This document shows positions 1-64,000 of a stretch of DNA of 64,000 nucleotides, in pieces. Position 1 is the first letter of the stretch; the number at the start of each line of letters is the position of its first letter. Below the pieces are notes generated by a model that was not told the origin of the DNA, made no database searches, and worked only from the letters and a program-made list of their open reading frames with translations. The translations under genes and the position numbers were made by a program. Source of the stretch: Bacteroidales bacterium. Lineage in GTDB: Bacteria; Bacteroidota; Bacteroidia; Bacteroidales; UBA12077. The DNA lies in contig JBFXEQ010000005.1 in the NCBI GenBank assembly GCA_050179935.1, positions 39,738-103,737 of the forward strand, given 5' to 3'.

Positions 1-371
1 ATCGTTCTGTAGCACAACAACACGGATTAAAATATATTTTGCTCCCGGATTCAGTTAATTTAAAACTTCCTGAACTCAATGAATTTTATCAAACTGCAAG
101 TGTTGAGATCATAGGTAGCAAACCTGGTGAAAAACTAATGCAAACTGGGCAGGCTATGGTTTATGGAATTACCATTTTAAAAAATGCACCAAATAAAGAA
201 CTGGCTGAAAAATTCTTAAAGTTTGTACTGGATGATAATGGTGGTAGAAAAATTCTGGAAAATAATGGTCAACCAGCATTAAAGCAAACAATTCCCGAAC
301 AACTGAATAAAATACCTAGTAATATCAAAATCCTTTTAAACAGATATTTTTTTTTGAAAAATGCTTTGTAA
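1..371 (+). CDS. Tungstate/molybdate ABC transporter periplasmic substrate-binding protein (WtpA/ModA-like), C-terminal fragment; 5' end lies outside the window
   Basis: The reading frame is open from the window edge (frame of nt 3). The listed TTG at 39 is internal. The tail 'GQAMVYGITILKNAPNKELAEKFLKFVLDDNGGRKILENNGQ' resembles the C-terminal lobe of WtpA-type solute-binding proteins. Matching permease and ATPase genes lie downstream. Confidence 0.65.
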   Translation, partial: RSVAQQHGLKYILLPDSVNLKLPELNEFYQTASVEIIGSKPGEKLMQTGQAMVYGITILKNAPNKELAEKFLKFVLDDNGGRKILENNGQPALKQTIPEQLNKIPSNIKILLNRYFFLKNAL

Positions 372-386
372 TTCCAACTAGCTTAT

Positions 387-394
387 TACTTTTG
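387..394 (+). promoter_or_regulatory. Candidate Bacteroidota sigma-A -7 box (TAnnTTTG)
   Basis: 'TACTTTTG' sits 60 nt upstream of the ATG at 454 and immediately upstream of the palindrome at 399-422. Confidence 0.4.
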
Positions 395-398
395 CATG

Positions 399-422
399 CG
401 ATATGTTATTTGTAACATAACG
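399..422. promoter_or_regulatory. Candidate ModE-type operator (24-nt inverted repeat CGATATGTTA-TTTG-TAACATAACG)
   Basis: 10-nt arms with one mismatch. The half-sites resemble the E. coli modA operator (CGTTATAT...ACATAACG). A related 24-nt site with the same left arm 'GCGATATGTT' occurs at 35636-35659, upstream of the ModE-like gene. Confidence 0.5.
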
Positions 423-453
423 TAATAAAACAAAACCAAAATCTAATAAAATT

Positions 454-1047
454 ATGAAAAAAACTATTTATTTATTATTATTTGCTTTTATAGCAACAAC
501 AACTTTTGTATCGTGCGAAGACGAGGAAGAAACCAAATCACCATTTATAACAGTAAAAATGGGTGCTCAGTCGAATACAACTATTGGAGCATTTTATTCA
601 ATCGAAATGAATAGTGTTTACAATCAAGCTGTTGCATTTACAAAGCAAGACACAATTGATTTTCTTTGTTTTTATGAGCATGATGAAATCAACGACAGAA
701 TTAACGATATGACCTTGGCATCACCGGGAGCAAATATAACCGATATTTTTGTTGATGATATTACTACATCTCCTGATGTTTGGACAACCAAAAACTTAAC
801 CAAATTTCAAGAACCTAATCCAGCAATGACAGTAGCTCAGTTCGATTTATTAAAAGAAACTGATGCTATTATTGAAACCAGTTTTGACAATACAGTTCTC
901 AGTGGAAATAAAAAAGCAAAATTACTTGCTGTTAATGATATTTATGCTTTCAAAACTCATAACAATCAATATGGTTTGTTAAAAGTAACTGAAGTACTAG
1001 AAGGAAATGATGGATATATAAAATTTGTTTACATCATTAAAAAGTAA
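454..1047 (+). CDS. Lipoprotein, uncharacterised family (paralog 1 of 3 in this window)
   Basis: Signal peptide plus lipobox 'TTFVSC'. Its C-terminal block 'KKAKLLAVNDIYAFKTHNNQYGLLKVTEVLEGNDGYIKFVYIIKK' is shared with the ORFs at 1163-2065 and 37331-38275. It also carries the mid-block 'ASPGANI'. Confidence 0.7.
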   Translation: MKKTIYLLLFAFIATTTFVSCEDEEETKSPFITVKMGAQSNTTIGAFYSIEMNSVYNQAVAFTKQDTIDFLCFYEHDEINDRINDMTLASPGANITDIFVDDITTSPDVWTTKNLTKFQEPNPAMTVAQFDLLKETDAIIETSFDNTVLSGNKKAKLLAVNDIYAFKTHNNQYGLLKVTEVLEGNDGYIKFVYIIKK

Positions 1048-1067
1048 TTCTGATTAATTATAAAAAA

Positions 1068-1110
1068 TCCTACGTGAGTCTTTGTTATTCCCGTAGGGTT
1101 TTCCTTTTTT
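1068..1110 (+). terminator. Possible intrinsic terminator or attenuator hairpin
   Basis: 'CCTACG' (1069-1074) pairs with 'CGTAGG' (1092-1097) and is followed by 'TTTTCCTTTTTT'. The loop is long, so support is weak. Confidence 0.4.
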
Positions 1111-1162
1111 CCAATTATCCAAAAATAATTTATTGATTTTTTGAAAAGCTAACTATCAAACC

Positions 1163-2065
1163 ATGAAAACTAGTTGTATAATTGTAGTTACAGCTCTACT
1201 ATTCCTATTTACTCAATGTACTGAGGACGAAAATGTAACTTCGACTCCCTTTATTTTGCTAAAAACTGGGCTTTCCTATACAAATAATGAAGCTTACATT
1301 CCAGTTGGAGGTCAATTAAATTTTGGCATTTCAGCAGTAGGGGATGGATTTGAGATCACAAATCTTACTGTTAAACGCACCACAAATGCAGGTTCAGTAA
1401 CAGAGCTTGATAAAGGAATGTTTATTAAACAAGGTGGATTGGATACCATTCTGACTTATTACAAAGGTTATGCAGATCAGGAAACATGGGTTTTTTCGAT
1501 CATGAATAGTAATCGCGATACGGCTTCTGTTTCAATCATTGTTTATAAAGGTTCCGGAAGTGCTTATGGTGATATTGATTTTTTCCCTTCTATCACAATT
1601 GGATACCAAAACAATTCCTCTCTTCCTAATTTTGTTGATGTAAACACAGGATTGGCTTATACAGGTTCAACGGTATCAGGCAATGAATCTCTCATTGATT
1701 TAGTTAGTTATTATTACTTAAGTTCTGGATCATCATCTCCTACAATTTCATGTCCATCGTATAATACAGCAAAATCATATTATCCGGTAATGAACGACTG
1801 GGTAGTTCAAAATTCAACGGTTTATGATTATTATACTACAGATAATAACTTAATTTCTACAACTCAGTTTGATGCTGCACAAAATGATAGCTTGCTTATT
1901 AATGGATATAAACCCGAAAGCGTAAGTGGAACTTGTAAATTTTGTTTTGCTGATAAAGTGATTCCATTTAAAACAGGACAAGGGAAATACGGATTAATTA
2001 AAGTGATTCATGCTGACGAAACTGATACCGGGCACATTGAAATTGCAGTAAAAATTCAGAAATAA
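1163..2065 (+). CDS. Lipoprotein, uncharacterised family (paralog 2 of 3)
   Basis: Lipobox 'LFTQC'. Its C-terminal block 'KVIPFKTGQGKYGLIKVIHADETDTGHIEIAVKIQK' aligns with the tails of ORFs 454-1047 and 37331-38275. It lies directly upstream of the TBDR. Confidence 0.7.
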   Translation: MKTSCIIVVTALLFLFTQCTEDENVTSTPFILLKTGLSYTNNEAYIPVGGQLNFGISAVGDGFEITNLTVKRTTNAGSVTELDKGMFIKQGGLDTILTYYKGYADQETWVFSIMNSNRDTASVSIIVYKGSGSAYGDIDFFPSITIGYQNNSSLPNFVDVNTGLAYTGSTVSGNESLIDLVSYYYLSSGSSSPTISCPSYNTAKSYYPVMNDWVVQNSTVYDYYTTDNNLISTTQFDAAQNDSLLINGYKPESVSGTCKFCFADKVIPFKTGQGKYGLIKVIHADETDTGHIEIAVKIQK

Positions 2066-2075
2066 CGAATTGAAG

Positions 2076-4397
2076 ATGAAAAAACTAGTTGTACTTATTA
2101 TATTATTTACCTTATTTTCAGGAATTGTTTTTGCCCAATCGTCGATTAAGGGAACTATTGTTGATGAAGATACTTTTACAGCAATCAGTTTTGCTAATAT
2201 CTCTATTAATAAAGGGAAAGGTACTGTAAGTGACGAAAATGGAAATTTCATACTGAAAAACCTAAAACCAGGCAATTATACACTACAAATTTCATTTGTA
2301 GGATATGAATCAGTATTTCAAAATATTAAGGTAAATGACAACGAGATTCTTGAGCTTCAGATTAAACTAAAACCTTCTAATTATACAGCCGAAGATGTTG
2401 TAATTACTGCCACAAAGACTGAAAATTATATTAAAGATATTCCAACCCGCATAAACCTCATTTCGCCAAGGCAGATTGAAGCATTACCGGCTCAAACAAC
2501 CGACGAGTTACTGGCATTTGTACCTGGTGTAAATATTAACCGATCGTTTGGTATTTACTCGCATTCAGCTGCTGTAACCATGCGCGGACTAAACGGACAG
2601 GAACAAGGTCGTGTGTTGGTTATGATTGATGGAATTTCTGTTAATAAGTCTGATGGCGGATCGGTAAACTGGAATTTGTTAAATAATGATCAGATTGATC
2701 GTATTGAGGTAGTTAAAGGCCCCGGATCTTCACTTTATGGAGGAAATGCCATGGGTGGAGCAATAAATATCATCACCAAAAAACCTACAGAAAATATTCA
2801 GGGCAAATTAAGTGTTGATTATGGTACTTATAACACTATGCGAAGTCAATTGTATTTATCAGGTCGTTTAAATCCAGCTATTGATAAAGGTTTTTACTGG
2901 AATCTTAGTAGCTTTTACCGACAAAGCGATGGATATATGACCGCCTCGGAGGCAGATCAACTGGCAAACAAGTATCTTGTTAAATCAGATCTGAAAGAAT
3001 GGGCTGCAACCGCTAAAGTTGGTTACGACTTTAATCAAAACAATGGGCTGGAACTAGACATGCTTTATTATGATGATGATAGAGCTACCGGCGAAAAAGT
3101 TTTTCAACCCGAAGGAAATAATCGAGAGCATGATACCTATCAGATTAGGGCAAAGTATAATGGTCAGAAAAACAAGTTGAACTGGACTATTAATCTATTC
3201 TATCTAAACGAAGATTATAAAAGGATAAGCGAATATTATAAAGACGATTATACATTTTACAAAGTACTATCTGAAAGGGTTGATTTGGGTGCATTATCTT
3301 CCTTATCGTACAATTTGAAAAACCAAATAATAACAGGTGGTGTTGATCTTAAGCAAGGCCGTGTTGATGCAAAAGATATTTATTATACCTCATCCGATAT
3401 AGTTTATAACCGCGGTAAAATGAATACGCTGGGATTATTTATTCAGGACGAAATAAAATTACTGAATAATAAACTAAAAGTTATTGCAGGATTAAGATTT
3501 GATTATGCCAACTTCTTTGATGGAGGATTTGAGATTGAGAATCCTACTGCGGAAACTACTTTTATGTTAGCTTATCATGATGACAATTTAAAAGAAGATA
3601 CATGGAATGCATTAAGTCCTAAATTGTCGGTACAGTATGAATTTACAAATGATTACCGCATTTACGCCAGCTTTTCCAAAGGATTTAGACCTGCTGTTTT
3701 AGATGATATGTGTCGCTCAGGAAGAATAAAAGGCGGATTTAAAGTTGCCGATCCAGGTTTGCAGCCGGAATACCTAAGTAATTTTGAAATTGGTGCTGAT
3801 GCCAAATTCTTTCAGCGATTAAGAACATCATTATCTGCTTTTTATTCTATGGGTGATGATTTTATGTATTATGTTAATACCGGCGATTCTATTGATCTTG
3901 GCTTCGGTTTGCGTCCTATAATTAAAGCCTCCAATATCTCCGAAGTTGAGATTTATGGACTCGAGTTTGAAGCAAATTATCTGCTTACCGATTATATTAT
4001 TTTTAATGCGAATTATGCCTATTCTCATTCACAAATAAAAGATTTTACACCTTTGAATGTAAGTGATCCGGTTGATTTAACAGGTAAATATTTATCTGAT
4101 GTGCCAAGCCACTCAGGTTCGTTTTCTGTAAACTGGCGTAATAAAATAGTTAATGCAGGTATTAATGCAAAATATACTGGAAGCAGATGGGTAAATGATT
4201 TAAACCAGATGGATGAAATTATTCTGGATGATAAATACCCATCATTTACAACGCTTGATTTGAAATTATCAAAATCATTTAAAATGATTTTTACAACGCT
4301 AAGTATCCAGAATATTCTTGATACCAAGTTTTACGATAGCAAAGGAGCAGTCTGCCCCGGCAGATTTATTACACTTGAATTAGGTCTAAAGTTTTAA
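2076..4397 (+). CDS. TonB-dependent outer-membrane receptor with an N-terminal CarboxypepD_reg-like domain
   Basis: Signal peptide, then 'GTIVDEDTFTAISFANISI...NLKPGNYTLQISFVGY' and a plug block 'RIEVVKGPGSSLYGGNAMGGAINIITKK'. It ends with a C-terminal aromatic, 'LELGLKF'. I prefer the ATG at 2076 over the TTG at 2070. Confidence 0.9.
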   Translation: MKKLVVLIILFTLFSGIVFAQSSIKGTIVDEDTFTAISFANISINKGKGTVSDENGNFILKNLKPGNYTLQISFVGYESVFQNIKVNDNEILELQIKLKPSNYTAEDVVITATKTENYIKDIPTRINLISPRQIEALPAQTTDELLAFVPGVNINRSFGIYSHSAAVTMRGLNGQEQGRVLVMIDGISVNKSDGGSVNWNLLNNDQIDRIEVVKGPGSSLYGGNAMGGAINIITKKPTENIQGKLSVDYGTYNTMRSQLYLSGRLNPAIDKGFYWNLSSFYRQSDGYMTASEADQLANKYLVKSDLKEWAATAKVGYDFNQNNGLELDMLYYDDDRATGEKVFQPEGNNREHDTYQIRAKYNGQKNKLNWTINLFYLNEDYKRISEYYKDDYTFYKVLSERVDLGALSSLSYNLKNQIITGGVDLKQGRVDAKDIYYTSSDIVYNRGKMNTLGLFIQDEIKLLNNKLKVIAGLRFDYANFFDGGFEIENPTAETTFMLAYHDDNLKEDTWNALSPKLSVQYEFTNDYRIYASFSKGFRPAVLDDMCRSGRIKGGFKVADPGLQPEYLSNFEIGADAKFFQRLRTSLSAFYSMGDDFMYYVNTGDSIDLGFGLRPIIKASNISEVEIYGLEFEANYLLTDYIIFNANYAYSHSQIKDFTPLNVSDPVDLTGKYLSDVPSHSGSFSVNWRNKIVNAGINAKYTGSRWVNDLNQMDEIILDDKYPSFTTLDLKLSKSFKMIFTTLSIQNILDTKFYDSKGAVCPGRFITLELGLKF

Positions 4398-4416
4398 TAA
4401 AATAATAAAAGCAATT

Positions 4417-5490
4417 ATGAAAAAACTATTTACAATTATTCTTGTAGGAATAAGCATTACAGCATGTAATGTAAAACAAACTGACAGTACAGCTGAGAAC
4501 AAATATCAGCGACAATTAACTGCCGACACAATTGATGCAACAAATGATTTTTATGATAACGCTGAAACTCATTTATTACCAGCACAACAACTTACCGTTG
4601 AAGGTGAAATAAGCAATCCAGGAATTGTAGATTTTACAAAGCTTCCATTGCGCAGTGTTATTGTTAAAGAAACACTTTTATCTGACAGTGGTGATAAATT
4701 TATTGGCGCTTATCGATATGATGGATATGCGCTTTACGACATTCTAAATCAGGTAAAACTGAATAAAAAAAACAAAGAAGAATTTAACCCGATTATTGAT
4801 TTATATGTTCAGATCGAGAATAACAAAGGCGAAAAAGCAACTATAAGCTGGGGCGAAATTTTTTACCCAAACCACTTACAGGAGATTATTATTGCCACTC
4901 AGGTTATGCGTATTGTGCCTTCAAAAACCAACGATCTTTGGCCTTTGCCCGAAGAAAGCAAGTTAGTTGTTTCGAGAGATCTGATAACTGAAAGAAATAT
5001 TTCATCACCAGTTAAAATAATTGTAAAATCATATCCAAAATCATTCGAAACAATTAAAGGATTAAAACCACTATTTTCCCCAACTATCGATATTTATAAC
5101 GAAAACGAGAAAATAGAAACTCTTACAGAAAATCCAAAAGAGTTGCAGATAGAAAAATTCAACACTATTTTTTATGGCCGTGGCAGAGGAATCCATTCTA
5201 CACAACCATTTACAGGTGTATTATTAAAAGATGTTTTGTTAAAAAATACTACATTTGATCAGAAAAATATCCGTGAAGGAATTTTCGTTGTTGTAGCAAA
5301 AGATGGATATAGAACTGTATTTACGTTTAGCGAAATAATGAATCGAAACGATCAAGCAGAGGTTCTTTTGGTTTGTCGCCCAGAAACAACAGATGATGGA
5401 ATTTTTAGATTATTTCCTGCATGCGATTTCTTTTCCGATAGAGCAGTAAAAGGAATAAACGCTATTTATTTTTCGGCTAACGAACAATAA
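4417..5490 (+). CDS. Lipoprotein with two tandem domains that resemble the molybdopterin-oxidoreductase (SUOX/YedY-type) fold
   Basis: Lipobox 'SITAC'. Segments such as 'FTGVLLKDVLLKNTTFD..REGIFVVVAKDGYRTVFTFSEIMNRNDQAEVLLVC' and 'YRYDGYALYDILNQVKL' recall the 'W.GV.L.dLL....v.f.a.DGY....' pattern of that fold. The fold assignment is tentative. Confidence 0.55.
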   Translation: MKKLFTIILVGISITACNVKQTDSTAENKYQRQLTADTIDATNDFYDNAETHLLPAQQLTVEGEISNPGIVDFTKLPLRSVIVKETLLSDSGDKFIGAYRYDGYALYDILNQVKLNKKNKEEFNPIIDLYVQIENNKGEKATISWGEIFYPNHLQEIIIATQVMRIVPSKTNDLWPLPEESKLVVSRDLITERNISSPVKIIVKSYPKSFETIKGLKPLFSPTIDIYNENEKIETLTENPKELQIEKFNTIFYGRGRGIHSTQPFTGVLLKDVLLKNTTFDQKNIREGIFVVVAKDGYRTVFTFSEIMNRNDQAEVLLVCRPETTDDGIFRLFPACDFFSDRAVKGINAIYFSANEQ

Positions 5491-5492
5491 AA

Positions 5493-6287
5493 ATGTATAA
5501 AAACAGGCTAAGTAGATTAGATATTATATTCTTAATTCTTGGTGGACTAATATTACTTTTTATTATTAGTCCACTACTTGGTATGTTTTTAGCCACAACA
5601 CCTGCACAATTTTTCGAAACATCAAAAGATCCCGAAGTACTTAATAGTATTTGGTTAACACTTTGGGTTTCGTTTGTCGCTACCATTATTTTTGCGTTTG
5701 GCGCAATTCCTCTATCCTACTTTCTAGCCCGAACCAATTTTCGGTTTAAAGGAATAGTAAATGGAATAGTTGATTTACCAGTGGTAATACCACATTCGGC
5801 TGCAGGTATTGCTATTTTGGGGTTTGTATCGCGCGATTCGGTGCTTGGTAAAATTGGTTCATCGATGGGGCTTAACTTTGTTGGTCATCCGGCTGGAATA
5901 GCAGTTGCCATGGCCTTTGTAAGTATTCCGTTTTTAATTAACGCTGCCCGCGATGGATTCGAAAATGTTCCGGAACGACTCGAAAAGACAGCTCTTAATT
6001 TGGGAGCGTCTCCTGTTCGTGTTTTTTTTACTATTTCGTTGCCTCTGGCCTGGAAAAATGTGTTATCGGGATTAATTATGATGTTCGCTCGTGGATTAAG
6101 CGAATTTGGTGCCGTAATAATCATTGCATATCATCCAATGATTACGCCTGTACTTATATTTGAACGTTTTGGTGCTTTTGGTTTAAAATATGCCCGACCC
6201 GTTTCGGTTGTATTTATTATCGTTTGCCTTGTGTTTTTTGTTCTGCTAAGAAGTCTTGCCAAAGAAAGGAAATCAAACGATGCTTAA
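5493..6287 (+). CDS. Tungstate/molybdate ABC transporter permease (WtpB/ModB family)
   Basis: Multi-TM protein with 'DLPVVIPHSAAGIAILGF', the EAA-type loop 'ERLEKTALNLGASPVRVFFTISLP' and the 'IIIAYHPMITPVLIFERF' block typical of WtpB-like permeases. Confidence 0.85.
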   Translation: MYKNRLSRLDIIFLILGGLILLFIISPLLGMFLATTPAQFFETSKDPEVLNSIWLTLWVSFVATIIFAFGAIPLSYFLARTNFRFKGIVNGIVDLPVVIPHSAAGIAILGFVSRDSVLGKIGSSMGLNFVGHPAGIAVAMAFVSIPFLINAARDGFENVPERLEKTALNLGASPVRVFFTISLPLAWKNVLSGLIMMFARGLSEFGAVIIIAYHPMITPVLIFERFGAFGLKYARPVSVVFIIVCLVFFVLLRSLAKERKSNDA

Positions 6288-7320
6288 ATTAAAAGATATT
6301 TCGATTAAACTGGGCGATTTTAAGCTAAAGAACATTGATCTTGAGTTGGAAAAAGAGGATTACTATGTTTTATTAGGCAAATCAGGAGTTGGAAAAACGG
6401 TTCTGCTCGAAATTATTGCCGGATTAATAAATCCAGAATCAGGGCAGGTATTTTTAAATGATATTGATATTACCCACGAAAAAATTCAGAAGAGAAAAGT
6501 AGGCATTGTATTTCAGGACTATTCTATTTTTCCGCATTTATCAGTAAAGCAAAACATAGCCTACCCGTTAAAAGGAAAAAACCTGAACATCCAGCAGGCT
6601 GAAAAGCTTATAAATGAATTTGCTGAGTTAACCAATATTTCTCATTTACTAAACCGATCAACCAAAAAATTATCAGGAGGCGAACTACAACGTGTAGCGT
6701 TGGCCCGAACATTAATTACCAAACCCGATTGTCTTTTATTGGATGAACCACTGGCATCGCTAGATATACAACTAAAAGGTGATTTACGAAATTTACTTCG
6801 CAAAATAAACCAGAACGGAACAACCATTTTGCATGTAACCCACGATTATGAAGAAGCAATTGCGTTGTCGAATAAAGTAGCCGTAATGCATGAAGGTGAG
6901 ATTATTCAAAAAGGATTAACAAAAGAAGTATTTCAAAAACCTACTAATGAATTTGTGGCCAATTTTACCGGAATAAAAAACTTTTTTTATGCTGAGTTTA
7001 CGCCAATTAATACGGCCAAAATAAACGACAACGTTGAAATCCATATAAGCAATCATGAGCAATTAAAAACTGGCAAAATAATAATTCGAGGCGAAGAAAT
7101 TATTGTTTCAGAAAACTGCTTACAGTCAAGTGCTACCAATAATTTTAAAGGTAAAATACTCCAGATTATCCCCTATTTTTCGAATTACGAATTAATTGTT
7201 GATATAGGGATTGAACTATCGGTGGTAATATCCGAAGAGTCTTTTTCGAAATTTAATTTTAAAAATCATTCAGAGGCATGGGTTTCATTTAAATCAACAG
7301 CTATAAAAATCATCCCTTAA
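6280..7320 (+). CDS. Tungstate/molybdate ABC transporter ATP-binding protein with a C-terminal TOBE-like domain (WtpC/ModC family)
   Basis: Walker A 'GKSGVGKT', signature 'LSGGELQRVALAR', Walker B 'LLLDEP', and a C-terminal OB/TOBE-like tail. I prefer the ATG at 6280, which overlaps the permease stop by 8 nt, over the TTG at 6256. Confidence 0.9.
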   Translation: MLKLKDISIKLGDFKLKNIDLELEKEDYYVLLGKSGVGKTVLLEIIAGLINPESGQVFLNDIDITHEKIQKRKVGIVFQDYSIFPHLSVKQNIAYPLKGKNLNIQQAEKLINEFAELTNISHLLNRSTKKLSGGELQRVALARTLITKPDCLLLDEPLASLDIQLKGDLRNLLRKINQNGTTILHVTHDYEEAIALSNKVAVMHEGEIIQKGLTKEVFQKPTNEFVANFTGIKNFFYAEFTPINTAKINDNVEIHISNHEQLKTGKIIIRGEEIIVSENCLQSSATNNFKGKILQIIPYFSNYELIVDIGIELSVVISEESFSKFNFKNHSEAWVSFKSTAIKIIP

Positions 7321-7382
7321 GTATTTTAGCAAACATTTTTAACCAATTTTTGTTTTATTCCATATAACTAAAGCATGCAATT

Positions 7383-7796
7383 ATGGAATTAACATCAATA
7401 AATTTTATAGCGGTGCTAGTTTCAGCTCTATCTGCGTTTGCAATTGGCTCTGTTTGGTACAGCCCGCTTATGTTCAGTAAAGCCTGGCAAAATGCGTTAG
7501 GCTTATCAGAAAAAGATATAAAAGAAGCTAATATGGTTTTAATTTTTGGAACCAGCTTTTTATTAATGTTCGTAATGGCAATTGGTTTATCGGTACTTTT
7601 AAACGCTTTAAATCCTAACGGAATTAACTGGTTAACAGGATTGAAACAAGGATTATTTATTGGTTTATTTTTTATTGCCACTTCGTATGGGGTAAACATT
7701 CTTTACCAGCGCAAATCGTTTAAATTATGGCTAATTGATTCTGGATATCAGGTTCTGTTACTCGGTATTATGGGTTTAATTATCGGTGCATGGTAA
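7383..7796 (+). CDS. DUF1761-family membrane protein
   Basis: 4-TM protein with an N-terminus 'INFIAVLVSALSAFAIGSVWYSPLMFSKAW' typical of DUF1761. Confidence 0.7.
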   Translation: MELTSINFIAVLVSALSAFAIGSVWYSPLMFSKAWQNALGLSEKDIKEANMVLIFGTSFLLMFVMAIGLSVLLNALNPNGINWLTGLKQGLFIGLFFIATSYGVNILYQRKSFKLWLIDSGYQVLLLGIMGLIIGAW

Positions 7797-7910
7797 TATT
7801 AAATTGCTGTTTTCTTTTTTAAATCTTTACATTTGTTAATTGTATTTCATTTATTTGCAAAGATTTTTTTGAATGAGGTTGGGACTTATAATTATTTGTT
7901 TATTTGATTA

Positions 7911-9086
7911 ATGATAAGATCATTCGCTTATAGGAGCATCATGTTTTTTGCAGGTATTTTATTTTTCATACTTGCCACATCCTTTACATTTTATAATCAT
8001 CCTAACGAAAATCATGATTTTAAAAGCGAAGAGACTCATCGCCCTGCATTTTTTCGTAATAAAATAATTACCGATGGGCCTTATGTTTTTTACGAAAATA
8101 ACGAGATTGTTGTACGATGGATTAAGGGAAAGCAACTAATAACTAAGAATCTATCAGGCGAAAACACAAAATACCTTCGTAAAAAATTTGGATTAAACAT
8201 TCCCATTGAAAACATTAAAAATCCCAATTCTAAACCCATTAATTATATTCAACAATACACAAACGTTGATAATGTAGTAATTATAAGTGATCCGCATGGC
8301 CAATTTGATTTGTTTACCAGTCTGCTAAAAGATCATCAGGTATTAAACGCAAATCTTGATTGGATTTTTGAAACCGGGCATTTAGTAATTTTAGGTGATG
8401 TATTCGATCGTGGATCAAAAGTAACCGAGCTATTATGGTTGATTTATCAATTAGAACAACAAGCTGAAAAAGCGGGCGGAAAAGTTCATTATATACTTGG
8501 TAATCACGAATTAATGGTTTTGAATAATGATTTACGGTATATTAATGAAAAATATATCCATTCGAGCCAAAAAATGAATATGGTTTATACCCAGCTTTTT
8601 GATGTAAACACCTTTTTTGGACAGTGGTTGCGATCAAAACCTGTAATGGTAAGTATTAACGACATGCTCTTTGTGCATGCCGGAATATCACCCGAGTTTT
8701 TATCAGCAGAACTTACTATTGAAAAAACAAATCAGATTTTTCACCAAAAAATAATTGGCAGGTCTTGGGATGTTATTTTAAATGATTCGATTAGCACCTT
8801 TTTGCTTAGCGAAAATGGTCCTTTATGGTATCGTGGTTATTTTAAAGAAATTATACCGGATAAAGAAATTGATAAAATTCTGAACTTTTTTAATTCAAAC
8901 CATTTAATTATTGGACATACCTCAATGCCCAATATTATGGCACTAAAAAGCGGAAAGATAATTATTGTCGACTCAGGGATTAAAGACGGAATTTATGGCG
9001 AAATCCTAATTTATAAAAAGAATGATTTATTCAGAGGCACTTCAAATGGAATGATTCTAAAACTAGAACCTCAGACTGGTTACTAA
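7911..9086 (+). CDS. Calcineurin-like metallophosphoesterase with an N-terminal membrane anchor
   Basis: Motifs 'ISDPHG', 'GDVFDRG' and 'GNHE'. Confidence 0.85.
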   Translation: MIRSFAYRSIMFFAGILFFILATSFTFYNHPNENHDFKSEETHRPAFFRNKIITDGPYVFYENNEIVVRWIKGKQLITKNLSGENTKYLRKKFGLNIPIENIKNPNSKPINYIQQYTNVDNVVIISDPHGQFDLFTSLLKDHQVLNANLDWIFETGHLVILGDVFDRGSKVTELLWLIYQLEQQAEKAGGKVHYILGNHELMVLNNDLRYINEKYIHSSQKMNMVYTQLFDVNTFFGQWLRSKPVMVSINDMLFVHAGISPEFLSAELTIEKTNQIFHQKIIGRSWDVILNDSISTFLLSENGPLWYRGYFKEIIPDKEIDKILNFFNSNHLIIGHTSMPNIMALKSGKIIIVDSGIKDGIYGEILIYKKNDLFRGTSNGMILKLEPQTGY

Positions 9087-9088
9087 GT

Positions 9089-10156
9089 TTAAAAACAGGT
9101 ACTTTTAACATTTCGCTTGATAAAATTGGGCGATTTAATTTCTTTATAAAACTCTTTAATATAATAAGTTACCCATTTTTTTGATTTCTTATCTAATAAA
9201 TCAAACGAATTGATATACTTAAAAATCTCTTGCTCTTTATTTAGAAAATGATTAATAACCTGATTGTAAAGTGAATCGCTCCGGCAAACTCCATTATAAT
9301 ATCGTTCGGTAACTTTTGTAATTGGAAGAGCTTTAGTAGGTGCAGAGTAATGAGCATCAACCATTCCTGCATAATCAAAATCGTAGGGCACAGGAATTAA
9401 TAAAGGATAATGATGATCTTTAAGCTTAAGTAGTTTTAAATTATGTCTTCCGGCCAGTGAAAAGTCTGTATTACCGATCATATACTGAAAAAACACCATG
9501 ATGGTCGAATGTAGTGAATCTAAATGCGAATGACTTAGATTGTCCTGCTTAATTGGTAATGCATCTACTCTTTCGGCAAGCATGTCTTCTGGCTCAATTA
9601 AAATAGCCCATTCGGAATCGGTTTTGTTTTTTCTGCCTATATCAACATAAGTTATTCGGGCTAATCGTGTTTTAAAACTATAATCGGTTATAATATTAAA
9701 TAATTTATAAGCCAAATACTCTTTTAATAGTATAGATGTATATTCTTTTGTACTTATGCAATGCGTAACTACTTTGATTTTATCTATATCGGAAGGCAGA
9801 TCATCGGTAACATCTGACTTTTTAAAATTAAGTGTGTATGGGGGAAAATAGCAGATATCTTTTCGTGTATTCCCTCTGGGTTTTATTTTAACATTTTTAA
9901 TAATCTCAACCGAATCGTTTAAAGCAAATGCAATGGTGGCTGGCATATAATTATCTGAATCTTTATTTGATTCAAGCTTTTTAATATCAAAAGTAAGCTT
10001 AAAGATCAGAGGATTATTCGTATCAAAAAAATCTGCCTGAAAATGAATATCCTCACCCTCGGCAGAACTGGTATCTTTATCCTGGGCAATTAAATACTTT
10101 TCGGGTAAAAGAAATATATAGCTATATGTCAAAAAAAACAATAGAAACCGAAACAT
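9089..10156 (-). CDS. Secreted CotH-like (atypical kinase fold) protein
   Basis: Signal peptide. 'IKPRGNTRKD..PPYTLNFKK' resembles the CotH 'RGNSS...KKSYRLKF' block. It also carries 'NTDFSLAGRHN' and 'PYDFDYAG'. The gene order VTC / DUF4956 / CotH recurs in Bacteroidota. Confidence 0.55.
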   Translation of the reverse strand: MFRFLLFFLTYSYIFLLPEKYLIAQDKDTSSAEGEDIHFQADFFDTNNPLIFKLTFDIKKLESNKDSDNYMPATIAFALNDSVEIIKNVKIKPRGNTRKDICYFPPYTLNFKKSDVTDDLPSDIDKIKVVTHCISTKEYTSILLKEYLAYKLFNIITDYSFKTRLARITYVDIGRKNKTDSEWAILIEPEDMLAERVDALPIKQDNLSHSHLDSLHSTIMVFFQYMIGNTDFSLAGRHNLKLLKLKDHHYPLLIPVPYDFDYAGMVDAHYSAPTKALPITKVTERYYNGVCRSDSLYNQVINHFLNKEQEIFKYINSFDLLDKKSKKWVTYYIKEFYKEIKSPNFIKRNVKSTCF

Positions 10157-10180
10157 CCTATTTTAAATTTTAATTGGGCA

Positions 10181-10849
10181 TTACCTTGGAGCATCGTAAA
10201 AACGTATTCCTTTAGCTTCTTTAAAGAAAACCAGTATTTCAATACTATCACGGATTAAATCAGCCGGACCCATATAAACCTTTACAACCTCAACACCTAG
10301 TCTTTCGGAAAGATCTTTTTTCATTTCTTCGTAGTTTTCAGGCTTTGCCAAATCAAGCCTATCGTAAATGACTTTTTTGCGTTTTACGCTCATTCCTGTA
10401 ATATACGATTCGACTACAAATGCCACAAGGATTGTTAAAACATCAGCAGCAGCCAGCTCAATAAAACTAATATTCTCGTTTGACACTGCATTTTTAATCG
10501 AAATTCCTATTACGAGGAAAAGGTAAGTCATCTCACGCGGTGGTATCGGGTTTGTTCTGTACCTAAGGATGCCAAAAATAGCAAATAATCCTAGGGCAAA
10601 TCCTAACCGCAAACTAACTGATCCAAGTAATAAACAAATCTGAAAAACCATCATACTTACAATCATGTAAGTAAAGAAATACTCGCGGTAACCTCCTTTT
10701 CTGAAATATAAATAATAAGAAGGAATAAAAACCCAGAACAAATTATACCCAAACCTTGCAACCAGGTTTATAAAGCCTTCGGAGTTAAAAAAATCTAATC
10801 CAAAAACCTTAATGGGTTCAATAAAGTCGCTTATCATACTTAGTACCAT
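10181..10849 (-). CDS. DUF4956-family membrane protein
   Basis: Multi-TM N-terminal half plus a soluble C-terminal domain. It lies immediately downstream of the VTC gene and overlaps it. Confidence 0.7.
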   Translation of the reverse strand: MVLSMISDFIEPIKVFGLDFFNSEGFINLVARFGYNLFWVFIPSYYLYFRKGGYREYFFTYMIVSMMVFQICLLLGSVSLRLGFALGLFAIFGILRYRTNPIPPREMTYLFLVIGISIKNAVSNENISFIELAAADVLTILVAFVVESYITGMSVKRKKVIYDRLDLAKPENYEEMKKDLSERLGVEVVKVYMGPADLIRDSIEILVFFKEAKGIRFYDAPR

Positions 10850-11594
10850 AACATATTTGATTAATGGTTGTTATTTTTTTTATAAACCGATTGTGTTTAA
10901 TTGATGGATTAAGAACTATACTACCAAGAATATACTTGCTAAAACCATATGGTTTAATTTTTAAATCATGCAATACTTTTGACAGTGGGCTGGCAACCTG
11001 CGCTTTTTCTTTCTTGGTTTCAATAATAACAAGATCGGGAAGAATAATAGTTTGGTCATTCTTTTTAAACTGAATCTGAGTATCAATAGTTATTCTTTCG
11101 AAATGATTTTTCCCGGCCATGGTTATCCGGTTAAAATTTGTCCAGATTGTTGGTTGCAAACCCGATTCGGGAACATCGATGTATTTATTTAAAAAATCAA
11201 GATGTAATTTGTTTAGGCTCGTATCAAAACTAAATTCTTTTCTTTTTTTATCGGTTCGGGTATAGTTTTTTTTCTTTTTAATTTCGAGAAAAACATCGCC
11301 TGTATTCACATATTTGCGAAACCGAATTTTATACCTGATTCTTTTCCCCTGATGATGATCAAAATAAGTTTTTAAATCGGGAGTATCGAAATATAACGAT
11401 TCGTATGTGAATTGGCGTTCTTTACCAGAAGCCTGAATCCTGAAATGATCAGTAATGGCAGACAATATTTGTGGCAGTTGCGATTTATGACAGATATATT
11501 TTGTATCTATTCTGTTTAGCAGTTTGTATTCAATTAACTCGTCTAAGCTAATTGGTTCGAAATGTTGAAGCAAATCGTAAGCAATATCACTCAT
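10818..11594 (-). CDS. VTC-domain (polyphosphate-polymerase-like, triphosphate tunnel) protein
   Basis: 'RIDTKYI', 'YESLYFDTPDL' and 'RYKIRFRKY...FLEIKKK' are characteristic of CYTH/VTC tunnel strands. Confidence 0.75.
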   Translation of the reverse strand: MSDIAYDLLQHFEPISLDELIEYKLLNRIDTKYICHKSQLPQILSAITDHFRIQASGKERQFTYESLYFDTPDLKTYFDHHQGKRIRYKIRFRKYVNTGDVFLEIKKKKNYTRTDKKRKEFSFDTSLNKLHLDFLNKYIDVPESGLQPTIWTNFNRITMAGKNHFERITIDTQIQFKKNDQTIILPDLVIIETKKEKAQVASPLSKVLHDLKIKPYGFSKYILGSIVLNPSIKHNRFIKKITTINQICYGTKYDKRLY

Positions 11595-11738
11595 AAGCTT
11601 TGTTTCAAATTACCATCCCTCACATCCACAATGCATAAAAGTAATCAAATCCCATTAAATTAAAATATATTAAAAAGAAATATATTTACTAAACGATGAA
11701 TTTTTACTTATTTTACTAAAAATTAACATCTAATTATT

Positions 11739-12593
11739 ATGAAAACATTTATTATTCAGCTTATTTTAATATTCAGCCTGTTTCAAGGATTATCTCAGAA
11801 TAAAAACGCATATCAGATTTATACTACTAATGGCGAATTGGTTACGTACGAAAAAATGCTAAGTGAATTGAAAAATGCTGATATTATTTTATTTGGAGAA
11901 CTGCATAATAATCCTGTTTCGCACTGGTTACAGTACGAAACAACATTGGATCTATCGCAATCTGAACAACTTATTATGGGAGCCGAAATGTTCGAAGCCG
12001 ATAATCAGGACGAGCTCAATAAGTATTTAAAAGGAGAGATTGATCAAAAAGCATTAGATACCCTTGCCCGGCTTTGGCCAAACTACAAAACAGACTATGC
12101 CCCATTGGTAAATCTGGCCAAAGACAAACAGATAAGTTTTATTGCTACAAATATTCCTCGCCAATATGCCAATATGGTTTTTAAAAAAGGTTTCGAATCA
12201 CTTGAATCGCTCACAGATGAAGAAAAAAGCTGGATGGCACCTTTGCCAATTGAATACGATGCTGAATTACCAGGTTATAAAAACATGCAATCAATGATGG
12301 GTGGACACGGAGGTGAAAACCTACCAAAAGCACAAGCTATAAAAGATGCTACCATGGCCTATTTTATAAGTACCAGTTATTTGCCAGGTAACAAATTTAT
12401 GCATTACCATGGAACTTACCATACCGATAATTACGAGGGAATACTCTGGTATTTGAAAAAGCTGAAACCTGAATTAAAATATATTACCATTTCTACTGTA
12501 GTTCAGCCTGATGTTAATACATTACAGGACGAAAATAAGGGAAAAGCCGATTTTATTATTTGTGTTGATGAAAACATGACATCAACCTACTAA
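11739..12593 (+). CDS. ChaN-family (haem-binding uptake, DUF399-like) lipoprotein or secreted protein
   Basis: Signal peptide and the 'ADIILFGELHNNPVSHW' motif typical of ChaN/Cofac_haem_bdg proteins. Confidence 0.65.
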   Translation: MKTFIIQLILIFSLFQGLSQNKNAYQIYTTNGELVTYEKMLSELKNADIILFGELHNNPVSHWLQYETTLDLSQSEQLIMGAEMFEADNQDELNKYLKGEIDQKALDTLARLWPNYKTDYAPLVNLAKDKQISFIATNIPRQYANMVFKKGFESLESLTDEEKSWMAPLPIEYDAELPGYKNMQSMMGGHGGENLPKAQAIKDATMAYFISTSYLPGNKFMHYHGTYHTDNYEGILWYLKKLKPELKYITISTVVQPDVNTLQDENKGKADFIICVDENMTSTY

Positions 12594-13372
12594 ACCATCA
12601 TTATACCGGTAGCTAAGCGACCGGTTTTTTGTTTGTCTCTTCGGGCTGAATAAAAAAGATCAGAATTAGAAAAAGTGCACATTTCGGCAATTTCGATATT
12701 GCTTTCAGGTATTCCACTTTCAGTTAACACCATTTTATTTGCTTGCCACAGATCAAACAAGGCTTTTTCAGAACCAGTTATTTGCTTTAGTACATGATTA
12801 TTACCAAATGCTTTTATTACAAGATTTATAACATCGGGACCAACTTCGTACACATCAGGACTAATTGATGGCCCTATTCCTGCAATCATTTTTTTCGGAT
12901 TAGCGCCAAACTCGCTAACCATTATTTCAATTGTGTTTTTTGCAATTTTCTCAACAGTGCCTTTCCATCCCGAATGAACCGCTGCAATAATTCTTTTCTC
13001 GGGTTCATATATAATCACAGGAACACAATCGGCGGTTCGAACACCTATACAAATACCAGGAATATTAGTAATCAAGGCATCTGTATCAGAAAACACATCA
13101 TTTACCGATTTTACAATGGCTATATTCGTTCCGTTCGTTTGCTTCGGAAAAACCATACAACTTTTCGAGATTTGTGTTGCCTCGGCCAATAACTCAAGGT
13201 TTTTATCAACTAACTCAGGATTATCATTTACCGTGTAACCAAGATTCAAGCTTTCGAGATGATTCCTACTAACACCACCAAGCCGAGTGCTGGTAAAATG
13301 CTTTAATCCTTGAATTTTATGCAAATTCTGAAACTGATAAAAAGTTAGCTTGTTTACATTTCTGGTAATCAT
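12590..13372 (-). CDS. pgeF: Peptidoglycan editing factor PgeF (YfiH / laccase-domain, Cu-oxidase_4 family)
   Basis: 'FTSTRLGGVS', 'TADCVPV' and 'HSGWKGT' motifs. Confidence 0.9.
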   Translation of the reverse strand: MITRNVNKLTFYQFQNLHKIQGLKHFTSTRLGGVSRNHLESLNLGYTVNDNPELVDKNLELLAEATQISKSCMVFPKQTNGTNIAIVKSVNDVFSDTDALITNIPGICIGVRTADCVPVIIYEPEKRIIAAVHSGWKGTVEKIAKNTIEIMVSEFGANPKKMIAGIGPSISPDVYEVGPDVINLVIKAFGNNHVLKQITGSEKALFDLWQANKMVLTESGIPESNIEIAEMCTFSNSDLFYSARRDKQKTGRLATGIMMV

Positions 13373-13442
13373 ACAAAAGTTATTTTTGGCAAAAGAAGTA
13401 AAGTTTTGTTAGATTTAAAGCAGCAAATATAAAAACTATTAA

Positions 13443-14105
13443 GTGATAAAAATAACAATAGATAACAAGTTAAAGGAGAAATGGAGTTCCATTGCAATAG
13501 GTTCTGTTTGTGCAAATATAATCGTTAAACCTTCCGACAATGAACTGATAAATATGCTGGATAATTGTTGTATCGAATTTGCCAGTCATCATAGTGTTGA
13601 GGATATTTCGCAATTAAAACCCATTGCTGATTCACGAAAAGCATACCGAGCTTTGGGCAAAGATCCTGCCCGCTACAGAGTTTCATCGGAGGCATTACTA
13701 CGCAGAATTGTGAAAGATAAAGGAATTTATAAGATCAATAACATTGTAGATATTAATAATTTGTTATCAATCTCGTCCTATTATTCAATTTGTGCTTTTG
13801 ATGTTCTAAAGTTAAATCCGCCCATTCAGTTTACCATTGGAAGTAACGAAGACATTTATTACGGCATTGGGCGAGGGTTACTCAACATTGAAAACCTTCC
13901 GGTTTTCGAAGATCATCTTGGAAAATTTGGTAGTCCTACAAGTGATTCTGAAAGAGTTAAAATCACCAGCGAAACAACTCAACTATCGATGAATATCATT
14001 TCGTTTAGCGGTAAAGCTGATCTTGATTTTCAGTTGAACAAACTTGCAACTTTACTGCAACAATTTGCTGATGCAAAAAACATTGAAAAAATGATTATCA
14101 TCTGA
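13443..14105 (+). CDS. B3/B4 (PheT-like tRNA-binding) domain protein
   Basis: 'DSRKAYRALGKDPARYRVSSEALLRRI' and 'INNIVDINNLLS' motifs. GTG start. Confidence 0.75.
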   Translation: MIKITIDNKLKEKWSSIAIGSVCANIIVKPSDNELINMLDNCCIEFASHHSVEDISQLKPIADSRKAYRALGKDPARYRVSSEALLRRIVKDKGIYKINNIVDINNLLSISSYYSICAFDVLKLNPPIQFTIGSNEDIYYGIGRGLLNIENLPVFEDHLGKFGSPTSDSERVKITSETTQLSMNIISFSGKADLDFQLNKLATLLQQFADAKNIEKMIII

Positions 14106-14387
14106 TTTATAGTAAGTTTACAATTAGTTAGGTTTAAGTTTAGAATTTTTAGATTTTTTTCATTGTGTAACTAAATTCTTTTAAACAATGATTACAAGAA
14201 TGTATTTAGATAACAAATGTTTTTGTAATCCCAGAGGGATTGAATGTTTGTAGCAAATAATAAAGATTTTAAAATGCGTGTCAGTAAAAATAATAATCGA
14301 AGAAAGAATCTTGACAGGACACGCAATTGCAATTTGTTAAGATTAGGTTTTAAAAGCTAAATCTAAGATTATATTAATAATTCTGAT

Positions 14388-15059
14388 TTAAAAAAGTGCT
14401 ATACCAAGCCTTGCGCCAGCAACAAACTGAGTTCCGCTATAACCATAGTCGATATTTCCACGGTTGTATTTTATTGCTACTTTTTCGGGCGAACTGTGAG
14501 TGCTGTATTTTATGCCAAATCCAAGAAACAAATCGATATAAAACTTTGAAAATGGATTAAACTGCTGCCCTATTATTGCAAAACCATTATAGCTATTAAT
14601 ATTCACCGTGTACTTTAAATCCTGCATCTCGTAATAAGCAAGTCCATCTTCACCAGTTATTTCAACATAATTATAATTATCACCTTTTATTGCAAAATAC
14701 CGGTAAGTAACCCCTAATGATGCATACAATCCTTTATAGGAATGCTTGTTAACAAATATTTTTCGAGATATTCCCAAACCATAACCTTCCATTTTTTCGT
14801 AAGCATACGGATTATAATCATACTGACTTCCAGGGTTCAGCTCGCTCGATGAGGACCCGTCAGAATAATAATAAGGAGAAATAATCCACCACTTATTCGA
14901 ATCGGATTTACGAAGATCAATATCCAATCTAATACCATTGGTAACAAGGTATTGAGGAACAAAAAACAATACTGCGTTTTCGCCTTTTTGCTCCTGCGAC
15001 CAAGTATAGGTATTGCAGAAAGCCTGTATAACTATTAATAGCAAATATTTTATTTTCAT
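14388..15059 (-). CDS. Predicted outer-membrane beta-barrel protein (paralog of 15100-15738)
   Basis: Signal peptide, alternating aromatic/aliphatic strands and a C-terminal 'ARLGIALF'. It shares 'FVPQYL.(T/N).GIR(L/I)D' with its neighbour. Confidence 0.65.
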   Translation of the reverse strand: MKIKYLLLIVIQAFCNTYTWSQEQKGENAVLFFVPQYLVTNGIRLDIDLRKSDSNKWWIISPYYYSDGSSSSELNPGSQYDYNPYAYEKMEGYGLGISRKIFVNKHSYKGLYASLGVTYRYFAIKGDNYNYVEITGEDGLAYYEMQDLKYTVNINSYNGFAIIGQQFNPFSKFYIDLFLGFGIKYSTHSSPEKVAIKYNRGNIDYGYSGTQFVAGARLGIALF

Positions 15060-15099
15060 GGTGTAGCTTTTTTATAAATAGTAGAAAATAAATTGGTAA

Positions 15100-15738
15100 T
15101 TACAATATCAACCCAATCCTAACACCTCCATGCAGCAGGTTTCCATCATAACTATACCCAAAATATGTTGAGCTAAAACGATCTTTATCAGTTCCAGTTC
15201 CTGTCATATTGCTTATTCGAGTTCCAACACCGGTATAGATATCGAGTGATAGCTTATTTTTAAAAAAGAACTGGTAACCCAGCAATAAGTCGGCTCCATA
15301 TTTATTAATATATGCACTGGTACTAATGGTTTCGCCAAGATACTCCTCATAATAATCGATATCAAAATAGCTGTAACTTATACCATAACTAAAATATATT
15401 CCTCTTTTTAAGAAATTCTGATTAGCAAAAACTTTATGATAAATGTTTATTCCAAAACCTGAAATATTATTAAAATCATCATTGCTTGAACTTTCTGAGT
15501 AATAAGGATCATCTGTTCTGTTGCTTTTCTTTTCTCCTAAATAAAACTGAGGGCAAAACTGAATTAAACTTCTTGGGCTTATTTGTCGCTCATAATCAAT
15601 TCTAATTCCGTGATTAATAAGATATTGAGGTACAAACGAGTATATTGCACCCTTTAATTTTAACGAGTCGTTCTGCGAAAAAGACATCTGTCCAAAAGCC
15701 AAAATTAAGAGCAACGAAATCAGTATATTTTTTTTCAT
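15100..15738 (-). CDS. Predicted outer-membrane beta-barrel protein (paralog of 14388-15059)
   Basis: Signal peptide, 'FVPQYLINHGIRIDYE' and a beta-strand periodicity that ends in 'GGVRIGLIL'. Confidence 0.65.
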   Translation of the reverse strand: MKKNILISLLLILAFGQMSFSQNDSLKLKGAIYSFVPQYLINHGIRIDYERQISPRSLIQFCPQFYLGEKKSNRTDDPYYSESSSNDDFNNISGFGINIYHKVFANQNFLKRGIYFSYGISYSYFDIDYYEEYLGETISTSAYINKYGADLLLGYQFFFKNKLSLDIYTGVGTRISNMTGTGTDKDRFSSTYFGYSYDGNLLHGGVRIGLIL

Positions 15739-15742
15739 AATA

Positions 15743-16483
15743 TTAGTTGTTTGTATATAATGTACTTAATAAAGTTAACTCTCCAGTCGAATCAAATTCA
15801 TATTCGTATAACCCCGATTCGGCAACCACAATTAAAATGTTTTTAATTGGAATTACATCAAATGCATTTATCGATTCTTTTCGAATAAATACAGGTGTAA
15901 TAGGATCAGTAATATCGAACACTTTAATGCCATTATCGCAAACAAAGAGCAAATTGCCTGACACACCTAATCCTTTTGGACTATCCATGTTTACAACCGA
16001 AACCTCAACAGGATATGTTTTGTCACTAACATCGATAACACTCAACTGATTAAGCCCTCTACCACAACGACCTGAAGAATTTAAAGTTGCATAAGCATAA
16101 TTGCCCGAAACAACTACTGGGTCGCAACTGTAAATATGACTAAAAAGTGAAAGTCTAACAGGATTGTCCGGTATTGAAATATCATAAATATAAACACCCC
16201 ATCGCGATCCCAAAAACAAATACTGATCTTTGGCAAAAATCGTTTCTATTCCGAAATCAATATAAAGCTGCTTAATAAAAACAGGTTGAGTTTCGTTTGT
16301 AATATCAAATATCTTTAAATATTCCAGTTCAACTGTATAAAGGTAATTCCCCGCTATGCCAAAACGCGCTAAAGAACCTGCTGTTCCGGTATCACTTGAA
16401 TCATTGGTAGAATAATCCGATTCCTCGCATTGTACAAATACAAACAAGGTTAAAATCAGTAATATATAATAAATTTTTCTCAT
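15743..16483 (-). CDS. LVIVD-repeat (beta-propeller) lipoprotein
   Basis: Lipobox 'FVFVQC'. Repeated units of the type 'YLY.V....LKIFDITN.T.PVFI', 'GVYIYDISIPDNPVRL' and 'GIKVFDITDPITPVFI'. Confidence 0.75.
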   Translation of the reverse strand: MRKIYYILLILTLFVFVQCEESDYSTNDSSDTGTAGSLARFGIAGNYLYTVELEYLKIFDITNETQPVFIKQLYIDFGIETIFAKDQYLFLGSRWGVYIYDISIPDNPVRLSLFSHIYSCDPVVVSGNYAYATLNSSGRCGRGLNQLSVIDVSDKTYPVEVSVVNMDSPKGLGVSGNLLFVCDNGIKVFDITDPITPVFIRKESINAFDVIPIKNILIVVAESGLYEYEFDSTGELTLLSTLYTNN

Positions 16484-16500
16484 AATCAGGTCGTTTATTA

Positions 16501-17010
16501 TTAATTATCAGATTTTTTCCAGCCTACAATAATTGTATTTTCAGGCCTATTGTTATGATTGAAGATATAAGGAATATAATCTAGGTCAGGAGGGGTTGAT
16601 TCCGGAAAAACATTTCTTACTCTGCTTGTAACACTGAGATTCTGAGCTCCATTACTTAAATCGATTGTAACCAAATCGATAGCATTATCGGCCAAAAGAC
16701 TATTGTTTTTAATTGCTATATCGATACAGCCTGGTATGTTTATAAACCCAATATTTACAGGAGATTCAGGATTAGTGTTATCAATAACATGAATCCCTTT
16801 AAAGAGTTCGTTAAGATAGATCGTATTATCCTTATAATAAATTTTACCTGTGGTTTTTATTTCTTGTGTTTCTCTGAAAAAAACACTTTTTTCAAGCTCG
16901 CCCCTATCCATCAGTACGGGATAATACTCTGAGGGATTATTAAAATCATTGTCTGAGGTTGCAATAAGAAAGGGTAAGCTAAGAAGAAGAAAATATGCTA
17001 TTTTTCTCAT
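16501..17010 (-). CDS. Secreted protein with a single LVIVD-like repeat
   Basis: Signal peptide and 'GIHVIDNTNPESPVNIGFINIPGCIDIAIKNN'. It is the first gene of a 4-gene minus-strand operon. Confidence 0.65.
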   Translation of the reverse strand: MRKIAYFLLLSLPFLIATSDNDFNNPSEYYPVLMDRGELEKSVFFRETQEIKTTGKIYYKDNTIYLNELFKGIHVIDNTNPESPVNIGFINIPGCIDIAIKNNSLLADNAIDLVTIDLSNGAQNLSVTSRVRNVFPESTPPDLDYIPYIFNHNNRPENTIIVGWKKSDN

Positions 17011-17189
17011 AATTTGAGTGTTGGTTTATACCTAAGATGAAAGAATATGTCAGATCGTTGCTTTTTTAAAAAATACAATTTAGGCATTTTTTATCCTGAT
17101 ACGATCCAACCAATATTAAAGGTAAACAAAATTATAAGAAACTCCAGTTATGTTTTGAAAAAGAAGAGGAAAAATTCTTAAATAAAAAC

Positions 17190-17624
17190 TTATTTTCCCT
17201 TTTTCGGAATGAATATTAGCGATATTGAGTTTACACAATGGCGGGTATTTTTGAGTGTAAATCCTTCGTTTTTAAAAACATGGCCCAAATGAGCACCACA
17301 ATTGGCACAAACAATTTCTGTCCGAAAACCATCAGCATCAGTGATTCTTTTTACCGTCCCTTTTATTTCATCATCAAAACTTGGCCAACCGCAATTCGAA
17401 TCAAATTTATCCTCAGACCGAAATAAAACCGTTTCACAACGCTTGCAGACATAAACACCTGTATCTTTATGATTTGTATATTCACCTGTAAAAGGTCGTT
17501 CGGTTCCTTTATAAACAATAACTTGTTCTTCTTCCGGCGTAAGCTTATTAAAATGCATTGTGTTCTGCGATTTTACAAACAAAGAGATTGTTAAAAAATA
17601 TAAGATAATAATTACCTGCCTCAT
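17190..17624 (-). CDS. msrB: Peptide-methionine (R)-S-oxide reductase MsrB with an N-terminal signal/anchor sequence
   Basis: Zn-site 'CKRC' and 'CANC', plus 'CGWPSF' and 'GHVF' motifs. The N-terminus 'MRQVIIILYFLTISLFVKSQ' is hydrophobic. Confidence 0.9.
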   Translation of the reverse strand: MRQVIIILYFLTISLFVKSQNTMHFNKLTPEEEQVIVYKGTERPFTGEYTNHKDTGVYVCKRCETVLFRSEDKFDSNCGWPSFDDEIKGTVKRITDADGFRTEIVCANCGAHLGHVFKNEGFTLKNTRHCVNSISLIFIPKKGK

Positions 17625-17929
17625 TGTATAGTAGAAACAACATTAACTTAAAATAGTTCAGCATTTTAGTTTAATATTTTTCGGGTTTAGGTTGATTCTA
17701 ATTTTATAATCCTTTAAATTAGTATGAAATTAGGATTGTATGTTTTGATCAGATTGTAATAATTTAATAATTACCTGTTTTTCATTATACAATTTAATTG
17801 TTTTTTTGTTTATAAATTACAATCAGTTTGGATTTTAATTAACAATTACTTAATATTTAAAACTATATTTACCAATATAGATCGTTTTCTTTTGCTAAAT
17901 ACTATTTATAAAATATTAAACCAACCTTT

Positions 17930-19891
17930 ATGTCATACCTAAATATAAATAAAGACGAATTAATCAACCTCGAATATTCATTAAAAAAGGAGATTTTGAG
18001 CACAAATCGGGCAGGTGGATATTTGAGTACAACAATTATTTTATGTAATACCCGTAAATATCACGGATTAATGGTATTACCAATAAAAGAATTTGATGAC
18101 GAAAACCATGTACTACTTTCGTCTGTTGATGAAACAATAATTCAACGGGGTAAATTATTTAATTTAGGTATTCATAAGTTTCCTGGAGTTGGCATATACG
18201 AGCCCCATGGACACAAGTATATCGCTGATTTTGAGTATGATCCTACACCAACTATTATTTACCGAGTAGGCGGAGTAATTCTTAAAAAAGAACTTTTATT
18301 TGTGCATAACGAAGAGCATTTTATGATTCGTTATACTCTTTTAGATGCTCATTCACCAACCCGGATAAGAATAAAACCATTTCTTGCTTTTAGAAATATT
18401 CATAAACTATCTAAAGCAAATTTGTTTGCAAATACCAAGTATAAGACAATAAACAATGGTGTAAAATACAAACTTTATTCAGGGTTTCCCTACTTAAACA
18501 TGCAGTTAAACAAAACAAATGAGTTTGTTGCATCACCCGATTGGTATTATAACATAGAATATTTACAAGAATTAAACAGAGGATATGATTTTCAGGAAGA
18601 TCTATTTGTTCCGGGCTTCTTCGAGGTTCCGATAAAAAAAGGAGAATCAGTTATTTTCTCAGCATCAACCACCGAAATAAATCCTACAGGATTAACCCGT
18701 AAGTTTGAATCGGAGCTTAAACGCAGGCCACCAAAAGATAATTTCGAAAATTGTTTGAAAAATGCAGCACACCAGTTTTTAGTTCAACGCGAAAAAACTA
18801 CCGAAATAGTTGCAGGATATCCCTGGTTTGGTCGATGGGGCCGTGATACATTTATCTCATTGCCCGGACTTACAATCTGCACAGGCGATCTTAAATCGTG
18901 CAAACAGGTGCTCGATACCATGTCTCATGAGTTAAAAGGAGGTTTGTTTCCAAATATAGGCAAAAACAGTAATGCCGCATTTAACTCAGTGGATGCTCCA
19001 TTATGGTTTTTTTGGACTTTGCAGATGTATGCAAAAGCGTTAAACTCAGAAAAAACCATATGGGGTGATTATGGTAAAAAGATGAAACAGATTCTCGAAA
19101 ATTATCGCAAAGGTCTTGAGTACAATATAAAAATGCACGACAAAGGATTAATTTGGCAAGGTGAGCATGGCAGAGCTCTTACATGGATGGATGCTGTAGT
19201 TGATGGAAAACCAGTTACTCCTCGCATTGGATATGCTGTTGAAATAAACGCTCTCTGGTATAATGCTGTTTGTTATACCTTAAGACTAGCCAACGAATTT
19301 GGAGATAAAAATTTTGTAAATGAATGGAGAGATATTCCTGAATTAACAAAAAAATCGTTTAATGAACTGTTTTGGTTTGAAGAAAAAGGATATTTATATG
19401 ATCTTATAACAACTGAACCCTCCGACAAAGGGGTACGACCAAATCAGGTTTTTGCTGTATCGTTACCATTCAGTCCGCTCGATGAATCTCAGAAAAGGTC
19501 TGTGCTTACAGTTGTTGAAAAGGAATTGCTTACACCTAAAGGATTAAGAACTCTTTCGCCTAAAAACCACAACTATCATGGCCGATACGAAGGAAATCAG
19601 GCCGAAAGAGATAATGCATATCACCAGGGAACAGTTTGGCCATGGTTACTTGGCCATTTTGCCGAAGCAAACCTTGCAGTTTATGGCGACGATGCTATTC
19701 CGTTAATTGAAAATATCATTAACAACTTTAAGGAAGAAATGAATAAATACGGATTAAGCACCATTCCAGAGATTTATGATGGAGATCCACCTCAACACAG
19801 TAAAGGTGCTATTTCACAAGCATGGAGTGTCGGCGAAATATTACGAATATATTGTATGTTAAAAGAATATAAAAAGAGTAAACACTTATAA
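17930..19891 (+). CDS. Glycogen debranching enzyme (amylo-alpha-1,6-glucosidase, GDE_N + GDE_C type)
   Basis: N-terminal 'NRAGGY.STTI..CNTRKYHGL', then 'GYPWFGRWGRDTFISLPGL' and 'QGTVWPWLLGHF'. Confidence 0.9.
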   Translation: MSYLNINKDELINLEYSLKKEILSTNRAGGYLSTTIILCNTRKYHGLMVLPIKEFDDENHVLLSSVDETIIQRGKLFNLGIHKFPGVGIYEPHGHKYIADFEYDPTPTIIYRVGGVILKKELLFVHNEEHFMIRYTLLDAHSPTRIRIKPFLAFRNIHKLSKANLFANTKYKTINNGVKYKLYSGFPYLNMQLNKTNEFVASPDWYYNIEYLQELNRGYDFQEDLFVPGFFEVPIKKGESVIFSASTTEINPTGLTRKFESELKRRPPKDNFENCLKNAAHQFLVQREKTTEIVAGYPWFGRWGRDTFISLPGLTICTGDLKSCKQVLDTMSHELKGGLFPNIGKNSNAAFNSVDAPLWFFWTLQMYAKALNSEKTIWGDYGKKMKQILENYRKGLEYNIKMHDKGLIWQGEHGRALTWMDAVVDGKPVTPRIGYAVEINALWYNAVCYTLRLANEFGDKNFVNEWRDIPELTKKSFNELFWFEEKGYLYDLITTEPSDKGVRPNQVFAVSLPFSPLDESQKRSVLTVVEKELLTPKGLRTLSPKNHNYHGRYEGNQAERDNAYHQGTVWPWLLGHFAEANLAVYGDDAIPLIENIINNFKEEMNKYGLSTIPEIYDGDPPQHSKGAISQAWSVGEILRIYCMLKEYKKSKHL

Positions 19892-19902
19892 ATAAATTAG
19901 TC

Positions 19903-20115
19903 ATGGCAAAAAAAGAAGAAAAAACCAAATCAAAAGCTGCTCCCAAAAAACCGGTAGCAAAAAAAGTAACTGAAAAACCAAAAGTTAAAAAGACACAAGT
20001 TACAGACGAAGAAATAAAAGCCAGAGCATATGAGATTTATGTTGAAAACGGTTATCAGGGAAGTGAATTGGAAAATTGGATAAAAGCTGAAAAAGAGCTA
20101 ACAGGTAGAAAATAG
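19903..20115 (+). CDS. DUF2934-family small protein with a lysine-rich N-terminal tail
   Basis: 'IKARAYEIYVENGYQGSELENWIKAEKEL' is DUF2934-like. It is preceded by 'AKKEEKTKSKAAPKKPVAKKVTEKPKVKK'. Confidence 0.7.
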   Translation: MAKKEEKTKSKAAPKKPVAKKVTEKPKVKKTQVTDEEIKARAYEIYVENGYQGSELENWIKAEKELTGRK

Positions 20116-20174
20116 ATAAGTATTAATTTGCTTTGTTACCGGAATGATTAATTAAAAATGTAATTTCAAAACGG

Positions 20175-21458
20175 ATGAGAGTACTCATGTTTGGATGGGA
20201 GTTTCCGCCACATATTACGGGTGGATTAGGAACAGCCTGCTATGGCCTGGTAAAAGGCCTTGCAAAAAATGGTGTCGATGTTTTATTTGTTGTTCCAAAA
20301 GCTTTTGGCGATGAAGACAATCAGGTTGCACGAATTATAAATGCATCTGATGTTGAAATTAACAAGGAGACTCTTTTAATTGAAGATTTTTGGAAAAAAA
20401 TAACCTTAATGGAAATTGGTTCAAACCTTATACCATATGTTTCGCCCGAGGAATTTAAGCGCATTGTTGATCAAACACTATTAGACAAAACTGATATTGA
20501 GCATTCTATTTACAGAACCAAATACACCTTTTCGGGAAAATACGGAAAGGATTTGATGGAAGAAGTTTCAAGATATGCTCTGATAGCTTCTGTACTTGCA
20601 TCAAAAAATAATTTTGATATTATTCATGCTCACGACTGGCTTACATATCCTGCAGGAATTGCAGCAAAATCGGTATCGGGCAAACCACTAGTTATTCATG
20701 TACATGCCACTGAATTCGACAGATCCGGCGAAAACATCAATCAAAATGTTTATGACATTGAACGCAAAGGAATGGAAGCTGCAGACAGAGTTATTTGCGT
20801 TAGCAATTATACCCGAAACATTGTAATTAATCGTTATAATATTGATGAATCAAAGGTATTTACTGTACATAATGCTGTTGAATTTGAAAAGGAGGATAAT
20901 GCCCACGAATGGCAAAAATCGGTTCCTGAAAAAGTAGTTACCTTCTTGGGTAGAGTTACTTTTCAGAAAGGCCCCGATTATTTTGTTGAAGCAGCAAATA
21001 GGGTTTTACAAAAAGATCCAAATGTTCGATTTGTGATGGCCGGCAGTGGCGATATGCTAAATCGCATGATACGGCGTGTTGCCGAATTGCGCATTAGCGA
21101 AAAGTTCCATTTTACTGGATTTTTAAAAGGTGATGATGTCAATCGGCTTTTTATGCAAAGTGATTTATATGTTATGCCTTCGGTATCAGAGCCTTTTGGA
21201 ATTTCGCCACTCGAAGCAATGAGAGCAAGCGTTCCAGTAATTATATCTAAGCAATCAGGAGTATCTGAAGTGCTAAAACATGCCATAAAAATCGATTTTT
21301 GGGATATCGATGCAATGGCCGATGCAATTTACGGAATCATTAACTACGATGCTTTGTCTAGATTTTTCAGGCGTAATGGACAGGAAGAAGTATTGCATCT
21401 TAAATGGGAGAACGCAGCTTTTCAGGTTAATTCAATTTATCGATCCATATTTAATTGA
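20175..21458 (+). CDS. Glycosyltransferase family 4/5-like alpha-glucan (glycogen) synthase
   Basis: 'MRVLMFGWEFPPHITGGLGTACYGL' N-terminus and the GT-B C-terminal motif 'PSVSEPFGISPLEAM'. Confidence 0.85.
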   Translation: MRVLMFGWEFPPHITGGLGTACYGLVKGLAKNGVDVLFVVPKAFGDEDNQVARIINASDVEINKETLLIEDFWKKITLMEIGSNLIPYVSPEEFKRIVDQTLLDKTDIEHSIYRTKYTFSGKYGKDLMEEVSRYALIASVLASKNNFDIIHAHDWLTYPAGIAAKSVSGKPLVIHVHATEFDRSGENINQNVYDIERKGMEAADRVICVSNYTRNIVINRYNIDESKVFTVHNAVEFEKEDNAHEWQKSVPEKVVTFLGRVTFQKGPDYFVEAANRVLQKDPNVRFVMAGSGDMLNRMIRRVAELRISEKFHFTGFLKGDDVNRLFMQSDLYVMPSVSEPFGISPLEAMRASVPVIISKQSGVSEVLKHAIKIDFWDIDAMADAIYGIINYDALSRFFRRNGQEEVLHLKWENAAFQVNSIYRSIFN

Positions 21459-21478
21459 AATTTTAAGATTACAACTAT

Positions 21479-22963
21479 ATGAGAACTATCTGTTTTTACT
21501 TTCAGGTTCATCAACCATTCAGATTAAAACGTTACCGATTTTTTGATATTGGTGCCCGACATAATTATTTCGATGATTATGCCAACCGATCAATCATGCG
21601 AAAAGTATCTGAAAAATGCTATTTACCCACAAATCAATTATTTCTTGATTTGATAAAAGAATATGGTTACAGATTTAAAATAAGTTATTCACTTTCAGGC
21701 ACTTTAATTGATCAACTTGAAATGTATGCTCCCGATGTGCTGGATAGCTTTAAACGACTTGCCGAAACCGGTTGTGTTGAGTTTCTTTCCGAAACCTATT
21801 CGCACTCTTTATCATCATTAAAAAGCCGTGAGGAATTTGAGAAACAAGTAGCCATGCATGATGAAAAAATAAAAGAACACTTTAATCAAACGCCCAAAGT
21901 ATTTCGTAATACTGAGTTAATTTATTCTGATACTATTGGTGCAATGGTTTCGGAGATGGGATTTAAAGCCATGCTTTGCGAAGGAGCCAAACATGTGCTG
22001 GGATGGAAAAGCCCCAATTATGCATATACCAATGCCATTGACCCTAAACTTAAACTTCTGTTAAAAAACTTTAAGTTAAGCGATGATATTGCTTTTCGTT
22101 TCTCGAACAGAGCTTGGGATGAGTGGCCTTTAACAACAGAAAAGTATGTCGATTGGCTCAATGCTGTCGATAAAAAAGAAGAGATTATAAATTTATTTAT
22201 GGATTACGAAACATTTGGCGAGCATCAATGGGCCGAAACGGGAATCTTTGAGTTTATGCGTCATTTGCCCAACAGAATCTTTTCACATTCTGATTACGAG
22301 TTCCTTACACCTTCTGAGGCTGCTGAAAAACATCAGCCAGTAGCCATGATGCATGTTCCACATCCTATTTCGTGGGCCGACGAAGAACGCGACCTTACAG
22401 CCTGGCTTGGTAATGATTTACAGGATGATGCATTCGATAAACTTTATTCTATTCGCGAAAAGATGAAACTGGTTACCGACGAAAACATTCTACGCGACTG
22501 GAAATACCTGCAAACCAGCGATCATTTTTATTATATGTGTACCAAATGGTTCTCCGATGGTGATGTTCATAAATACTTTAATCCGTACGACTCGCCATAC
22601 GATGCATTTATAAATTTTATGAATGCTTTAAGTGATTTTATGCTTCGTGTTGATGAGCATCTGGATCAACAAAACTTAAAACAATTTTTACCCGAAGAAA
22701 TAAATAAACTAATTTCGGAATACGAACTAAAAATCAATGAGTTAAAAGCTATTTCAAAAGAGAAACCAACTAATAAACTCAAAGCAAAAGCCACATCAGC
22801 TAAGAAAAAGGTTGCTATACAAAAAAAATCTACAAAACAAACAACACTAAAAAAAGCAACTCTAAAAAACACAACCAAAGCCGTGGAAAAAACAACAAAA
22901 GCTAAGGTTCCATCAAAAAATAAGGTAAAAAAAACTAACATAAAAACCAAAAAACAAGGATAA
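21479..22963 (+). CDS. Glycoside hydrolase family 57 protein (alpha-amylase / branching-type) with a lysine-rich C-terminal tail
   Basis: 'FYFQVHQPFRLKRY' and 'MDYETFGEHQW' are GH57 signatures. The last ~70 aa are K/T-rich and low-complexity. Confidence 0.85.
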   Translation: MRTICFYFQVHQPFRLKRYRFFDIGARHNYFDDYANRSIMRKVSEKCYLPTNQLFLDLIKEYGYRFKISYSLSGTLIDQLEMYAPDVLDSFKRLAETGCVEFLSETYSHSLSSLKSREEFEKQVAMHDEKIKEHFNQTPKVFRNTELIYSDTIGAMVSEMGFKAMLCEGAKHVLGWKSPNYAYTNAIDPKLKLLLKNFKLSDDIAFRFSNRAWDEWPLTTEKYVDWLNAVDKKEEIINLFMDYETFGEHQWAETGIFEFMRHLPNRIFSHSDYEFLTPSEAAEKHQPVAMMHVPHPISWADEERDLTAWLGNDLQDDAFDKLYSIREKMKLVTDENILRDWKYLQTSDHFYYMCTKWFSDGDVHKYFNPYDSPYDAFINFMNALSDFMLRVDEHLDQQNLKQFLPEEINKLISEYELKINELKAISKEKPTNKLKAKATSAKKKVAIQKKSTKQTTLKKATLKNTTKAVEKTTKAKVPSKNKVKKTNIKTKKQG

Positions 22964-22965
22964 CT

Positions 22966-25900
22966 ATGCAACATCAGATAATAAACGTTCCGGATTACCT
23001 CTTCGAAGTAAGCTGGGAGGTTTGCAATAAAGTTGGTGGAATACATACTGTTATTTCAACAAAAGCTTTGTCGTTGTCAAAGGTTTTAAAAAACAACCAT
23101 ATTTTTATCGGCCCTGATATTATTCGTCATGCGACTGATCATCCCGAGTTTATCGAAGATCGGCAAATGCTAAAATCATGGCGTGAAAGAACAGCCTCCG
23201 AAGGATTAAGAATAAGAATAGGGCATTGGGATATTGTGGGTAAACCAGTTGCTATCCTGGTCGATTTTTCAACTTTTATTTCGCAAAAAGATGAAATATT
23301 TAAGGTTTTTTGGGAGAAATTCAAACTTGATTCACTTGCTGGCCAATGGGATTATATCGAACCAGCTTTATTCGGATATGCCGCAGGTAAAGTAATCGAG
23401 AGCTATTCGAGGTATTTTTTAAGTCGCAGCCATAAAGTCGTGGCCCATTTTCACGAATGGATGACAGGCTCTGGATTACTTTATCTTGATTACGCTGCAC
23501 CACAGATTGCAACTATCTTCACAACTCACGCAACGGTTTTAGGCCGATCAATAGCTGGAAACGGATATCCATTATACGATAATACCGACAAATATAATCC
23601 GGACATTAAGGCCCTTGAATTTAATGTTGTATCAAAACAATCGCTCGAAAAACTTTCAGCGAATGTAGCCGATTGCTTTACTACTGTTAGTGAGATTACA
23701 TCAAAAGAGTGTGCTGCTTTTCTGGGCAAAAATGTCGATCTGGTAACTCCAAATGGGTTTGAAAATAGTTTTGTTCCTTCGGGCGAAGAGTTTAAACTCG
23801 AAAGAGTCGAAGCACGAATTAAGTTTTATGAGCTGGCAGAAGCCCTTTTAACATGCGAAGTTCCCAAAGACAGCATATTTATTGGAATGGGTGGTCGATA
23901 CGAATTTAAGAACAAAGGAATTGATGTGTTTCTAGATGCCTTGGGAGAACTAAATAAGAGCAAAGAACTTAAAAAAAACATCCTTGCTTTTATCATGGTT
24001 CCTGCCGGTCATCACGGTCCTCGAAAAGATGTATTTCACAATCTTATGGATAAAGATAGTGAAAACGTGATTGTGCTTAGCAACAAACATATTACCCATT
24101 ATTTACTCGATCCTGAATCTGATCCGATTCTTCGAAAAGCCCGCGAACTAGGGTTAAATAATAGCGAAACCGATAAGGTGAAATTGTTTTTTGTTCCTTG
24201 CTATCTCGATGGCAACGATGGAATAATAAACAAAACCTATTATCAGATGCTTATAGGTCTCGATTTAACAGTTTTTCCTTCGTATTACGAGCCTTGGGGT
24301 TATACTCCACTCGAAAGTCTTGCGTTCGAAGTTCCAACAATTACCACAACACTTGCCGGATTTGGATTATGGGTTAATAACTATTACAAAAAAGACCATC
24401 CAGGAATTGAAGTCATTAATCGAACTGATACTAACGATAGCCTCGTAGTTGATTCAATGATTAAGTACATTAGTAATTTTGCCGATCTAGATAGTGCATC
24501 GCGTGAGATCTACAAAAAAAATGCTGTAGATGTTTCAGCCATTGCTTTGTGGGAGAACTTAATCGAACATTATTACAAAGCCTATCACATCGCGTTAAGC
24601 AAAGTAAACGAAAGAATTGACAAGTTACTCGATTATGACAGGCAAGAACAAATACCTTATGTTGATCAATTAGTTACTATAAACAAGCCCAATTGGATAA
24701 GGTTAATGATTCAAAAGAACATTCCAAAAAAACTCGAAGCCCTTGATCAAATTTCAAGAAACTATTGGTGGAGCTGGAATCATGAAGCCATTGAGCTTTT
24801 CGAGAGCATCGATCCTGAATTATGGAAAGAAAGTGGCCACAATGCATTTCTTTTTCTCGAGAAGATATCTTTTAAAAAATATCAGCTATTAGAAAAAGAT
24901 GAGGCGTTTATAAAAAAACTAGAAGAAGTATATCAGAGTTTCCTTGCCTACATCAATAAAAAAGAAGGACGCAACGGGCCCAAGATTGCCTATTTTTCGA
25001 TGGAATTTGGTATACACAGTTCACTTAAAATATATTCTGGAGGCTTAGGCATCCTTGCCGGTGATTATTTAAAAGAAGCCAGCGACAAAAACACCGATAT
25101 TATTGGCGTTGGGTTGTTATATCGTTATGGGTATTTTTCTCAGCAAATATCAACCACCGGAATGCAAATTGCTGTTTACGATCCTCAGGATTTTTCAAAA
25201 ATTCCGGCAATTCCTGTGCGCGACGATAAAGGCAACTGGGTTACTGTTTCTATTTCTCTCCCCGGAAGAACATTGTATGCTCGTGTTTGGAAGATACAAA
25301 TCGGACGTACTGATTTGTTATTACTCGATACTGATTTTGAAGATAATTTGCCCGAAGATCGTTCAATTACACATCACTTATACGGAGGAAATCTCGAAAA
25401 CAGGTTAAAACAAGAGTTATTGCTTGGCGTTGGCGGTATAAGAGTGCTTAATGCTCTCGGTATTAGTCCCGATGTTTACCATTGTAACGAAGGTCATGCA
25501 GCGTTTATCGGTATTGAAAGAATAAATAGATTAATTAATAAAGAAAAACTTTCATTCGCTGAATCTTTAGAAGTGGTAAGATCTACATCATTATTTACTA
25601 CTCATACACCGGTTCCTGCAGGACATGATGCCTTCCCCGAAAATCTGCTCCGTACTTATATTGCGCATTATCCGGAAAGATTAAAGATTCCATGGGAACA
25701 GTTTATCGATTTGGGTAAAATAAATTTTGATAATCCAAACGAAAAATTCTCAATGAGTTTTTTGGCAGCCAATTTATCGCAGGAAGTAAACGGAGTAAGT
25801 ATGTTGCACGGAAAAGTGAGTCAGGATATTTTCAAAAATATGTGGCCCGGATATTTCCCCGATGAGTTACATATTGGTTATGTTACCAATGGAGTACATT

Positions 25901-27222
25901 TCCCAACATGGGCTTCGGCTGAATGGAAGAACCTCTGCAATTTAGAATTGGGTTCCGATTTTGCTGATCACAACTATTCCCCTGAGTGCTGGAACAAAGT
26001 TTATGAACTGGGAGATAGTAAGATTTGGGAGATTAGGCAGATACAAAAGAAAAACCTTGTAAATTATATCCGTGCTCGGTTGCTCGAACCCGAAACCATG
26101 AAGTACGATAATCCGAAACAGATTATCGAGATTCGTGAAAAACTACGCGAGAATGTATTAACAATTGGTTTTGCTCGTCGGTTTGCAACCTATAAAAGAG
26201 CATATCTGTTATTCAGAAACATAGAAAGGTTAAGTAAGATTGTAAATCATCCCGAAAAACCTGTTCAGTTTATTTTTGCAGGCAAAGCACATCCAAATGA
26301 TTTAGCCGGACAAGAAATGATTAAGAAGATTGTTGAGGTTTCGAAAAGGCCCGAATTTATTGGAAAAGTTATTTTTCTACAGAATTATGACATGGAACTT
26401 GCCCGAAATATGGTACAGGGTGTAGATATCTGGCTTAATAACCCAACACGCCCGCTCGAAGCATCAGGAACAAGTGGTATGAAAGCAGTAATGAATGGAG
26501 TTCTCCATTTTAGTGTTCTTGATGGATGGTGGGTTGAAGGTTACAAACCCGATGCCGGATGGGCTCTACCCGAAGAGCAAACCTACGAAAATAACGATTA
26601 CCAGGATGAGCTTGATGTGGAAACTATTTATAACATTATTGAAAATGAAATAATTCCTGCCTATTACAGTCGAAATAAAAACGGATTACCCGAGAAATGG
26701 GTTGGATTTATTAAAAATTCTATTGTAAAAGTAGCATCGGAGTTTACCACACATCGAATGATAACCGATTACGAAAACAAATATTATCATAAACTGGCCG
26801 AAAGAGGAAAGCAGATAATTGATAATGATTTTCAGATGGCTAAAGATTTAGCTGCCTGGAAAAAGAATGTGTCACGAAATTGGGAAAACATCGAGATCGT
26901 CTCCATAAAACAATTTGATGTTTCGAAAGAACCTATCGTAATTGGCAAAAAATACAGTACTACAGTAGAAGTAAGATTAAACGGACTAAGTGTAAACGAC
27001 ATCGGAATTGAGCTTGTTGTAGCCGAACCAATCGACAGCGAGAATGTAAAAATTACACATACTCAGGATTTTGAGATGGTAAAAATTGAAGACTCTATTG
27101 CAACATTTACAATGGATATTGTTCCTACTGAGCCCGGAGTATTTGATGCAGGAATAAGAATGTACGCCAAACATCCTGATTTGCCTCACCGACAGGATTT
27201 TTGCCTGGTTAAATGGTTATAG
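22966..27222 (+). CDS. Fusion protein: N-terminal eukaryote-type (GT3-like) glycogen synthase plus C-terminal alpha-glucan phosphorylase (GT35 with a DUF3417 N-domain)
   Basis: N-terminal half: 'LFEVSWEVCNKVGGIHTVI' and 'FPSYYEPWGYTPLESL'. C-terminal half: 'YWWSWNHEAIELFESIDPELW', 'GGLGILAGDYLKEASD' and the PLP-lysine motif 'EASGTSGMKAVMNG'. It is a single uninterrupted 1418-codon ORF. Confidence 0.9.
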   Translation: MQHQIINVPDYLFEVSWEVCNKVGGIHTVISTKALSLSKVLKNNHIFIGPDIIRHATDHPEFIEDRQMLKSWRERTASEGLRIRIGHWDIVGKPVAILVDFSTFISQKDEIFKVFWEKFKLDSLAGQWDYIEPALFGYAAGKVIESYSRYFLSRSHKVVAHFHEWMTGSGLLYLDYAAPQIATIFTTHATVLGRSIAGNGYPLYDNTDKYNPDIKALEFNVVSKQSLEKLSANVADCFTTVSEITSKECAAFLGKNVDLVTPNGFENSFVPSGEEFKLERVEARIKFYELAEALLTCEVPKDSIFIGMGGRYEFKNKGIDVFLDALGELNKSKELKKNILAFIMVPAGHHGPRKDVFHNLMDKDSENVIVLSNKHITHYLLDPESDPILRKARELGLNNSETDKVKLFFVPCYLDGNDGIINKTYYQMLIGLDLTVFPSYYEPWGYTPLESLAFEVPTITTTLAGFGLWVNNYYKKDHPGIEVINRTDTNDSLVVDSMIKYISNFADLDSASREIYKKNAVDVSAIALWENLIEHYYKAYHIALSKVNERIDKLLDYDRQEQIPYVDQLVTINKPNWIRLMIQKNIPKKLEALDQISRNYWWSWNHEAIELFESIDPELWKESGHNAFLFLEKISFKKYQLLEKDEAFIKKLEEVYQSFLAYINKKEGRNGPKIAYFSMEFGIHSSLKIYSGGLGILAGDYLKEASDKNTDIIGVGLLYRYGYFSQQISTTGMQIAVYDPQDFSKIPAIPVRDDKGNWVTVSISLPGRTLYARVWKIQIGRTDLLLLDTDFEDNLPEDRSITHHLYGGNLENRLKQELLLGVGGIRVLNALGISPDVYHCNEGHAAFIGIERINRLINKEKLSFAESLEVVRSTSLFTTHTPVPAGHDAFPENLLRTYIAHYPERLKIPWEQFIDLGKINFDNPNEKFSMSFLAANLSQEVNGVSMLHGKVSQDIFKNMWPGYFPDELHIGYVTNGVHFPTWASAEWKNLCNLELGSDFADHNYSPECWNKVYELGDSKIWEIRQIQKKNLVNYIRARLLEPETMKYDNPKQIIEIREKLRENVLTIGFARRFATYKRAYLLFRNIERLSKIVNHPEKPVQFIFAGKAHPNDLAGQEMIKKIVEVSKRPEFIGKVIFLQNYDMELARNMVQGVDIWLNNPTRPLEASGTSGMKAVMNGVLHFSVLDGWWVEGYKPDAGWALPEEQTYENNDYQDELDVETIYNIIENEIIPAYYSRNKNGLPEKWVGFIKNSIVKVASEFTTHRMITDYENKYYHKLAERGKQIIDNDFQMAKDLAAWKKNVSRNWENIEIVSIKQFDVSKEPIVIGKKYSTTVEVRLNGLSVNDIGIELVVAEPIDSENVKITHTQDFEMVKIEDSIATFTMDIVPTEPGVFDAGIRMYAKHPDLPHRQDFCLVKWL

Positions 27223-27251
27223 GCTATTTAAATTAAGGTTTACAATTAAAA

Positions 27252-27290
27252 GAATATCCTACGAGGGTTTAAAACCCTCGTAGGATATTC
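27252..27290. terminator. Bidirectional intrinsic terminator between convergent genes
   Basis: A perfect long inverted repeat, 'GAATATCCTACGAGGGTTT / AAACCCTCGTAGGATATTC'. Confidence 0.8.
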
Positions 27291-27319
27291 ATGTTAATGT
27301 TTATCAAATAACTTTCAAC

Positions 27320-28018
27320 TTAATCGGTAATACTTAGAATTACTCCAACAGTAGGAATTGTTTCTATTTTAATTCGTGGTTCGTCGTGCAGGTATCGTCG
27401 TATTTTAGAAATAAATACATCAAGGCTTCGTCCGATAAAATAATCTGTTTCGCCCCATACCTCTTTCATAATTTCATCGCGGTTAACTATTTTATTCTGC
27501 GACCGGGCAAGCATAGCCAATATTTTACTTTCCTTAGTTGTCAAACGCCTTGATTCATTATTAATTTTTAATACCTGATTCGGTACATCAAATACTATTT
27601 TTCCAAGAATGTACTCCAGTTTATTGTCCTCAACCAGTACATTGTTTACCCTGTTTAGTATTGATCGTATCCGAAGCAATAGTTCGTCTTCGTCGAAAGG
27701 TTTGGTAATATAGTCGTCTATTCCTATCCCAAAACCTTTTACTTTGTCTTCTTTTAAAGAGCGTGCAGTAAGAAAAATTACAGGTATTCTTTTGTTTATT
27801 GCTCTTATTTGTCCTGCAAGCGTAAAACCATCCATTTGTGGCAACATTACATCTAGTATGCAAAAATCAAATTCAGACGATTTAAATCCATTTAATCCTG
27901 AAACACCATCTCTGTAAAGTTTTACATCAAAACCATTTGATTCTAAAAACTCAAACAACAAAAATCCCAGGTTGGTATCATCCTCAACAAGTAATATTTT
28001 TATTTTTTTATCTTTCAT
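27320..28018 (-). CDS. OmpR/PhoB-family response regulator
   Basis: Receiver domain ('ILLVEDD', 'DFCILDVMLPQMDG', 'LTA', 'KPF') plus a winged-helix Trans_reg_C domain. Confidence 0.9.
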   Translation of the reverse strand: MKDKKIKILLVEDDTNLGFLLFEFLESNGFDVKLYRDGVSGLNGFKSSEFDFCILDVMLPQMDGFTLAGQIRAINKRIPVIFLTARSLKEDKVKGFGIGIDDYITKPFDEDELLLRIRSILNRVNNVLVEDNKLEYILGKIVFDVPNQVLKINNESRRLTTKESKILAMLARSQNKIVNRDEIMKEVWGETDYFIGRSLDVFISKIRRYLHDEPRIKIETIPTVGVILSITD

Positions 28019-28020
28019 AG

Positions 28021-29280
28021 TTATTCACTACACAATGGAATTTTTACCGAAAATGTTGATCCTTTACCGGGCTTGCTCAAAACATTTATTTCGCCATTTA
28101 GCGAATCGACAATTGCTTTAACAGTTGACAATCCAATACCAAAACCCTTTACATTATGCATATCGCCGGTAGGTACGCGATAATATTTTTCAAAAATCTG
28201 TTTCTGATGTTCAGGTTTTATGCCTATTCCATTATCTTCAATTTCAACAACTACAAAGTTTCCCTTATTAAAAATACGTACTTCTATTTCGGGTTCATTA
28301 TCGCAATATTTAATGGCATTATCAATAAGATTCGAAATTACAATCTGAAGCTGTTCTTTATCGGCATGTACAAGGCATTTTTCGGCAGTTTTATTCATTA
28401 TCAACCGTCCATTAAGTTGCTGAATTTGTACTTGATACGATTCGGCTGAACAAGAGATTATATTACAAATATCTATTGTTTCGCATAATCCGGATTTGCC
28501 ATTCTCAATGCGGGCAACATCGAGCAGAGCTTCCACCCGGTTTTGGAGTTTTTTGTGCTCGGCTTTAATAATTCCCGAATATTGTTTTAGTTTTTCGTCG
28601 CCAGCTAGTAATTGATTTTTAGAAATCATACTGTTTGCTAAGGCTATATTGGTGAGTGGAGTTTTAAACTCGTGAGTAATATTATTAATAAAATCGCGGG
28701 TTCCATTATACAAAGCCTTTTCTCGTCGGTAAAAAAACAATATGATGTAAAACGAAATACTTATTAATATGATCAAAATTACCGATGTAATAAAAAGAGT
28801 ACCAATCTGTGCAGCAATAAACTCGCTCTTTTTCGGGAATTTAACTTTTAACTCCACTCCATTCTTTAACAATGCGTTTTCGAGATTTGTTGAAAAATAG
28901 GTTTTATTACACACATTAAAATCTGCATCTTTTTGGGTGTCAACAATATCAAACTCGTATTTTATATTTATCTGATAATCTTTTAATGCCTTTTTAATAA
29001 TCGAATCTACCTTATGCCATTGATTATTCATGTACATTTTCTGATAACACGAAAAAGCATTGCCTTTACCTAAACAATTTACAACCTCGTTACAAATGAG
29101 AGTATCTTCGACCATTTGGTCAACAACTTGTTTTAATGCACTATTAACACTATAACTAAATTGCTTTTCCTGTATAGTTGCCGCTTTATAAATCCATGTT
29201 ACCTGAATAACCAGTAAAGCAACCAACGCAAAAGAAGTTATTACAATAAAGATAAGCTGTAGTTTTTTATTTTTCATCAT
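28021..29280 (-). CDS. Sensor histidine kinase with two TM segments flanking a periplasmic domain
   Basis: H-box 'HEFKTPLT', N-box 'NLIDNAIKY' and G-boxes 'DNGIGI' and 'GFGIGL'. Confidence 0.9.
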   Translation of the reverse strand: MMKNKKLQLIFIVITSFALVALLVIQVTWIYKAATIQEKQFSYSVNSALKQVVDQMVEDTLICNEVVNCLGKGNAFSCYQKMYMNNQWHKVDSIIKKALKDYQINIKYEFDIVDTQKDADFNVCNKTYFSTNLENALLKNGVELKVKFPKKSEFIAAQIGTLFITSVILIILISISFYIILFFYRREKALYNGTRDFINNITHEFKTPLTNIALANSMISKNQLLAGDEKLKQYSGIIKAEHKKLQNRVEALLDVARIENGKSGLCETIDICNIISCSAESYQVQIQQLNGRLIMNKTAEKCLVHADKEQLQIVISNLIDNAIKYCDNEPEIEVRIFNKGNFVVVEIEDNGIGIKPEHQKQIFEKYYRVPTGDMHNVKGFGIGLSTVKAIVDSLNGEINVLSKPGKGSTFSVKIPLCSE

Positions 29281-29317
29281 TGCAAAGGTAATCAGAAATT
29301 TATGCGATCCATAAACT

Positions 29318-29343
29318 TTAACATCATGTTAACACGATTTACA
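29318..29343 (+). promoter_or_regulatory. Candidate response-regulator box: TTAACA direct repeats at 11-nt spacing
   Basis: 'TTAACAtcatgTTAACAcgatTTACA' lies 97 nt upstream of the ATG at 29415, in the divergent region next to the HK/RR operon. It is nearly identical to the box at 29716. Confidence 0.5.
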
Positions 29344-29414
29344 GAAACCCGACAAAAAACAAATTTTTTGTGTCTTTATTTTTTGTAATTTAGTATTCTA
29401 TAATTGAAAAGAAA

Positions 29415-29624
29415 ATGTCAATAAGTGAAAGTGGAAATAAATTGCGAAAGTTAATAAACAAAGCAATAGAGGACTGCACCATTACTCCCGAAGAATACGA
29501 AGAAATTATTAATCTCTCTTTAAAAGATGGATTTGTTGATCCTCAGGAGCGTGCTCTTTTACGTGAGCTGCAGCAAATGATTGAGCACAAAGAAATTCGG
29601 TTTTCCAAAAAGGATAATAAATAA
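29415..29624 (+). CDS. Small hypothetical cytoplasmic protein (69 aa)
   Basis: ATG-initiated ORF in an otherwise empty intergenic region, preceded by the direct-repeat box. I recognise no family. Confidence 0.5.
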   Translation: MSISESGNKLRKLINKAIEDCTITPEEYEEIINLSLKDGFVDPQERALLRELQQMIEHKEIRFSKKDNK

Positions 29625-29715
29625 ATTCGATCAATAACCAGAAATTTTAATCTTTCTACCCAGCATAACAAGAACAAATCTCTTTTCGAGAAATTTGCAT
29701 TCAACCTTTCGTATT

Positions 29716-29742
29716 TTAACATCGCCTTAACACGATTTAACA
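29716..29742 (+). promoter_or_regulatory. Candidate response-regulator box: TTAACA direct repeats (three units)
   Basis: 'TTAACAtcgccTTAACAcgatTTAACA' lies 100 nt upstream of the ATG at 29816. This is the same orientation and distance as the box at 29318. Confidence 0.5.
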
Positions 29743-29774
29743 TGTATATAACTTACAAGACTGTGAGTATTAGA

Positions 29775-29782
29775 TATATTTG
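29775..29782 (+). promoter_or_regulatory. Candidate Bacteroidota -7 promoter box (TAnnTTTG)
   Basis: 'TATATTTG' lies 34 nt upstream of the ATG at 29816 and ~35 nt downstream of the direct-repeat box. Confidence 0.4.
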
Positions 29783-29815
29783 CTTTTATAAATTAACAAA
29801 CAAAAACTAAAAATC

Positions 29816-30043
29816 ATGAAAAAAGTATTCGCATTATTATCAGCAATAGCTTTCGTAAGCGTAATGTCATTATCAGTTGCAAACGCACAGGAACCAGAGA
29901 AAAAATGTAACGAAAAAGCAAAAACAGAAAATTGCTGCTCAAAAGAGCAATCAAAAGATTGCTCAAAAGCTTGCGATAAAAAAGCTCCTGAAAAGAAAAC
30001 TACCGAAGTTAAGAAAGAAACTGTAAAAACGGATAAAAAGTAA
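29816..30043 (+). CDS. Small secreted Cys/Lys-rich protein (75 aa)
   Basis: Signal peptide 'MKKVFALLSAIAFVSVMSLSVANA'. The mature part, 'QEPEKKCNEKAKTENCCSKEQSKDCSKACDKK...', has 5 Cys and many Lys/Glu. A strong terminator follows. Confidence 0.7.
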   Translation: MKKVFALLSAIAFVSVMSLSVANAQEPEKKCNEKAKTENCCSKEQSKDCSKACDKKAPEKKTTEVKKETVKTDKK

Positions 30044-30072
30044 TTGGGTAATTTTAGGTAATCAGGTTATTG

Positions 30073-30102
30073 AAAACCGACATCGCAAAGTGTCGGTTTT
30101 TT
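30073..30102 (+). terminator. Rho-independent terminator
   Basis: 'AAAACCGACA-tcgcaaag-TGTCGGTTTT' followed by TT. Confidence 0.85.
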
Positions 30103-30187
30103 ATTTCTACCACGCTAATTGGTTTTATTCCTAAAAAATTTTATTTTTAGTTGATTTTTATTTCCCATTAAAAAGTAATTTACTACT

Positions 30188-30907
30188 ATGAAGCCAATTA
30201 TAGCTTTAATATTAATAACAATTATCGCTTTATCATGTAACCAGCAACCATCTGGTTTAACTGAAAAATCTATAATAGGAAGTTGGGAATGCATTTCGGG
30301 TTGCAGTACTGAATTTTATACATTTACTAAATCAAAAAACGGATATAGCTATGTTTCCTATAAGAATGAGAAAATTTTTAAGGCAGGTGATTATCAATTA
30401 ACTGATTCAGTTCTCGCTTTAACATCGGCTGATGGTACTTCAAAAAATTATATTGTTGAATTGATTAACGATAGTTTAATACTCGATAAAGGAAATTATA
30501 TCTTAAAAAAACAGATCGAAAAAACAGATTTTTCGAATCATACCGAAGAACTAATTGTTGGAATGGAAGATTTTTTGGCTGTTTTTCCCGATTTTGATTT
30601 TGCCGATCAAAAACCTGTAGATTTTATATACCAAGCAAAAGTTGTTGAAGATCAGTACGAGCCAATTAGCATTGAAGGCATTGGTGTAGTTACTACTGTA
30701 CCGTTAGGTGGCGATTTTATTACTGCTGATGATGTAATGAAAAGCATTGCAAATGTAATTCGTGAACAAGGTTTTACTCCCGATCCACAGAATGAATCAG
30801 AAAATTGCCGTGCATTTATTAATGAAAACATGGTTGTGATGGTTCGTACATCCGAAAATGAACCCAATAAATTAACCATGGAAATAACCTTTGGGTTTAT
30901 TGATTAG
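30188..30907 (+). CDS. Hypothetical lipoprotein
   Basis: Signal peptide plus lipobox 'IALSC'. I recognise no family. Confidence 0.6.
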   Translation: MKPIIALILITIIALSCNQQPSGLTEKSIIGSWECISGCSTEFYTFTKSKNGYSYVSYKNEKIFKAGDYQLTDSVLALTSADGTSKNYIVELINDSLILDKGNYILKKQIEKTDFSNHTEELIVGMEDFLAVFPDFDFADQKPVDFIYQAKVVEDQYEPISIEGIGVVTTVPLGGDFITADDVMKSIANVIREQGFTPDPQNESENCRAFINENMVVMVRTSENEPNKLTMEITFGFID

Positions 30908-31902
30908 TGTAATTTGATTTCTTTGGTTGTTTTGGATTCTTTCCAACGCGAATTTCTCCAACCATTTTGTAGTTCTTTTGAGAGAAATGTCCATGCAATA
31001 ATACGGCTGGTCTTATTTCCCTGCCCCATAGGTATCGTTCTGATATCAACCGCTTCGGCTTTTTCTAGAACCCGGTATGCGGAGTTTAGGTTGGATTGTT
31101 TTGAGATCAGGGATGAAAACCAGAAACAGGAAGATCCGAATTTCTTACTTTCCCGAATCATTTCACGAACAAACCTTTCTTCTCCCCCTTCGCACCACAA
31201 CTCACTACTCTGGCCTCCAAAATTCAAAACAGGTGTAATATTTTTCTGTTTATTTAAATTATTTATTTTACGCATAGTTCCCGATTGGGCATCGGCTAAA
31301 GAAGCATGAAAAGGAGGATTACAAATAGACAAATCAATAAGCTCATCCTTTTTAATAACTCCATAAAAAAAATCTTTCGGATTGTTTTGAAATCTCAACT
31401 CAATTTGTCCTTTTAGATTGGAATTTTGTTCAATTATTTTATTGCCATTTTCAATTGCGGGTGGATCAATATCAGAACCGATAAACGACCAGCCATATTC
31501 TTTGTTCCCAATAATTGGATAAACACAATTTGCACCCACACCAATATCAAAACATTTTACTTTATTACCTGTAGGTATTTTTCCATAATTGAACAAACGC
31601 AATAAATCAGCTATGTGATGAATATAATCGGCCCTTCCCGGAATTGGTGGACACAAATACCCTTCGGGAATATCCCAGTAATCAATACTATAATATTGCT
31701 TTAATAATGATTTGTTTAGCATTTTTACTGCTTCGGGATCAGAGAAATCAATGGATTCGTCGTTATATAAATTTAACTTAACAAACTGAGCCAATTCAGG
31801 ACATGACTCAATTAAAAGTCTGAAATCGTATCGTTCCCGGTGCTTATTTCGTGGGTGTAACCGGGTTTTTTCTTTCGGATGTTCCTTCTTTTCTTGAAGC
31901 AT
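30904..31902 (-). CDS. rlmF: 23S rRNA (adenine1618-N6)-methyltransferase RlmF
   Basis: 'LHPRNKHRERYDF', 'WDIPEGYLCPPIPGRADYIHHIADLL' and catalytic 'NPPFH'. Confidence 0.9.
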   Translation of the reverse strand: MLQEKKEHPKEKTRLHPRNKHRERYDFRLLIESCPELAQFVKLNLYNDESIDFSDPEAVKMLNKSLLKQYYSIDYWDIPEGYLCPPIPGRADYIHHIADLLRLFNYGKIPTGNKVKCFDIGVGANCVYPIIGNKEYGWSFIGSDIDPPAIENGNKIIEQNSNLKGQIELRFQNNPKDFFYGVIKKDELIDLSICNPPFHASLADAQSGTMRKINNLNKQKNITPVLNFGGQSSELWCEGGEERFVREMIRESKKFGSSCFWFSSLISKQSNLNSAYRVLEKAEAVDIRTIPMGQGNKTSRIIAWTFLSKELQNGWRNSRWKESKTTKEIKLH

Positions 31903-31944
31903 TTAGTTAAAATCAACTTGTAATTATAACAATTATGAATTGAA

Positions 31945-32412
31945 TTATTTTTTCTTGTTGTGATATACAATCTGCATACCCTGAAGGAAGTTACGTAAAA
32001 ACTGATCCTTGCATGGGCGATATTGTGACTGATTTGGACTTCGGAAAAATGCGCTTAATTCGTGTTTACTTAAACGCATATCAACAAGATTAAAAATATC
32101 AAGAATGTCTTCATCTTTAAGATTTAAAGCAATCTTCAATTTCCTAAAAACGATATTATTATTCAATATTTTTTCAGGTACTGGTTGTGGCCCCTCTTTT
32201 TTGCCACGTTTCTCAATAATAAATCCATTTAGGAAAGCTGACATCTGTTCGTCTGAAAGCTCCTGAAAAGCAGGATCATCATCTTTTTTTAACCAATCGC
32301 TAATTTGCGCTCTTGTTACATTTAAATCGGCTAAACCAAAAATATTAATCATTTTCGTATCGTTAAGATCGAATGTATATCGTATACGGCGTAAGATGTC
32401 GTTATTACTCAT
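31945..32412 (-). CDS. DUF1456 (YehS-like) family protein
   Basis: Two repeats of the 'NDILRRIRYTFDL' / 'NIVFRKLKIALNL' type, characteristic of DUF1456. Confidence 0.8.
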   Translation of the reverse strand: MSNNDILRRIRYTFDLNDTKMINIFGLADLNVTRAQISDWLKKDDDPAFQELSDEQMSAFLNGFIIEKRGKKEGPQPVPEKILNNNIVFRKLKIALNLKDEDILDIFNLVDMRLSKHELSAFFRSPNQSQYRPCKDQFLRNFLQGMQIVYHNKKK

Positions 32413-32580
32413 AAATTGTTTTTTTTTGTCAGAAAAGTTATTTGTAGAATTAATAGGTTAAAATACCCAAAGCCAAAGTTAACAAAACTAATAATAATGT
32501 GAGCTGATAATAAACTAAAATACTATAAGACAGAGGTATTTCTAACTCCAGTGAGTTCTATATTCAAATCTATAAATAAA

Positions 32581-32636
32581 AATTGGTGATTTGAAGTCCT
32601 CCCTTAGCTCTAAGGTAAAAACTCCAATCACCAATT
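32581..32636 (-). terminator. Long bipartite hairpin downstream of mscL (possible terminator)
   Basis: Outer stem 'AATTGGTGATT'/'AATCACCAATT' and inner stem 'CCTTAG'/'CTAAGG'. On the minus strand it is followed by a T-rich run. Confidence 0.5.
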
Positions 32637-32690
32637 ATACGATTTGGAAAAATCAATTAAAACAGAAAAACAATATGATTGCTTATTGTT

Positions 32691-33104
32691 TTATTTCTTT
32701 AATAAATCTCTTATTTCGGTTAATAAAACCTCTTCTTTTGTTGGTGCTGGTGGAGCTGCAATAGCTGCTTCTTTTTTCTTCATCTTATTCATTGCTTTAA
32801 TTAATAAGAACATAAAGAAAGCAACTAAAAGAAAATCGATAAAAATTGTGATAAAAGACCCATATTTAATTGCAGCTTCGGGAGAAATTAATTTTCCGGC
32901 GGCATCATATTGAGCTTCACTCATGACAAACTTGAGAGCCTGAAAATCTACACCAGCGGTTATTTTACCGACAACAGGCATAACTAATCCATCAATAAAT
33001 CCGGAAACAACTTTTCCAAAAGCAGCTCCCATAACAAATGCTATTGCCATATCAACAAGGTTTCCCTTCATGGCAAAATCTTTAAATTCTTTTACAAAAC
33101 TCAT
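32691..33104 (-). CDS. mscL: Large-conductance mechanosensitive channel MscL
   Basis: 'FKDFAMKGNLVDMAIAFVMGAAFGKVV' and 'FLLVAFFMFLLIKAMNK'. Confidence 0.93.
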   Translation of the reverse strand: MSFVKEFKDFAMKGNLVDMAIAFVMGAAFGKVVSGFIDGLVMPVVGKITAGVDFQALKFVMSEAQYDAAGKLISPEAAIKYGSFITIFIDFLLVAFFMFLLIKAMNKMKKKEAAIAAPPAPTKEEVLLTEIRDLLKK

Positions 33105-33196
33105 AGTTGTATTTTTTTAGGTTAATATAATTCTGAAAACAGAAAAATGTATTTTAATTATTAGGTAATTTAAGAAAATCATTTTAAAACCAAAAT

Positions 33197-33233
33197 AAAA
33201 ACCCTGAAACAACATAATATTTCAGGGTTTTTA
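33197..33233 (-). terminator. Intrinsic terminator downstream of pruA (T/A runs on both sides)
   Basis: 'AAAAACCCTGAAA...TTTCAGGGTTTTT'. The stem sequence is the same as in the terminator at 47594-47630. Confidence 0.8.
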
Positions 33234-33250
33234 TTAAAAATTGTATTTGG

Positions 33251-34879
33251 TTACTCCTCTAAAAATGGATATTTATAACTCACAGGTGGTACAAAGCATT
33301 CTTTAATTGTGCGTGGTGAAACCCAACGCAATAAGTTCAGATACGATCCTGCTTTATCATTTGTACCCGACCCACGGGCGCCTCCAAATGGTTGTTGACT
33401 AACAACCGCACCTGTTGGTTTGTCGTTAATATAGAAATTACCGGCAGCATGTTTCAATCGTTCCATAGCTCTTTCTATAACATATCTGTCTTTGGAGAAT
33501 ATCGATCCGGTTAAAGCATAAATGGATGTTGTATCGATTAATTCCAATGTTTCTTCAAACTTGGATGGATCATATAAATAAATGGTCAAAACCGGCCCAA
33601 ATAATTCTTCCTCCATGGTTACATAATGAGGATCTTTAGTAAGAATTATAGTCGGTTCAATAAAATATCCTTTTGACTTATCGTAGTTTCCGCCATGTAT
33701 GATTTCGACATTTTTATCTTGTTTTGCACGATCAATATAACCAGCAAGTTTAGTAAAGGATGCTTCATCAATAACAGCATTCATAAAATTGGTGAAATCT
33801 TCAACCGGACCAACTTTAATGGTTTCCATATCGCATTTTATCTCACATAAAACTTCATCCCATTTGTTTTTTGGAATATAAGCCCTGGAAGCAGCAGAAC
33901 ATTTTTGTCCCTGGTATTCGAATGCCCCGCGAGTTAATGCAGTTGCTACTTGAGTTGCATTTGCTGATTCATGCATTAACACAAAGTTCTTCCCTCCGGT
34001 TTCACCAACTATGCGCGGATATGATTTATATTTTGAAATATTATTTCCAATCTCTTTCCAGATATTTTGAAATACAGCTGTTGATCCTGTAAAATGAATT
34101 CCTGCAAAATCGGGATGCGAGAAAATTACATTACCTGCTACAGGCCCTGAAACAAACACCAGGTTTATAACACCATCGGGCAATCCAGCCTCCATAAATA
34201 TTTCCATAATAACACGCGCTGAATATATCTGAGCATTCGAAGGTTTCCAAACTACGGTATTTCCCATCATGGCTGGAGCCGCAGGCAAGTTAGCTGCAAT
34301 AGCTGTAAAATTAAATGGTGTTAACGCAAATACAAATCCTTCGAGTGGGCGTTGTTCTAATCTGTTCCATACTAACTCACTTGAATTGGGTTGTTGATTG
34401 TAAATCTCTGTCATGTACTGCACATTAAATCGCAGAAAATCTGCAAACTCACAAGCAGCATCAATCTCAGCCTGATGTACCGATTTTGACTGGCCCAACA
34501 TGGTTGCCGCATTAATACGTGCACGATAAGGACCTGCAATCATTCCGGCAGCTTTCAAAAAGATTGACGCACGTTGTTTCCACGACATGTTTGCCCATTT
34601 CTCTCTGGCTGCTAATGCAGCATCAATTGCATTTTTAACATGGCTTTCGTCTCCACGATAGTAATATCCTAATAAGTGCTTGTGATCATGTGGAGGATGA
34701 ATTTCAATCTTTTTATCTGTTCGCACTTCTTTTCCATCAATGATCATCGGTATGTCGACAACATGGGAGCGTGCCCATTCAATGGCTTTCATTACTTGAT
34801 CCCTCTCAGGAGAACCTTTTACATACGATTTGACAGGTTCGTTCTTTGCCGGTGGCGCAAAATATAAGTTTTGTTGCAT
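33251..34879 (-). CDS. pruA: L-glutamate gamma-semialdehyde (1-pyrroline-5-carboxylate) dehydrogenase
   Basis: ALDH-family motifs 'GETGGKNF' and 'YQGQKCSAASR', with the length and N-terminus typical of stand-alone PruA. Confidence 0.9.
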   Translation of the reverse strand: MQQNLYFAPPAKNEPVKSYVKGSPERDQVMKAIEWARSHVVDIPMIIDGKEVRTDKKIEIHPPHDHKHLLGYYYRGDESHVKNAIDAALAAREKWANMSWKQRASIFLKAAGMIAGPYRARINAATMLGQSKSVHQAEIDAACEFADFLRFNVQYMTEIYNQQPNSSELVWNRLEQRPLEGFVFALTPFNFTAIAANLPAAPAMMGNTVVWKPSNAQIYSARVIMEIFMEAGLPDGVINLVFVSGPVAGNVIFSHPDFAGIHFTGSTAVFQNIWKEIGNNISKYKSYPRIVGETGGKNFVLMHESANATQVATALTRGAFEYQGQKCSAASRAYIPKNKWDEVLCEIKCDMETIKVGPVEDFTNFMNAVIDEASFTKLAGYIDRAKQDKNVEIIHGGNYDKSKGYFIEPTIILTKDPHYVTMEEELFGPVLTIYLYDPSKFEETLELIDTTSIYALTGSIFSKDRYVIERAMERLKHAAGNFYINDKPTGAVVSQQPFGGARGSGTNDKAGSYLNLLRWVSPRTIKECFVPPVSYKYPFLEE

Positions 34880-34958
34880 AATTTATTGTTTTAATTTTTT
34901 GTGTTTATTTATCTTATTTTTTTCATTCTATAGCCTTATTTACAATCTTATTTATTAT

Positions 34959-34987
34959 ATAACCCCAGACCATAAGGCTGGGGTTAT
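34959..34987. other. Orphan stem-loop in the pruA / ppnP divergent intergenic region
   Basis: 'ATAACCCCAG-accataagg-CTGGGGTTAT' followed by TTTTTAT on the plus strand. No upstream plus-strand gene is available for it to terminate. Confidence 0.4.
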
Positions 34988-35151
34988 TTTTATAATCCAA
35001 AAACCTTTGAGCTGGTGTTTTGAATTAAATTTTGGAAAATACGTTATGCAAATATAAACATATCGCTTTAATATAAAACAAGATTTTTATCATGTTATAG
35101 CAAAAATTTAAATCACTATTTTTGTACATTAATAACAAAAAAGGATAAGCT

Positions 35152-35433
35152 ATGTTTAAAACAAACGAATATTTCGATGGAAAAGTAAAATCAATAGCTT
35201 TCGAAACAAACGAAGGTCCAGCAACAGTTGGTGTTATGGCAAAGGGTGAGTATGTATTTGGAACATCAACAGTAGAATTTATGACTGTAACATCAGGTAA
35301 TATGACCATTCAGCAACCAGGAGAAACAGAATGGAAATCATACAAAGAGTTTGAAACATTTAAAGTTGCTAAAGATGTTAAATTCAAAGTTAAAGTAGAT
35401 AGCGATACTTCTTATCGTTGTCTTTACAAATAG
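35152..35433 (+). CDS. ppnP: Pyrimidine/purine nucleoside phosphorylase PpnP (YaiE, DUF1255)
   Basis: 'NEYFDGKVKSIAFE...ATVGVMAKGEYVFGT...SYRCLY' is collinear with E. coli PpnP. Confidence 0.9.
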   Translation: MFKTNEYFDGKVKSIAFETNEGPATVGVMAKGEYVFGTSTVEFMTVTSGNMTIQQPGETEWKSYKEFETFKVAKDVKFKVKVDSDTSYRCLYK

Positions 35434-35456
35434 TTGAATTTTTTGATCTTTGATAA

Positions 35457-35542
35457 TTGATTTTTTCATTTGCCCCTTCCCTAAAGGGTGTGAAAAAATC
35501 AATTTGCTCCCTTCAGGGTATGAGGCAAACAAATTGATTTTT
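35457..35542. repeat. Twin-hairpin intergenic repeat, copy A (~86 bp)
   Basis: It contains 'CCCTAAAGGG' and 'CCCTTCAGGG' hairpins 30 nt apart inside flanking stems ('GATTTTTTCA'/'TGAAAAAATC'). Its reverse complement aligns almost base-for-base with 53574-53663. It has the same orientation as 58170-58260. Confidence 0.85.
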
Positions 35543-35595
35543 AAATAAATAGAAATTTATTAAAATTTTAAAATAATCAAATTTTTAAATTAATG

Positions 35596-35620
35596 CTATG
35601 AAGTTTTTTTAACTTCATGG
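35596..35620 (+). terminator. Hairpin plus T-run (ppnP terminator or attenuator upstream of the ModE-like gene)
   Basis: 'CTATGAAGTT-ttttt-AACTTCATGG' followed by 'TATTTTTTTA'. Confidence 0.5.
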
Positions 35621-35635
35621 TATTTTTTTACTTTG

Positions 35636-35659
35636 CGATATGTTTTTTATATCATATTG
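35636..35659. promoter_or_regulatory. Candidate ModE-type operator, second copy
   Basis: 'CGATATGTTTTTTATATCATATTG'. The left arm and the preceding 'TTACTTTGC' match the site at 399-422, and the right arm is 'CATATTG'. It ends 17 nt upstream of the ATG of the ModE-like gene. Confidence 0.45.
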
Positions 35660-35675
35660 ATTAATAAAAATTCTT

Positions 35676-36053
35676 ATGGCAGGCTCAAAAGGTTCAAAAT
35701 ATTATGATATTTTTTTGAAATTCAAAGTATGGCTTGAAAATACAAAAGGACAGGGTATTTTAGGCGATGGTAAATTTGAATTACTCGAAATGATCGATAA
35801 ACATGGGTCATTAAGTGCTGCAGCTGATAAAATGGGAATAAGTTATCGCAAAGCTTGGGGTAATGTGAAGGAGGCCGAAGAAAAACTAGGATTTATACTG
35901 GTTGAGAAACATCGTGGAGGAGCGCAAGGTGGAAATTCAGTTTTAACACCCGAAGGTAAAAGACTAATTGAAGCTTACAAAGAGCTTTTAGTTGAATTTG
36001 ATGAATCCATTCATCAAATAACTAAAAAATTCTTCAATAAAATTAATTCGTAG
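35676..36053 (+). CDS. ModE N-terminal-domain-like winged-helix regulator (125 aa, no Mop/TOBE molybdate-binding domains)
   Basis: 'GSLSAAADKMGISYRKAWGNVKEAEEKLGFILVEKHRGGAQGGNSVLTPEGKRLIEAY' matches the ModE/LysR-type HTH_1 N-domain pattern. Confidence 0.8.
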   Translation: MAGSKGSKYYDIFLKFKVWLENTKGQGILGDGKFELLEMIDKHGSLSAAADKMGISYRKAWGNVKEAEEKLGFILVEKHRGGAQGGNSVLTPEGKRLIEAYKELLVEFDESIHQITKKFFNKINS

Positions 36054-36056
36054 ATT

Positions 36057-36797
36057 ATGAGATTCTTTGTGGCAATTGATGATACTGACAATTTAGAATC
36101 AAGAGGCACCGGTTTTAGGGCACGCGAAATGGGGAAACTAATTGTTGAACAAGGCGTTGGTGATGTTGAGTCGATTTCGAGACATCAATTGTATGTTCAT
36201 AAAAATATTCCATATACATCGCACAACAGCTCAGCTTGCTTAATTGTGAATACTGATAAATTTGATGCTTTACAAAAGCTATGCTCTGAATATCTTATTC
36301 GTGAAGCTGCCGAAGGTTCTGATGCAGGATTATGTATTGCCAGAGAAGATTTAATTAACGATGAAATTATAGATTGGGGAATCAGAGCTAAAATAGAGAT
36401 TCTTACAAAAGAAAACGCACATAAACTAGCCAATGAAAGAGGTATTTTTCTTGAAGGATATACAGGAACAAAAATTGGTGTTATTGGATCTCTTGCAGCT
36501 GTGGGATTAAGAAAAGCAGGAAACGACGGAAGAAATATCTGGGTAAAAGGAAAAGAATTACGCGAAATATGTGGCATTTTTTCCGGATCAGAATTAAAAA
36601 CGATTAGTCACATACAGGTTATTAAATCTGTTGATGGCAAATTAATAAATGATAATGAACGAATTGATGTTGGAAATTGGTTAAGGCCGGTTATCCAGAA
36701 TAAAGAAATAACTGTAATTGTAGAAAAAACTAAAAAAAATGAAAACCATGAATGGCAGCACGTATCAAAAGAGTATATCAAGAACATTTCAAACTAA
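36057..36797 (+). CDS. Hypothetical cytoplasmic protein with an N-terminus resembling the TiaS kinase-like (TCKD) domain
   Basis: The N-terminal 'MRFFVAIDDTDNLESRGTGF' resembles the TiaS start motif 'GIDDTDS..GMCTT'. I recognised no OB or Zn-ribbon part. It starts 3 nt after the ModE-like gene. Confidence 0.45.
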   Translation: MRFFVAIDDTDNLESRGTGFRAREMGKLIVEQGVGDVESISRHQLYVHKNIPYTSHNSSACLIVNTDKFDALQKLCSEYLIREAAEGSDAGLCIAREDLINDEIIDWGIRAKIEILTKENAHKLANERGIFLEGYTGTKIGVIGSLAAVGLRKAGNDGRNIWVKGKELREICGIFSGSELKTISHIQVIKSVDGKLINDNERIDVGNWLRPVIQNKEITVIVEKTKKNENHEWQHVSKEYIKNISN

Positions 36798-37317
36798 TAC
36801 ACTTACATTAGTTCTTGAGATATTATTATTGTTAGCATTAGGAATCGGTGCAATTGTATTGCGTTCAAACCTCCGTATTCCATTAAACATACCCGGCCGT
36901 CATGGATTGGAGTTTATGGCAATTATTATGATTGGACGCAGGATTTCTAAGTTGCCATTTGCAACCATAATTATGATGCTGGGAGCATCAAGCTTTATGT
37001 TTTTCCCATTTATAGGAATCAAAGATCCATTTTTGCCAATAATTTATGTTGTTATGGGAGTTGTAGTTGATACTTTGTATTTATTATTCCGAAATCCCGC
37101 TAAAAGACTGGCAATTCTTACTCTAATTGGAGGTTTAGCCTATATGGTAATACCAATTAGTCGTTTAACCATTTATCTTTTTACAGGCGTTCTTGAATCT
37201 TCATTTATTAAGTGGGGATTTGTTGTCCCTGTTTTATCTCACTTTGTATTCGGAATTGCCGGTGCATTATTAGGAGCCGGATTCGTTTATTCAATCAATA
37301 GAATTATAAAAAAATAA
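36739..37317 (+). CDS. Small polytopic inner-membrane protein (about 5-6 TM), unknown family
   Basis: Hydrophobic segments occur throughout. It overlaps the upstream gene by 50-59 nt (ATG at 36739 or 36748), which suggests translational coupling. Confidence 0.6.
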   Translation: MKTMNGSTYQKSISRTFQTNTLTLVLEILLLLALGIGAIVLRSNLRIPLNIPGRHGLEFMAIIMIGRRISKLPFATIIMMLGASSFMFFPFIGIKDPFLPIIYVVMGVVVDTLYLLFRNPAKRLAILTLIGGLAYMVIPISRLTIYLFTGVLESSFIKWGFVVPVLSHFVFGIAGALLGAGFVYSINRIIKK

Positions 37318-37330
37318 AAAATCGCTTTTT

Positions 37331-38275
37331 ATGAAGATTATTAAACCTATGGTTGGCGATATGAAAAAAAGAACCTGTCGGTACTTTTATAACTCACTAT
37401 TTGTATTGTTACTTATACTTCTTACAATTAATTATTCATGTAACGAAGAAGACAAAAACGATTTTTCGGATCCGGAAATAAATATCATAAATCTACCTGG
37501 GCATGTTTTCTCTGACTCGACAATTTCTGCAGGACAAAAATTTATTGTAGGTGTAGAAGCTACATCAAACGGGCATAATAAACTAACCAATTTTATTGCA
37601 AAAGTAAACGGTGAAAGATATTTGGATCTGGGAATTTTTTCAGAAACCTTTAATAAAGAAATTGAAATTACCAAAGGACTTAGCGAAACGGATGTTTGGG
37701 AATTTATAATTCGAGATATTGAAGGAAATTGGGCAAGCAAGAGCATAACAATTACTCAAGGTGATTCAACTGGATTTGGCGAAATTGATACGTACTTAAA
37801 TGTTTATTTGGGAGCTCAAAATAGCACTCTTTACGGAAGTTTCTTTTCTTTAGGTACTGGTACTGTTTATAATTTGCAAGATGCATTTACAAATTCAGCC
37901 CTTATTGATTTAGTATATTATTATGATGATTTTGATAAGCTAGAGAAATGTATCATGGCATCGCCAGGAGCAAATATTGGTGAAACAGCCTTTCCGGGTG
38001 AATTTGCCATAGCTAATTGGGAAACAATTAATACAACCCGATACAGCAAAGAAAAGCTCTCCCTTTCAATTGAAGAATTTGACAATGCTTTAAATGATAG
38101 CATTTTAATAGCAAACACATTTGCTTTCGAAACCGGTGGGCGTAAAGCAAAACTCCTACAAACTGGCGATATGTTTGCATTTGTAAGAGATAACAAAACA
38201 GGAATATTTAAAGTGGTGAATACATTGGAATCAAATAGCGGTTATATTGTTGTTGATATAAAAATTCAAAAATAA
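37331..38275 (+). CDS. Lipoprotein, uncharacterised family (paralog 3 of 3)
   Basis: Lipobox 'TINYSC'. The true start may be the ATG at 37361, 'MKKRTC..'. It shares the mid-block 'ASPGANI' and the C-terminal 'RKAKLLQTGDMFAFVRDNKTGIFKVVNTLESNSGYIVVDIKIQK' with ORFs 454-1047 and 1163-2065. Confidence 0.7.
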   Translation: MKIIKPMVGDMKKRTCRYFYNSLFVLLLILLTINYSCNEEDKNDFSDPEINIINLPGHVFSDSTISAGQKFIVGVEATSNGHNKLTNFIAKVNGERYLDLGIFSETFNKEIEITKGLSETDVWEFIIRDIEGNWASKSITITQGDSTGFGEIDTYLNVYLGAQNSTLYGSFFSLGTGTVYNLQDAFTNSALIDLVYYYDDFDKLEKCIMASPGANIGETAFPGEFAIANWETINTTRYSKEKLSLSIEEFDNALNDSILIANTFAFETGGRKAKLLQTGDMFAFVRDNKTGIFKVVNTLESNSGYIVVDIKIQK

Positions 38276-38280
38276 GTTGC

Positions 38281-40569
38281 ATGATGATTTCAAAAAAAAT
38301 AATTCAAATAGTACTCGTTCTTTTTCTATTCCCCATTTCGGTTTTTGCTCAAATCGAATTATCGGGAAAAATTATTGACTCAGTTACGAATGAATCATTA
38401 TCAGGGGCCAATATTGTTTTGCTAGAAATACAGCACGGTGTTTCCAGTAATAAAAATGGTGAGTTTACGGTTCTAAATATTAACCCCGGAACTTACACTA
38501 TACTTGTTTCATTTGTAGGTTATTACAATCAAGAACTAACACTTTTGGTTGATGAAAACAATAATCATGTTATAATTAAATTGAATCCATCTGTTATTGA
38601 AATGGAAAAGGTAATAATTACAGCAACTTTAACAGAACGAAAGATTGAAGATTTACCTGGTCAGAATGAAATTATCGAAAAGAACACGATAGAAGGTTAT
38701 CCTGTTTCCAATACTGATGATCTTCTTCAATCCATTTCAAATATTAATGTTAACCGCAGCTGGGGGATTTTTTCCAAAAATTCATCAGTAACTATGCGTG
38801 GTTTGGAATCGGCTCAAGGAACGTTGATTCTTTATAATGGTGTTCCCCTGAACAAAACTGCTGGAGGTTCAATTAACTGGCATATGATTTCTCCTGACCG
38901 GATTGAACGAATTGAAATAATAAAGGGTCCAAGCTCTGCTCTATATGGAAATAATGCTATGGGCGGAGTTATTAATATCATCACAAAAAAAACAAACGAA
39001 GAGATTTCGGGAGATATAAGAGCATTTGGTGGTACTTATGGCACTTATGGCGGAAAACTGAATCTTGAAGGAAATCAAAAGCTATTTGGGAAAAAATTTT
39101 ATTGGGGTGTTAATGGATTTTATCGACAAGGTGATGGGTATATTATAGAGCCGTTAAATCTTCGAGATTCAACAGATGTTAAGGTTTACCTTAAAGAAAA
39201 CCGCTTAGGAGCGATGGTTGGCTATGAGTTTAATCAAAACAATAAACTTGAAGTTGAATATAGCTATTATGACGATAAACGAGGCGACGGAAAACAGGTT
39301 TATTTCGACGATGGTGGTTATGTTAAGTACACAACAAATTTTGTGCGCGCAAAATACAACACACAGATTGCTTCTTTTAAGATTGAAGCAAACGCATATT
39401 TTCAGAACGAAGATTTTTACCAGTTTACCGAATCTATAAATGATGATGGCAATTATAAGCTCTCGTACAAAGATCAAATTTCAAGAGATTACGGGATTTG
39501 GACAAATGCTACAAAAAATTTTGGCGAACACAACTGGCTTACATTTGGAGTTGATTTTAAACAGGGATTTATGGATGCATCAGATGTTTACCTAACATCA
39601 ACAGATACTGTTTTGCGCGATGGCAAAATTCAATCGTATGCTGCTTTTATTCAAGATGAACATCGATTTTTTAATGAAAAACTAAAGATTATTGCCGGAT
39701 TGCGATTTGATTATTCACGTTTCTATAATGCTTCGATTTATGTTGGCGATCCATCAGTAAATACAGGATTTGAAGAATCCTTTTCAGAAAATTATAAAAA
39801 CTCCGATTGGACTGCATTAAGTCCAAAGCTTGCTATTCAATATGACATTTCAAAATCAATTAAGTCTTATATTTCAGCATCATCAGGCTTTATGCCGGCT
39901 ATTATAGACGATATGATTTCGTCTCGAAAAATAAATAAAGGGTTTAAGCAAGCTAACCCTGAATTGCAGCCTCAAACTTTATACAATTACGAAATAGGGT
40001 TTAACACAAAACCATTTAAAAAGGCACAATTAAAAACAGCCGCCTATTATTCGAAAGGTAAAGATTTTCAATATTTTGTCGGTACCGGCAATTATATTGA
40101 CGGACAGCCTGAACTGATGCGAGAAAACATTGCTGAAGTTGAAATTATTGGTGCAGAAATATCATTCCAATACGATTTTACGAATCAATTAATTTTTAAA
40201 ACAAATTACACTTATAATAGCTCAATTATTAAAGATTTTGATTTAACCAATTATACAGGCGATGATTTATCAGGCAAACAGCTTATAGATATTCCCTGGC
40301 ATCAGGCTTTTGCAGGGTTCTTTTGGAAAAACAGGTTCATCAATACAACTCTTACAGCTAATTATATTGGTAAAGAATATTCAGACGAACAAAATATTCT
40401 TATTATTGATGATTATGTAACAATTGATCTAAACCTATCAAAGACTATTTATCGTAATTACTCCTTATCACTGGATATTCAGAATCTATTCGACAAGGTG
40501 TATATTGATAAAAAAGACAGACTATCACCTGGAAGATTTATTGTTTTTGAATTTGGGTATAAGTTTTGA
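38281..40569 (+). CDS. TonB-dependent outer-membrane receptor with a CarboxypepD_reg-like N-domain (paralog of 2076-4397)
   Basis: 'GKIIDSVTNESLSGANI..NINPGTYTILVSFVGY', 'RIEIIKGPSSALYGNNAMGGVINIITKK', 'LKIIAGLRFDY' and a C-terminal 'FEFGYKF'. It is collinear with the first TBDR. Confidence 0.9.
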   Translation: MMISKKIIQIVLVLFLFPISVFAQIELSGKIIDSVTNESLSGANIVLLEIQHGVSSNKNGEFTVLNINPGTYTILVSFVGYYNQELTLLVDENNNHVIIKLNPSVIEMEKVIITATLTERKIEDLPGQNEIIEKNTIEGYPVSNTDDLLQSISNINVNRSWGIFSKNSSVTMRGLESAQGTLILYNGVPLNKTAGGSINWHMISPDRIERIEIIKGPSSALYGNNAMGGVINIITKKTNEEISGDIRAFGGTYGTYGGKLNLEGNQKLFGKKFYWGVNGFYRQGDGYIIEPLNLRDSTDVKVYLKENRLGAMVGYEFNQNNKLEVEYSYYDDKRGDGKQVYFDDGGYVKYTTNFVRAKYNTQIASFKIEANAYFQNEDFYQFTESINDDGNYKLSYKDQISRDYGIWTNATKNFGEHNWLTFGVDFKQGFMDASDVYLTSTDTVLRDGKIQSYAAFIQDEHRFFNEKLKIIAGLRFDYSRFYNASIYVGDPSVNTGFEESFSENYKNSDWTALSPKLAIQYDISKSIKSYISASSGFMPAIIDDMISSRKINKGFKQANPELQPQTLYNYEIGFNTKPFKKAQLKTAAYYSKGKDFQYFVGTGNYIDGQPELMRENIAEVEIIGAEISFQYDFTNQLIFKTNYTYNSSIIKDFDLTNYTGDDLSGKQLIDIPWHQAFAGFFWKNRFINTTLTANYIGKEYSDEQNILIIDDYVTIDLNLSKTIYRNYSLSLDIQNLFDKVYIDKKDRLSPGRFIVFEFGYKF

Positions 40570-40632
40570 TTGTTCTTTTACAAAAAAATGGTGCAATTTT
40601 GCAATATAATTGGTTGGATTATAACTTAACAA

Positions 40633-41430
40633 ATGAATCACTCTGATACTTTTTCTTTATATTCACGATGGTTTTCAGCATATATAAACCATTTCCTGGT
40701 ATTACATCCCGATTTGGCAGAAAATATCCAGATTAAAGCCGATCACAGCAGAAAAGTACACCACGAAATCCTTGGATTAGCAAAAAACATAAAACTTACC
40801 GAAGGAGATACATTTATAGCCGAGACCATTGGACTTTTTCATGATATCGGCCGGTTTAAACAATATGTAAAATACCAGACTTTTTCCGATTCAAAATCGC
40901 AAAACCATGCTGAGTTAGGCGTTGATGTTCTTAAAGAAAATAATGTTTTAAAAAATCTTACCCCAGAACAGCAAGAAATTATTTATAAATCAATTCTTAA
41001 TCATAGCAGAGCCGAGATTGCTCCTGATACTAATGAAAAAGTGATTTCCTTTTCAAAAATGATTCGCGATGCAGACAAACTCGATATCTGGCGACTAATT
41101 ACCGAATACTATATGGTAAAAGAGCAAAATGAAAACAAAACACTTGAGCTCGAATTGCCGGATAACGAAGAAATTTCGGACGAAGTTCTGCAGGCAATTT
41201 TAAACCACCAATTAATATTAAAAGAATCGTTGAAAACCCTCAATGATTTTAAACTGTTGCAGATAGCTTGGATTTTTGATCTGAATTTCGATTATTCAAT
41301 CCAACGGCTTTTTGAAAAAAAATATCTCGAAAAAATAATTAGAACTTTGCCACAGAACAACAAGGTAAATAAGGTTAAAACCTTGGTAGATTCTTATTTT
41401 AGGGAGCATATTAAAACATTTGCCCAATAA
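40633..41430 (+). CDS. HD-domain phosphohydrolase-like protein
   Basis: 'H...GLFHDIGR' HD motif and a downstream 'DADKLD'. Confidence 0.75.
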   Translation: MNHSDTFSLYSRWFSAYINHFLVLHPDLAENIQIKADHSRKVHHEILGLAKNIKLTEGDTFIAETIGLFHDIGRFKQYVKYQTFSDSKSQNHAELGVDVLKENNVLKNLTPEQQEIIYKSILNHSRAEIAPDTNEKVISFSKMIRDADKLDIWRLITEYYMVKEQNENKTLELELPDNEEISDEVLQAILNHQLILKESLKTLNDFKLLQIAWIFDLNFDYSIQRLFEKKYLEKIIRTLPQNNKVNKVKTLVDSYFREHIKTFAQ

Positions 41431-41478
41431 TAACTGATATAAAACCAAAGAATAACTATTTTTGTAAAAATTTTGTAG

Positions 41479-42651
41479 ATGATAACCATAGAAAAAGCAT
41501 ATCAAACAGTTATAGGAAAATCATACACACTGGAAACAGAGAAGATTGATTTTATTGATTCTGTAGGGAGAATACTTGCTGAAGATGTAACTTCGGATAT
41601 TGAAATGCCTCCATTTGATAAATCATCGATGGATGGATATGCTTGCCGGCGAGCAGATGTTGATAATACACTCGAAATTATAGAAATTATTCCAGCAGGA
41701 AAAACACCAACCAAAAGAATTGGTCCAAATCAGTGTGCAAAAATAATGACCGGAGCGCCCGTTCCAGAAGGAGCCGATTTTATTGCAATGGTCGAATACG
41801 CCGAAGAGATTGATGATAAATATGTAAAAATCAACAAAATAACTCAGCGCAATAATATAAGCTATCGTGCCGAAGATGTTAAGATTGACCAATTGGTATT
41901 GCAGAAAGGTATAAAAATTAAACCTCAGCATATTGCCGTTTTTGCTTCGGTTGGATATACCAATGTTTTGGTAACAAAACAACCTAGAGTTGCAATTATT
42001 TCTACTGGCGATGAGTTGGTTGAGCCGCATAAAAAACCGGGTATTTCGCAGATCAGAAACAGTAATGGTTATCAACTAATTACACAAGTAAAATCGTGTG
42101 GAGCTATTGCAAATTATATTGGAATTGCAGATGATACTCCTGAAGATACTTTCAATAAAGTAAGTAAAGCATTATCTGAGAATGATTTGGTGCTTTTAAC
42201 CGGTGGTGTCTCTATGGGTTCGTTCGATTTTGTTCCCGAAGTATTGAAAAAAGCAGGAATAGAAATTTTGTTCGATTCTATAGCAGTAACACCTGGGAAA
42301 CCAACAACATTTGGTGTTACTGGTAAAAAATTCTGTTTTGGATTACCCGGAAACCCAGTTTCATCATTCATACAATTTGAATTATTAGTAAAACCATTAA
42401 TTTATAAGTTGATGGGATTTGATTTTCAACCATTGGATATACAAATGCCTATGGGTATTGAATTTAAACGCAAAAAGACAGATCGTAAAGCATATATCCC
42501 CGTGTTTATTAAAGATGGAGAAGTTTTTCCTGTTGAATATCATGGATCAGCGCATATACATGCTTTATCGTTTGCACACGTAATAATTGCTTTTCCAATC
42601 GGAGTTGATACGTTATTAAAAGGAGAAATCGTTCATGTACGACAAATATAA
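41479..42651 (+). CDS. moeA: Molybdopterin molybdenumtransferase MoeA
   Basis: 'PPFDKSSMDGYA', 'IMTGAPVPEGAD', 'TGDEL' and 'LTGGVSMGSFDF' motifs. Confidence 0.92.
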   Translation: MITIEKAYQTVIGKSYTLETEKIDFIDSVGRILAEDVTSDIEMPPFDKSSMDGYACRRADVDNTLEIIEIIPAGKTPTKRIGPNQCAKIMTGAPVPEGADFIAMVEYAEEIDDKYVKINKITQRNNISYRAEDVKIDQLVLQKGIKIKPQHIAVFASVGYTNVLVTKQPRVAIISTGDELVEPHKKPGISQIRNSNGYQLITQVKSCGAIANYIGIADDTPEDTFNKVSKALSENDLVLLTGGVSMGSFDFVPEVLKKAGIEILFDSIAVTPGKPTTFGVTGKKFCFGLPGNPVSSFIQFELLVKPLIYKLMGFDFQPLDIQMPMGIEFKRKKTDRKAYIPVFIKDGEVFPVEYHGSAHIHALSFAHVIIAFPIGVDTLLKGEIVHVRQI

Positions 42652-43435
42652 TCGCAAAATAAATTATCTGAGAATTTCAGTAACAGATCGCTGTAACTTG
42701 CGATGTGTATATTGCATGCCCGAAGGTGGTGTTACATTACTCAAACACGAAGAAATTCTGAATTTTGAAGAAATCGTACAAGTTACCAAAACTGCTGTTC
42801 GCAAAGGAGTTAATAAAATACGAATTACAGGTGGTGAGCCATTAGTACGAAAAGGGATTATTGAACTGATCAGCATGATTGGAAAAATTGATGGAATAGA
42901 TGACTATTCAATGACTACAAATGGTATTTTATTGGAACAGTTTGCCGAGGAACTTAAAAAAGCAGGATTGCACAGAGTAAATATAAGTCTCGACTCAATG
43001 GATCCTGAACGATACAGACAAATAACCCGGGGTGGTGATATTACTAAGGTTTTTGCAGGAATTGAAGCGGCAAAAAAAGTAGGGCTGGAACCTATAAAAA
43101 TAAATTGTGTAATAAAAAAGAGCGAAGAGGAGCCTGATGCTGTTGAGGTTGCTAAATTTTGCAAAGAAAATGGACTGTTTGTTCGTTTTATTACGGAAAT
43201 GGATCTTGAAAAAGGAGAGTTCTCAATAGTGCATGGTGGGTCAGGTGGCGATTGTGTACATTGTAATCGCATTCGTTTAACAGCCAATGGAATGATAAAA
43301 CCATGTTTGTTTAGTGATATTCAATATAGCGTAAGAGAACTTGGTGCTGATAAAGCAATAGATATGGCTATTGCGAATAAGCCAAAAAATGGACATACTA
43401 ATGTTACCGGGAAGTTTTATAATATAGGTGGATAG
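42635..43435 (+). CDS. moaA: GTP 3',8-cyclase MoaA (compact form, radical SAM)
   Basis: 'LRISVTDRCNLRCVYCMPE' (CxxxCxxC), 'ITGGEPL', a second cluster 'CVHCNRIRLTANGMIKPCLF' and a C-terminal Gly-Gly. It overlaps moeA by 17 nt. Confidence 0.9.
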   Translation: MYDKYNRKINYLRISVTDRCNLRCVYCMPEGGVTLLKHEEILNFEEIVQVTKTAVRKGVNKIRITGGEPLVRKGIIELISMIGKIDGIDDYSMTTNGILLEQFAEELKKAGLHRVNISLDSMDPERYRQITRGGDITKVFAGIEAAKKVGLEPIKINCVIKKSEEEPDAVEVAKFCKENGLFVRFITEMDLEKGEFSIVHGGSGGDCVHCNRIRLTANGMIKPCLFSDIQYSVRELGADKAIDMAIANKPKNGHTNVTGKFYNIGG

Positions 43436-43440
43436 AAGAA

Positions 43441-43525
43441 GCTGTGAGCTATGAGCTATGAGCCGTGAGTTTTTAGCTGTTAGTCCTTTAATTTTAAATT
43501 TTCAAGTTTCAAATTTCAAATTTCG
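43441..43525. repeat. Two short heptamer tandem arrays in the moaA-moaC spacer
   Basis: 'CTGTGAG CTATGAG CTATGAG CCGTGAG' (43441-43469) and 'TTTCAAG TTTCAAA TTTCAAA TTTCG' (43500-43525). Confidence 0.8.
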
Positions 43526-43530
43526 TTCTT

Positions 43531-43992
43531 ATGAGCAAATTAAGTCATGTTGATGATAAAGGAAAGGCCAATATGGTTGATGTTGGTAAGAAACCCGATC
43601 AGAGCCGGGTGGCAATAGCCACTGGACACATTACTTTGGCTAAGGAAACTGTTAAACTTATAAAAGAGAACTCCATGAAAAAAGGTGATGTGCTTACCAT
43701 TGCCGAAATTGCAGGAATACAGGGTGGTAAGCGAACCAGCGAATTAATTCCATTGTGTCATCCATTGCAAATTACTAAAATGGATGTGAAAGCCAAGATT
43801 GATAAAACAGGTGTTAGAGTTAATTCTGAAGCACGATGTGTTGGAAAAACCGGTATCGAAATGGAAGCTTTGACTGCTGTTTCTGTTGCTTTGCTTACCG
43901 TTTACGACATGTGCAAAGCAGTTGATAAATCAATGCGTATAGATGAAATTACACTTGTCGAAAAAACAAAAACAGATATAATAGAACGCTGA
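43531..43992 (+). CDS. moaC: Cyclic pyranopterin monophosphate synthase MoaC
   Basis: 'LSHVDDKGKANMVDV', 'KGDVL..A.IAGI..GKRTSELIPLCHPL' and 'GIEMEALTAVSVALLTVYDMCKA'. Confidence 0.93.
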   Translation: MSKLSHVDDKGKANMVDVGKKPDQSRVAIATGHITLAKETVKLIKENSMKKGDVLTIAEIAGIQGGKRTSELIPLCHPLQITKMDVKAKIDKTGVRVNSEARCVGKTGIEMEALTAVSVALLTVYDMCKAVDKSMRIDEITLVEKTKTDIIER

Positions 43993-44276
43993 CCTGCCCG
44001 TCCGGCAGGCGAGTAATGCGGATATCCTAACGCTGATTTACACAGACTAAAATTTTATCTTTGATAATCTGCGTTCTGCCAATAGCAGATCTGCGTCACC
44101 TGACTACCGGCCAATGTCGATAAGTTACGGAATATTCACCCTCTGCCCTGCGGGCATCTCCCTCAAGGGAGAAAATGTCTAATTTTGTCCTCCCTCGAGG
44201 GAGGTGGTCGAAGACCGGAGGGTGAAAAATAAAAAGTTTAAACTAATTGATACTGGACTTCCTGCAGGCAGGTCAG
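43989..44276. mobile_element. GC-rich MITE-like composite element bounded by 10-nt terminal inverted repeats
   Basis: 'CTGACCTGCC' (43989-43998) pairs with 'GGCAGGTCAG' (44267-44276). The interior is visibly more GC-rich than the flanks. It contains 'ATCTGCGT' repeats and a twin-hairpin sub-element (44136-44225) with the perfect palindrome 'CCTCCCTCGAGGGAGG' (44189-44204). No ORF. Confidence 0.6.
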
Positions 44277-44295
44277 TGTTCCATTTTTTTTTAGA

Positions 44296-45216
44296 TTAGA
44301 GAATACTTAGAATTGCTTTCCCTTTACGCACTCCTTCCACCAAGCAATGCAAATATTCGGGCATGGGTTTGTTAAAGATCTCAGGTTTAAATGAACTTAC
44401 CTTAGTTTCAATACCAAATACATCAATCACAATAATTATTTTTGAGTTCTTATCCAACAAATCAGGATCGTTCTCGATTCGTAAAAACTTAAATGGGTAG
44501 GTTTTTCCAATTTTATAATGAGGATGGTTCGGTTCAATTTTTAGCTGTCCATCGGTGTCGAATTTGGTTACAGTACATTCAACCTGTCGGCCAATACAAA
44601 GGTTATAATGTTTGTACATATCCATTTTTAATGAATATGAATTACCAAAACCATCATGCAAAATGTAATACTTAACACCGTTTAAATCTTTTAATTCATA
44701 TACAGTGAACGCATATTTTTCGCCAATCTGCAAAAGCTTTCTTGTGTTTTCTGTTTCAGAATGAATTAAAAATAACTGTCCTTTTTTAATCCGCACAACT
44801 TTACATTTTATTCTTTCTCCAATATCTTCCGGATTTAAATTTTCAGGCATAGAACAACTGTTTTCATGTCCAAACCTATCCTTTACAATAATGATACTTT
44901 CCTTTTCGCCCACTGAGTTTGTGTGTGTTGAGAAACGAATCACATCAAAATCGTAAATCTCACCCGGCTTGTAAAAAGGATTTTCGGGTTCGAGAAATAT
45001 CTTACCACTGCAATTTATTTTATCAATTCTACAAGTAATATCAATTCCAACCGTTAGATTATAATGCTTAAAAGGAAAAGCTTTTAGCAAGTGCTTGCCT
45101 CCCCATTGGTTTTTGAGGATAAAGAAAGAATCATTTGTATCTGGAATCTCAGTATAATCAATAATTTTAAATTGATAAAAATCACCTTCGGTAAATTTAT
45201 ATTGGTTTTGATTCAA
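44296..45216 (-). CDS. Hypothetical protein built from four tandem OB/S1-like repeats (A-B-A-B pattern)
   Basis: Internal repeats start at 'GDFYQFKII', 'GEIYDFDVIRF', 'GEKYAFTVYEL' and 'GKTYPFKFLRI'. Repeats 1 and 3 share 'KHYNL.(V/I)G..(I/V).C...K' and '(L/I)EPN(P/H)P.Y'. Confidence 0.65.
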   Translation of the reverse strand: MNQNQYKFTEGDFYQFKIIDYTEIPDTNDSFFILKNQWGGKHLLKAFPFKHYNLTVGIDITCRIDKINCSGKIFLEPENPFYKPGEIYDFDVIRFSTHTNSVGEKESIIIVKDRFGHENSCSMPENLNPEDIGERIKCKVVRIKKGQLFLIHSETENTRKLLQIGEKYAFTVYELKDLNGVKYYILHDGFGNSYSLKMDMYKHYNLCIGRQVECTVTKFDTDGQLKIEPNHPHYKIGKTYPFKFLRIENDPDLLDKNSKIIIVIDVFGIETKVSSFKPEIFNKPMPEYLHCLVEGVRKGKAILSIL

Positions 45217-45271
45217 TTTTTATGAGTTTTATCTATATTTGTCAATATTTTTTTAAAATACTATAATATTT

Positions 45272-47575
45272 ATGAGACAATTTTACCTTAAAAAAACTAA
45301 TTATGCAATTACGGTAATTTTATTACTTCTAACATGTAAGCCATTAACAACTTTTTCTCAAAAGATACAGACAATAGTACATAGTTCTTCCACAGTATCT
45401 ACTTTTGTAGTAAAAAATGACACAATATGGATGGGAACAACTTCAGGAATAGTTATTATGGGTAAAAACAAAGAAATAATATCTACCTATCCCACCATAA
45501 ATGGCATTAACAACATAAACTTTTTTTCATCAGCTATTGATAATTCAGGCGATTTATGGTTTGGTTCAGACAAAGGTATTTTTGTATTTAGTGAAGGTAA
45601 CTGGAATAATTATTATCAAGATAGATGGGTTTTGGATATCGAAGTAGATATTGAAGGAAACATTTGGTTTGGAACCAATGGTGGCATTTTAAAATATAAA
45701 AATGGGTGGTCTTCAATTACAGAAGGTCTTTCTGAGCAAATAGTTTGGGCAATATTTAATGATTCAAATAATAATCTATGGGCCGGAACAACTTTGGGTT
45801 TAGATAAATTTAATGGGGTTAGTTGGGAAAATTTTAATACATCTGATGGTTTAACTGATAATAACATTCTGGATATTAATGAAGATAAATCCGGGAATTT
45901 ATGGGTTGGAACATCTAATGGTGGGGTATCAAAATACGATGGAACCAATTGGCAAAGTTATTTGGAATCTGAACAAATATTTTCAGTTGAAATAATAAAT
46001 GACACTGTTTGGTTTGGATCACATAATGGAGCATTTAAATTTTCAGAGATTGATACTATAAATTTTAAAACATCTGAAGGGCTCCTGGACAATTATGTAA
46101 AATCTATATTTATTGATGAAAATAGTTCTGTTTGGTTTAATAATTTAATAGGTATAACTGAATACGACTATATAAGCTTAGAAACCTATTCAATTACAAA
46201 TAACTTAGCCAATAACTTCGTTAGAAGTATTGCTATAGACACACTAAATAATACTAAATGGATTGGAACTGACAATGGAATCTCTGTTTTTGATGGCATT
46301 AACTGGACAACTTTTAATACATCGGATGGATTAACGGCAAATTTCATTAAGAATATAAAAATTGATTCAGACAATAATAAATGGATTGCAACAAATAATG
46401 GAGTTTCATTTTATGATGGAAATACATGGACTAATTATAATGCTGAACTGATTACAAATGATACCAGAAGCATTTCTATTGATACTTCAGGCAATGTTTG
46501 GATCGGCACATACTTAGGATTAAATAAATTCAATGGTTCAACATGGTCTTCTTATACTGTAAATGAGGGAATTATTGATAATAATATTATTACTACCTAT
46601 ATCGATAAAAATGACGATTTGTGGCTTGGAACTATAAGCGGGGTTTCGTTACTTAAAGATGAAAATTGGACAAATTATACAACTAGTGATGGATTAGTAA
46701 GCAATTATGTGAGTGCAATTATACAGGATACTTTAGGAAACTATTGGTTTGGAACAGATAATGGATTTTCAAAATTTGATGGAACAGATTGGACCTCCTA
46801 TGGAAACGATTTAGAAACAATTTTTTGTTTAGAAATTGACAAACTTAACAATTTATGGATTGGAACACTAGATGGTGTTTATGTTTTAGAAAAGGATTCA
46901 CTTAAACATTATAATGAATTTGATAATCTTGCTGGCAATAATATTTTTGCAATAGAGGTAGATAAGGAAGGTTTTAAATGGATTGGATGTAATAAGGGGC
47001 TCACATTCTTTAACTATTATCCAGAAAGTTCCGATACAACTTTAACATATGAATCAGGTTCAAAAAATTTGTCAGAAAGTTCTATTCTAAAAATAAAGGC
47101 AAAGGATGCTGATGGCAATAATTTAAAATTCTCGATTGAGGATAACTCAAATACACAAAATATTTTTAAAATTAATCAATTGACAGGTGATATAACCACC
47201 AATAACGTTGATACCCTAACAAAAACATATGTTTTAGACATAAAAATAACTGATGGTAAAGCATCAACTAATTCAAAAGTAACTTTAACGTTCATTAACT
47301 CATCTAATAATATCGAAAACAATAATAAGATAAGCGAGTATAGGATCTTTCCAAATCCTGCAATAAATTATATCATTATTGATAAAAGCAATAATGATGA
47401 AGCTGTGGCTATCCAATTGATTGATATGACTGGCAAAACAATCCTTAGAAAAGCTATAAAGGATGGGGAGTCAGGACAAATAAAACTTGATTTGCCTGAT
47501 TTAAAAATTGGTACATATATCTTAAACCTAAAGCATGCTGACAAATCAGTTACTCATAAGCTTATAATTAACTAG
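45272..47575 (+). CDS. Secreted two-component-regulator-propeller (Reg_prop) repeat protein with a cadherin-like module and a T9SS C-terminal sorting domain
   Basis: Many 'W.GT..G...(F/Y)(D/N)G..W..(F/Y)' repeats. The C-terminus 'YRIFPNPAINYIIID...GTYILNLKH....HKLIIN' is Por_Secre_tail-like. Confidence 0.85.
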   Translation: MRQFYLKKTNYAITVILLLLTCKPLTTFSQKIQTIVHSSSTVSTFVVKNDTIWMGTTSGIVIMGKNKEIISTYPTINGINNINFFSSAIDNSGDLWFGSDKGIFVFSEGNWNNYYQDRWVLDIEVDIEGNIWFGTNGGILKYKNGWSSITEGLSEQIVWAIFNDSNNNLWAGTTLGLDKFNGVSWENFNTSDGLTDNNILDINEDKSGNLWVGTSNGGVSKYDGTNWQSYLESEQIFSVEIINDTVWFGSHNGAFKFSEIDTINFKTSEGLLDNYVKSIFIDENSSVWFNNLIGITEYDYISLETYSITNNLANNFVRSIAIDTLNNTKWIGTDNGISVFDGINWTTFNTSDGLTANFIKNIKIDSDNNKWIATNNGVSFYDGNTWTNYNAELITNDTRSISIDTSGNVWIGTYLGLNKFNGSTWSSYTVNEGIIDNNIITTYIDKNDDLWLGTISGVSLLKDENWTNYTTSDGLVSNYVSAIIQDTLGNYWFGTDNGFSKFDGTDWTSYGNDLETIFCLEIDKLNNLWIGTLDGVYVLEKDSLKHYNEFDNLAGNNIFAIEVDKEGFKWIGCNKGLTFFNYYPESSDTTLTYESGSKNLSESSILKIKAKDADGNNLKFSIEDNSNTQNIFKINQLTGDITTNNVDTLTKTYVLDIKITDGKASTNSKVTLTFINSSNNIENNNKISEYRIFPNPAINYIIIDKSNNDEAVAIQLIDMTGKTILRKAIKDGESGQIKLDLPDLKIGTYILNLKHADKSVTHKLIIN

Positions 47576-47593
47576 AAATAAATACTATTTTTT

Positions 47594-47630
47594 AAAACCC
47601 TGAATAGTAATATTTCAGGGTTTTCTATTT
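47594..47630 (+). terminator. Rho-independent terminator
   Basis: 'AAAACCCTGAA-tagtaatat-TTCAGGGTTTT' followed by a T-rich tract. Confidence 0.8.
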
Positions 47631-47696
47631 TATTAACATAAATAACAAGTAAGTATTTTGTTTTGCTATTTTTGCATTTTATAAATTAAACTTATT

Positions 47697-48143
47697 ATGA
47701 ATTCTATAAAAGTAGTTTCAGTAAATATATCCGAAAAAAAAGGAACCATAAAAAAACCTGTTGATGGTATTAATTTAACAGAATTAGGTGTTGAACGTGA
47801 TGCACATGCCGGTGAATGGCATAGGCAGGTTAGTTTGCTGGCAAAAGAAAGTATTGAGAAATTTGAAAAAGTACTAGGTAGAAAACTTGAATATGGCGAA
47901 TTTGCTGAAAATATTACCACCGAGGGAATTACCTTACATACAAAAAAACCAGGAGATAAGATTATTATAGGAGAAGTTGAGCTTGAGATAACCCAAATAG
48001 GTAAGGAATGTCATGGTACAGGTTGTGCTATTTTTAGTCAGGTGGGCCAGTGCGTAATGCCAAAGGAAGGAATATTTGCAAAAGTGATAAAAACAGGCAA
48101 AATTAAAGCCAACGATACCATTGTATATATTGAAAACAAATAA
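47697..48143 (+). CDS. MOSC-domain protein (stand-alone)
   Basis: 'ERDAHAG.WHRQVSLL', 'GEFAENITTEG' and the Cys-rich block 'IGKECHGTGCAIFSQVGQCVMPKEGIF'. Confidence 0.85.
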   Translation: MNSIKVVSVNISEKKGTIKKPVDGINLTELGVERDAHAGEWHRQVSLLAKESIEKFEKVLGRKLEYGEFAENITTEGITLHTKKPGDKIIIGEVELEITQIGKECHGTGCAIFSQVGQCVMPKEGIFAKVIKTGKIKANDTIVYIENK

Positions 48144-48151
48144 CTACAAAC

Positions 48152-49069
48152 ATGATAAAAGGCAAGGTATTATCAGTTAGTTTTTCGTCAGAACGCGGAC
48201 CTAAAAAGCCGGTAAATGAATTAAATCTGAACGAAAAAGGTATTGTCGGTGATGTGCATGCAGGAACAGGAAGACAAGTAAGTATTATCGATATTTATCA
48301 TATTAATCGTTTTAAAGAAATTACCAGCTCACGAGATACTGAGTTTGGCGAGTTTGCCGAAAATATTACAGCCGAAGGTTTGCAGGAGATCGATTTTCGG
48401 GTTTTCGATCAATTAAAAATAGGAACTTCAGTTTTAGAAGTTACACAAGTTGGAAAACCTTTTCATGATCAGTTTCGCGAACTTGGAAATTATGTAATGC
48501 CACGGGTTGGTATATTTTGTAGAGTAAAAGTTAAAGGTATTATTAAACCCGGAGATGAAATCGCATATATTCCCAAGCTATTTAAGGTTCTTGTAATAAC
48601 ATTAAGTGACAGAGCCAGCGCTGGAGAATATGAAGATAAAAGCGGTCCAAGAATAATTGAACTATTGAACTCCTATTTAAAGAAGATTAATGTTAACCAT
48701 CAGATTAATAGTGATATAATTCCTGACAACAAAGAAAAACTTACCGAATTAATTTTAAAAGCAAAAAAAGAATCAATCGATATAATAATTACCACCGGTG
48801 GAACAGGAATTGGTCCGAGAGATATAACTGTCGAAACAATTAAACCAATGCTCGACAAAGAGATACCGGGTATTATGGAAATGATTCGTATGAAATACGG
48901 TCTGGAGAAACCAAATGCCTTATTAAGCCTTGGCGTTGCCGGAGTTATGGGACAAAGTCTAGTTTATACCTTACCCGGAAGTGTTAAAGCGGTTGATGAA
49001 TACATGACCGAAATTTTAAAAACATTACAGCATCTTATTTATATGCTACATGGAATAGATGTTCATTAA
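48152..49069 (+). CDS. Fusion of a MOSC-like domain and the MogA/MoaB molybdopterin adenylyltransferase domain
   Basis: The N-terminal half is paralogous to the preceding ORF ('GEFAENITAEG') but lacks its Cys block. The C-terminal half has 'ITLSDRASAGEYEDKSGP' and 'TTGGTGIGPRDITVE'. Confidence 0.85.
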   Translation: MIKGKVLSVSFSSERGPKKPVNELNLNEKGIVGDVHAGTGRQVSIIDIYHINRFKEITSSRDTEFGEFAENITAEGLQEIDFRVFDQLKIGTSVLEVTQVGKPFHDQFRELGNYVMPRVGIFCRVKVKGIIKPGDEIAYIPKLFKVLVITLSDRASAGEYEDKSGPRIIELLNSYLKKINVNHQINSDIIPDNKEKLTELILKAKKESIDIIITTGGTGIGPRDITVETIKPMLDKEIPGIMEMIRMKYGLEKPNALLSLGVAGVMGQSLVYTLPGSVKAVDEYMTEILKTLQHLIYMLHGIDVH

Positions 49070-49080
49070 TAATTACTTTT

Positions 49081-49635
49081 ATGAATAGAGATCAAGCCGA
49101 AGAACTTTTAAAATCATATATCAAGAACGAAAAAATGCTATATCACAGCTATTCTTCAGAGGCAGTATTGCGTGCATTAGCAAAACGATTGGGCCGCGAT
49201 GAGGAAAAATGGGGATTAGCAGGCTTACTTCACGATATTGACAGCGAAATAACCAATGGCGATTCTAAGAGACATGCCTTAGAAGCTGTTGAGATTCTTC
49301 GTAAGCATGGTATTGATGAAGAAATAATTGATGCCATAAAAATGCATAACGAACATGCCACAGGTATGGAACGCACAACAGAATTTCAACATGCATTAGC
49401 GGCCGGTGAAACAATTACCGGATTAATTTATGCTACAGCCCTTGTTTATCCAGATAAGAAAATTAAAGATGTTCAAACCAAATCGGTTACAAAGCGAATG
49501 AATCAATCGGCTTTTGCTGCATCAGTAAATCGAACTACCATAATGGAGTGCGAAAAAATTGGACTGCCATTAAATGAATTTGCAGAAATTTCTATTAACG
49601 CGATGAAACAAATTGCAGAAAAAATTGGATTATAG
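49081..49635 (+). CDS. HD-domain protein (small, stand-alone)
   Basis: 'H......AGLLHDID' HD motif and a further 'H..H' block. Confidence 0.75.
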   Translation: MNRDQAEELLKSYIKNEKMLYHSYSSEAVLRALAKRLGRDEEKWGLAGLLHDIDSEITNGDSKRHALEAVEILRKHGIDEEIIDAIKMHNEHATGMERTTEFQHALAAGETITGLIYATALVYPDKKIKDVQTKSVTKRMNQSAFAASVNRTTIMECEKIGLPLNEFAEISINAMKQIAEKIGL

Positions 49636-49974
49636 TCGCCTCCTCTCAACTTTCCTTATCTTAATCGCCTATAATACAATCTTTTAGATTATATTTTTTA
49701 AACTATTCAAATCAGACAAATTGTTAATCAACACATTAGAACAGAAAACATGTTTTAAAGCATCTGTTTTTAATGAGACTCATTCTAAAGTATGGCTAAA
49801 AAATCTGGTAATATAAAATCTATCAGTAGCTTACAAGGCTGTTCATAACCAATTTTGGAGAAATGGTTGTAGATTTCAATTTTTTAATAAATTTGACCGT
49901 CATTAACTTAGAGGGAATGTTCCCATATTAAATAGTTTTACTACTAGTTCTTTTATTAATTAAACTCAACTATT

Positions 49975-50598
49975 ATGATACCATCAAAAGAAGAAATTAA
50001 AATTTCGGCAGCGATACTCGCAGGTGGTGCGAATAAGCGGTTTAATGGAAAAACAAAAGCAAACATCCAGATTAGTGGTGTTCGAATAATAACCCGCGCC
50101 ATTAAAACTCTCTATGATATTTTTAATGATATCGTAATTGTAACCAATACACCAGAAGAGTTCAAAACCTGCCAGCAGTTTACGATCGTTCCTGATAAAA
50201 TTAAAAATGTTGGTCCTCTTGGAGGTATTCATGCAGCACTTAATGCTGCTAAACACGAGGCTGTATTTGTATTTGCCAGCGATATGCCTTGTCTCTCAGG
50301 AGATCTTATTAAAGAGCACATTGAGTTTTATTTAAAACACAGATGTGATGCGGCTATACCTGCAATTAAAAAAACGATTGAGCCACTGCATGCAATTTAC
50401 AACAAACGCATTGAAGACCAGCTGTTTGATTTTTTAGGTACTGCAGATAAATACTCAGTTGAAACTTTTTTAAGCCAGATAAATACCAAATATCATAAAT
50501 TGGCTGATACAGACCAAAATAGAAAAGCATTTATAAATATTAATACACCCGAGGAACTTTCGAACATAGAACTTTTAACCGAAAGTGGTTACAGATAG
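49975..50598 (+). CDS. mobA: Molybdenum cofactor guanylyltransferase MobA
   Basis: 'AAILAGGANKRF', 'GPLGGIHAAL', 'ASDMP' and 'FININTPEE'. Confidence 0.88.
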   Translation: MIPSKEEIKISAAILAGGANKRFNGKTKANIQISGVRIITRAIKTLYDIFNDIVIVTNTPEEFKTCQQFTIVPDKIKNVGPLGGIHAALNAAKHEAVFVFASDMPCLSGDLIKEHIEFYLKHRCDAAIPAIKKTIEPLHAIYNKRIEDQLFDFLGTADKYSVETFLSQINTKYHKLADTDQNRKAFININTPEELSNIELLTESGYR

Positions 50599-50655
50599 AG
50601 CAACTAAACAAAATCTATTGAAATGCTATTGTATGAATAAGTGCAATAGCATTTT

Positions 50656-51588
50656 TTATTCTTTTTGCTCACCAAAATCAATTTTTGCAAAAATTGATTT
50701 CCAACTCCCCCAATTGTATTTTTTGGATACGATCACTAAAAATATAATTACGGCAAATCCAAGTATTAGAAATTCAAATTCCGGATTTATTACGGTAGTT
50801 TTAAAAATGGCAGGAGTTTGCAAAACAGCACTTTTATGAGTAATAAAAAGCGAACTGAAAATATTGTTTATTGCATGAACACCAATAGCGAGTTCAAGTC
50901 CATCATCCATAATAACCAATATTCCGAAAAACAAACCCAGTAATATATATTGCGGAAGCATAATGCCAACTCCAAATTCTTTAATCTCAGGATTTGCCAG
51001 ATGCATAACCCCGAATAAAATAGAAGTTATGAGTAATGGAATCCATTTGTTTTTAAACAATAGCGAAGTACCTTGCATCAGATAACCTCTGAAAAACACT
51101 TCTTCGAAAGTGGTTTGAAAAGGCAATAATAGAAAAGCTACAAACAAAAGTATAATAAATTTTGCAGGCTGAAACTGAAACTCAAAAGCATCGGGATTAT
51201 TCAGATAACTGACAAAAGAGGAAATTAAGAACAAAATTCCCCAAATCATTGCTGCAAAGAAAACCCTTTTCCAGTCAAACTTATTGCGACCGGTAATTAT
51301 GTCGAGCATTTTTTTCTTATGCAATGAGTCGGCACACACCCATAAACCGAGCAATCCCATGGCAAAAGGGAGAATCATAAGTGCTAAAAACACATTCAAA
51401 TCAATGCCCAGGCTTACCGGATTAAGAATACTTGCATCATGAGCAACATTACCAGACGATTTAGCAAAAGAAACCACAATTGCCAATGGTACAGCACCCA
51501 ACAATTGTATAAAAGCTATAATAATTAGTATGGAAAAAAAATATCTCCAAAACTGATTTTTACCTAAAATTGATTTTTCGAAATACAT
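50656..51588 (-). CDS. CPBP-family (CAAX) intramembrane metalloprotease
   Basis: Polytopic protein with 'EEVFFRGYL', 'FGVMH' and 'HAINN' motifs. Confidence 0.85.
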   Translation of the reverse strand: MYFEKSILGKNQFWRYFFSILIIIAFIQLLGAVPLAIVVSFAKSSGNVAHDASILNPVSLGIDLNVFLALMILPFAMGLLGLWVCADSLHKKKMLDIITGRNKFDWKRVFFAAMIWGILFLISSFVSYLNNPDAFEFQFQPAKFIILLFVAFLLLPFQTTFEEVFFRGYLMQGTSLLFKNKWIPLLITSILFGVMHLANPEIKEFGVGIMLPQYILLGLFFGILVIMDDGLELAIGVHAINNIFSSLFITHKSAVLQTPAIFKTTVINPEFEFLILGFAVIIFLVIVSKKYNWGSWKSIFAKIDFGEQKE

Positions 51589-51699
51589 AATTCGTTTATT
51601 TTATTTAACCATTAATTTTTTTCATCATTATGTCAGCATCTCATTACGCATACAAAATCAGAAACCTCATAATTCCCTTATGAATTAAAGCATACAGTG

Positions 51700-52683
51700 T
51701 TATTGACTAGGCTTTTTATTTCTTAATATCCCGAACAAATCACGAACGCGTTGTACCCAATTCTTTTCAGGTTCTTTTTCGTTTATAAAATCAAGCAACA
51801 CCTTCGAAAACTCAGGTGCTCGGAGGTAACCAAATGATTTGTGCGGATTTGATTTTTTATTAATCTCATAATCATTATGTACAATATAATCAATAGGTTG
51901 TATGCCGTATTTATTAGCATCAAAATCTTTGTTCAGACTATAGTTTATTGCTACATCATCTTCGATATCGGAAAAATTAAACCAGTTTTTTTGCACACCA
52001 GGTGGCGTTTTAAGTTTAATATCGTTTAAAATAATCTTTTTTTCAAGTGCGATTTTACTCCTTACAAATGGGATTCCGAGTGGAGAACCTATTGTAGCAA
52101 ATGTATGAATCTTAAAATCGGGTAAATTAAAGGTTAAAATATCGTATGCAACAATTGACCCCATGCTATGTGAAACCATAAAAATATCATCACCTCTATG
52201 TTTTATAAGTGTTTTTCTAAGACGCTCTCTAATCTGATCACGTGCAAAGCTCACGATTCCGTTTTTTATTATTTTATCATTCAGATAATAAGCCTCAAGA
52301 TCTTTAAAATAATTATGAATGATTGCATCTGAGATAAATGAATAATTAACCGTCATATCATTATTTAAGAAAATCTTATCAGCAGCCTCGTCAAACCAAT
52401 CGAGCACTTTTTTACGTACAGAAATGTCTTTTTTAATTAGTGTTTTTTTAGCTTGCACATAAGGCTCATCAATAAAAGAAAGGTCGTTTGGATTAGTAAT
52501 CGTTTCGTCTGTTGGCTTTTCATGTAAAATATCGGCCCAATAAACCAACTCAAACTTAGGCATTGTATAATCAACACCTGTTTTATCAAGGCCTTCGATA
52601 ATAGCCATTCTCCACCAATCTTGGAGTAGCTCTTTTCGGGGTTTATTACCCAATCCGTGTATACCTATAATTACTTTTGCCAT
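51700..52683 (-). CDS. Alpha/beta-hydrolase (lipase/esterase-like) protein
   Basis: Nucleophile elbow 'SHSMGS' and the N-terminal 'IGIHGLG'. Confidence 0.7.
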   Translation of the reverse strand: MAKVIIGIHGLGNKPRKELLQDWWRMAIIEGLDKTGVDYTMPKFELVYWADILHEKPTDETITNPNDLSFIDEPYVQAKKTLIKKDISVRKKVLDWFDEAADKIFLNNDMTVNYSFISDAIIHNYFKDLEAYYLNDKIIKNGIVSFARDQIRERLRKTLIKHRGDDIFMVSHSMGSIVAYDILTFNLPDFKIHTFATIGSPLGIPFVRSKIALEKKIILNDIKLKTPPGVQKNWFNFSDIEDDVAINYSLNKDFDANKYGIQPIDYIVHNDYEINKKSNPHKSFGYLRAPEFSKVLLDFINEKEPEKNWVQRVRDLFGILRNKKPSQ

Positions 52684-52692
52684 TCAATTTTT

Positions 52693-53442
52693 CTAGTTTA
52701 ATTCCGAAATAACAAATCCCGCTTTGTCTGTTGTTATTCCATCCACTCCAAAATTAATAAGTTCTTTTATTCTTTTAATATCATTCACTGTCCAAACATA
52801 TAATCTTAGATTTACTGATTTTATTCTCGAAATATTTCTTTGTGTAAGATGAATTCCATCGTTCAGGTTTAATCCGTTTAACTTATTTTTCATTGTTTGT
52901 TCAATGATTTTATGTATTGATGATTGAAAAAACCTAAATATTTTATAATTACTAATAGCAACAATCCAATAAGCGTGGTATTGAGGTAGTTTTTTTCTGA
53001 TCTCTTTTAAGACATTTAATTTAAAACTGATAATTTCGATTTGATTTGGCTGCAATCCTGCATTTAACAAATCGTTCATAAGCAATGGAACTATTTCCTT
53101 TCCACATTTAATCTCGATAATGATTTTTTTGTTAGCAGGAACCGTATTTAGCACTTCGGTTAGCTCAGGTATCTTTTCTTCTTCGTACTTTTTATCTTTA
53201 AATCTACCAACATCAAGTTTCTTTAGATCTTTGAGCATTGATTTCCTAACCCATTTAAATCTACCCGAAACACGAATTGTATTAGCATCGTGAATCACAA
53301 CTATTCGATTATCTTTTGTTAAACGAATATCTATTTCAACTGCATCGCTCCCATTTGCCCAGGCCAAATTAATTGATGACAAGGTATTTTCGGGAGCCAA
53401 AAACGATTCGCCTCGGTGAGCAATAACAAAATAATTTTTCAT
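52693..53442 (-). CDS. Glycerophosphodiester phosphodiesterase
   Basis: 'VIAHRGES..APENTL' and 'AVEIDIRLTKD...VVIHD'. I prefer the ATG at 53442 over the upstream TTG at 53451. Confidence 0.85.
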   Translation of the reverse strand: MKNYFVIAHRGESFLAPENTLSSINLAWANGSDAVEIDIRLTKDNRIVVIHDANTIRVSGRFKWVRKSMLKDLKKLDVGRFKDKKYEEEKIPELTEVLNTVPANKKIIIEIKCGKEIVPLLMNDLLNAGLQPNQIEIISFKLNVLKEIRKKLPQYHAYWIVAISNYKIFRFFQSSIHKIIEQTMKNKLNGLNLNDGIHLTQRNISRIKSVNLRLYVWTVNDIKRIKELINFGVDGITTDKAGFVISELN

Positions 53443-53573
53443 AACAGACAAATTTATGCCTTAAAGACTTAATAAAATTAAACTATTTTATCAGGAATTG
53501 CATTGGATTATCAGTTACAACTAAAAACTATTTGAATGTCCGTTTTATGTCATAAATATTATGTAAATAAATT

Positions 53574-53663
53574 GAAAATCAATTTGTTTGCCCCAAACCC
53601 CTAAAGGGTGCAAATTGATTTTCTTCACACCCTTCAGGGACGGGGCAAATGAAGAAAATCATT
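53574..53663. repeat. Twin-hairpin intergenic repeat, copy B (inverted relative to copy A)
   Basis: '...AAAATCAATTTGTTTGCCCCAAACCCCTAAAGGGTGCAAATTGATTTTCTTCACACCCTTCAGGGACGGGGCAAATGAAGAAAATCA...' matches the reverse complement of 35457-35542 at most positions. Confidence 0.85.
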
Positions 53664-53861
53664 AACAACAATTATGAATAAAAGCGGACGATCGTTAAAA
53701 ACTATTTATTACCTTATGATCTGCAAAAAAAATATTTGTTTCATTCCTCTTTTTTCGCAACATTTTTACATTTACATAATGGAGCTTAATTCTATTCTTG
53801 ATTAAAGAATAACCGGCACAAAAATCTCTTAAAATTAATACCTTTGAACAAAACAAAAATA

Positions 53862-54305
53862 ATGGAGCTTTACACCGACGAATATTTTATGAAAGAGGCT
53901 TTGAAAGAAGCACAAAAGGCATTGGCTAAAGATGAGATTCCGATTGGAGCAGTTATTGTTTCGAAAAATCAAATCATTGCACGGGCTCATAATCTTACTG
54001 AAACATTAAATGATGTAACTGCTCACGCTGAGATGCAAGCAATTACCTCAGCAGCAAATGCTATTGGCGGAAAATATTTAATCGATTGCACGCTGTATGT
54101 AACCGTTGAACCTTGCCTTATGTGTGCAGGAGCTTTGTACTGGTCGCAGATAAGTAAAATTGTTTATGGCGCTTCTGACAATAAAAGAGGTTACTCACTA
54201 TCCAAGAGCAATGTATTGCATCCCAAAACACAAGTAGAAAAAGGAATTATGGAAGACGAATGCAGTAACTTGCTAATTGATTTTTTTAAGAAAAAAAGGC
54301 AGTAA
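53862..54305 (+). CDS. tadA: tRNA adenosine(34) deaminase TadA
   Basis: 'HAEMQAI' and 'PCLMCAGAL' zinc motifs. I prefer the ATG at 53862 over the upstream TTG at 53844. Confidence 0.92.
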   Translation: MELYTDEYFMKEALKEAQKALAKDEIPIGAVIVSKNQIIARAHNLTETLNDVTAHAEMQAITSAANAIGGKYLIDCTLYVTVEPCLMCAGALYWSQISKIVYGASDNKRGYSLSKSNVLHPKTQVEKGIMEDECSNLLIDFFKKKRQ

Positions 54306-54344
54306 AAAGTTTACTGCACTACGAATTTATAATCAAATCGATTT

Positions 54345-56315
54345 TTAGAACGCTTCCTGATTAGGTTCTCGCCACAAAAATTCTTTTACCATTTCGATTT
54401 CATCAACCGATGAGCCCTTTTCGAGAACAATCTTTCTGAGCCTCATCCCAGTGTTTTTATCCATAACACCATTTTGCAAAAATAGAGAGAACATATCTTC
54501 GGAAAAAACCTTTGCCCATAGATAACTGTAATAACCTGCAGCATAACCACTTAAATGACCAAATCCAGCTTCAAAATGGGTTTCTTCCTGAAACTTATAA
54601 AGAGTAATTTCATTTTGCAGTTTTTTAACAATATCAGTAGTTGATTCTGCCCCCTTTGGGTTGTACCCATCGTGGAAATTCATATCGAGGGTTCCATAAA
54701 AAATCTGCTGCAACGTATGTAAGCCTGATCCAACATTTCGTGCTGCAATCATTTTATCAAAAATCTCTTTTGGCAGCACTTCATGGGTTTTATAATGATG
54801 AGCAAAAAGTTGGAGTGCCTGATAATCCCAGGCCCAGTTTTCGAAAATCTGCGAAGGCATTTCGACAAAATCGCGAGCCACATTTGTTCCTGCCTGCGAC
54901 GAAAGCTCTGTTCTGGTTAACAGATCATGCATTAAATGTCCAAATTCATGAAAAAAAGTAACTACATCATCATGAATCAATAATGCAGGTAATTCGTTGG
55001 TTGGTTTTGGAAAATTACAAACCAAACTTGCCATTGGAATTTGATACTCAAATTCTAGCTTCTTTCCTGGAACCATTCCAAACATAGCGGCATGGCCATA
55101 TTTATTTTTACGTGGATGCAAATCAAGGTAAAACTTGGCAATTATTTTATCATTTTCCAGAACATGGTAAGTCCTAACTTCCTCGTGCCATACATTCGCC
55201 GACTTAACCTCATTAAACGTTAACCCATATAAATGCTGGGTAATCTGAAAAAGACCATTCACAACACGATTAAGCTCAAAATATGCTTTAAGTTTTTCGT
55301 TGTCGAGTTCGTATTTTTCTTTCAACAAAATATTATCGTAAAATGCAGCTTCCCACGATTCGATCTCAGTTATAGCAACATCATCTTTATATTTTCTTTT
55401 AACCTCAAGCAACTCATTATAATCGATTTCTGCTTTTCTCCGAACCTTTTCCTTTAACTCATTCTCAAACCTCCAAACAGTCTGTGGATTTTTTGCCATT
55501 CGGTTTACTGTTATATAATGAGCAAAAGTTTTAAAACCAAGCAGATGCGCCATTTTCTCGCGCTCAACAAGTATTTGTTTTAATATTTCGAGATTTTTAT
55601 CGGCTGCTTTGTTTTTATATTTTTTGGCAAGCTCTCTCCTAGCCTCATCCGAAACAGAATATTTCATAAAAGGAATATACGATGGATATTCAAGGGTAAT
55701 TTTGTACAACCCGTCCTCGGTTCGGTGTTCCTTTTTGTAATCATCGGGAAGGCCGACAATCTGATCTTCGGTAACCATAAGAGAATCCTCGTATGTACTA
55801 ATATTCGACTCGAACTGTATTTCGAGCTCAGAAAGCTTATCCTGAATTACTTTTAAAACATCTCTTTTTTCTTTCGGCAATGCAAATCCGTTCCTTTCAA
55901 ACTCTTCGATTGTTTCTTTCAGGTATTTTTTTCGGTGATCGGCTAACTTGTTTACCTCTTCTGTTTTCGAGAATTCTTTTACCGCATTGTAAAGATTTTC
56001 GCTCAGAGCAATCTCATTAAAAAACTTGCCTAGTTCCGTAATACTACTCAAGCACTCATTTCTAATTTCATCAACAGGATGCACATAGGCTAATAACGAA
56101 ATTAATTCGTTTGTTTTTACCAGATGATTTTGCATATTATCAAGAGCAAGCATCGTATTTTCAAAAGTTCTTTTATTTGGTTCAATTTTATAAATTAATT
56201 CCAGATCTGATTTAGCCTTTTCGATGATTGTATTTTTAGCGTCAGTCACATTTTTTTTTGTGATAGATCGAAAATCGATTTCCTGATTGTTTTCTGTAAA
56301 AAAAGGATTCTGCAT
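54345..56315 (-). CDS. M3-family zinc metallopeptidase (oligopeptidase A / peptidyl-dipeptidase Dcp-like)
   Basis: 'FFHEFGHLMH' HExxH motif and a downstream 'E'. I prefer the start at 56315 (MQNPFF...). The longest ORF extends to 56405. Confidence 0.88.
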   Translation of the reverse strand: MQNPFFTENNQEIDFRSITKKNVTDAKNTIIEKAKSDLELIYKIEPNKRTFENTMLALDNMQNHLVKTNELISLLAYVHPVDEIRNECLSSITELGKFFNEIALSENLYNAVKEFSKTEEVNKLADHRKKYLKETIEEFERNGFALPKEKRDVLKVIQDKLSELEIQFESNISTYEDSLMVTEDQIVGLPDDYKKEHRTEDGLYKITLEYPSYIPFMKYSVSDEARRELAKKYKNKAADKNLEILKQILVEREKMAHLLGFKTFAHYITVNRMAKNPQTVWRFENELKEKVRRKAEIDYNELLEVKRKYKDDVAITEIESWEAAFYDNILLKEKYELDNEKLKAYFELNRVVNGLFQITQHLYGLTFNEVKSANVWHEEVRTYHVLENDKIIAKFYLDLHPRKNKYGHAAMFGMVPGKKLEFEYQIPMASLVCNFPKPTNELPALLIHDDVVTFFHEFGHLMHDLLTRTELSSQAGTNVARDFVEMPSQIFENWAWDYQALQLFAHHYKTHEVLPKEIFDKMIAARNVGSGLHTLQQIFYGTLDMNFHDGYNPKGAESTTDIVKKLQNEITLYKFQEETHFEAGFGHLSGYAAGYYSYLWAKVFSEDMFSLFLQNGVMDKNTGMRLRKIVLEKGSSVDEIEMVKEFLWREPNQEAF

Positions 56316-56493
56316 ATGGTTTCTATTTTTCGAAATTTTATTATTGAATAATTGAACAATGCTAACACTTAAAAGTTTATGAATACTCAATAATCTGTAT
56401 AACATTTACTAAATTGGAGCTTCAAATTTACTATTTTAAAATTAGGGAATCTTAAAAAAACTTTTTATCTCTGTAACAATTAAAATTAGGTTA

Positions 56494-57282
56494 GTGAACG
56501 AATTTCTCAAAAAAATTAACTCCGCTCTCGTTTTGCAAAAGATGCAATATACCTCTGATCAGCAAGGGATTATAAAAAGATATCTGCGCGAAAAAGAGGG
56601 CTGGGATATTCATATTTCCAAAACAAAACAAGCTGTTCTTCAATCATCTAACACAAAGGAAAAAGGGAAAGTGCTAATTCTAGGCAGCGGCTGGCTGCTC
56701 GATTGCCCAATTAATGAGCTATCACAAAGCTTTGATGAAGTAATTTTGGCCGATATAATCCATCCAAAACAAATCGTTAAAAAATACAAAAATCTTCGAA
56801 ATGTTACCTTTTTAAAAATTGATTTAACAGGTGGTTTAATCGAATATATTCATAAAAACATTAAACCCGGCAAAAAGTATTTATTAAGCTCGGTATTAAC
56901 CGAAATCAGGTCTTTTTCGTATTTAATACCCGAAGAGATGGATTTTGTAATCTCTCTAAATATTTTAAGTCAGCTAAGTATTATTATTACTGATTATCTA
57001 AAGAAGGTTTCTACTTTTTCCGAAAATGAATTAAAAGAGATTGCAACAGTAATTCAGCAAAATCATATTAATAGCCTACCGAAAAACAAATGTATTTTAA
57101 TCTCTGATTTTGAGGAAGAACTATACGACGAAGATAATAGGCTGCTCGGGGTGAACCCATTGCTTTTTACTGATCTGCCAAAAGGAAACTCAACTGAAAA
57201 ATGGCAATGGAAATTCGATTCGTCCATGACTTATCGTGATGATATTAAAACCTATTTTAACGTAATTGCTATTGATTTTTAA
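56494..57282 (+). CDS. Hypothetical protein with a Rossmann-like motif (possible SAM-dependent methyltransferase)
   Basis: 'KVLILGSGWLLD' followed by 'VILADI'. GTG start. Its stop overlaps the HAD gene start (TAATG). Confidence 0.5.
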   Translation: MNEFLKKINSALVLQKMQYTSDQQGIIKRYLREKEGWDIHISKTKQAVLQSSNTKEKGKVLILGSGWLLDCPINELSQSFDEVILADIIHPKQIVKKYKNLRNVTFLKIDLTGGLIEYIHKNIKPGKKYLLSSVLTEIRSFSYLIPEEMDFVISLNILSQLSIIITDYLKKVSTFSENELKEIATVIQQNHINSLPKNKCILISDFEEELYDEDNRLLGVNPLLFTDLPKGNSTEKWQWKFDSSMTYRDDIKTYFNVIAIDF

Positions 57283-58127
57283 TGATTAAACCAATGGGAA
57301 AAAGCTGGAAAATGGTAATTACAGATCTTGATGGTACTCTTTTTAACGACAACAAAGAAGTGAGCCTTACCGACATGAAAAGTCTATATTGGTTAGGCGA
57401 GAACAACATCTTGCGCGTTATTGCTACCGGTCGTAATTTTTATTCATTTTCAAAAGTTATAAAACCTTCATTCCCTATCGATTACCTAATCTTTTCATCA
57501 GGAGCAGGCATATATAACTGGAAAAACAAATCAATAATTCATTCTGAATATTTACCAGATATTGAAGTAGCCCAAATCTCAAAAATTCTAATTGACCATA
57601 AGGTTGATTTTATGATTCATGAGATTATCCCTGATAATCATAAGTTTATTTATCATCGCTCCGGAAAACCAAACCCAGATTTTGAAAAAAGAATTCAGGT
57701 TTATTTCGATTTTGCTGTAGAAATGGATAAATCAAATACAAAACATTCACATGCATGTCAAATAATAGCTGTTTTTCCAAACGATATAAAGCTATTCGAA
57801 AGTATTAGTAAAAATTTTAATGATATCAAGATTATCCGAACAACATCACCACTTGATGGAGAATCTATCTGGATGGAAATTTTTCCCAAGAATGTATCCA
57901 AAGGACACGCCATTAAATGGTTGTGCAAAAAGCTCAACCTATCAATTGAAAAAACCATAAGCGTAGGCAACGACTATAATGATTTGGATATGCTTGAATT
58001 TACAGACCAAAGCTACATTGTAGCCAATGCACCTGCTGATTTACAAAAAAAATTCCCGGTATGCAGCAGCAACCAGAATCATGCATTTAGCGATGTCGTA
58101 AGCAGGTATTTTGATATTGGGTTTTAA
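57282..58127 (+). CDS. HAD-IIB (Cof-type) phosphatase
   Basis: 'VITDLDGTLF', 'ATGR' and 'GNDYNDLDM' motifs. Confidence 0.85.
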   Translation: MIKPMGKSWKMVITDLDGTLFNDNKEVSLTDMKSLYWLGENNILRVIATGRNFYSFSKVIKPSFPIDYLIFSSGAGIYNWKNKSIIHSEYLPDIEVAQISKILIDHKVDFMIHEIIPDNHKFIYHRSGKPNPDFEKRIQVYFDFAVEMDKSNTKHSHACQIIAVFPNDIKLFESISKNFNDIKIIRTTSPLDGESIWMEIFPKNVSKGHAIKWLCKKLNLSIEKTISVGNDYNDLDMLEFTDQSYIVANAPADLQKKFPVCSSNQNHAFSDVVSRYFDIGF

Positions 58128-58169
58128 GTTAGTCTTTTTGAGTTTTGTCCATAATAAAGAAAACTCCTA

Positions 58170-58260
58170 TTTTTCAGTTTTTTGCCCCTACCCTAAAGGG
58201 TGAAAACTGAAAAATCAAGCTGCTCCCTTTAGGGATTAAGGGCAATACAGATTGATTTTT
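58170..58260. repeat. Twin-hairpin intergenic repeat, copy C
   Basis: 'TTTTCAGTTTTTTGCCCCTACCCTAAAGGGTGAAAACTGAAAAATCAAGCTGCTCCCTTTAGGGATTAAGGGCAATACAGATTGATTTTT' is collinear with copy A. Confidence 0.8.
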
Positions 58261-58281
58261 CTATAATTTTAAATTAATTTC

Positions 58282-58755
58282 CTACTTAAAAAAAGCATCT
58301 TTACCAGGATAATTGTATTTTTCTTTAGCTACCGATTGTGAGAAAATAAAATACTTTACTTCAGCATCGGTGCAAACAACTCCATTAGCATTTATCAATT
58401 CGGAATAAATAGTAGCTAGTTTTCGGCTATGATCCAACAATTTAGCCCTAATGGTTATACTTCCCTTATTTGCTTCAACGGGTTTTCTGAAATTTACATT
58501 TATGTTTGCAGTTACTCCGGCAGTCTCGAGTTTAATATATAACAACCAGCTGGCAATTTCGTCCAGTAAAGTAGTCTGAATACCACCATGCAATATATTT
58601 TCATATCCGGTTAAGTGCATTTTAGGTTCCCAGTTGCAAATAATCCATTCACCTTCTTCGTAAAACTGCATTTGCAGTCCCAGTGAGTTTTTAGGAGAAC
58701 AACCGAAGCAGTTATATCCTTCGAGATGTGTATAAGGATTTTTTATTTTTTTCAT
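58282..58755 (-). CDS. PaaI-family hotdog-fold thioesterase
   Basis: N-terminal 'CFGCSPKN..GL' and the 'HGG....LLDE' hotdog motif. Confidence 0.8.
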   Translation of the reverse strand: MKKIKNPYTHLEGYNCFGCSPKNSLGLQMQFYEEGEWIICNWEPKMHLTGYENILHGGIQTTLLDEIASWLLYIKLETAGVTANINVNFRKPVEANKGSITIRAKLLDHSRKLATIYSELINANGVVCTDAEVKYFIFSQSVAKEKYNYPGKDAFFK

Positions 58756-58770
58756 AAATCAATAACTTGA

Positions 58771-59244
58771 TTAATACTCAAAAGATCGCCCTGTGATTGA
58801 TTCAACTGGAACTTTAATAATCAGGATATTATCCACGGAGGGTTTTGAATATTCGAAATCTTTATCGGAATAATTTTTCATAAAAATATTTAATCCCTTT
58901 AATTTTTCTTCATAATCATCAACAAAAAGAGCATGCCCATTGATAAGCACGCTTCTGTATGCAAATCGCCATGAGCAGGCAACGTGTTCGTGTCGGGCAA
59001 ATAATTTATGATCGGTATCAAATTCGATACAAACCTTGTTGTTATGTTTCAGAATATCAACCTTCTTGCCTTCTTTAGCACAATGCAGCCATACCGTTTG
59101 ATCCTCGTATCCAAAGTTCATAGCTAACACATAAGGCACATCAACATCAACCATTCCTAACCGACAAATTTTGCATTTTTTTATAATTGTTTCGAGTTCA
59201 TCAAGCTCTATAATGTCTTTTATTGCGTTATCTCTCTTTGCCAT
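58771..59244 (-). CDS. Pyridoxamine 5'-phosphate oxidase-family (flavin-binding split-barrel) protein
   Basis: Size and the pattern 'CRLGMVD...PYVLAMNFGY' are typical of the Pyridox_ox_2 family. Confidence 0.7.
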   Translation of the reverse strand: MAKRDNAIKDIIELDELETIIKKCKICRLGMVDVDVPYVLAMNFGYEDQTVWLHCAKEGKKVDILKHNNKVCIEFDTDHKLFARHEHVACSWRFAYRSVLINGHALFVDDYEEKLKGLNIFMKNYSDKDFEYSKPSVDNILIIKVPVESITGRSFEY

Positions 59245-59285
59245 AATCTATTCATTATCTATTTAATATGTTTATATTACTTTTT

Positions 59286-59687
59286 TTACAATTGTTTTTT
59301 AATTCTTTTTTCAAGTTGTTCCTTAAGCCATTTTATAGCTTCATCCTCTTTTGTAAAGAGTCTTGTAGGCACCTTTGGCCTGCTAAAAGTTAAAAATAGG
59401 TTAGCAAAATTACTCGATATTCTTGATTCAACAAGTATTGCTTGACCTGCAACATGAGGTCTAAACTGTGCTGCTGCATATTCTCTGGTTTTTGAGTCAA
59501 CAAAAAAAAGCTTTCGCACATCAATCAGGTTTGCACACAATCGGTCGCCATTCCAGGTATCGCCTACCTTGGTCATTTTTTCGAGAGTATCCATATCGAG
59601 CGTACAATTTTCGAGAGCTATATATTTGTATATCTGATCATCGCCCTGAACAACTTTTAACCGGTTGTTAACTATTGTACTTTGCAT
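59286..59687 (-). CDS. Hypothetical small protein, possibly STAS/SpoIIAA-like, downstream of the TPR histidine kinase
   Basis: ORF with good coding look. I have no firm family assignment. Confidence 0.5.
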   Translation of the reverse strand: MQSTIVNNRLKVVQGDDQIYKYIALENCTLDMDTLEKMTKVGDTWNGDRLCANLIDVRKLFFVDSKTREYAAAQFRPHVAGQAILVESRISSNFANLFLTFSRPKVPTRLFTKEDEAIKWLKEQLEKRIKKQL

Positions 59688-59805
59688 TTTTATATGTGTT
59701 TAGTTTATTGAACTTCTTTTACTAATTTATTGAAAATTTGATCCTCATAAATAGAAAAAACAAATTATTTTCAGATACAGCTAAAAAAAGTGAATATAAA
59801 ATAAA

Positions 59806-61899
59806 TTAATTTGCATGAAAATTTCTGGCAGGTAATGTAAAAGTAATTGTAGTTCCTTTACCTAATTCGCTATCAATAAATATATCTCCTTTATTTATGG
59901 TAACAAATTCCTTACAAAAAAATAGACCAAGCCCCTTACCCATTTCTCCCTTAGTTCCCTTAGATGATCTATTTGCTATTTCGAAGATTCTTTTTTGACT
60001 ATCTTCAGAGAAACCAATACCATCATCCTTTACCCACACATGAGCAACTGCATTCTCGATATTAGAACCAACAGTAATTGACCCATTTTCGGATGTAAAC
60101 TTTATTGCATTATTAATAAGATTACGAAGAATAGCCGAAACCATGTTGCGATCAGCATCAACATAAGCATTTTCACTTATATCGCATAATATTTGAATTT
60201 TCTTAAGTTCTGCAATAGGTTTATACATCTCCATTATCTCATTTGAAATATCAGCCAGATTTATTGTTTCGGGTTTATATGGAAATTTCCCCTGCTGATT
60301 TAATGCCCAGTTTAATAAATTATCAATGAGTGATAATAAATTACTAATTGAAACTTCGAGTGATTTTGATAATTTTAAAATTGAATTATAATCCTGATCT
60401 TCAATCCAAAATGGTATTAATTGAACCAGACTATCAACAGAAACCAACGGACTTCGCAAATCATGTGCAATAATTTGAAATAACCGGTCTTTTGTATTAT
60501 TTGCTTCGAGTAGCTCTTCGTTTTGTTTTACAATCTGGACTCTTTGATTAAGTATATGATTATTCTGTCTTTTCAAAACACTATTTAACCTTTTTCTTCT
60601 TCGATTTTCAAAGGCCATATAGAGCAAAAAAGCGGTGATAAAAAGGACAGTAAGTATTAAAATATTCCTTTGAAGCATTTTTCTTTCTGAATCTTGTTTA
60701 GCCTTGGCAAGTTGGAGGTTTTGTATCTCTTTTTGCTTTTCTAAGAATGATATTTGCTGCAGTTGTTTTTCTGATTCATATTTTTGTTCTAACTCAAGTA
60801 TTTGTTTTTTTCTCTCCAAACTGTATATACTATCTTCTAAAACAACAAATTCTTTTAAATACGAAAAAGCTCTCCTGTAATTACCTTCTTTTTCATAAAC
60901 TAGGTAAAGATTTTTTGATAATAGATGTTGCTTTCTTATATCGCTTATTCGGTTTGCAAGATTATAACTCTCTTCCAGGTATTTTATTCCGATGCTTTTA
61001 TCCCCATTTTTAATAAATGTATTGCCCAATCCTTGTAACGAAAGCACTAGCATTTCATTTTCACAAATTTCCTTTTCAAGCAAAATGGCTTTTTGATAAT
61101 AATTTTTTGCTTCTAAAAAGTTACCTGTTTCTTCATAACTTCTTCCAATATTATGAAGGAGCAAAAGGTAATCATATTTATCATTAGGTTTTATTATATG
61201 TTGTAATGCCTGTTTATAATACTTTGTAGCTGAAGTAAAATCTTCTTTTTGATTGTAAATATTACCAATATTCATGTAAACGATATGAATATCTTTTACA
61301 TGATTTATTTTTTTCCGGATTTCTAAATTTGAAAAATAATATTCAAGTGATTTATCATAATATCCCATATCGTAATATAATACACCTAAATTATTCAGAA
61401 CATCACTCATATGAGTTGAATCATTTATGTTTTGATAAATCCTAAGGCAGTTTAAAAAACAATCGATTGATTTGTTAAATTCGCCATAGCGTTTATATAC
61501 GTTTCCTATTCTATTTAAAACCTTTGCTTTTTCGAAATCGTTTTCTAAACTGTCAAACAAATGATAAGACTCGTTATAATAATACAACGAAGAATCGAAG
61601 TTGGCAAGATATTTATGAACTAATCCCAGCTGATTTAATGCAGAAGCTCGTCCAAATTTATAATTAAGTTTTTGTGATAATTCCAAGGCTTTCCAACCAT
61701 AAATAAGCGAAGTGTCAATTTGATATTTTATGCACCTGTAAGAAAAATCTGTAAACCTTAAAACCTTATTGGTATCATTTGGGGTTTGAGCTAATAAAAC
61801 TCGAATGCTATCAATTTCTGAATTTTGGCAAAATGCTTTCTTTTCTACTTTTATTAGTAGAATAAAAAAACATAATATAAACACAATCAGATATTTCAA
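59806..61899 (-). CDS. TPR-repeat sensor histidine kinase (periplasmic TPR array, one TM, coiled coil, HisKA + HATPase_c)
   Basis: Repeated TPR units ('LN.LG..Y...G.Y.KS..Y'), H-box 'IAHDLRSPL', N-box 'NLINNAIKF', and 'DDGIGF' and 'GKGLGL'. Confidence 0.88.
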   Translation of the reverse strand: MKYLIVFILCFFILLIKVEKKAFCQNSEIDSIRVLLAQTPNDTNKVLRFTDFSYRCIKYQIDTSLIYGWKALELSQKLNYKFGRASALNQLGLVHKYLANFDSSLYYYNESYHLFDSLENDFEKAKVLNRIGNVYKRYGEFNKSIDCFLNCLRIYQNINDSTHMSDVLNNLGVLYYDMGYYDKSLEYYFSNLEIRKKINHVKDIHIVYMNIGNIYNQKEDFTSATKYYKQALQHIIKPNDKYDYLLLLHNIGRSYEETGNFLEAKNYYQKAILLEKEICENEMLVLSLQGLGNTFIKNGDKSIGIKYLEESYNLANRISDIRKQHLLSKNLYLVYEKEGNYRRAFSYLKEFVVLEDSIYSLERKKQILELEQKYESEKQLQQISFLEKQKEIQNLQLAKAKQDSERKMLQRNILILTVLFITAFLLYMAFENRRRKRLNSVLKRQNNHILNQRVQIVKQNEELLEANNTKDRLFQIIAHDLRSPLVSVDSLVQLIPFWIEDQDYNSILKLSKSLEVSISNLLSLIDNLLNWALNQQGKFPYKPETINLADISNEIMEMYKPIAELKKIQILCDISENAYVDADRNMVSAILRNLINNAIKFTSENGSITVGSNIENAVAHVWVKDDGIGFSEDSQKRIFEIANRSSKGTKGEMGKGLGLFFCKEFVTINKGDIFIDSELGKGTTITFTLPARNFHAN

Positions 61900-61911
61900 T
61901 ATTATTAAGTT

Positions 61912-62253
61912 TTATTCAAGTTCTCCATTTCCCAAACCTGTTTTTCCTTCACCATCAGCTTCATCTGTCTTTAATAAATTATCGTAATTTTTAACAACAA
62001 TTTTAATTTTATCAAGTTGCTTAAGATCAGTAGGTTTTAAAGGAATTTCAAATTCTTTAACTTGTTCTTTAACAATTTCAGATAGCGTTTTATTCTCTTT
62101 AAGCTTAATTCTAACTTCCCAATAATCGTTAACATAGCCCTGTTCAATACCTTCAAGTATACAATTTCCTGGTATTTTTACCATTGTGTCTAAACGATAA
62201 TTGCTTGTTCCAGCCTTATAGAACAAATTAAAGTAAGGATAATAAAGTTTCAT
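61912..62253 (-). CDS. Hypothetical protein (113 aa)
   Basis: ATG ORF 12 nt upstream of the kinase gene on the same strand. I recognise no family. Confidence 0.5.
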   Translation of the reverse strand: MKLYYPYFNLFYKAGTSNYRLDTMVKIPGNCILEGIEQGYVNDYWEVRIKLKENKTLSEIVKEQVKEFEIPLKPTDLKQLDKIKIVVKNYDNLLKTDEADGEGKTGLGNGELE

Positions 62254-62357
62254 AATTGATTTTTTTGTTTAACAATAGGTGCCTAAAGTTAACAAAATTT
62301 AAATTCTATAGAAAAAATACAACTAAAAACAATAAGTATTGATTATTAATATGTTAT

Positions 62358-62876
62358 CTAATAGTTATAGGTTTGCTTACGGAACCATTCGAACAAAGCA
62401 ACAGCTAATGCATGCGACACATTCATTGAAGTGTTATGTCCTAATAAGGGAATATGAACAATTTGATCTGACTTGTTTAGAATTTCATCATCAATTCCAA
62501 CTATTTCGTTGCCAACTATTATGGCAACTTTTTCTGGGAGGTTTGATGTAAAAATATTTTCGGAGTCGCTTGAAGTTTCTACTGAAACTATTTTATAACC
62601 CGCAGGGATTTTATTAAGAACTTCAAAAGTTGGGCAAATCTCCCAAGACATGGAATCAAAACTTAAACCGGCTGTTTTTCTTACTTTTGAAATTCGTATG
62701 TTTTCATCATCTGTAGCAATAATTACCTTTTTACAACCGGCATTGTCGGCAAGGCGAATAATATTACCAATATTTTCGGGTGTTTTTATTTGGTAAGCAA
62801 TAACAATAGTTTGATTTTGAGCCAAATCATGGTTTTTATTAAAAAGATTTTTTGAATGGACTGTTCGTTTCTTCAT
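62358..62876 (-). CDS. SpoU/TrmH-family RNA 2'-O-methyltransferase
   Basis: 'NIGNIIRLADNAG', 'IVGNEIVGI' and 'IPLLGHNTSMNVSHALAVALFE'. Confidence 0.85.
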   Translation of the reverse strand: MKKRTVHSKNLFNKNHDLAQNQTIVIAYQIKTPENIGNIIRLADNAGCKKVIIATDDENIRISKVRKTAGLSFDSMSWEICPTFEVLNKIPAGYKIVSVETSSDSENIFTSNLPEKVAIIVGNEIVGIDDEILNKSDQIVHIPLLGHNTSMNVSHALAVALFEWFRKQTYNY

Positions 62877-62880
62877 AAAA

Positions 62881-63420
62881 CTAATTGGTAACTACACAAT
62901 CCATTTTTACATCGAACTCGTTCGTTGGGACATGCTCAACAAGCTGAAAATCAAAACACGCACCTACTTTATAAGCTTTTGTACCTTTTAGCAACTTATC
63001 ATAATAAGCTTTTCCACGTCCCAAACGGTTTTTATTTTTGTCGAATGCCACTCCTGGAACAACTACTAAATCAATCTTATCAACAGAATCGGTGTACAAT
63101 TTTATTGGTTCCGAAATTCCAAATGAACTGCCCGTTGCCATATTTTGTATCCCGGTAAACTCTCTTAGTTCAAGCTCATCGCCTTTAACCGAAGGCAAAA
63201 CAAATCTTTTTTCAGAATACCATTTTAAAATAAAATCATGGGTATTTACTTCGTCGTCCATCGACCAGTAAGCCATGACAACTTGTGATTTAGTAAATTC
63301 AGGAAGCTTTTCCAATGTTTCGAATATCTTAATCGATTTTGCTTTCTTCTCTTCGAATAAATACTTCTTTTTTAACTCTTTTATTTGTTTTCGAAGTTCT
63401 TTTTTATCCTGATCGATCAT
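62881..63420 (-). CDS. 5-formyltetrahydrofolate cyclo-ligase
   Basis: 'VVPGVAFDKNKNRLGRGKAYYDKLL' and 'E.D..MD'. Confidence 0.88.
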   Translation of the reverse strand: MIDQDKKELRKQIKELKKKYLFEEKKAKSIKIFETLEKLPEFTKSQVVMAYWSMDDEVNTHDFILKWYSEKRFVLPSVKGDELELREFTGIQNMATGSSFGISEPIKLYTDSVDKIDLVVVPGVAFDKNKNRLGRGKAYYDKLLKGTKAYKVGACFDFQLVEHVPTNEFDVKMDCVVTN

Positions 63421-63453
63421 AATTCAGTTCTTTATTTTATCATTAACAAATCG

Positions 63454-64000
63454 CTAAACAATAAGTTTATAACCCTTACCATGAATATTTAATATCTGTA
63501 TCGATGAATCATCTTTTAAATACTTGCGGAGTTTTGTAATATAAACATCCATGCTGCGTGCATTAAAATAACTATCCTCCTGCCATATTGTTTTAAGAGC
63601 AAAATTTCGCTCAAGAACATTGTTTTTATTATTACACAACAACTTAAGCAACTCCGATTCTTTGGTTGTAAGTTTTAATTGCTTTTTATTGTACTCAAGG
63701 AGTTGTTTTTGAGAATCAAAAATATACTCCCCTATCTGATAGGTTTCGTTAATTTCGGAGCTATTATTTGTACTTAACCTTCGCAAAATGGCTTTTATCC
63801 TGAACATAAGCTCCTCCATGCTAAAAGGTTTGGTTATGTAATCATCGGCTCCGATCGCAAAACCTTCGAGAACATCTTCTTTTAACGATTTCGCCGTTAA
63901 GAAAATGTAGGGCATGGCATTATTTATTTTCTTTATTTCGCGGGCCAGCGTAAAGCCATCCATCTTTGGCATCATCACATCAAGAATACAAATGTCGTAT
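63454..64000 (-). CDS. OmpR-family response regulator, N-terminus truncated by the window edge
   Basis: The reading frame stays open to nt 64000 ('..YDICILDVMMPKMDG'). It has 'LTA' and 'KPF' receiver motifs and a winged-helix C-domain. Confidence 0.85.
   Translation of the reverse strand, partial: YDICILDVMMPKMDGFTLAREIKKINNAMPYIFLTAKSLKEDVLEGFAIGADDYITKPFSMEELMFRIKAILRRLSTNNSSEINETYQIGEYIFDSQKQLLEYNKKQLKLTTKESELLKLLCNNKNNVLERNFALKTIWQEDSYFNARSMDVYITKLRKYLKDDSSIQILNIHGKGYKLIV

Follow-up and report, generated by a model that had tools for sequence, protein, structure and literature searches.

Moco enzymes receive their cofactor in the cytoplasm; those of the periplasm, for example MsrP, are exported in the folded state via the Tat pathway. 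In the SUOX enzymes, Mo is ligated by a conserved Cys residue, C102 in YedY and C185 in chicken SO. A Cys-less SUOX fold has been described in PruR of Agrobacterium tumefaciens (Atu3496), a Sec-exported, periplasmic, possibly lipidated and non-enzymatic protein that binds a small ligand, tetrahydromonapterin, in the former Moco cleft and regulates the c-di-GMP enzyme DcpA (PMC11194511). The classical WtpABC, TupABC and ModABC importers consist only of an SBP, a permease and an ATPase, and neither a SUOX-fold accessory nor a dedicated TBDR is described for them in the literature that we searched. In the ModA-IcmP system of Pseudomonas aeruginosa, a T6SS-secreted ModA docks on an outer-membrane protein (PMC11734730); besides this system, the literature searched contained no outer-membrane route for molybdate, and none at all for tungstate.

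The window analysed here is a 64,000-nt stretch of DNA from a Bacteroidales bacterium, and all features given below lie on its + strand. ORF 4417..5490 is a real ORF that encodes a 357-aa SUOX-fold lipoprotein. The first-pass annotation had placed it between a TBDR gene and an ABC permease gene, and this arrangement was confirmed: the gene begins 19 nt after the end of the TBDR gene (2070..4397) and ends 2 nt before the start of a WtpB-like permease gene (5493..6287); this tight spacing is that of an operon. The TBDR consists of a CarboxypepD_reg-like domain, a Plug and a 22-strand barrel by Pfam (PF13715 3.1e-21, PF07715 2.4e-25, PF00593 4.5e-48), and it reached no specific NCBIfam equivalog. 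The best match of the permease is NF040839 (278 bits, equivalog cutoff 340), compared with 136 bits for ModB TIGR02141. Its gene overlaps by 32 nt with that of a WtpC-like ABC ATPase (6256..7320; NF040840 345 bits, cutoff 440; PF00005 1.3e-33), which carries a C-terminal TOBE domain (1.4e-3). Since both scores are below the NCBIfam equivalog cutoffs, the substrate specificity of this importer is unproven. The 3' end of a wtpA-like tungstate/molybdate SBP gene (1..371; frame 3 open from nt 3 to 371) runs off the start of the window; NF003196 WtpA gave 80 bits over the 98 residues present, and its related loci have full-length orthologues that score above the WtpA equivalog cutoffs (382 bits against 355 in locus L003).

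The N-terminus of the 357-aa protein, MKKLFTIILVGISITAC, forms a Sec/SPII signal peptide with the lipobox ITAC and the lipidated Cys17 (4417..4467) and has no twin-arginine motif, so that its earlier description as a lipoprotein holds; LPAM_1 matches were found in 7 of 43 homologues. In Bacteroidetes, the lipoprotein export signal is an acidic stretch at +2 to +6, of the form C-X-K-(D/E)2 or SDDDD (PMC5080379). This signal is missing from the mature N-terminus (C-NVKQTD) despite the lipobox. Over 53 members of the family, the mean number of D/E at +2 to +6 is 0.64 and only 4% have two or more. Two lipoproteins encoded upstream are predicted to be surface-exposed, and at least two D/E occur at these positions in 87% and 93% of the members of their families. 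One is a 197-aa protein (454..1047) whose lipid Cys is followed by acidic residues (C-EDEEE) and whose family accounts for the 93%. The other is a 300-aa DUF4466-like protein (1163..2065; C-TEDEN), in whose family K occurs at +3 in 61%, D/E at +4 in 100% and D/E at +5 in 74%. The two are paralogues (blastp E 8e-8). The AF2 model of the 300-aa protein (pLDDT 90.3) matches best the PDB entry 4ei0, a Parabacteroides DUF4466 protein (E 4e-11); we rejected this lipoprotein as a second SUOX-fold protein because its sulfite-oxidase matches probably reflect the SO Ig-like C-terminal domain and not the Moco domain. As the surface-export signal is lacking, unlike in its two upstream neighbours, the SUOX-fold lipoprotein is predicted to face the periplasm, and probably does so.

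The 357-aa protein consists of a duplicated SUOX/YedY (PF00174) fold, with the two copies in tandem, and its likeness to this fold is not due to chance. The duplication had been proposed from two stretches of the translation, and the segments quoted in support are present: YRYDGYALYDIL at residues 99-110, and FTGVLLKDVLL (265-275), GIFVVVAKDGYRTVFTFSEI (288-307) and AEVLLVC (314-320) in the second half. Structure search, Pfam-positive relatives and profile-profile alignments all agree with the proposal. The AF2 model has a pLDDT of 83.8, and its best 14 PDB fold matches by Foldseek are all SUOX-fold proteins (SorA, YedY, sulfite oxidases and PruR), followed by noise; E values to the SUOX-family Moco-domain folds range from 3e-5 to 7e-4. 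The profile of the N-domain aligned to residues 110-265 of E. coli MsrP, the Moco domain, with an E value of 1e-5. In HHalign, the N-domain matched the C-domain with a probability of 99.1% (E 5.6e-19, 137 columns). This decisive self-comparison used the diverse alignment A2; an earlier one, based on a narrow alignment, reached a probability of only 21% (E 1e-3), and BLASTP between the halves gave no significant match. The Pfam result was divided. Searched directly, the 357-aa protein reaches only 15.8 bits for PF00174 (E 0.011, residues 256-319), short of the gathering score of 24, but remote relatives score 29-47 bits and pass the gathering score in both domains, in the N-domains of P0203 and P0219 and in the C-domains of P0224, P0229 and P0263. 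Searches of the PDB by sequence were uninformative: the single sequence retrieved only fibronectin noise at E ~1, a 43-sequence profile gave zero matches, and a 52-sequence profile gave YedY at an E value of only 0.18. The fold is therefore assigned from the structure search, the profile-profile comparison and the Pfam-positive relatives.

Both domains, the N-terminal (approximately residues 55-212; 4579..5052) and the C-terminal (approximately residues 213-357; 5053..5487), are Cys-less in the sense that the Moco-ligating Cys is missing. The Mo-ligand Cys of MsrP aligns to the variable S91 in the N-domain. In the C-domain it maps to R255, and this mapping is transitive, via the N/C alignment, because the C-domain profile showed no significant match to the single MsrP sequence. 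The loop YGRGRGIHS (253-261) occupies the Cys-hairpin position there. Apart from the lipobox C17, no conserved Cys was found among 43 homologues, and C320 and C336 are not conserved. The twin-arginine signal of the E. coli MsrP precursor, KRRQVLK, also has no equivalent in the N-terminus MKKLFTIILVGISITAC, which lacks RR. Because the Mo-ligand Cys is absent and the signal is of the Sec/SPII and not of the Tat type, we conclude from the sequence that the protein is a repurposed fold, as had been suggested, and not a Moco enzyme.

Each domain has its own set of conserved polar residues. Throughout the superfamily, the N-domain keeps E147, D188 and R193 without exception; the C-domain has E306 and D337 as invariant residues and, as near-invariant ones, D296, G297, Y298, R299, D341 and R342. 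The linker that precedes the N-domain contains the conserved motif ADTIDATNDFYDN (residues 36-48; 4522..4560), with D37, N43, F45 and D47 invariant in the close family and the core NxF(F/Y)xN still present in mid-distance relatives. An FMN-attachment motif sits just upstream of this linker element in some relatives and is missing from the window protein. We considered the element ADTIDAT as a degenerate flavinylation site and rejected it, because P0130 has ADTIDAT as a separate element downstream of a real flavinylation site; support for ADTIDAT as a TonB-box-like element was too weak.

The SUOX-fold lipoprotein family is found in no fewer than 521 species genomes and forms over 2,000 protein clusters at the 90% identity level; its members are always annotated as 'hypothetical'. 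We counted its neighbours in 50 well-flanked loci. WtpABC genes lie within 8 kb of the SUOX-fold gene in 37 loci, and in 30 of the 50 one is directly adjacent. A homologous TBDR gene is directly upstream in 28 of the 50, an arrangement also seen in distant clades, and in 13/50 the SUOX-fold gene is inside a wtpABC operon without an adjacent TBDR. The genes are co-oriented, and their orders include WtpA-X-WtpB-WtpC, where X is the SUOX-fold gene; AOR, XdhC or Moa genes are near it in other loci. A Mo/W neighbour is absent in 6 of the 50 loci. An ABC ATPase upstream of P0141 was not counted as Mo/W evidence, as it is LolD/MacB-like instead. Membership of the family as a WtpABC accessory is supported by its conserved co-location and co-orientation with wtpA/B/C and by a natural fusion, in which the relative P0148 is joined to a bona fide WtpA (TIGR03730 288 bits, cutoff 243; two cluster members, four contig records).

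A second, paralogous cassette (35676..43992) is present in the same window. It begins with a ModE-N-like regulator (35676..36053), a 246-aa and a 192-aa unknown and a paralogue of the 300-aa lipoprotein. These are followed by a second TBDR, which shares 41% identity with the first, by an HDIG protein and by MoeA-type, MoaA and MoaC genes. Its position beside the MoeA-type, MoaA, MoaC and ModE-like genes ties this type of TBDR and lipoprotein to Mo/W metabolism a second time. The window and two related loci showed neither a Moco riboswitch nor any other Rfam family, which leaves the ModE-like neighbours of some loci as the only support for regulation by Mo/W status. A scan for sigma-70 promoters and terminators gave no information, since their counts did not exceed those expected from shuffling.

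The distant clades (24-45% identity) keep the order of the TBDR followed by the SUOX-fold module. Their neighbours include TupA-like SBPs, ExbB/ExbD/TonB, a ModE-like regulator and a gene for an AFOR-family tungsten-type (AOR) enzyme. The first-pass annotation had spoken of Mo/W in general; the WtpA, the TupA-like proteins and the AOR neighbour point more to tungsten. A CxxCH haem c motif is found in 24 of 77 superfamily (distant-clade) representatives and an [S/T]GA[S/T]-type flavinylation motif, at residues 13-43, in 10 of the 77, while neither occurs in the close family of the window protein (0/119 for each). The latter is the ApbE flavinylation motif as defined in PMC8238504, and its carriers among the 77 include the WtpA fusion P0148. 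No ApbE gene was found within the 12-kb locus of this fusion, where the neighbouring ORF encodes a beta-propeller. In a haem-clade cluster, two membrane-protein genes lie upstream of the TBDR gene, one with a weak CcsB-like match. Most carriers of the covalent redox-cofactor sites are MAGs of uncultured Bacteroidales. The distant clade has a fused corrin-methylase domain; it matched no specific equivalog and gave no clue to the ligand. The haem c and FMN motifs in these relatives suggest that the ancestral module performed redox chemistry rather than simple binding.

From these data, we favour, with modest confidence, a role of the SUOX-fold lipoprotein as a periplasm-facing, membrane-tethered accessory of TonB-dependent W/Mo uptake that receives cargo and hands it to WtpA. 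The two surface lipoproteins and the TBDR would carry a W/Mo species across the outer membrane. On the periplasmic side, it would be received by the Moco-free tandem SUOX-fold protein, whose vestigial cofactor/oxyanion cleft, in one domain or in both, is the probable site. This protein would then deliver tungstate or molybdate to WtpA, and WtpBC would import it. In domain 1, the residues that might contact the ligand, if they form a pocket, are S144-x-x-E147 and D188-x4-R193; for domain 2, we propose the loop Y253-GRGRGIHS, the motif D296-G-Y-R, E306 and the motif D337-x3-D-R342. The proposal builds on the observed fold and duplication, the Cys loss, the Sec/lipoprotein signal, the lack of a surface-export signal and the linkage to TBDR, WtpABC and W/Mo genes. 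A periplasmic shuttle or binding role had been suggested before, and its context stands up, as the WtpABC synteny, the WtpA fusion and the missing surface-export signal fit a periplasmic binding and hand-off role. The binding itself remains an inference because no ligand has been shown, and the same applies to the chemical species of the cargo and to the hand-off to WtpA. The six loci without a Mo/W neighbour and the haem c/FMN motifs in relatives count against the uptake-accessory role, as does the fact that WtpA-type SBPs elsewhere are not known to need a SUOX-fold partner.

Several other explanations have to be weighed against this role. The motifs in related clades leave open a redox-processing function, which the first-pass annotation did not consider. 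The protein might be an enzyme that turns what the TBDR delivers into a free oxyanion that WtpA can bind, with electrons supplied by a separate partner in the window clade; its substrates could be thio-tungstate or -molybdate, W/Mo in reduced form, or W/Mo bound to a metallophore or a pterin. The CxxCH and ApbE motifs in related clades (24/77 and 10/77, the latter including P0148) and the CcsB-like match, weak as it is, upstream of the haem-clade TBDR speak for this, and the Glu/Asp/Arg residues that are invariant in each of the two domains could have a catalytic function. However, both cofactor motifs are absent from the window clade (0/119), the cassette contains no conserved redox partner gene, and we know of no such cargo-converting chemistry for any Moco-less SUOX-fold protein. 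We therefore regard processing of the cargo as unlikely in this clade. A genuine SUOX-family oxidoreductase with a Mo or W cofactor, whose metal has an unusual ligand other than Cys, is scarcely credible: both domains have the fold, relatives exceed the PF00174 gathering score and the conserved acidic residues could in principle ligate the metal, but there is no conserved Cys, the signal is Sec/SPII without a twin arginine, the protein itself scores below the Pfam threshold and no electron-transfer partner is encoded nearby.

The remaining explanations involve no metal transfer by the protein. It could sense a small periplasmic pterin in the manner of PruR and modulate the transporter or the TBDR while carrying no metal. 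PruR, itself a Cys-less, Sec-exported SUOX-fold pterin binder (PMC11194511), is among the fold matches of the AF2 model (7kos, TM-score 0.56 normalised to PruR). PruR holds the pterin in a sandwich of Y104, W160 and N102, and the near-invariant D296-G-Y298 of the C-domain may match N-x-Y, so that its Tyr may correspond, by inference, to the pterin-stacking Tyr; no equivalent Trp was identified. Against pterin sensing stand the tandem architecture, the absence of the PW motif and of the truncated hairpin, the lack of a DcpA-type partner nearby and an operon logic of uptake and not of signalling, which together make it quite improbable. Even less can be said for a structural or assembly factor of the TBDR complex or the ABC importer, for example a periplasmic scaffold without ligand contact. 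Adjacency to the TBDR across all three clades and the membrane tether would suit such a factor, yet 13 of the 50 loci have the gene inside wtpABC operons with no adjacent TBDR, and the WtpA fusion and the pseudo-symmetric invariant polar residues fit ligand handling better; we consider it very improbable.

The uptake-accessory role can be extended, tentatively and as no more than a possibility, to an unrecognised TonB-dependent W/Mo pathway of Bacteroidota and relatives, in which the cofactor cleft of the SUOX module would be the receiver of the metal species and, in the haem c/FMN relatives, a redox processor. The cargo could then include thio-oxyanions, metallophore-bound metal or even scavenged pterin-bound W/Mo, converted or passed as tungstate to WtpA/TupA. 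In either case, the cassette of surface lipoproteins, TBDR, periplasmic SUOX-fold protein and WtpABC is a concrete and widespread candidate uptake system, and a TBDR and ABC-importer cassette for W/Mo scavenging was previously undescribed in the literature searched. If confirmed, it would be relevant to trace-metal ecology in the habitats of these uncultured Bacteroidales and to W/Mo competition in microbial communities.

The cassette follows the same logic as the Bacteroidota TBDR systems for B12 (BtuB-BtuG/BtuH) and SusC/SusD (PMC6143338, PMC5080379), with an N-terminally extended TBDR, surface lipoproteins with acidic signals and then an inner-membrane importer. It differs from them in its inferred cargo, which is W/Mo and not a vitamin or glycan, and in its lipoproteins, which are DUF4466-like and not of the BtuG or SusD type. 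To our knowledge, the periplasm-facing SUOX-fold lipoprotein has no counterpart in BtuB/BtuG or SusC/SusD systems. With WtpABC, TupABC and ModABC it is connected by a SUOX-fold gene that is embedded in or adjoins such operons and by the relative fused to WtpA, while the ModA-IcmP system has neither a SUOX-fold protein nor a lipoprotein cassette.

The SUOX Moco enzymes MsrP/YedY (1xdq), SorA (2blf) and the sulfite oxidases (1sox, 6y0k) have the same Moco-domain fold, and their stretches 'GxxLxDLL' and 'DGY…SE' are recognisable in the window protein. In contrast to these enzymes, the window protein has two Moco-like domains in tandem, scores below the PF00174 gathering score and lacks the Mo-ligand Cys, the Tat signal, the Ig-like dimerisation domain and a cytochrome partner. 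PruR (PDB 7kos/7kou) and its proteobacterial homologues share with it the Cys-less SUOX-type fold and Sec export. However, PruR has only one domain of ~170 aa, in which the hairpin is truncated and a PW motif (W70) is present, whereas the tandem 357-aa protein has a full-length hairpin, as the N-domain aligns to MsrP without gaps, and no PW motif, with S91 and R255 in place of the Trp. The genomic setting also differs, since the window protein belongs to W/Mo uptake operons with TBDR and WtpABC neighbours and has no DcpA-type DGC/PDE nearby. The window protein extends the idea, derived from PruR, that a Moco-binding fold can be recycled as a cofactor-free periplasmic ligand binder; new with respect to PruR are that the fold is duplicated, that it is tied to the uptake of the metal that it once held, and that its sister clades carry haem c and covalent-FMN motifs.

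The gene at 4417..5490 (+) is a real open reading frame encoding the 357-aa lipoprotein claimed in the first-pass annotation. Its N-terminus, MKKLFTIILVGISITAC, is a Sec-type signal peptide with a lipobox at its end, the lipidated Cys being residue 17. The protein was also said to lie between a TonB-dependent receptor (TBDR) and an ABC permease, and it does: the stop codon of the TBDR (2070..4397; CarboxypepD_reg-like domain, plug and barrel) precedes its start by 19 nt, and the permease gene follows after 2 nt. The permease has its best NCBIfam match in WtpB (278 bits), and the ATPase whose gene overlaps it, which contains a TOBE domain, in WtpC (345 bits), both under the equivalog cutoffs. 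A wtpA-like gene cut by the window start (open frame 3..371) and genes for a 197-aa and a 300-aa lipoprotein (454..1047 and 1163..2065) complete this first cassette upstream. On its other side, wtpC is followed (7383..9086) by a DUF1761 membrane protein and then by an ORF of metallophosphatase type (391 aa), an arrangement repeated at a few related loci (L003/L019, L005, L006, L007, L015); whether the operon includes them is unclear.

The two segments on which a duplicated SUOX/YedY fold had been proposed lie at residues 99-110 and 265-320. The direct Pfam match to PF00174 (Oxidored_molyb) is weak and sub-threshold (residues 256-319, E 0.011; its 15.8 bits fall short of the gathering score, 24), and PDB sequence searches were negative or marginal. 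Four independent results nevertheless establish the fold. An AlphaFold2 model (43 homologues as input; pLDDT 83.8, pTM 0.82) has none but SUOX-fold proteins as its top 14 PDB fold matches, namely SorA, YedY/MsrP, the sulfite oxidases of Thermus and chicken, and PruR, which binds pterin; beyond them there is only noise. Among the 362 representative relatives (P numbers) that an exhaustive profile search recovered at E <= 1e-3, distant ones pass the PF00174 gathering score with the N-domain (P0203, P0219) or the C-domain (P0224, P0229, P0263), and some show two PF00174 stretches. The N-domain profile aligns with residues 110-265 of E. coli MsrP at E 1e-5. Finally, the halves 55-212 and 213-357 align with each other over 137 columns of a diverse alignment (HHalign probability 99.1%, E 5.6e-19), which bears out the duplication. 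The duplication is also visible in the residue sets invariant across the superfamily, S144-x-x-E147 and D188-x4-R193 in domain 1 and S305-E306 and D337-x3-D341-R342 in domain 2. Weak sub-threshold matches to NCBIfam NF041762 (‘GEGP motif-containing diheme protein’) at 5206..5367 (residues 264-317), seen also in P0203, P0229 and P0236, hint that this family may contain a related SUOX-like domain.

Relatives number about 2,100 at 90% clustering, every named one being a ‘hypothetical protein’, and a scan of one genome per species found them in 521 genomes, the best 80 of which are almost all uncultured Bacteroidales/Bacteroidota MAGs. Close homologues (57-70% identity) on contigs binned as Chlorobiota, Aminicenantes and Elusimicrobia (loci L018, L040, L060, L078) could be mis-binned or horizontally transferred out of Bacteroidota. 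We counted neighbours at the 50 loci that extend for 3 kb or more to either side of the gene. WtpA/B/C homologues lie within 8 kb at 37, an ABC gene directly adjoins at 30, and a homologous TBDR is directly upstream at 28. Both kinds of neighbour, Wtp genes and TBDR, occur at 24 loci; at 13 the gene (X) sits inside a wtpABC operon without an adjacent TBDR (WtpA-X-WtpB-WtpC or X-WtpA-WtpB-WtpC), and nine have neither. One of these nine adjoins XdhC together with a xanthine-dehydrogenase-type subunit, a second has an AOR gene nearby, and a third lies beside genes like those of the second cassette described below plus a TBDR; the other 6 of the 50 loci lack a visible Mo/W link. At related loci the neighbouring substrate-binding protein (SBP) qualifies as a true WtpA (382 bits, cutoff 355). 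In P0148 the tandem module is naturally fused to WtpA (TIGR03730, 288 bits, cutoff 243), as it is in a second cluster member from another source.

Surface export of Bacteroidota lipoproteins is signalled by acidic residues just after the lipidated Cys, as in C-X-K-(D/E)2-X or SDDDD (PMC5080379). We counted D/E at +2..+6 across related loci and found means of 3.71 in the 197-aa lipoprotein family (14 loci; 93% with at least two), 2.22 in the 300-aa family (23 loci; 87%) and 0.64 in the SUOX-fold family (53 loci; 4%). The 300-aa family further has K at +3 in 61% and D/E at +4 in 100% of its members. These predicted signals suggest that two of the cassette’s lipoproteins are on the surface and that the third faces the periplasm. 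The 197-aa protein is a paralogue of the 300-aa one, sharing its C-terminal domain (454..2065), and the model of the latter (pLDDT 90.3) best matches 4ei0, a DUF4466 protein of Parabacteroides (E 4e-11). Both carry textbook export signals, and the DUF4466-like 300-aa protein has an Ig-like N-terminal domain.

A second cassette (35676..43992) ties this type of TBDR and lipoprotein to Mo/W cofactor metabolism independently of the first. It opens with a ModE-N-like regulator and two unknowns of 246 and 192 aa. Next come a lipoprotein paralogous to the 300-aa one (27% identity, E 2e-25), whose C-NEEDKND start is acidic and export-type, a TBDR 41% identical to the first and an HDIG protein. MoeA-type, MoaA and MoaC genes close the cassette, which lacks a SUOX-fold gene. 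MoaA and MoaC clear NCBIfam cutoffs, and the MoeA-type gene clears Pfam cutoffs without reaching the NCBIfam MoeA equivalogs. The genes of the unknowns form a conserved, overlapping pair (36057..37317). The 246-aa product begins xxAIDDTDNxESRGTGFRARE and weakly matches methanogenesis marker protein 11 in that protein’s C-terminal part; the 192-aa product is a membrane protein. Such pairs recur near these cassettes in 7 of 80 loci, and the places where they occur comprise L070, L045, L048, L053, L056, L057, L069 and L001:240-1500. Elsewhere in the window, a glycogen-metabolism block (17930..27222; debranching enzyme, glycosyltransferase, GH57 and a 1418-aa glycogen synthase/phosphorylase fusion) and a T9SS-sorted beta-propeller protein (45272..47575) fit a Bacteroidota origin.

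The superfamily of the tandem module comprises at least three clades. None of 119 full-length sequences of the window’s clade has a cofactor-attachment motif (CxxCH or flavinylation). A mid-distance clade, making up 10 of the superfamily’s 77 representatives (P0130, P0147, the WtpA fusion P0148, P0150, P0155, P0157, P0170, P0184, P0188 and P0238; loci L092, L093, L094), has immediately behind the signal peptide a flavinylation motif of strict ApbE type, D[AG]x[ST]G[AS][ST] (PMC8238504). P0130 and P0150 are directly downstream of TBDRs 45% and 38% identical to the window’s. The 70-kb contig of L094 encodes, in order, ExbB, ExbD and, further on, MoaD/ThiS-like and MoeB/ThiF-like proteins, an aldehyde:ferredoxin oxidoreductase (AFOR family, the classic tungsten enzymes), a ModE-like HTH protein, a WtpA-type SBP, a TBDR and a tandem SUOX-fold protein. 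A distant clade, 24 of the 77 (P0203, P0219, P0224, P0236, P0245, P0249 and 18 others), has a CxxCH haem-attachment insert in domain 1, often with fusion to a corrin-methylase-like (TP_methylase) domain. This fusion occurs despite an N-terminal signal peptide, and a methylase fold in an exported protein is unexplained. P0236 lies behind a TBDR, upstream of which are two membrane-protein genes, one with a weak CcsB-like match; ExbB/ExbD/TonB and a TupA-like SBP belong to the cluster as well. P0164 adjoins a TupA-like SBP. Thus the TBDR-then-module order and the link to a tungstate/molybdate SBP are kept from about 85% to about 24% identity. Locus L086:3341-14751, of the CxxCH clade, also has an amino-acid-permease-type gene.

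The fold, its duplication, the loss of Cys, Sec/lipoprotein export, the missing surface signal and the very consistent linkage to TBDR, WtpABC, TupA and genes for W/Mo enzymes and cofactors are what is shown, and together they lead us to favor, by a modest margin over doubt, a periplasm-facing, membrane-tethered accessory of a TonB-dependent W/Mo acquisition route, whose cargo is undetermined. The protein would receive W/Mo cargo that the TBDR releases or, at loci without an adjoining TBDR, cargo that diffuses in, and would pass tungstate or molybdate to WtpA. Two features would suit an oxyanion, the loop rich in Arg, Gly and His where the Cys hairpin used to be and the paired sets of Glu, Asp and Arg, an inference made with the pocket geometry unseen; a purely structural role for the protein seems improbable. 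The main rival, itself unlikely, makes the module a processor of some W/Mo species other than an oxyanion, as suggested by the haem c and FMN sites of the sister clades, sites of a kind without counterpart in the window’s clade.

Catalysis by Moco (molybdenum cofactor) is the least credible reading, and we give it very little chance. The Mo-ligating Cys is missing from both domains: in the ungapped N-domain alignment its MsrP counterpart (RMRC) is matched by S91, where the loop is variable, and, through the N/C alignment, by R255 in the conserved loop Y253-GRGRGIHS. Without recourse to any alignment, the lipobox Cys is the only one conserved in the family, C320 and C336 being variable. Insertion of Moco takes place in the cytoplasm, and enzymes that carry it in the periplasm leave folded through the Tat pathway, so a Sec-exported lipoprotein cannot be a conventional molybdoenzyme; the signal peptide lacks a twin-arginine motif, and the MsrP precursor has KRRQVLK. 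Judged from its sequence the protein is not a Moco enzyme. PruR sets the precedent, a SUOX-fold protein without the Cys and exported by Sec whose role is ligand binding and not catalysis (PMC11194511). A similar pterin-sensor role is nonetheless doubtful here, only slightly less so than the structural one is remote, as PruR’s single domain, truncated hairpin, PW motif and operon with a c-di-GMP enzyme all fail to apply.

Under the accessory reading, a large unannotated family gains a clear, testable, though inferred, role in a process poorly described at the outer-membrane level. The relatives with the FMN motif constitute a putative class of flavinylation substrate absent from two flavinylation surveys (one PMC8238504), neither of which mentions SUOX-like or tungstate-linked substrates. 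In the literature searched, neither TBDR-linked uptake of tungstate or molybdate nor any SUOX-fold accessory of the Wtp/Tup/Mod transporters is described. The components of the cassette all come from known fold families and are not categorically new. The only outer-membrane Mo route mentioned in that literature is ModA-IcmP of P. aeruginosa.

Follow-up and report, generated by a model that had tools for sequence, protein, structure and literature searches.

The question raised by this locus is whether a TonB-dependent receptor (TBDR) and lipoprotein module, found twice beside molybdenum and tungsten (Mo/W) genes, serves the uptake of these metals. We analyzed a 64,000-nt stretch of DNA from an uncultured Bacteroidales bacterium (GCA_050179935.1 JBFXEQ010000005.1:39738-103737), referred to here as the window, in which one such set stands within a molybdenum cofactor (Moco) operon and another among genes for a tungstate/molybdate transporter. 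An earlier note had proposed this double linkage, and every test that we ran supported it. Our reading, to which we give a probability of about 0.6, is that both sets belong to a supercluster in anaerobic Bacteroidota for ModE-regulated acquisition of Mo/W, including a TonB-dependent step at the outer membrane, and that the Moco operon is one half of it.

All nine genes of the Moco operon are present on the plus strand in the order first described, as ORFs at 35676-43992, and their spacing is as claimed (3 nt, an overlap, 13, 5, 63 and 48 nt, a 17-nt overlap and 95 nt). The proposed span from 35636 was right for the genes, but that position is the first base of a ModE-box and not a gene start. 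A ModE-like regulator, a cytoplasmic protein and a membrane protein come first, followed by lipoprotein 2 and TBDR2. Behind them lie an HD-domain phosphohydrolase gene (40633..41430, Pfam HD 4e-10), whose place behind TBDR2 and ahead of moeA is syntenic in the close lineage (L002-L012), then moeA (41479..42651, Pfam MoeA_N, MoCF_biosynth and MoeA_C), a short, 266-aa form of moaA (42635..43435) that passes TIGR02666 with 291.9 bits against a cut-off of 284, and moaC (43531..43992, Pfam MoaC 5e-54). Downstream of moaC, additional Moco genes recognized by Pfam (MOSC, MOSC-MoaB/Mog, HD and MobA; 47697..50598, plus strand) form a block that is syntenic in close relatives. In the search for a Moco RNA motif, no Rfam family reached its gathering score anywhere within the window.

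In the other set, called operon 1, the gene order is wtpA-lipoproteins-TBDR1-lipoprotein-wtpB-wtpC, again on the plus strand. The wtpA-like gene (39..371) is the 3' end of a tungstate/molybdate substrate-binding protein (SBP) gene truncated by the window edge. In NCBIfam it matches WtpA best (1.5e-22, in the C-terminal portion of the model), and full-length SBPs of related loci pass the WtpA cut-off of 355 bits with 377, 361 and 363 bits. WtpB is the top NCBIfam match of the ABC permease (5493..6287; 278 bits against a cut-off of 340), and the ABC ATPase (6256..7320; Pfam ABC_tran and TOBE) matches WtpC with 345 bits against a cut-off of 440.

Receptors and lipoproteins of the two operons are paralogous, as had been proposed for the genes at 454-4397. 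TBDR2 (38281..40569) and TBDR1 (2070..4397) are 41% identical over their full length (E = 0), and the sequence blocks quoted for both are visible in their alignment. Each carries Pfam CarbopepD_reg_2, Plug and barrel domains (Plug 8e-25 and TonB_dep_Rec_b-barrel 2e-39 in TBDR2). Lipoprotein 2 (37361..38275) shares 27% identity with lipoprotein 1 (1163..2065; E 1e-24), and a third, shorter paralogue (454..1047), consisting of the C-terminal domain only, shares 33% identity with the C-terminal half of lipoprotein 2 (E 1e-24). The ORF of lipoprotein 2 opens at 37331, and its start is most likely M11 (37361), because homologues begin there and this ATG lies within an operator. Its invariant lipobox Cys37 is followed by NEEDK, and that of the short paralogue by EDEEE. 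An acidic stretch after the lipobox Cys is the export signal of surface-exported Bacteroidota lipoproteins, and lipoprotein 2 is predicted to be surface-exposed. Lipoproteins 1 and 2 had no Pfam match, and a PDB sequence search with the lipoproteins found nothing, nor any resemblance to known oxyanion binders. The lipoprotein 2 model (pLDDT 90.7) consists of an Ig-like N-domain and a C-domain, with an uncharacterised DUF4466 protein as top fold match (4ei0; Foldseek E 1e-9, TM 0.38, rmsd 18.9 Å, 13% identity). A SusC/SusD-type pair was rejected on the missing Pfam match and on a fold search that gave DUF4466 and Ig-like structures, not SusD.

As for the ligand, no NCBIfam model of a substrate-specific TBDR subfamily (haem, siderophore, B12 or copper) reached its cut-off for TBDR1 or TBDR2. 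The best sub-threshold match of both receptors is TonB-hemin, a haem/haemoglobin receptor subfamily, one relative's lipoprotein shows a faint HmuY match over 50 residues (22.8 bits, cut-off 27), and Wtp/Mod-type systems are related to sulfate transporters. These observations favor import of some other oxyanion or metal (vanadate, selenate, sulfate, iron/haem), with a regulator common to Mo/W genes for convenience only. We consider this improbable. The TonB-hemin scores, 190.6 bits for TBDR2 and 234.7 for TBDR1, fall far under the cut-off of 316.85. Identity with the HmuY haemophore was rejected for the window lipoprotein, which has no Pfam match and for which HmuY was not among the top 50 fold matches. 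Moreover, genes for haem, iron or sulfur are missing beside the conserved core (described below) in all loci; the ones that recur are those for WtpA, Tup, MoeA, ModE-N and molybdoenzymes.

The two operons also have an operator in common. The ModE-like regulator (35676..36053) is a 125-aa protein with a DNA-binding domain only (Pfam HTH_1 1e-9), and its top NCBIfam match is ModE_repress (3e-23; 81.7 bits, cut-off 98.5). Mop/TOBE molybdate-binding domains are absent, in contrast to the regulators of known ModE-controlled importers; DNA-binding-only ModE proteins have been reported in Desulfovibrio (PMC545781). The window contains three copies of the 24-nt palindrome CGATATG-N10-CATATCG with no more than one mismatch, against 0.01 expected. 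These three operators, each with one mismatch and without assigned strand, sit at the promoters of operon 1 (CGATATGTTATTTGTAACATAACG, 399..422, directly after 'ttacttttg'), of the ModE-N gene (CGATATGTTTTTTATATCATATTG, 35636..35659, immediately behind the box 'tttactttg') and of a Ppnp gene. In operon 1 and the Moco operon alike, this ModE-box-like operator comes right behind a Bacteroidetes-type promoter box, and in at least 15 loci the operator upstream of ModE-N lies 0-4 nt past the TTTG of this box. A degenerate box with two mismatches (37357..37380) overlaps what is probably the lipoprotein 2 start codon; more than 20 loci have an orthologous site at this position with 0-1 mismatch. The palindrome has the 24-nt CG..CG span of the E. 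coli ModE consensus, ATCGNTATATA-N6-TATATANCGAT (PMC545781), and matches the ModE site of M. acetivorans that was validated by EMSA, RTTATGT-N8-RCATAAY (PMC12327845). We infer that the ModE-like protein is the binder of these operators and that it acts as a repressor.

Since the two related receptor and lipoprotein sets share this regulator site with tungstate-transporter and Moco genes, they point to an undescribed route for Mo/W across the outer membrane. Our literature search found neither a published description of such a lipoprotein/TBDR system for Mo/W nor a described TBDR for molybdate or tungstate. In free form, molybdate and tungstate are of a size that porins let through, which counts against a dedicated receptor.

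The predicted enrichment of the module beside Mo/W genes in other genomes was borne out: of the 41 non-redundant related loci that span 8 kb or more, 32 have ModE-N, Wtp or Moco genes or a ModE box, and nine have no Mo/W link within the sequenced flank. Lipoprotein and TBDR are indeed conserved together, but the unit is a core of four genes rather than two, the others encoding the membrane protein and its cytoplasmic partner, which resembles the TiaS kinase domain (TCKD). The claim that the two Mo/W contexts are independent did not hold, as in five loci the modules stand side by side or are joined in one array between wtpA and wtpB; a single array in one metagenomic locus reads modE-wtpA-TCKD-membrane-lipoprotein-TBDR-lipoprotein-TBDR-lipoprotein-wtpB. 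Judged from gene order, the two contexts are halves of one supercluster. Four loci have the core within or beside wtpABC operons, with SBPs above curated WtpA cut-offs, and behind the core come Moco genes, both in the lineage of the window and, independently, in L088 and L103. Outside Bacteroidota, the TCKD-like and membrane protein pair adjoins TupABC and MoeA in one locus (L092); in three others (L074, L077 and L081) it follows an operon for a Tat-exported molybdopterin oxidoreductase, together with a convergent TBDR gene. The proteobacterial TBDRs are no orthologues of those in the window.

Linkage to moeA, moaA and moaC is present in some lineages, but distant homologues retain the four-gene core without Moco genes as far as the flank is sequenced. 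Full Moco linkage is limited to one family-level lineage with extensive synteny that includes an unrelated putA-like gene, and several distant loci have no nearby Mo/W gene. Both facts favor chance adjacency, that is, a generic nutrient TBDR module inserted beside Moco and wtp genes in a single lineage. ModE boxes argue otherwise, since they lie directly on lipoprotein/TBDR genes in many lineages, including those without Mo/W neighbors: related loci hold 70 ModE-box-like sites in 1.03 Mb, often placed precisely on the start codon of the lipoprotein, and five loci with boxes have no nearby ModE-N gene. There are also independent ties to wtpABC, tupABC, moeA and a molybdoenzyme operon across phyla-level backgrounds. 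Given the operator excess in the window, the operators in related loci and the 32 Mo/W-linked loci, chance adjacency is largely refuted, and we assign it only a marginal probability next to regulated Mo/W acquisition.

A small inner-membrane protein had been suggested to act as the inner-membrane step. The protein (189 aa, 36748..37317) is real, but it is never solitary, being in every case translationally coupled to the TiaS-like protein that had been listed and left unconnected. Its ORF opens at 36739, with 36748 as the most likely start, and its gene overlaps the TCKD-like gene (36057..36797) by about 50 nt; of 58 non-redundant loci, 57 have the two genes side by side. It had no Pfam match. 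The credible PDB fold matches of its model (pLDDT 88) are all ECF S-components, although weak (TM 0.46-0.55, E 0.05-4), and include the folate/pterin binder FolT. The protein resembles RibU, ThiT, FolT, PanT and YkoE in size and in its roughly six helices, but it has no sequence similarity to them and its partner is a TCKD-like protein instead of EcfT/EcfA; neither an EcfT-like gene nor an extra ABC ATPase gene stands beside the pair in the window or the loci examined. For its conserved R/H-rich loop, RIPLNIPGRHG, we know of no counterpart. The predicted S-component-like fold makes a role as inner-membrane step plausible. S-components mostly carry vitamins, which counts against a Mo/W reading of this protein.

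The partner is a predicted cytoplasmic protein of 246 aa with a weak TiaS_TCKD match. A profile of its family, which has 328 representatives at E ≤ 1e-30, matched the TCKD domain of TiaS in the PDB (3e-7, residues 1-151) and also 3u02. The N-terminal 150 residues thus align to the TCKD domain of the archaeal tRNA-Ile2 agmatidine synthetase; a DDTDN..RGTG motif is invariant in the family, with the DDTD and Thr18 positions aligned to TiaS. Identity with TiaS was rejected, as the latter has 420 aa, only residues 1-151 align, and the FLD, OB and Zn-ribbon domains are absent. Lacking the tRNA-binding domains, stand-alone, bacterial and always paired with a membrane protein, it is not a tRNA enzyme. 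Tentatively, and with more doubt than confidence, we propose that the pair forms a hitherto unrecognised inner-membrane route, found across phyla, for Mo/W or a Moco-related pterin. The kinase-like partner would energise this route or render it irreversible, and in Bacteroidota it would be fed by dedicated TBDRs and a new class of surface binding lipoproteins. If true, Mo/W uptake would have a fourth type of system next to Mod, Wtp and Tup, this one being the first to include a specific step at the outer membrane.

The same pair is central to the main rival, salvage of Moco, molybdopterin, cPMP or a pterin breakdown product in place of metal. TBDRs and lipoproteins would import the compound, the S-component-like protein would take it across the inner membrane, and the TCKD-like kinase would trap or re-activate it by phosphorylation. 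Such a route fits the fold matches to vitamin S-components including FolT, the kinase-domain likeness of the partner with its DDTD and Thr18, the two HD phosphohydrolases within the cluster, and the large organic ligands that are the usual cargo of TBDRs. A 357-aa lipoprotein that follows TBDR1 (4417..5490, plus strand), and is kept behind TBDR1-type receptors in four related loci, adds a faint match to the Moco-binding domain Oxidored_molyb, but at E 0.011 this is below any threshold, and Pfam and PDB searches gave nothing above noise for this protein. We nevertheless hold salvage to be unlikely, as the commonest partners are the oxyanion-specific WtpA/WtpBC or TupABC and not pterin enzymes, de novo cPMP synthesis (moaA, moaC) is encoded in the same operon, and Moco is very labile outside proteins.

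For Mo/W acquisition, we infer the following route, substrate and every transport step included. Acidic-tailed, presumably surface-exposed lipoproteins (454, 1163 and 37361) would capture scarce Mo/W species at the cell surface, as free oxyanion, thio-form or chelate, and the cognate TBDRs (2070 and 38281) would pump them into the periplasm. WtpA-WtpBC of operon 1 would move Mo/W through the inner membrane, a step that the S-component-like and TCKD-like, probably ATP-using, pair (36057-37317) might share or parallel. MoeA and the co-encoded Moco enzymes would then use the imported metal. The sensor-less ModE-like repressor would bind the 24-nt operators over promoters or the lipoprotein start codon, and the whole gene set would therefore be tied to Mo/W status. 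Counting against this reading are a regulator without Mop domains, the two mismatches in the box at the lipoprotein 2 start, lipoproteins unlike any known oxyanion binder, the nine loci with no Mo/W link and the lack of orthology of the proteobacterial TBDRs.

This arrangement recalls BtuB-BtuG and HmuR-HmuY in the lipoprotein gene directly upstream of the TBDR gene, the acidic stretch behind the lipobox Cys, and the placement within a nutrient-use operon controlled by that nutrient's sensor. It differs in the lipoprotein, neither a propeller nor HmuY-like but with Ig-like and DUF4466-like domains by fold search, in ModE-box control instead of a B12 riboswitch or Fur, in the implied, Mo/W-related ligand, and in having two to three paralogous lipoproteins and two TBDRs in one regulon. 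With WtpABC, ModABC and TupABC it shares a ModE-type palindrome over the promoter (PMC545781, PMC12327845), and operon 1 and related loci themselves contain wtp genes. Those systems cover only the step from periplasm to cytoplasm, whereas here wtpA is separated from wtpBC by genes for outer-membrane receptors, for surface lipoproteins and for an additional membrane/cytoplasmic pair. Pseudomonas aeruginosa acquires molybdate with a T6SS-secreted ModA and the outer-membrane protein IcmP (cited in PMC11734730), the sole outer-membrane-level mechanism for molybdate that we found mentioned. Both systems combine an extracellular binder with an outer-membrane partner, but the components are wholly different, a secreted SBP and T6SS in one and a lipoprotein with a TBDR in the other, with no homology.

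The remaining operator (CGTTATGCAAATATAAACATATCG, 35042..35065) lies upstream of the gene for a Ppnp/DUF1255 cupin (35152..35433, plus strand; Pfam Ppnp 1.4e-32), which precedes ModE-N in 19 of 34 loci, and its position is kept in many related loci.

All nine plus-strand ORFs that the earlier note had listed for the second cluster (35676-43992) were recovered by ORF calling, with the spacing claimed. They encode a ModE-type regulator in which domain search found an HTH only (125 aa, 35676-36053), a TiaS-like protein with a weak match to the TiaS kinase domain (246 aa, 36057-36797), a polytopic membrane protein (192 aa as ORF from 36739; probable gene 36748-37317), lipoprotein 2 (314 aa as ORF from 37331; probable gene 37361-38275), the TonB-dependent receptor TBDR2 (762 aa, with CarbopepD_reg_2, Plug and barrel, 38281-40569) and, from domain searches, an HD protein, MoeA, a short MoaA and MoaC. 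Additional Moco genes, for MOSC, MOSC-MoaB, HD and MobA proteins, lie at 47697-50598. The proposed paralogy with the lipoprotein and receptor of operon 1 (454-7320) is also well founded. TBDR1 (2070-4397) and TBDR2 are 41% identical over their full length, the sequence blocks cited for them were found in the alignment, and lipoproteins 1 (1163-2065) and 2 are 27% identical (E 1e-24). The product of 454-1047 adds a third paralogue, a shorter one of the lipoprotein C-terminal domain, and is no counterpart of the small membrane protein. In all three paralogues the lipobox Cys is followed by an acidic run (CNEEDK, CTEDEN, CEDEEE), which we take to be a Bacteroidota surface-export signal.

In operon 1 the outer-membrane module is inserted within a tungstate/molybdate ABC operon. 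The fragment at 39-371 is a WtpA C-terminus, and the products of the genes at 5493 and 6256 are closest to WtpB and WtpC, at scores under the equivalog cut-offs; the order is thus wtpA, two lipoprotein genes, TBDR1, a 357-aa lipoprotein gene (4417-5490), wtpB and wtpC. The 357-aa lipoprotein is always encoded directly after a TBDR1-type receptor. It lacks the acidic run after its Cys (CNVKQTD), contains two internally similar motifs (GAYRYDGY.LYDILN and PFTGV.LKDV) and faintly matches the Moco-binding Oxidored_molyb domain (E 0.011); comparison with PDB sequences returned nothing useful.

Both receptor modules share a ModE-type operator and therefore belong to one regulon. This regulon membership, together with the gene linkage, is the solid part of the analysis, and we hold it with little doubt. 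The operator, CGATATG-N10-CATATCG, was defined by aligning, across orthologous loci, the sequence 5' of the ModE-like gene, where it lies 0-4 nt past the TTTG of a putative promoter element, presumably the Bacteroidetes -7 element TAnnTTTG. An earlier candidate, GATAT-N7-ATATC, has a single occurrence in the window and was abandoned, as it is not conserved in orthologous loci. Three copies of the palindrome with at most one mismatch are present in the window, against 0.01 expected from shuffles: at 399-422, in the gap that follows wtpA and precedes the first lipoprotein gene, directly after 'ttacttttg'; at 35042-35065, upstream of a Ppnp/DUF1255 gene; and at 35636-35659, ahead of the gene for the ModE-like regulator. 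A fourth copy (37357-37380) has two mismatches and overlaps the codon at which lipoprotein 2 probably starts. Across all loci collected, 70 sites with at most one mismatch were found in 1.03 Mb, where extrapolation of the window shuffles gives about 0.2. They recur 5' of ModE-N genes, Ppnp genes and operon-1-type lipoprotein genes; other recurrent placements are exactly over the lipoprotein ATG and, where ModE-N is absent, ahead of the TiaS-like gene. From CG to CG the motif spans 24 nt, as does the Escherichia coli ModE consensus (PMC545781), and it closely matches the EMSA-validated Methanosarcina acetivorans ModE site RTTATGT-N8-RCATAAY (PMC12327845). An Rfam search of the window detected no Moco riboswitch or other known RNA, and a sigma-70 promoter scan gave background levels only, as expected for Bacteroidota. 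A Bacteroidota ModE operator is now defined and can be used for mapping the whole regulon.

We infer that the 125-aa ModE-like protein binds these boxes, that binding represses, and that Mo/W is sensed in some way that needs no Mop domains. The 93-aa Ppnp/DUF1255 cupin (35152-35433), which has its own ModE box, is encoded just upstream of this regulator, and the two genes are likewise adjacent in 19 of 34 related loci, distant lineages (L022, L046, L064, L066, L085) among them. Since the regulator has no metal-sensing domain, the cupin might, speculatively, be its partner. The stretch from the Ppnp stop codon to the ModE-N promoter contains, at 35455-35542, two inverted repeats, nested and perfect or nearly so, one the pair AATTGATTTTTTCA/TGAAAAAATCAATT and the other a 22-nt pair. 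These probably represent a terminator or some repeated element.

In the close lineage the whole arrangement is kept in 12 genomes (lipoprotein identity 46-85%), but this says little by itself because an unrelated putA-like gene is also kept. Around distant lipoprotein homologues (34-38% identity), only the genes for the TiaS-like protein, membrane protein, lipoprotein and TBDR are conserved, with no Moco genes nearby; the real unit is therefore this core of four genes. A genome scan with a narrower lipoprotein alignment reached the close lineage only and a broader alignment was too diverse for such a scan, so that distant contexts were gathered through exact-protein look-ups and a metagenome scan with the better-conserved TiaS-like protein, its loci being de-replicated at 85% identity into 73 clusters. 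Among eligible loci, the TiaS-like gene is followed by the membrane protein gene in 57 of 58, then by a lipoprotein gene (46/51) and by a same-strand TBDR gene (34/38), and is preceded by ModE-N in 30 of 61. Within the 41 loci of at least 8 kb, a ModE-N, Wtp or Moco gene is present in 22 and a ModE box in 25. Either is found in 32, so the expected enrichment beside Mo/W genes in other genomes is borne out. Together with the operators in the window and the 70 ModE sites in related loci, this makes import of another oxyanion or metal unlikely, and chance adjacency more improbable still.

Several of these loci (L-numbers) join the core to wtp genes directly. In L082, L083 and L086 wtpABC follows the core, in L022 and L064 wtpA precedes it, and the substrate-binding proteins of the wtp-linked loci score over the curated WtpA cut-offs. 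L064 carries, on one strand, modE-wtpA-TCKD-membrane-lipoprotein-TBDR-lipoprotein-TBDR-357aa-wtpB, TCKD being the TiaS-like gene, and both TBDR modules are neighbours in L012, L016 and L025. The two Mo/W contexts in the window, which had been called independent, are therefore pieces of one ancestral supercluster. A separate core-MoeA-MoaA-MoaC-MoaB arrangement occurs in L103.

Beyond Bacteroidota, the TiaS-like and membrane protein pair is found with other Mo/W genes. In four high-GC metagenome loci (L061, L074, L077, L081) it lies downstream of a complete operon for a Tat-exported molybdopterin oxidoreductase (Fer4, TorD-like chaperone, catalytic subunit, Fer4 subunit and cytochrome b) and is faced by a convergent TBDR gene, which looks like an independent receptor recruitment in a proteobacterium-like background. 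A TBDR gene directly follows the pair in L094, and in L092 the pair stands between an ArsR/PBP_like regulator and genes for a TupA-like substrate-binding protein, permease, ATPase, MoeA and MoeA-PBP_like proteins. Orthology of the L074 and L094 receptors to TBDR2 was rejected, their similarity being that of generic plug domains. The receptors of these loci outside Bacteroidota are not orthologous to those of the window; what is ancient and linked to Mo/W is the pair, which receptors joined more than once.

The TiaS-like family comprises 328 representatives (clusters at 50% identity) at E<=1e-30, nearly all of about 245 aa. Its profile matches the TCKD kinase domain of TiaS (3e-7), with the DDTD motif and the Thr18-aligned residue invariant, but the tRNA-binding domains of TiaS are absent. 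Domain fusions of the TCKD-like protein were uninformative. In the loci checked (the window and L015) its gene overlaps the membrane protein gene by about 50 nt. The only coherent fold matches of the membrane protein model (pLDDT 88) are ECF S-components (5edl, RibU, PanT, ThiT and FolT; TM 0.46-0.55, with weak E-values); an invariant basic loop (RIPLNIPGRHG) and R67, R142 and K158 are conserved. Such a predicted vitamin-type fold, the kinase-like partner, the HD proteins in the cluster and the faint Oxidored_molyb match are what salvage of a Moco-related pterin would draw on. Against this main rival stand the de novo genes moaA and moaC, which are present, and the consistent partnership with Wtp/Tup components, which are oxyanion-specific; we consider it improbable, though less so than import of another oxyanion or metal. 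The lipoprotein 2 model (pLDDT 90.7) best matches, among PDB folds, an uncharacterised Parabacteroides DUF4466 protein (E 1e-9, TM 0.38). HmuY was absent among the fold-search matches, leaving that identity unsupported. Against PDB sequences, the lipoprotein profile gave nothing useful and TBDR2 generic plug domains only.

The best-supported reading, to which we assign a probability of roughly 60%, is a system for Mo/W acquisition under ModE control. Its outer-membrane step would fall to the surface lipoproteins and the TonB-dependent receptors, WtpABC would provide one inner-membrane route, and the TCKD-like/S-like pair could be a second such route or a processing step. Passage of molybdate and tungstate across the outer membrane is usually ascribed to porins, and the known Mod, Wtp and Tup systems begin in the periplasm. 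Uptake via a TBDR would suggest that the imported species is larger or scarcer than the free oxyanion, for example thiometalates or chelated Mo/W. Judging from gene content and sample names, the MAGs appear to come from anoxic habitats. If the reading is true, active scavenging of Mo/W takes place at the surface of anaerobic Bacteroidota cells. This would suit sulfidic sediments and digesters, in which both metals are scarce or bound in thio-complexes or chelates.

Nutrient uptake by a TBDR and a surface lipoprotein under a metal-responsive repressor is known in kind; the TCKD-like/S-like pair may be a new kind of transporter. The literature covered, mostly outside subscription journals, describes no TBDR for molybdate or tungstate, no ModE-regulated TBDR, no molybdophore receptor and no TiaS-like family in a Mo/W context, and leaves DUF4466 undescribed. 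The sole outer-membrane-level Mo mechanism found mentioned is the Pseudomonas T6SS-ModA/IcmP route, cited in PMC11734730. Three unannotated families, the lipoproteins, the ~190-aa membrane protein and the ~245-aa TCKD-like protein, gain a testable functional context from the analysis.

Between both Mo/W operons lie VTC-domain and DUF4956 (polyphosphate-related) genes and a ChaN/Cofac_haem_bdg gene (10181-11594 and 11739-12593), which appear unrelated to the cluster because no ModE box was found around them. The Moco cluster of the window, which derives from a Bacteroidales MAG, is split by a gene for a T9SS cargo protein (45272-47575; Reg_prop repeats, cadherin-like domain and Por_Secre_tail), for which tblastn gave no match at that position in relatives whose sequence extends that far. 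Two different HD-domain phosphohydrolase genes (40633-41430 and 49081-49635) are kept within the Moco cluster of the close lineage; HD proteins are not known to belong to the canonical Moco pathway. All close relatives conserve a 306-aa gene on the opposite strand (44296-45216, minus strand), placed after moaC and before the MOSC genes. Its product has no Pfam or NCBIfam match, and by eye it contains repeated similar segments (GEIYDFDV, GEKYAFTV, GKTYPFKF).

Follow-up and report, generated by a model that had tools for sequence, protein, structure and literature searches.

Why would a bacterium encode a protein that resembles the kinase domain of an archaeal tRNA-modifying enzyme in an operon for molybdenum and tungsten (Mo/W) uptake and Moco synthesis? 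The question is raised by a locus within a 64,000-nucleotide stretch of DNA from a Bacteroidales bacterium, referred to below as the window. Mo/W uptake is generally ascribed to three ABC importers of type I (Mod, Wtp and Tup) together with MolBC, and both the hand-over of the metal to cofactor synthesis and the choice of tungsten versus molybdenum are poorly understood.

The protein in question, termed TLP, has 246 amino acids (aa) and begins MRFFVAIDDTDNLESRGTGF (36057..36797, ATG start; all genes of the window named here are on the + strand). The preliminary description had placed it directly behind a ModE-like gene, and indeed 3 nt separate its start from the stop of the gene for ModE-N (35676..36053), a 125-aa regulator that matches TIGR00637 (E 3e-23; 81.7 bits, cut-off 98.5). 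ModE-N consists of the N-terminal HTH part only, lacks a Mop/TOBE domain and gives no TOBE match. The 3' end of TLP had been said to overlap a gene for a polytopic membrane protein, here termed MP, by 50-59 nt. Both values hold: the MP ORF (36739..37317, 192 aa) lies in the +1 frame relative to TLP and overlaps it by 59 nt (36739..36797), or by 50 nt from the MNG start at 36748, which almost all homologues use and which yields 189 aa.

Downstream follow a lipoprotein that is probably surface-exposed (37331..38275, start codon probably 37361), a TonB-dependent receptor (TBDR) of 762 aa with CarboxypepD_reg, Plug and barrel regions (38281..40569) and an HD/HDIG-domain protein of 265 aa that is confined to the clade of the window (40633..41430). 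Next come MoeA (41479..42651), assigned from its operon position and its homology to genes of related loci that Pfam annotates as MoeA, a MoaA-like radical-SAM protein (42635..43435) and MoaC (43531..43992). Upstream lies a gene for a ppnP-like small cupin of 93 aa (35152..35433), which precedes the module in 16/80 loci. By gene content the setting is thus a Mo/W uptake and Moco operon, as had been described.

A standalone domain of the TiaS type

TLP is genuinely, if distantly, homologous to the TCKD kinase domain of TiaS, the archaeal tRNA(Ile2) 2-agmatinylcytidine synthetase (3amt/3amu, 4rvz, 5xob, 3u02). Statistical support for the proposed similarity, set beforehand as a test, was obtained for the N-terminal ~150 residues, which share the TCKD fold. 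In Foldseek searches with the AF2 model of TLP (pLDDT 91.3), TiaS structures alone are found at E 1e-9 to 2e-6 (probability 1.0), with an rmsd of 2.5 A over ~155 residues; most alignments end at this length, and the matches after TiaS have E > 3e-3. Moreover, a profile of 28 TLP family sequences matches the PDB chains of TiaS at E 7e-7, residues 1-151 on 1-151. With the single TLP sequence, Pfam TiaS_TCKD (PF22641) gives E 0.0068 (16.8 bits, cut-off 27) and NCBIfam TiaS (NF040849), of whose 422 model positions 1-152 are aligned, E 1e-4 (21 bits, cut-off 600). The best curated-model match is methanogenesis marker protein 11 (TIGR03280; E 1e-9, 38 bits, cut-off 255.8), positions 134-284 of 292 of which align with TLP residues 2-153. 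The two have a TCKD-like domain in common, but marker 11 carries an extra N-terminal half and is found in methanogens only.

TLP is not a TiaS, however, since all tRNA-binding domains are missing and the scores stay under every curated cut-off. None of the ferredoxin-like, OB-fold and Zn-ribbon domains of TiaS is aligned in TLP, in line with the earlier remark that it is too short to hold the OB and Zn-ribbon parts; the TCKD part alone aligns. The protein is therefore a standalone TCKD fold followed by a family-specific C-terminal domain of ~90 aa, which differs from that of TiaS and belongs to no Pfam family in searches with nine diverse members. The same searches gave no sequence support for a TOBE/Mop-like domain in this C-terminus. 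TLP is also unrelated to Tub, a tungsten storage protein that belongs to the TOBE proteins.

TiaS and TLP have the I-D-D-T-D motif of the N-terminus in common and, if aligned without gaps as HMMER does, also Thr18, a residue that is invariant in TLP. A shift by two residues, which would match both SRG tripeptides, is possible, however, and would undo the pairing of the two threonines. The invariant residues include D8 D9 T10 D11 N12, R16 G17 T18 G19, R42 H43 Q44, T54 S55 N57 S58 S59, G87 S88 D89 and D157 G158 R159; DDTD and GTG are invariant in the 28 sequences and throughout the family, and C61 and C93 are conserved family-wide. In contrast to TiaS, TLP has invariant motifs of its own (RHQL, YTSHNSxxC, GxDxGxC and GNDGR) and is a bacterial protein encoded in transporter and Mo/W operons. 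By homology, TLP is predicted to bind and use ATP.

The family comprises 3099 proteins in 1064 clusters at 50% identity, and one scan found it in at least 547 species-level genomes; the TLP module occurs in several phyla. One subgroup has an additional 4-Cys module, either as a separate gene for 68 aa or as a C-terminal fusion. A few members bear the NCBI name 'ABC transporter substrate-binding protein'; we regard it as a propagated misnomer, since TLP has neither a signal peptide nor the fold of a substrate-binding protein (SBP).

The membrane partner and the extent of the module

MP, for which the preliminary description recognised no family, is not covered by any described one: searches with 30 members found no Pfam family, those of S-components included, and the MP of the window has no NCBIfam match. 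A single distant homologue gives a sub-threshold match to PF09819 (E 2.7e-4). The AF2 model (pLDDT 86.7) has six long helices, and its best Foldseek matches are the S-components of ECF transporters (5edl, ThiT, RibU, PanT, FolT) with TM scores of 0.5-0.6 and probabilities of 0.96-1.0, but the best E value, 0.044, is not significant. At ~190 aa MP lies in the size range of S-components (~160-230 aa), and its model has their helix number; it differs from them in lacking sequence membership in any of their families. A conserved motif, R46-x-P-L-x-x-P-G-(R/H)-H-G, is predicted to lie in an outer loop between helices 1 and 2. Finally, an HMM of Bacteroidota MP finds small membrane proteins beside CbiQ/EcfT and fused EcfAA' in other phyla (E 3e-18 to 7e-5), where MP homologues thus adjoin EcfT and EcfAA', as S-components do. 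We consider MP to be an inner-membrane protein that is probably ECF S-component-like.

In Bacteroidota, MP is solitary. Neither EcfT nor EcfA nor FecCD is encoded within 10 kb in any of 80 loci, and EcfT and EcfA are also absent from the entire window. Its pairing with a TBDR is reminiscent of BtuM, a solitary S-component that works with the TonB-dependent receptor BtuB without an ECF module (PMC6072759).

The core of the module in 80 Bacteroidota genomes is TLP-MP-surface lipoprotein-TBDR. Carriers of the module include complete Bacteroidales genomes, for example OY762280.1 and OY762227.1. The neighbours of TLP in 80 Bacteroidota-type loci, which are mostly from MAGs and related by phylogeny so that the counts are not independent events, are MP (77), the lipoprotein (72), the TBDR (65), a T9SS protein (36), ModE-N (30), WtpA (8) and MoeA (8). 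TLP and MP overlap by 47-80 nt with a constant relative frame in 64/73 of these loci, and similar overlaps recur in a gammaproteobacterial MAG (53 nt), Brocadiia (61 nt) and Planctomycetota (80 nt). The earlier reading is hereby extended in two respects: MP is S-component-like, and the real unit is larger than the TLP-MP pair, as it includes the lipoprotein and the TBDR. EF-P, LpxD, PntAB, a LytTR regulator and a glyoxalase are also recurrent neighbours; being housekeeping or clade-specific, they were placed outside the module.

In a Firmicute-like subgroup, TLP is encoded either in EcfAA'-EcfT-MP-TLP operons or, with no MP, in FecCD-ATPase-Peripla_BP_2-TLP operons. Complete EcfAA'-EcfT modules still carry TLP, between or behind their genes, and TLP occurs with FecCD-type importers and no MP in 12-13/43 loci. 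One architecture has TLP directly behind a Peripla_BP_2 gene.

Links to molybdenum and tungsten genes and a ModE-type palindrome

In Bacteroidota, wtpABC and Moco genes are interspersed with those of the module, and a Mo/W gene lies within 10 kb in 37/80 loci. In loci of the L001 type an SBP gene is joined start-to-stop with TLP; the SBP of L001 passes the equivalog cut-offs for WtpA (376.9 bits against 355 and 325.6 against 242.75), and wtpB and wtpC come last in these operons. One g15 locus (L170) has no Mo/W link. Across phyla, TLP accompanies ECF-type or FecCD-type importers and Moco genes. It is part of Moco operons in Brocadiia and Planctomycetota, and elsewhere it is found with modABC-type genes and, in the gammaproteobacterial MAG, in a formate dehydrogenase operon; neighbours in other phyla include TupA-like proteins, MoaE, MoeA and homologues of the Mo-storage protein (2ogx_B, E 2e-71). 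The linkage to importers and Mo/W genes thus extends over Bacteroidota, Planctomycetota, Thermodesulfobacteriota, Gammaproteobacteria and Firmicute-like lineages. The second test set beforehand, on the linkage of homologues, likewise came out in favour of the reading: the membrane partner accompanies them in 77/80 loci, and in several phyla they are found with Mo/W genes or with an operator of the ModE type.

The window itself holds a paralogous Mo/W uptake locus (3-7320), in which a TBDR and lipoproteins are embedded in wtpABC. It opens with the 3' part of wtpA, truncated by the window edge (3..371), and continues with two lipoprotein paralogues (454..2065; 454-1047, 197 aa, and 1163-2065, 300 aa) and a TBDR of 775 aa (2070..4397) that is 41% identical to the one at 38281..40569. 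These are followed by x357 (4417..5490), a lipoprotein without assigned family that recurs between TBDR and wtpB, and by a WtpB-like permease (5493-6287) and a WtpC-like ATPase (6256-7320; both within 5493..7320). The last two score below their cut-offs (278 against 340 and 344.6 against 440), yet WtpB and WtpC are still their best NCBIfam matches.

The module is also marked by a ModE-type palindrome, CG(A/T)TATG-N8-CATA(T/A)CG, which we take to resemble published ModE boxes. Its only four copies in the window, compared with a mean of 0.17 in shuffled sequences, are all at Mo/W loci. One (24.5 bits) is between wtpA and the lipoprotein and TBDR genes of the paralogous locus (399..422), and the strongest (27.3 bits) is upstream of ppnP (35042..35065). 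The third, CGATATG-N8-CATATTG (35636..35659, 22.0 bits), is preceded by a terminator-like hairpin (35592-35624) and ends 17 nt before the ModE-N start; the fourth (37357..37380) is weak (14.4 bits) and spans the probable start codon of the lipoprotein, but its counterpart after MP is strong in most related loci. Operator-like sites are found upstream of TLP or ModE-N in 27/77 loci, after MP in 43/75 and at either place in 50/80, against a background of 0.014 per kb; the other 30/80 Bacteroidota loci have none at the chosen threshold. Outside Bacteroidota, 718 kb of loci scanned with the same matrix contain no site, which makes the operator lineage-specific. Since it occurs upstream of genes that would be regulated, we regard it as a putative operator and a candidate target of ModE-N.

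The palindrome was defined by TATG-N10-CATA and a position weight matrix, both conserved, which superseded an exact palindrome, GATAT-N7-ATATC, that has one site in the window and is not kept in other loci. A scan for sigma-70 promoters, which does not cover Bacteroidota promoters, gave no more sites than shuffled sequences. No Moco, cobalamin or other riboswitch was found with Rfam at the gathering threshold in the whole window or in eight loci with long gaps before TLP.

In its regulon style, with a ModE-type HTH protein and a palindromic operator, the module is like ModABC, WtpABC, TupABC and MolBC-A under ModE. It shares operons with WtpA, WtpB and WtpC or adjoins TupA, and its FecCD-type variant has a counterpart in MolBC-A, a type II importer. 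What it has beyond these importers is the TBDR, the surface lipoproteins, the S-component-like carrier and TLP, as well as a regulator without Mop domains.

The lipoprotein of the module has the lipobox ...NYSC followed by an acidic run, NEEDKND; its family has no match in the PDB, whether searched with one sequence or with a profile of 23, and its matches to HmuY (faint, in a homologue) and DUF4466 are both below threshold. The x357-type lipoprotein has a faint sub-threshold match to Oxidored_molyb (E 0.011) and no relative in the PDB. For the TBDR, the nearest NCBIfam model is a heme/hemoglobin receptor subfamily, under its cut-off. HmuR-like and BtuC-like best matches prompted the idea of cobalamin or heme as cargo, which we set aside as the leading one because all regulatory and metabolic links point to Mo/W.

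A proposed uptake route and its alternatives

We propose, with moderate confidence, that MP is the inner-membrane component and TLP the cytoplasmic one of an uptake route under Mo/W regulation; within it, we infer which way transport runs, what the cargo is (oxyanion or complex), that TLP uses ATP, and that the chemistry is phosphorylation or trapping. The TBDR and the surface lipoprotein would bring Mo/W species through the outer membrane; many relatives encode a T9SS-secreted protein as well. MP would carry the cargo across the inner membrane, and TLP would modify it with ATP in the cytoplasm, likely by O-phosphorylation or activation, as TiaS does on a carbonyl oxygen. This modification would make uptake irreversible, and the metal would be handed to cofactor synthesis, MoeA being encoded in the same operon. 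ModE-N would control the operon through the palindrome.

The same logic is proposed as in the Pnu carriers and their kinases (PnuC-NadR, PnuT-thiamine pyrophosphokinase), which combine facilitated diffusion with metabolic trapping. Both systems co-encode a small carrier and a cytoplasmic enzyme that is, or for TLP would be, ATP-dependent, downstream of a TBDR in Bacteroidota. They differ in that neither component is homologous, and trapping by TLP is a supposition. TLP probably acts on the cargo and not on MP, since the Firmicute-like operons pair it with EcfAA'-EcfT-MP or with FecCD in the absence of MP. Thus, among the three functions suggested in the preliminary description, an activating enzyme fits best, whereas an energising partner fits less well.

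The cargo need not be a free oxyanion. Module-bearing genomes also have canonical wtpABC, often in the same operon, so MP is not required as the sole inner-membrane tungstate route, and its cargo may differ. The second receptor and MP might instead import an organic molecule derived from the Mo/W cofactor, such as dephosphorylated pyranopterin or molybdopterin, or the intact cofactor, which TLP as a salvage kinase would re-phosphorylate and trap, in analogy to S-components or Pnu carriers paired with vitamin kinases. We consider this unlikely, although much of the machinery would suit it: S-components, TBDRs and FecCD/Peripla_BP_2 proteins classically handle cofactors and chelates (B12, thiamine, heme) and not small anions, the Foldseek matches of MP are vitamin S-components, MoeA comes directly after in the operon, and TiaS phosphorylates an oxygen on a heterocycle. 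The lipoprotein with the faint match to Oxidored_molyb, a Moco-binding domain, recurs in the operons as well, but that match is sub-threshold. Moreover, MoaA and MoaC, which serve de novo pterin synthesis, share the operon here as they do in Brocadiia and Planctomycetota, the adjacent binding proteins WtpA and TupA bind oxyanions, and we know of no Moco or pterin salvage in bacteria.

Improbable, too, is a role for TLP in Bacteroidota as a replacement of the ECF module, in which it would dock onto MP from the cytoplasmic side and drive or gate transport by ATP hydrolysis or autophosphorylation. The obligate pairing of the two proteins, the conserved gene overlap, which suggests coupled synthesis, and the absence of EcfT, EcfA and FecCD near the 80 loci all speak for it. 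To our knowledge, an obligate TCKD-type partner is not known for S-components. TiaS autophosphorylates on Thr18 and cleaves ATP to AMP, so that a phospho-switch is conceivable. However, TLP is still encoded where EcfAA'-EcfT is complete and also accompanies the FecCD-type importers without MP, and solitary S-components such as BtuM function without an ECF module (PMC6072759).

In its most specific form, the proposed uptake route would make TLP a 'metalate kinase' that performs a TiaS-type reaction (ATP to AMP and Pi, with the gamma-phosphate going to oxygen) on imported tungstate or molybdate. The activated metal, bound to protein or thiolate, possibly on C61/C93 or, in other phyla, the 4-Cys partner, would be passed to MoeA. 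In that case, Mo/W transport of the S-component type would be seen for the first time in MP and its ECF relatives, and Bacteroidota would have, in the TBDR-lipoprotein pairs, their first outer-membrane receptors dedicated to Mo/W. This full version is quite unlikely to hold as a whole, and we know of no precedent for a TCKD enzyme that phosphorylates an inorganic oxyanion.

It is very unlikely that TLP is a sensor which binds Mo/W, for example at C61 and C93, and either detects the ligand on behalf of ModE-N or inhibits the transporter in trans. That ModE-N lacks the molybdate-binding Mop domains, that its gene is 0-11 nt from or overlaps that of TLP in most loci having both, and that two cysteines are conserved family-wide in TLP would fit such a role; yet ModE-N is adjacent in 30/80 Bacteroidota and 3/43 other-subgroup loci while a transporter is almost always so, and an invariant signature of catalytic type (DDTD, GTG) speaks in favour of an enzyme. 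Scarcely credible, finally, is an RNA- or protein-modifying TiaS-like enzyme in an incidental operon position, for although the sole characterised homologue modifies tRNA and the 4-Cys module recalls a zinc ribbon, neither an OB fold nor a ferredoxin-like domain can be aligned, NCBIfam TiaS is matched far under its cut-off and the importer and Mo/W linkage persists across five lineages.

We found no earlier description of the TLP-MP module. Literature searches gave no account of TiaS-like proteins in bacteria, of methanogenesis marker 11, of Mo/W transport by ECF-type systems or of a TonB-dependent route for Mo/W in Bacteroidota; no S-component for Mo/W is described as far as we searched, and the Geotalea paper has CbiMNQO only. 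The module points to an undescribed step in bacterial Mo/W acquisition. It is widespread and would add to the known systems a TonB-dependent outer-membrane step, an inner-membrane step of the ECF S-component-like or FecCD type, a conserved, ATP-dependent-looking enzyme with the TiaS kinase fold and a ModE-type operator that putatively controls them. If this is true, a large family of 'hypothetical proteins' gains a function, and Mo/W joins the substrates of ECF-type transporters and of the TBDR-lipoprotein pairs of Bacteroidota. Bacteria would then have recruited for metal or cofactor metabolism the TCKD fold, which is otherwise known from a single archaeal tRNA enzyme.

The operon and its conserved module

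The window is AT-rich (G+C ~33%), and the nearest relatives of its proteins come from metagenome-assembled genomes (MAGs) of Bacteroidales/Bacteroidota (92-93% identity). Nine plus-strand genes lie head to tail, namely those for ModE-N (35676-36053), a helix-turn-helix regulator without a Mop/TOBE domain; the 246-aa TiaS-N-like protein, termed TLP (36057-36797); the 192-aa membrane protein MP (36739-37317); a lipoprotein (starting at 37331 or 37361 and ending at 38275); a TonB-dependent receptor (TBDR, 38281-40569); an HD protein (40633-41430); MoeA (41479-42651); MoaA (42635-43435) and MoaC (43531-43992). The gaps between them are, in this order, 3, -59, 13, 5, 63, 48, -17 and 95 nt. The preliminary description had reported the TLP and MP ORFs, a TiaS-like motif and the overlap of the two genes, all of which we recover in the window. 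The HD/HDIG phosphohydrolase gene between the TBDR gene and moeA is confined to the clade of the window (7 loci). Upstream of the string lies a ppnP-like gene (35152-35433) with a terminator-like hairpin at its 3' side; it encodes a 93-aa cupin annotated as belonging to a nucleoside phosphorylase family and is found upstream of the module in 16/80 loci.

We counted the genes present within 10 kb of TLP in 80 loci from different Bacteroidota-type genomes, which are the best matches of a scan, mutually related and mostly on MAG contigs; genes were called by a simple longest-ORF heuristic and tblastn at >= 50% query coverage. MP was found in 77 of these loci, the lipoprotein in 72, TBDR in 65, ModE-N in 30, WtpA and MoeA in eight each, MoaA in seven and MoaC in six. 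EcfT, EcfA and FecCD were found in none of the 80 within this distance. The TLP/MP overlap is kept in 64/73 loci and measures 47-80 nt. In the lipoproteins of the module, a stretch of acidic residues follows the lipobox Cys; such a stretch is a signal for surface exposure in Bacteroidota. In 36/80 loci (L073 14297-15145 and 35 others) the gene 3' of TBDR encodes a 282-aa protein that carries a C-terminal T9SS sorting domain and may serve the system as a secreted or surface-located binding protein; this gene is missing from the window operon, which has the HD-domain gene in its place.

Several loci tie the module to molybdenum/tungsten (Mo/W) uptake. In loci of the L001 type, a substrate-binding protein gene shares 1 nt with the start of TLP and qualifies as WtpA under the NCBI equivalog cut-offs, and in L038, L041 and L081 the gene string of the module ends with wtpB and wtpC. 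The window itself holds a second, paralogous Mo/W uptake locus (3-7320). It starts with the 3' part of wtpA, which the window edge truncates, and continues with two paralogues of the lipoprotein, a TBDR sharing 41% identity with the one at 38281-40569, a lipoprotein of no assigned family (x357) and, last, WtpB-like and WtpC-like genes. Thus, this receptor and lipoprotein family sits within a tungstate ABC-transporter operon. The x357 gene (4417-5490) recurs in 11 loci between TBDR and wtpB, and its product shows a faint match to the Moco-binding domain Oxidored_molyb (E 0.011). In locus L169, two genes with weak Oxidored_molyb matches (7367-8990) stand in the corresponding position, with MP on one side and modABC-type genes on the other.

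An operator-like palindrome

The palindrome CG(A/T)TATG-N8-CATA(T/A)CG is found directly upstream of ModE-N or TLP and recurs directly after MP, ahead of the lipoprotein-TBDR genes. A site of >= 16 bits is present in at least one of these two positions in 50/80 loci, some of which have no ModE-N or Mo/W gene nearby; elsewhere in 1.08 Mb its density is 0.014 per kb. We built the position weight matrix from 17 sites near operon starts, one of them being the window site at 35636; the sites after MP as well as window sites 399, 35042 and 37357 played no part in its training. The 64-kb window contains only four palindromes of >= 14 bits (399-422, 35042-35065, 35636-35659 and 37357-37380), each of which belongs to one of the two Mo/W loci or to ppnP, and block shuffles of the window give a mean of 0.17. 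The strongest site (27.3 bits) is ahead of the ppnP-like gene. The form of the palindrome recalls published ModE boxes, and we take it to be a putative operator.

Families and folds of TLP and MP

A search with the single TLP sequence yields only sub-threshold matches, to TiaS_TCKD, TiaS and methanogenesis marker 11. The evidence from the family as a whole is much firmer. Searches give 3099 family matches and 1064 clusters (50% identity, E <= 1e-3), and nearly all members are stand-alone proteins of ~245 aa. A 28-member TLP profile run against the PDB matches TiaS chains at E 7e-7, aligning residues 1-151 of TLP with residues 1-151 of TiaS, and for the predicted structure (AF2, pLDDT 91.3) TiaS is the sole match at E <= 2e-6, with an rmsd of 2.5 A over ~155 residues. 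Thus, the N-terminal two thirds of TLP are a TCKD domain, the ATP-using kinase domain of archaeal TiaS. The C-terminal ~90 residues form a small beta-rich domain for which no Pfam match was found. Invariant throughout the family are DDTD, GTG, RHQL, YTSHNSxxC, GxDxGxC, GxGxIGALAxxGL and GxDG. Among these features, cysteines C61 and C93 are missing from TiaS in the alignment of the 28-member profile to the PDB chains. TLP fails TiaS membership on domain content and curated cut-offs: it has the fold of TiaS, yet is not a TiaS. The name 'ABC transporter substrate-binding protein', given by NCBI to a few members (P0110, P0280 and P0465), is at odds with their fold and with the absence of a signal peptide, and seems to be an annotation error carried over from record to record.

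A direct search with MP recovers no more than 86 relatives, and none of the Pfam families matches it. Its AF2 model (pLDDT 86.7) has six helices and resembles ECF S-components most closely, albeit with weak E-values. An HMM built from Bacteroidota MPs detects small membrane proteins in other phyla (E 3e-18 to 7e-5), which adjoin CbiQ/EcfT and a fused double ECF-type ATPase. This genomic context independently supports the S-component likeness of MP. The most conserved motif is R46-x-P-L-x-x-P-G-(R/H)-H-G. Judged by the positive-inside rule from the charge distribution in the sequence, both MP termini are probably inside, so that the motif would lie outside, in the predicted loop that joins helices 1 and 2.

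TLP in other phyla and its possible role

Outside the Bacteroidota, TLP with an overlapping MP follows mobA-like, moeA, moaA, moaC, MOSC/MoCF and fdhD genes in L166 (Brocadiia), and L168 (Planctomycetota) has a molybdenum cofactor (Moco) operon of the same kind. L169 combines TLP and MP with two Oxidored_molyb-like genes, SBP_bac_11, a permease and an ATPase/TOBE gene. In L074 (Gammaproteobacteria, a MAG; 5154-13393), TLP and MP, overlapping by 53 nt, come straight after a three-gene formate-dehydrogenase-like operon, with a convergent TBDR on the other strand. L165 (Thermodesulfobacteriota) encodes TBDR, EcfAA', EcfT, TLP and MP, adjoined by a Mo-storage homologue and a ModB-type permease. 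In a Firmicute-like subgroup, TupA-like, MoeA, MoaE, MoaC or FDH genes occur in 13/43 loci and homologues of the Mo storage protein in six. The amino-acid-kinase family genes adjoining TLP (L134 6809-7642 and L165 887-1744, both minus strand, and four other loci) encode close homologues of Azotobacter molybdenum storage protein subunit beta (PDB 2ogx_B, E 2e-71). A 68-aa protein with four Cys (SCYNCRYRRWT..SF.C) is encoded in L104 (2488-2694) and 34 other loci, 3' of TLP in 29/43 Firmicute-like loci; in P0290, P0296, P0301 and P0318 the four-Cys module is instead fused to TLP as a C-terminal extension, and P0318 (826 aa) adds an FAD-dependent oxidoreductase.

TLP is predicted to be cytoplasmic and carries a catalytic-looking signature of an ATP-using enzyme. 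It occurs with three kinds of inner-membrane importer: a solitary MP in Bacteroidota, EcfAA'-EcfT-MP, and FecCD-ATPase-Peripla_BP_2 without MP. The common denominator is the cargo and not one membrane partner, and we therefore prefer an enzyme that processes an imported Mo/W species over an energiser of MP. In TiaS, an oxygen becomes a leaving group once it is phosphorylated by the enzyme; by analogy, TLP would activate or trap the cargo, which would then go on to MoeA. Since wtpABC is also present, the MP route may serve a cargo unlike that of Wtp, possibly the other oxyanion, a complexed species or a molecule derived from a cofactor.

Searches of family models, structures and the literature found no description of the TLP family, of any S-component-type Mo/W carrier or of any TonB-dependent Mo/W receptor of Bacteroidota. 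The TBDR, the S-component-like carrier, the TCKD fold and the ModE-type regulon are all known kinds of part; what is new is their combination and the role proposed for the TCKD enzyme.
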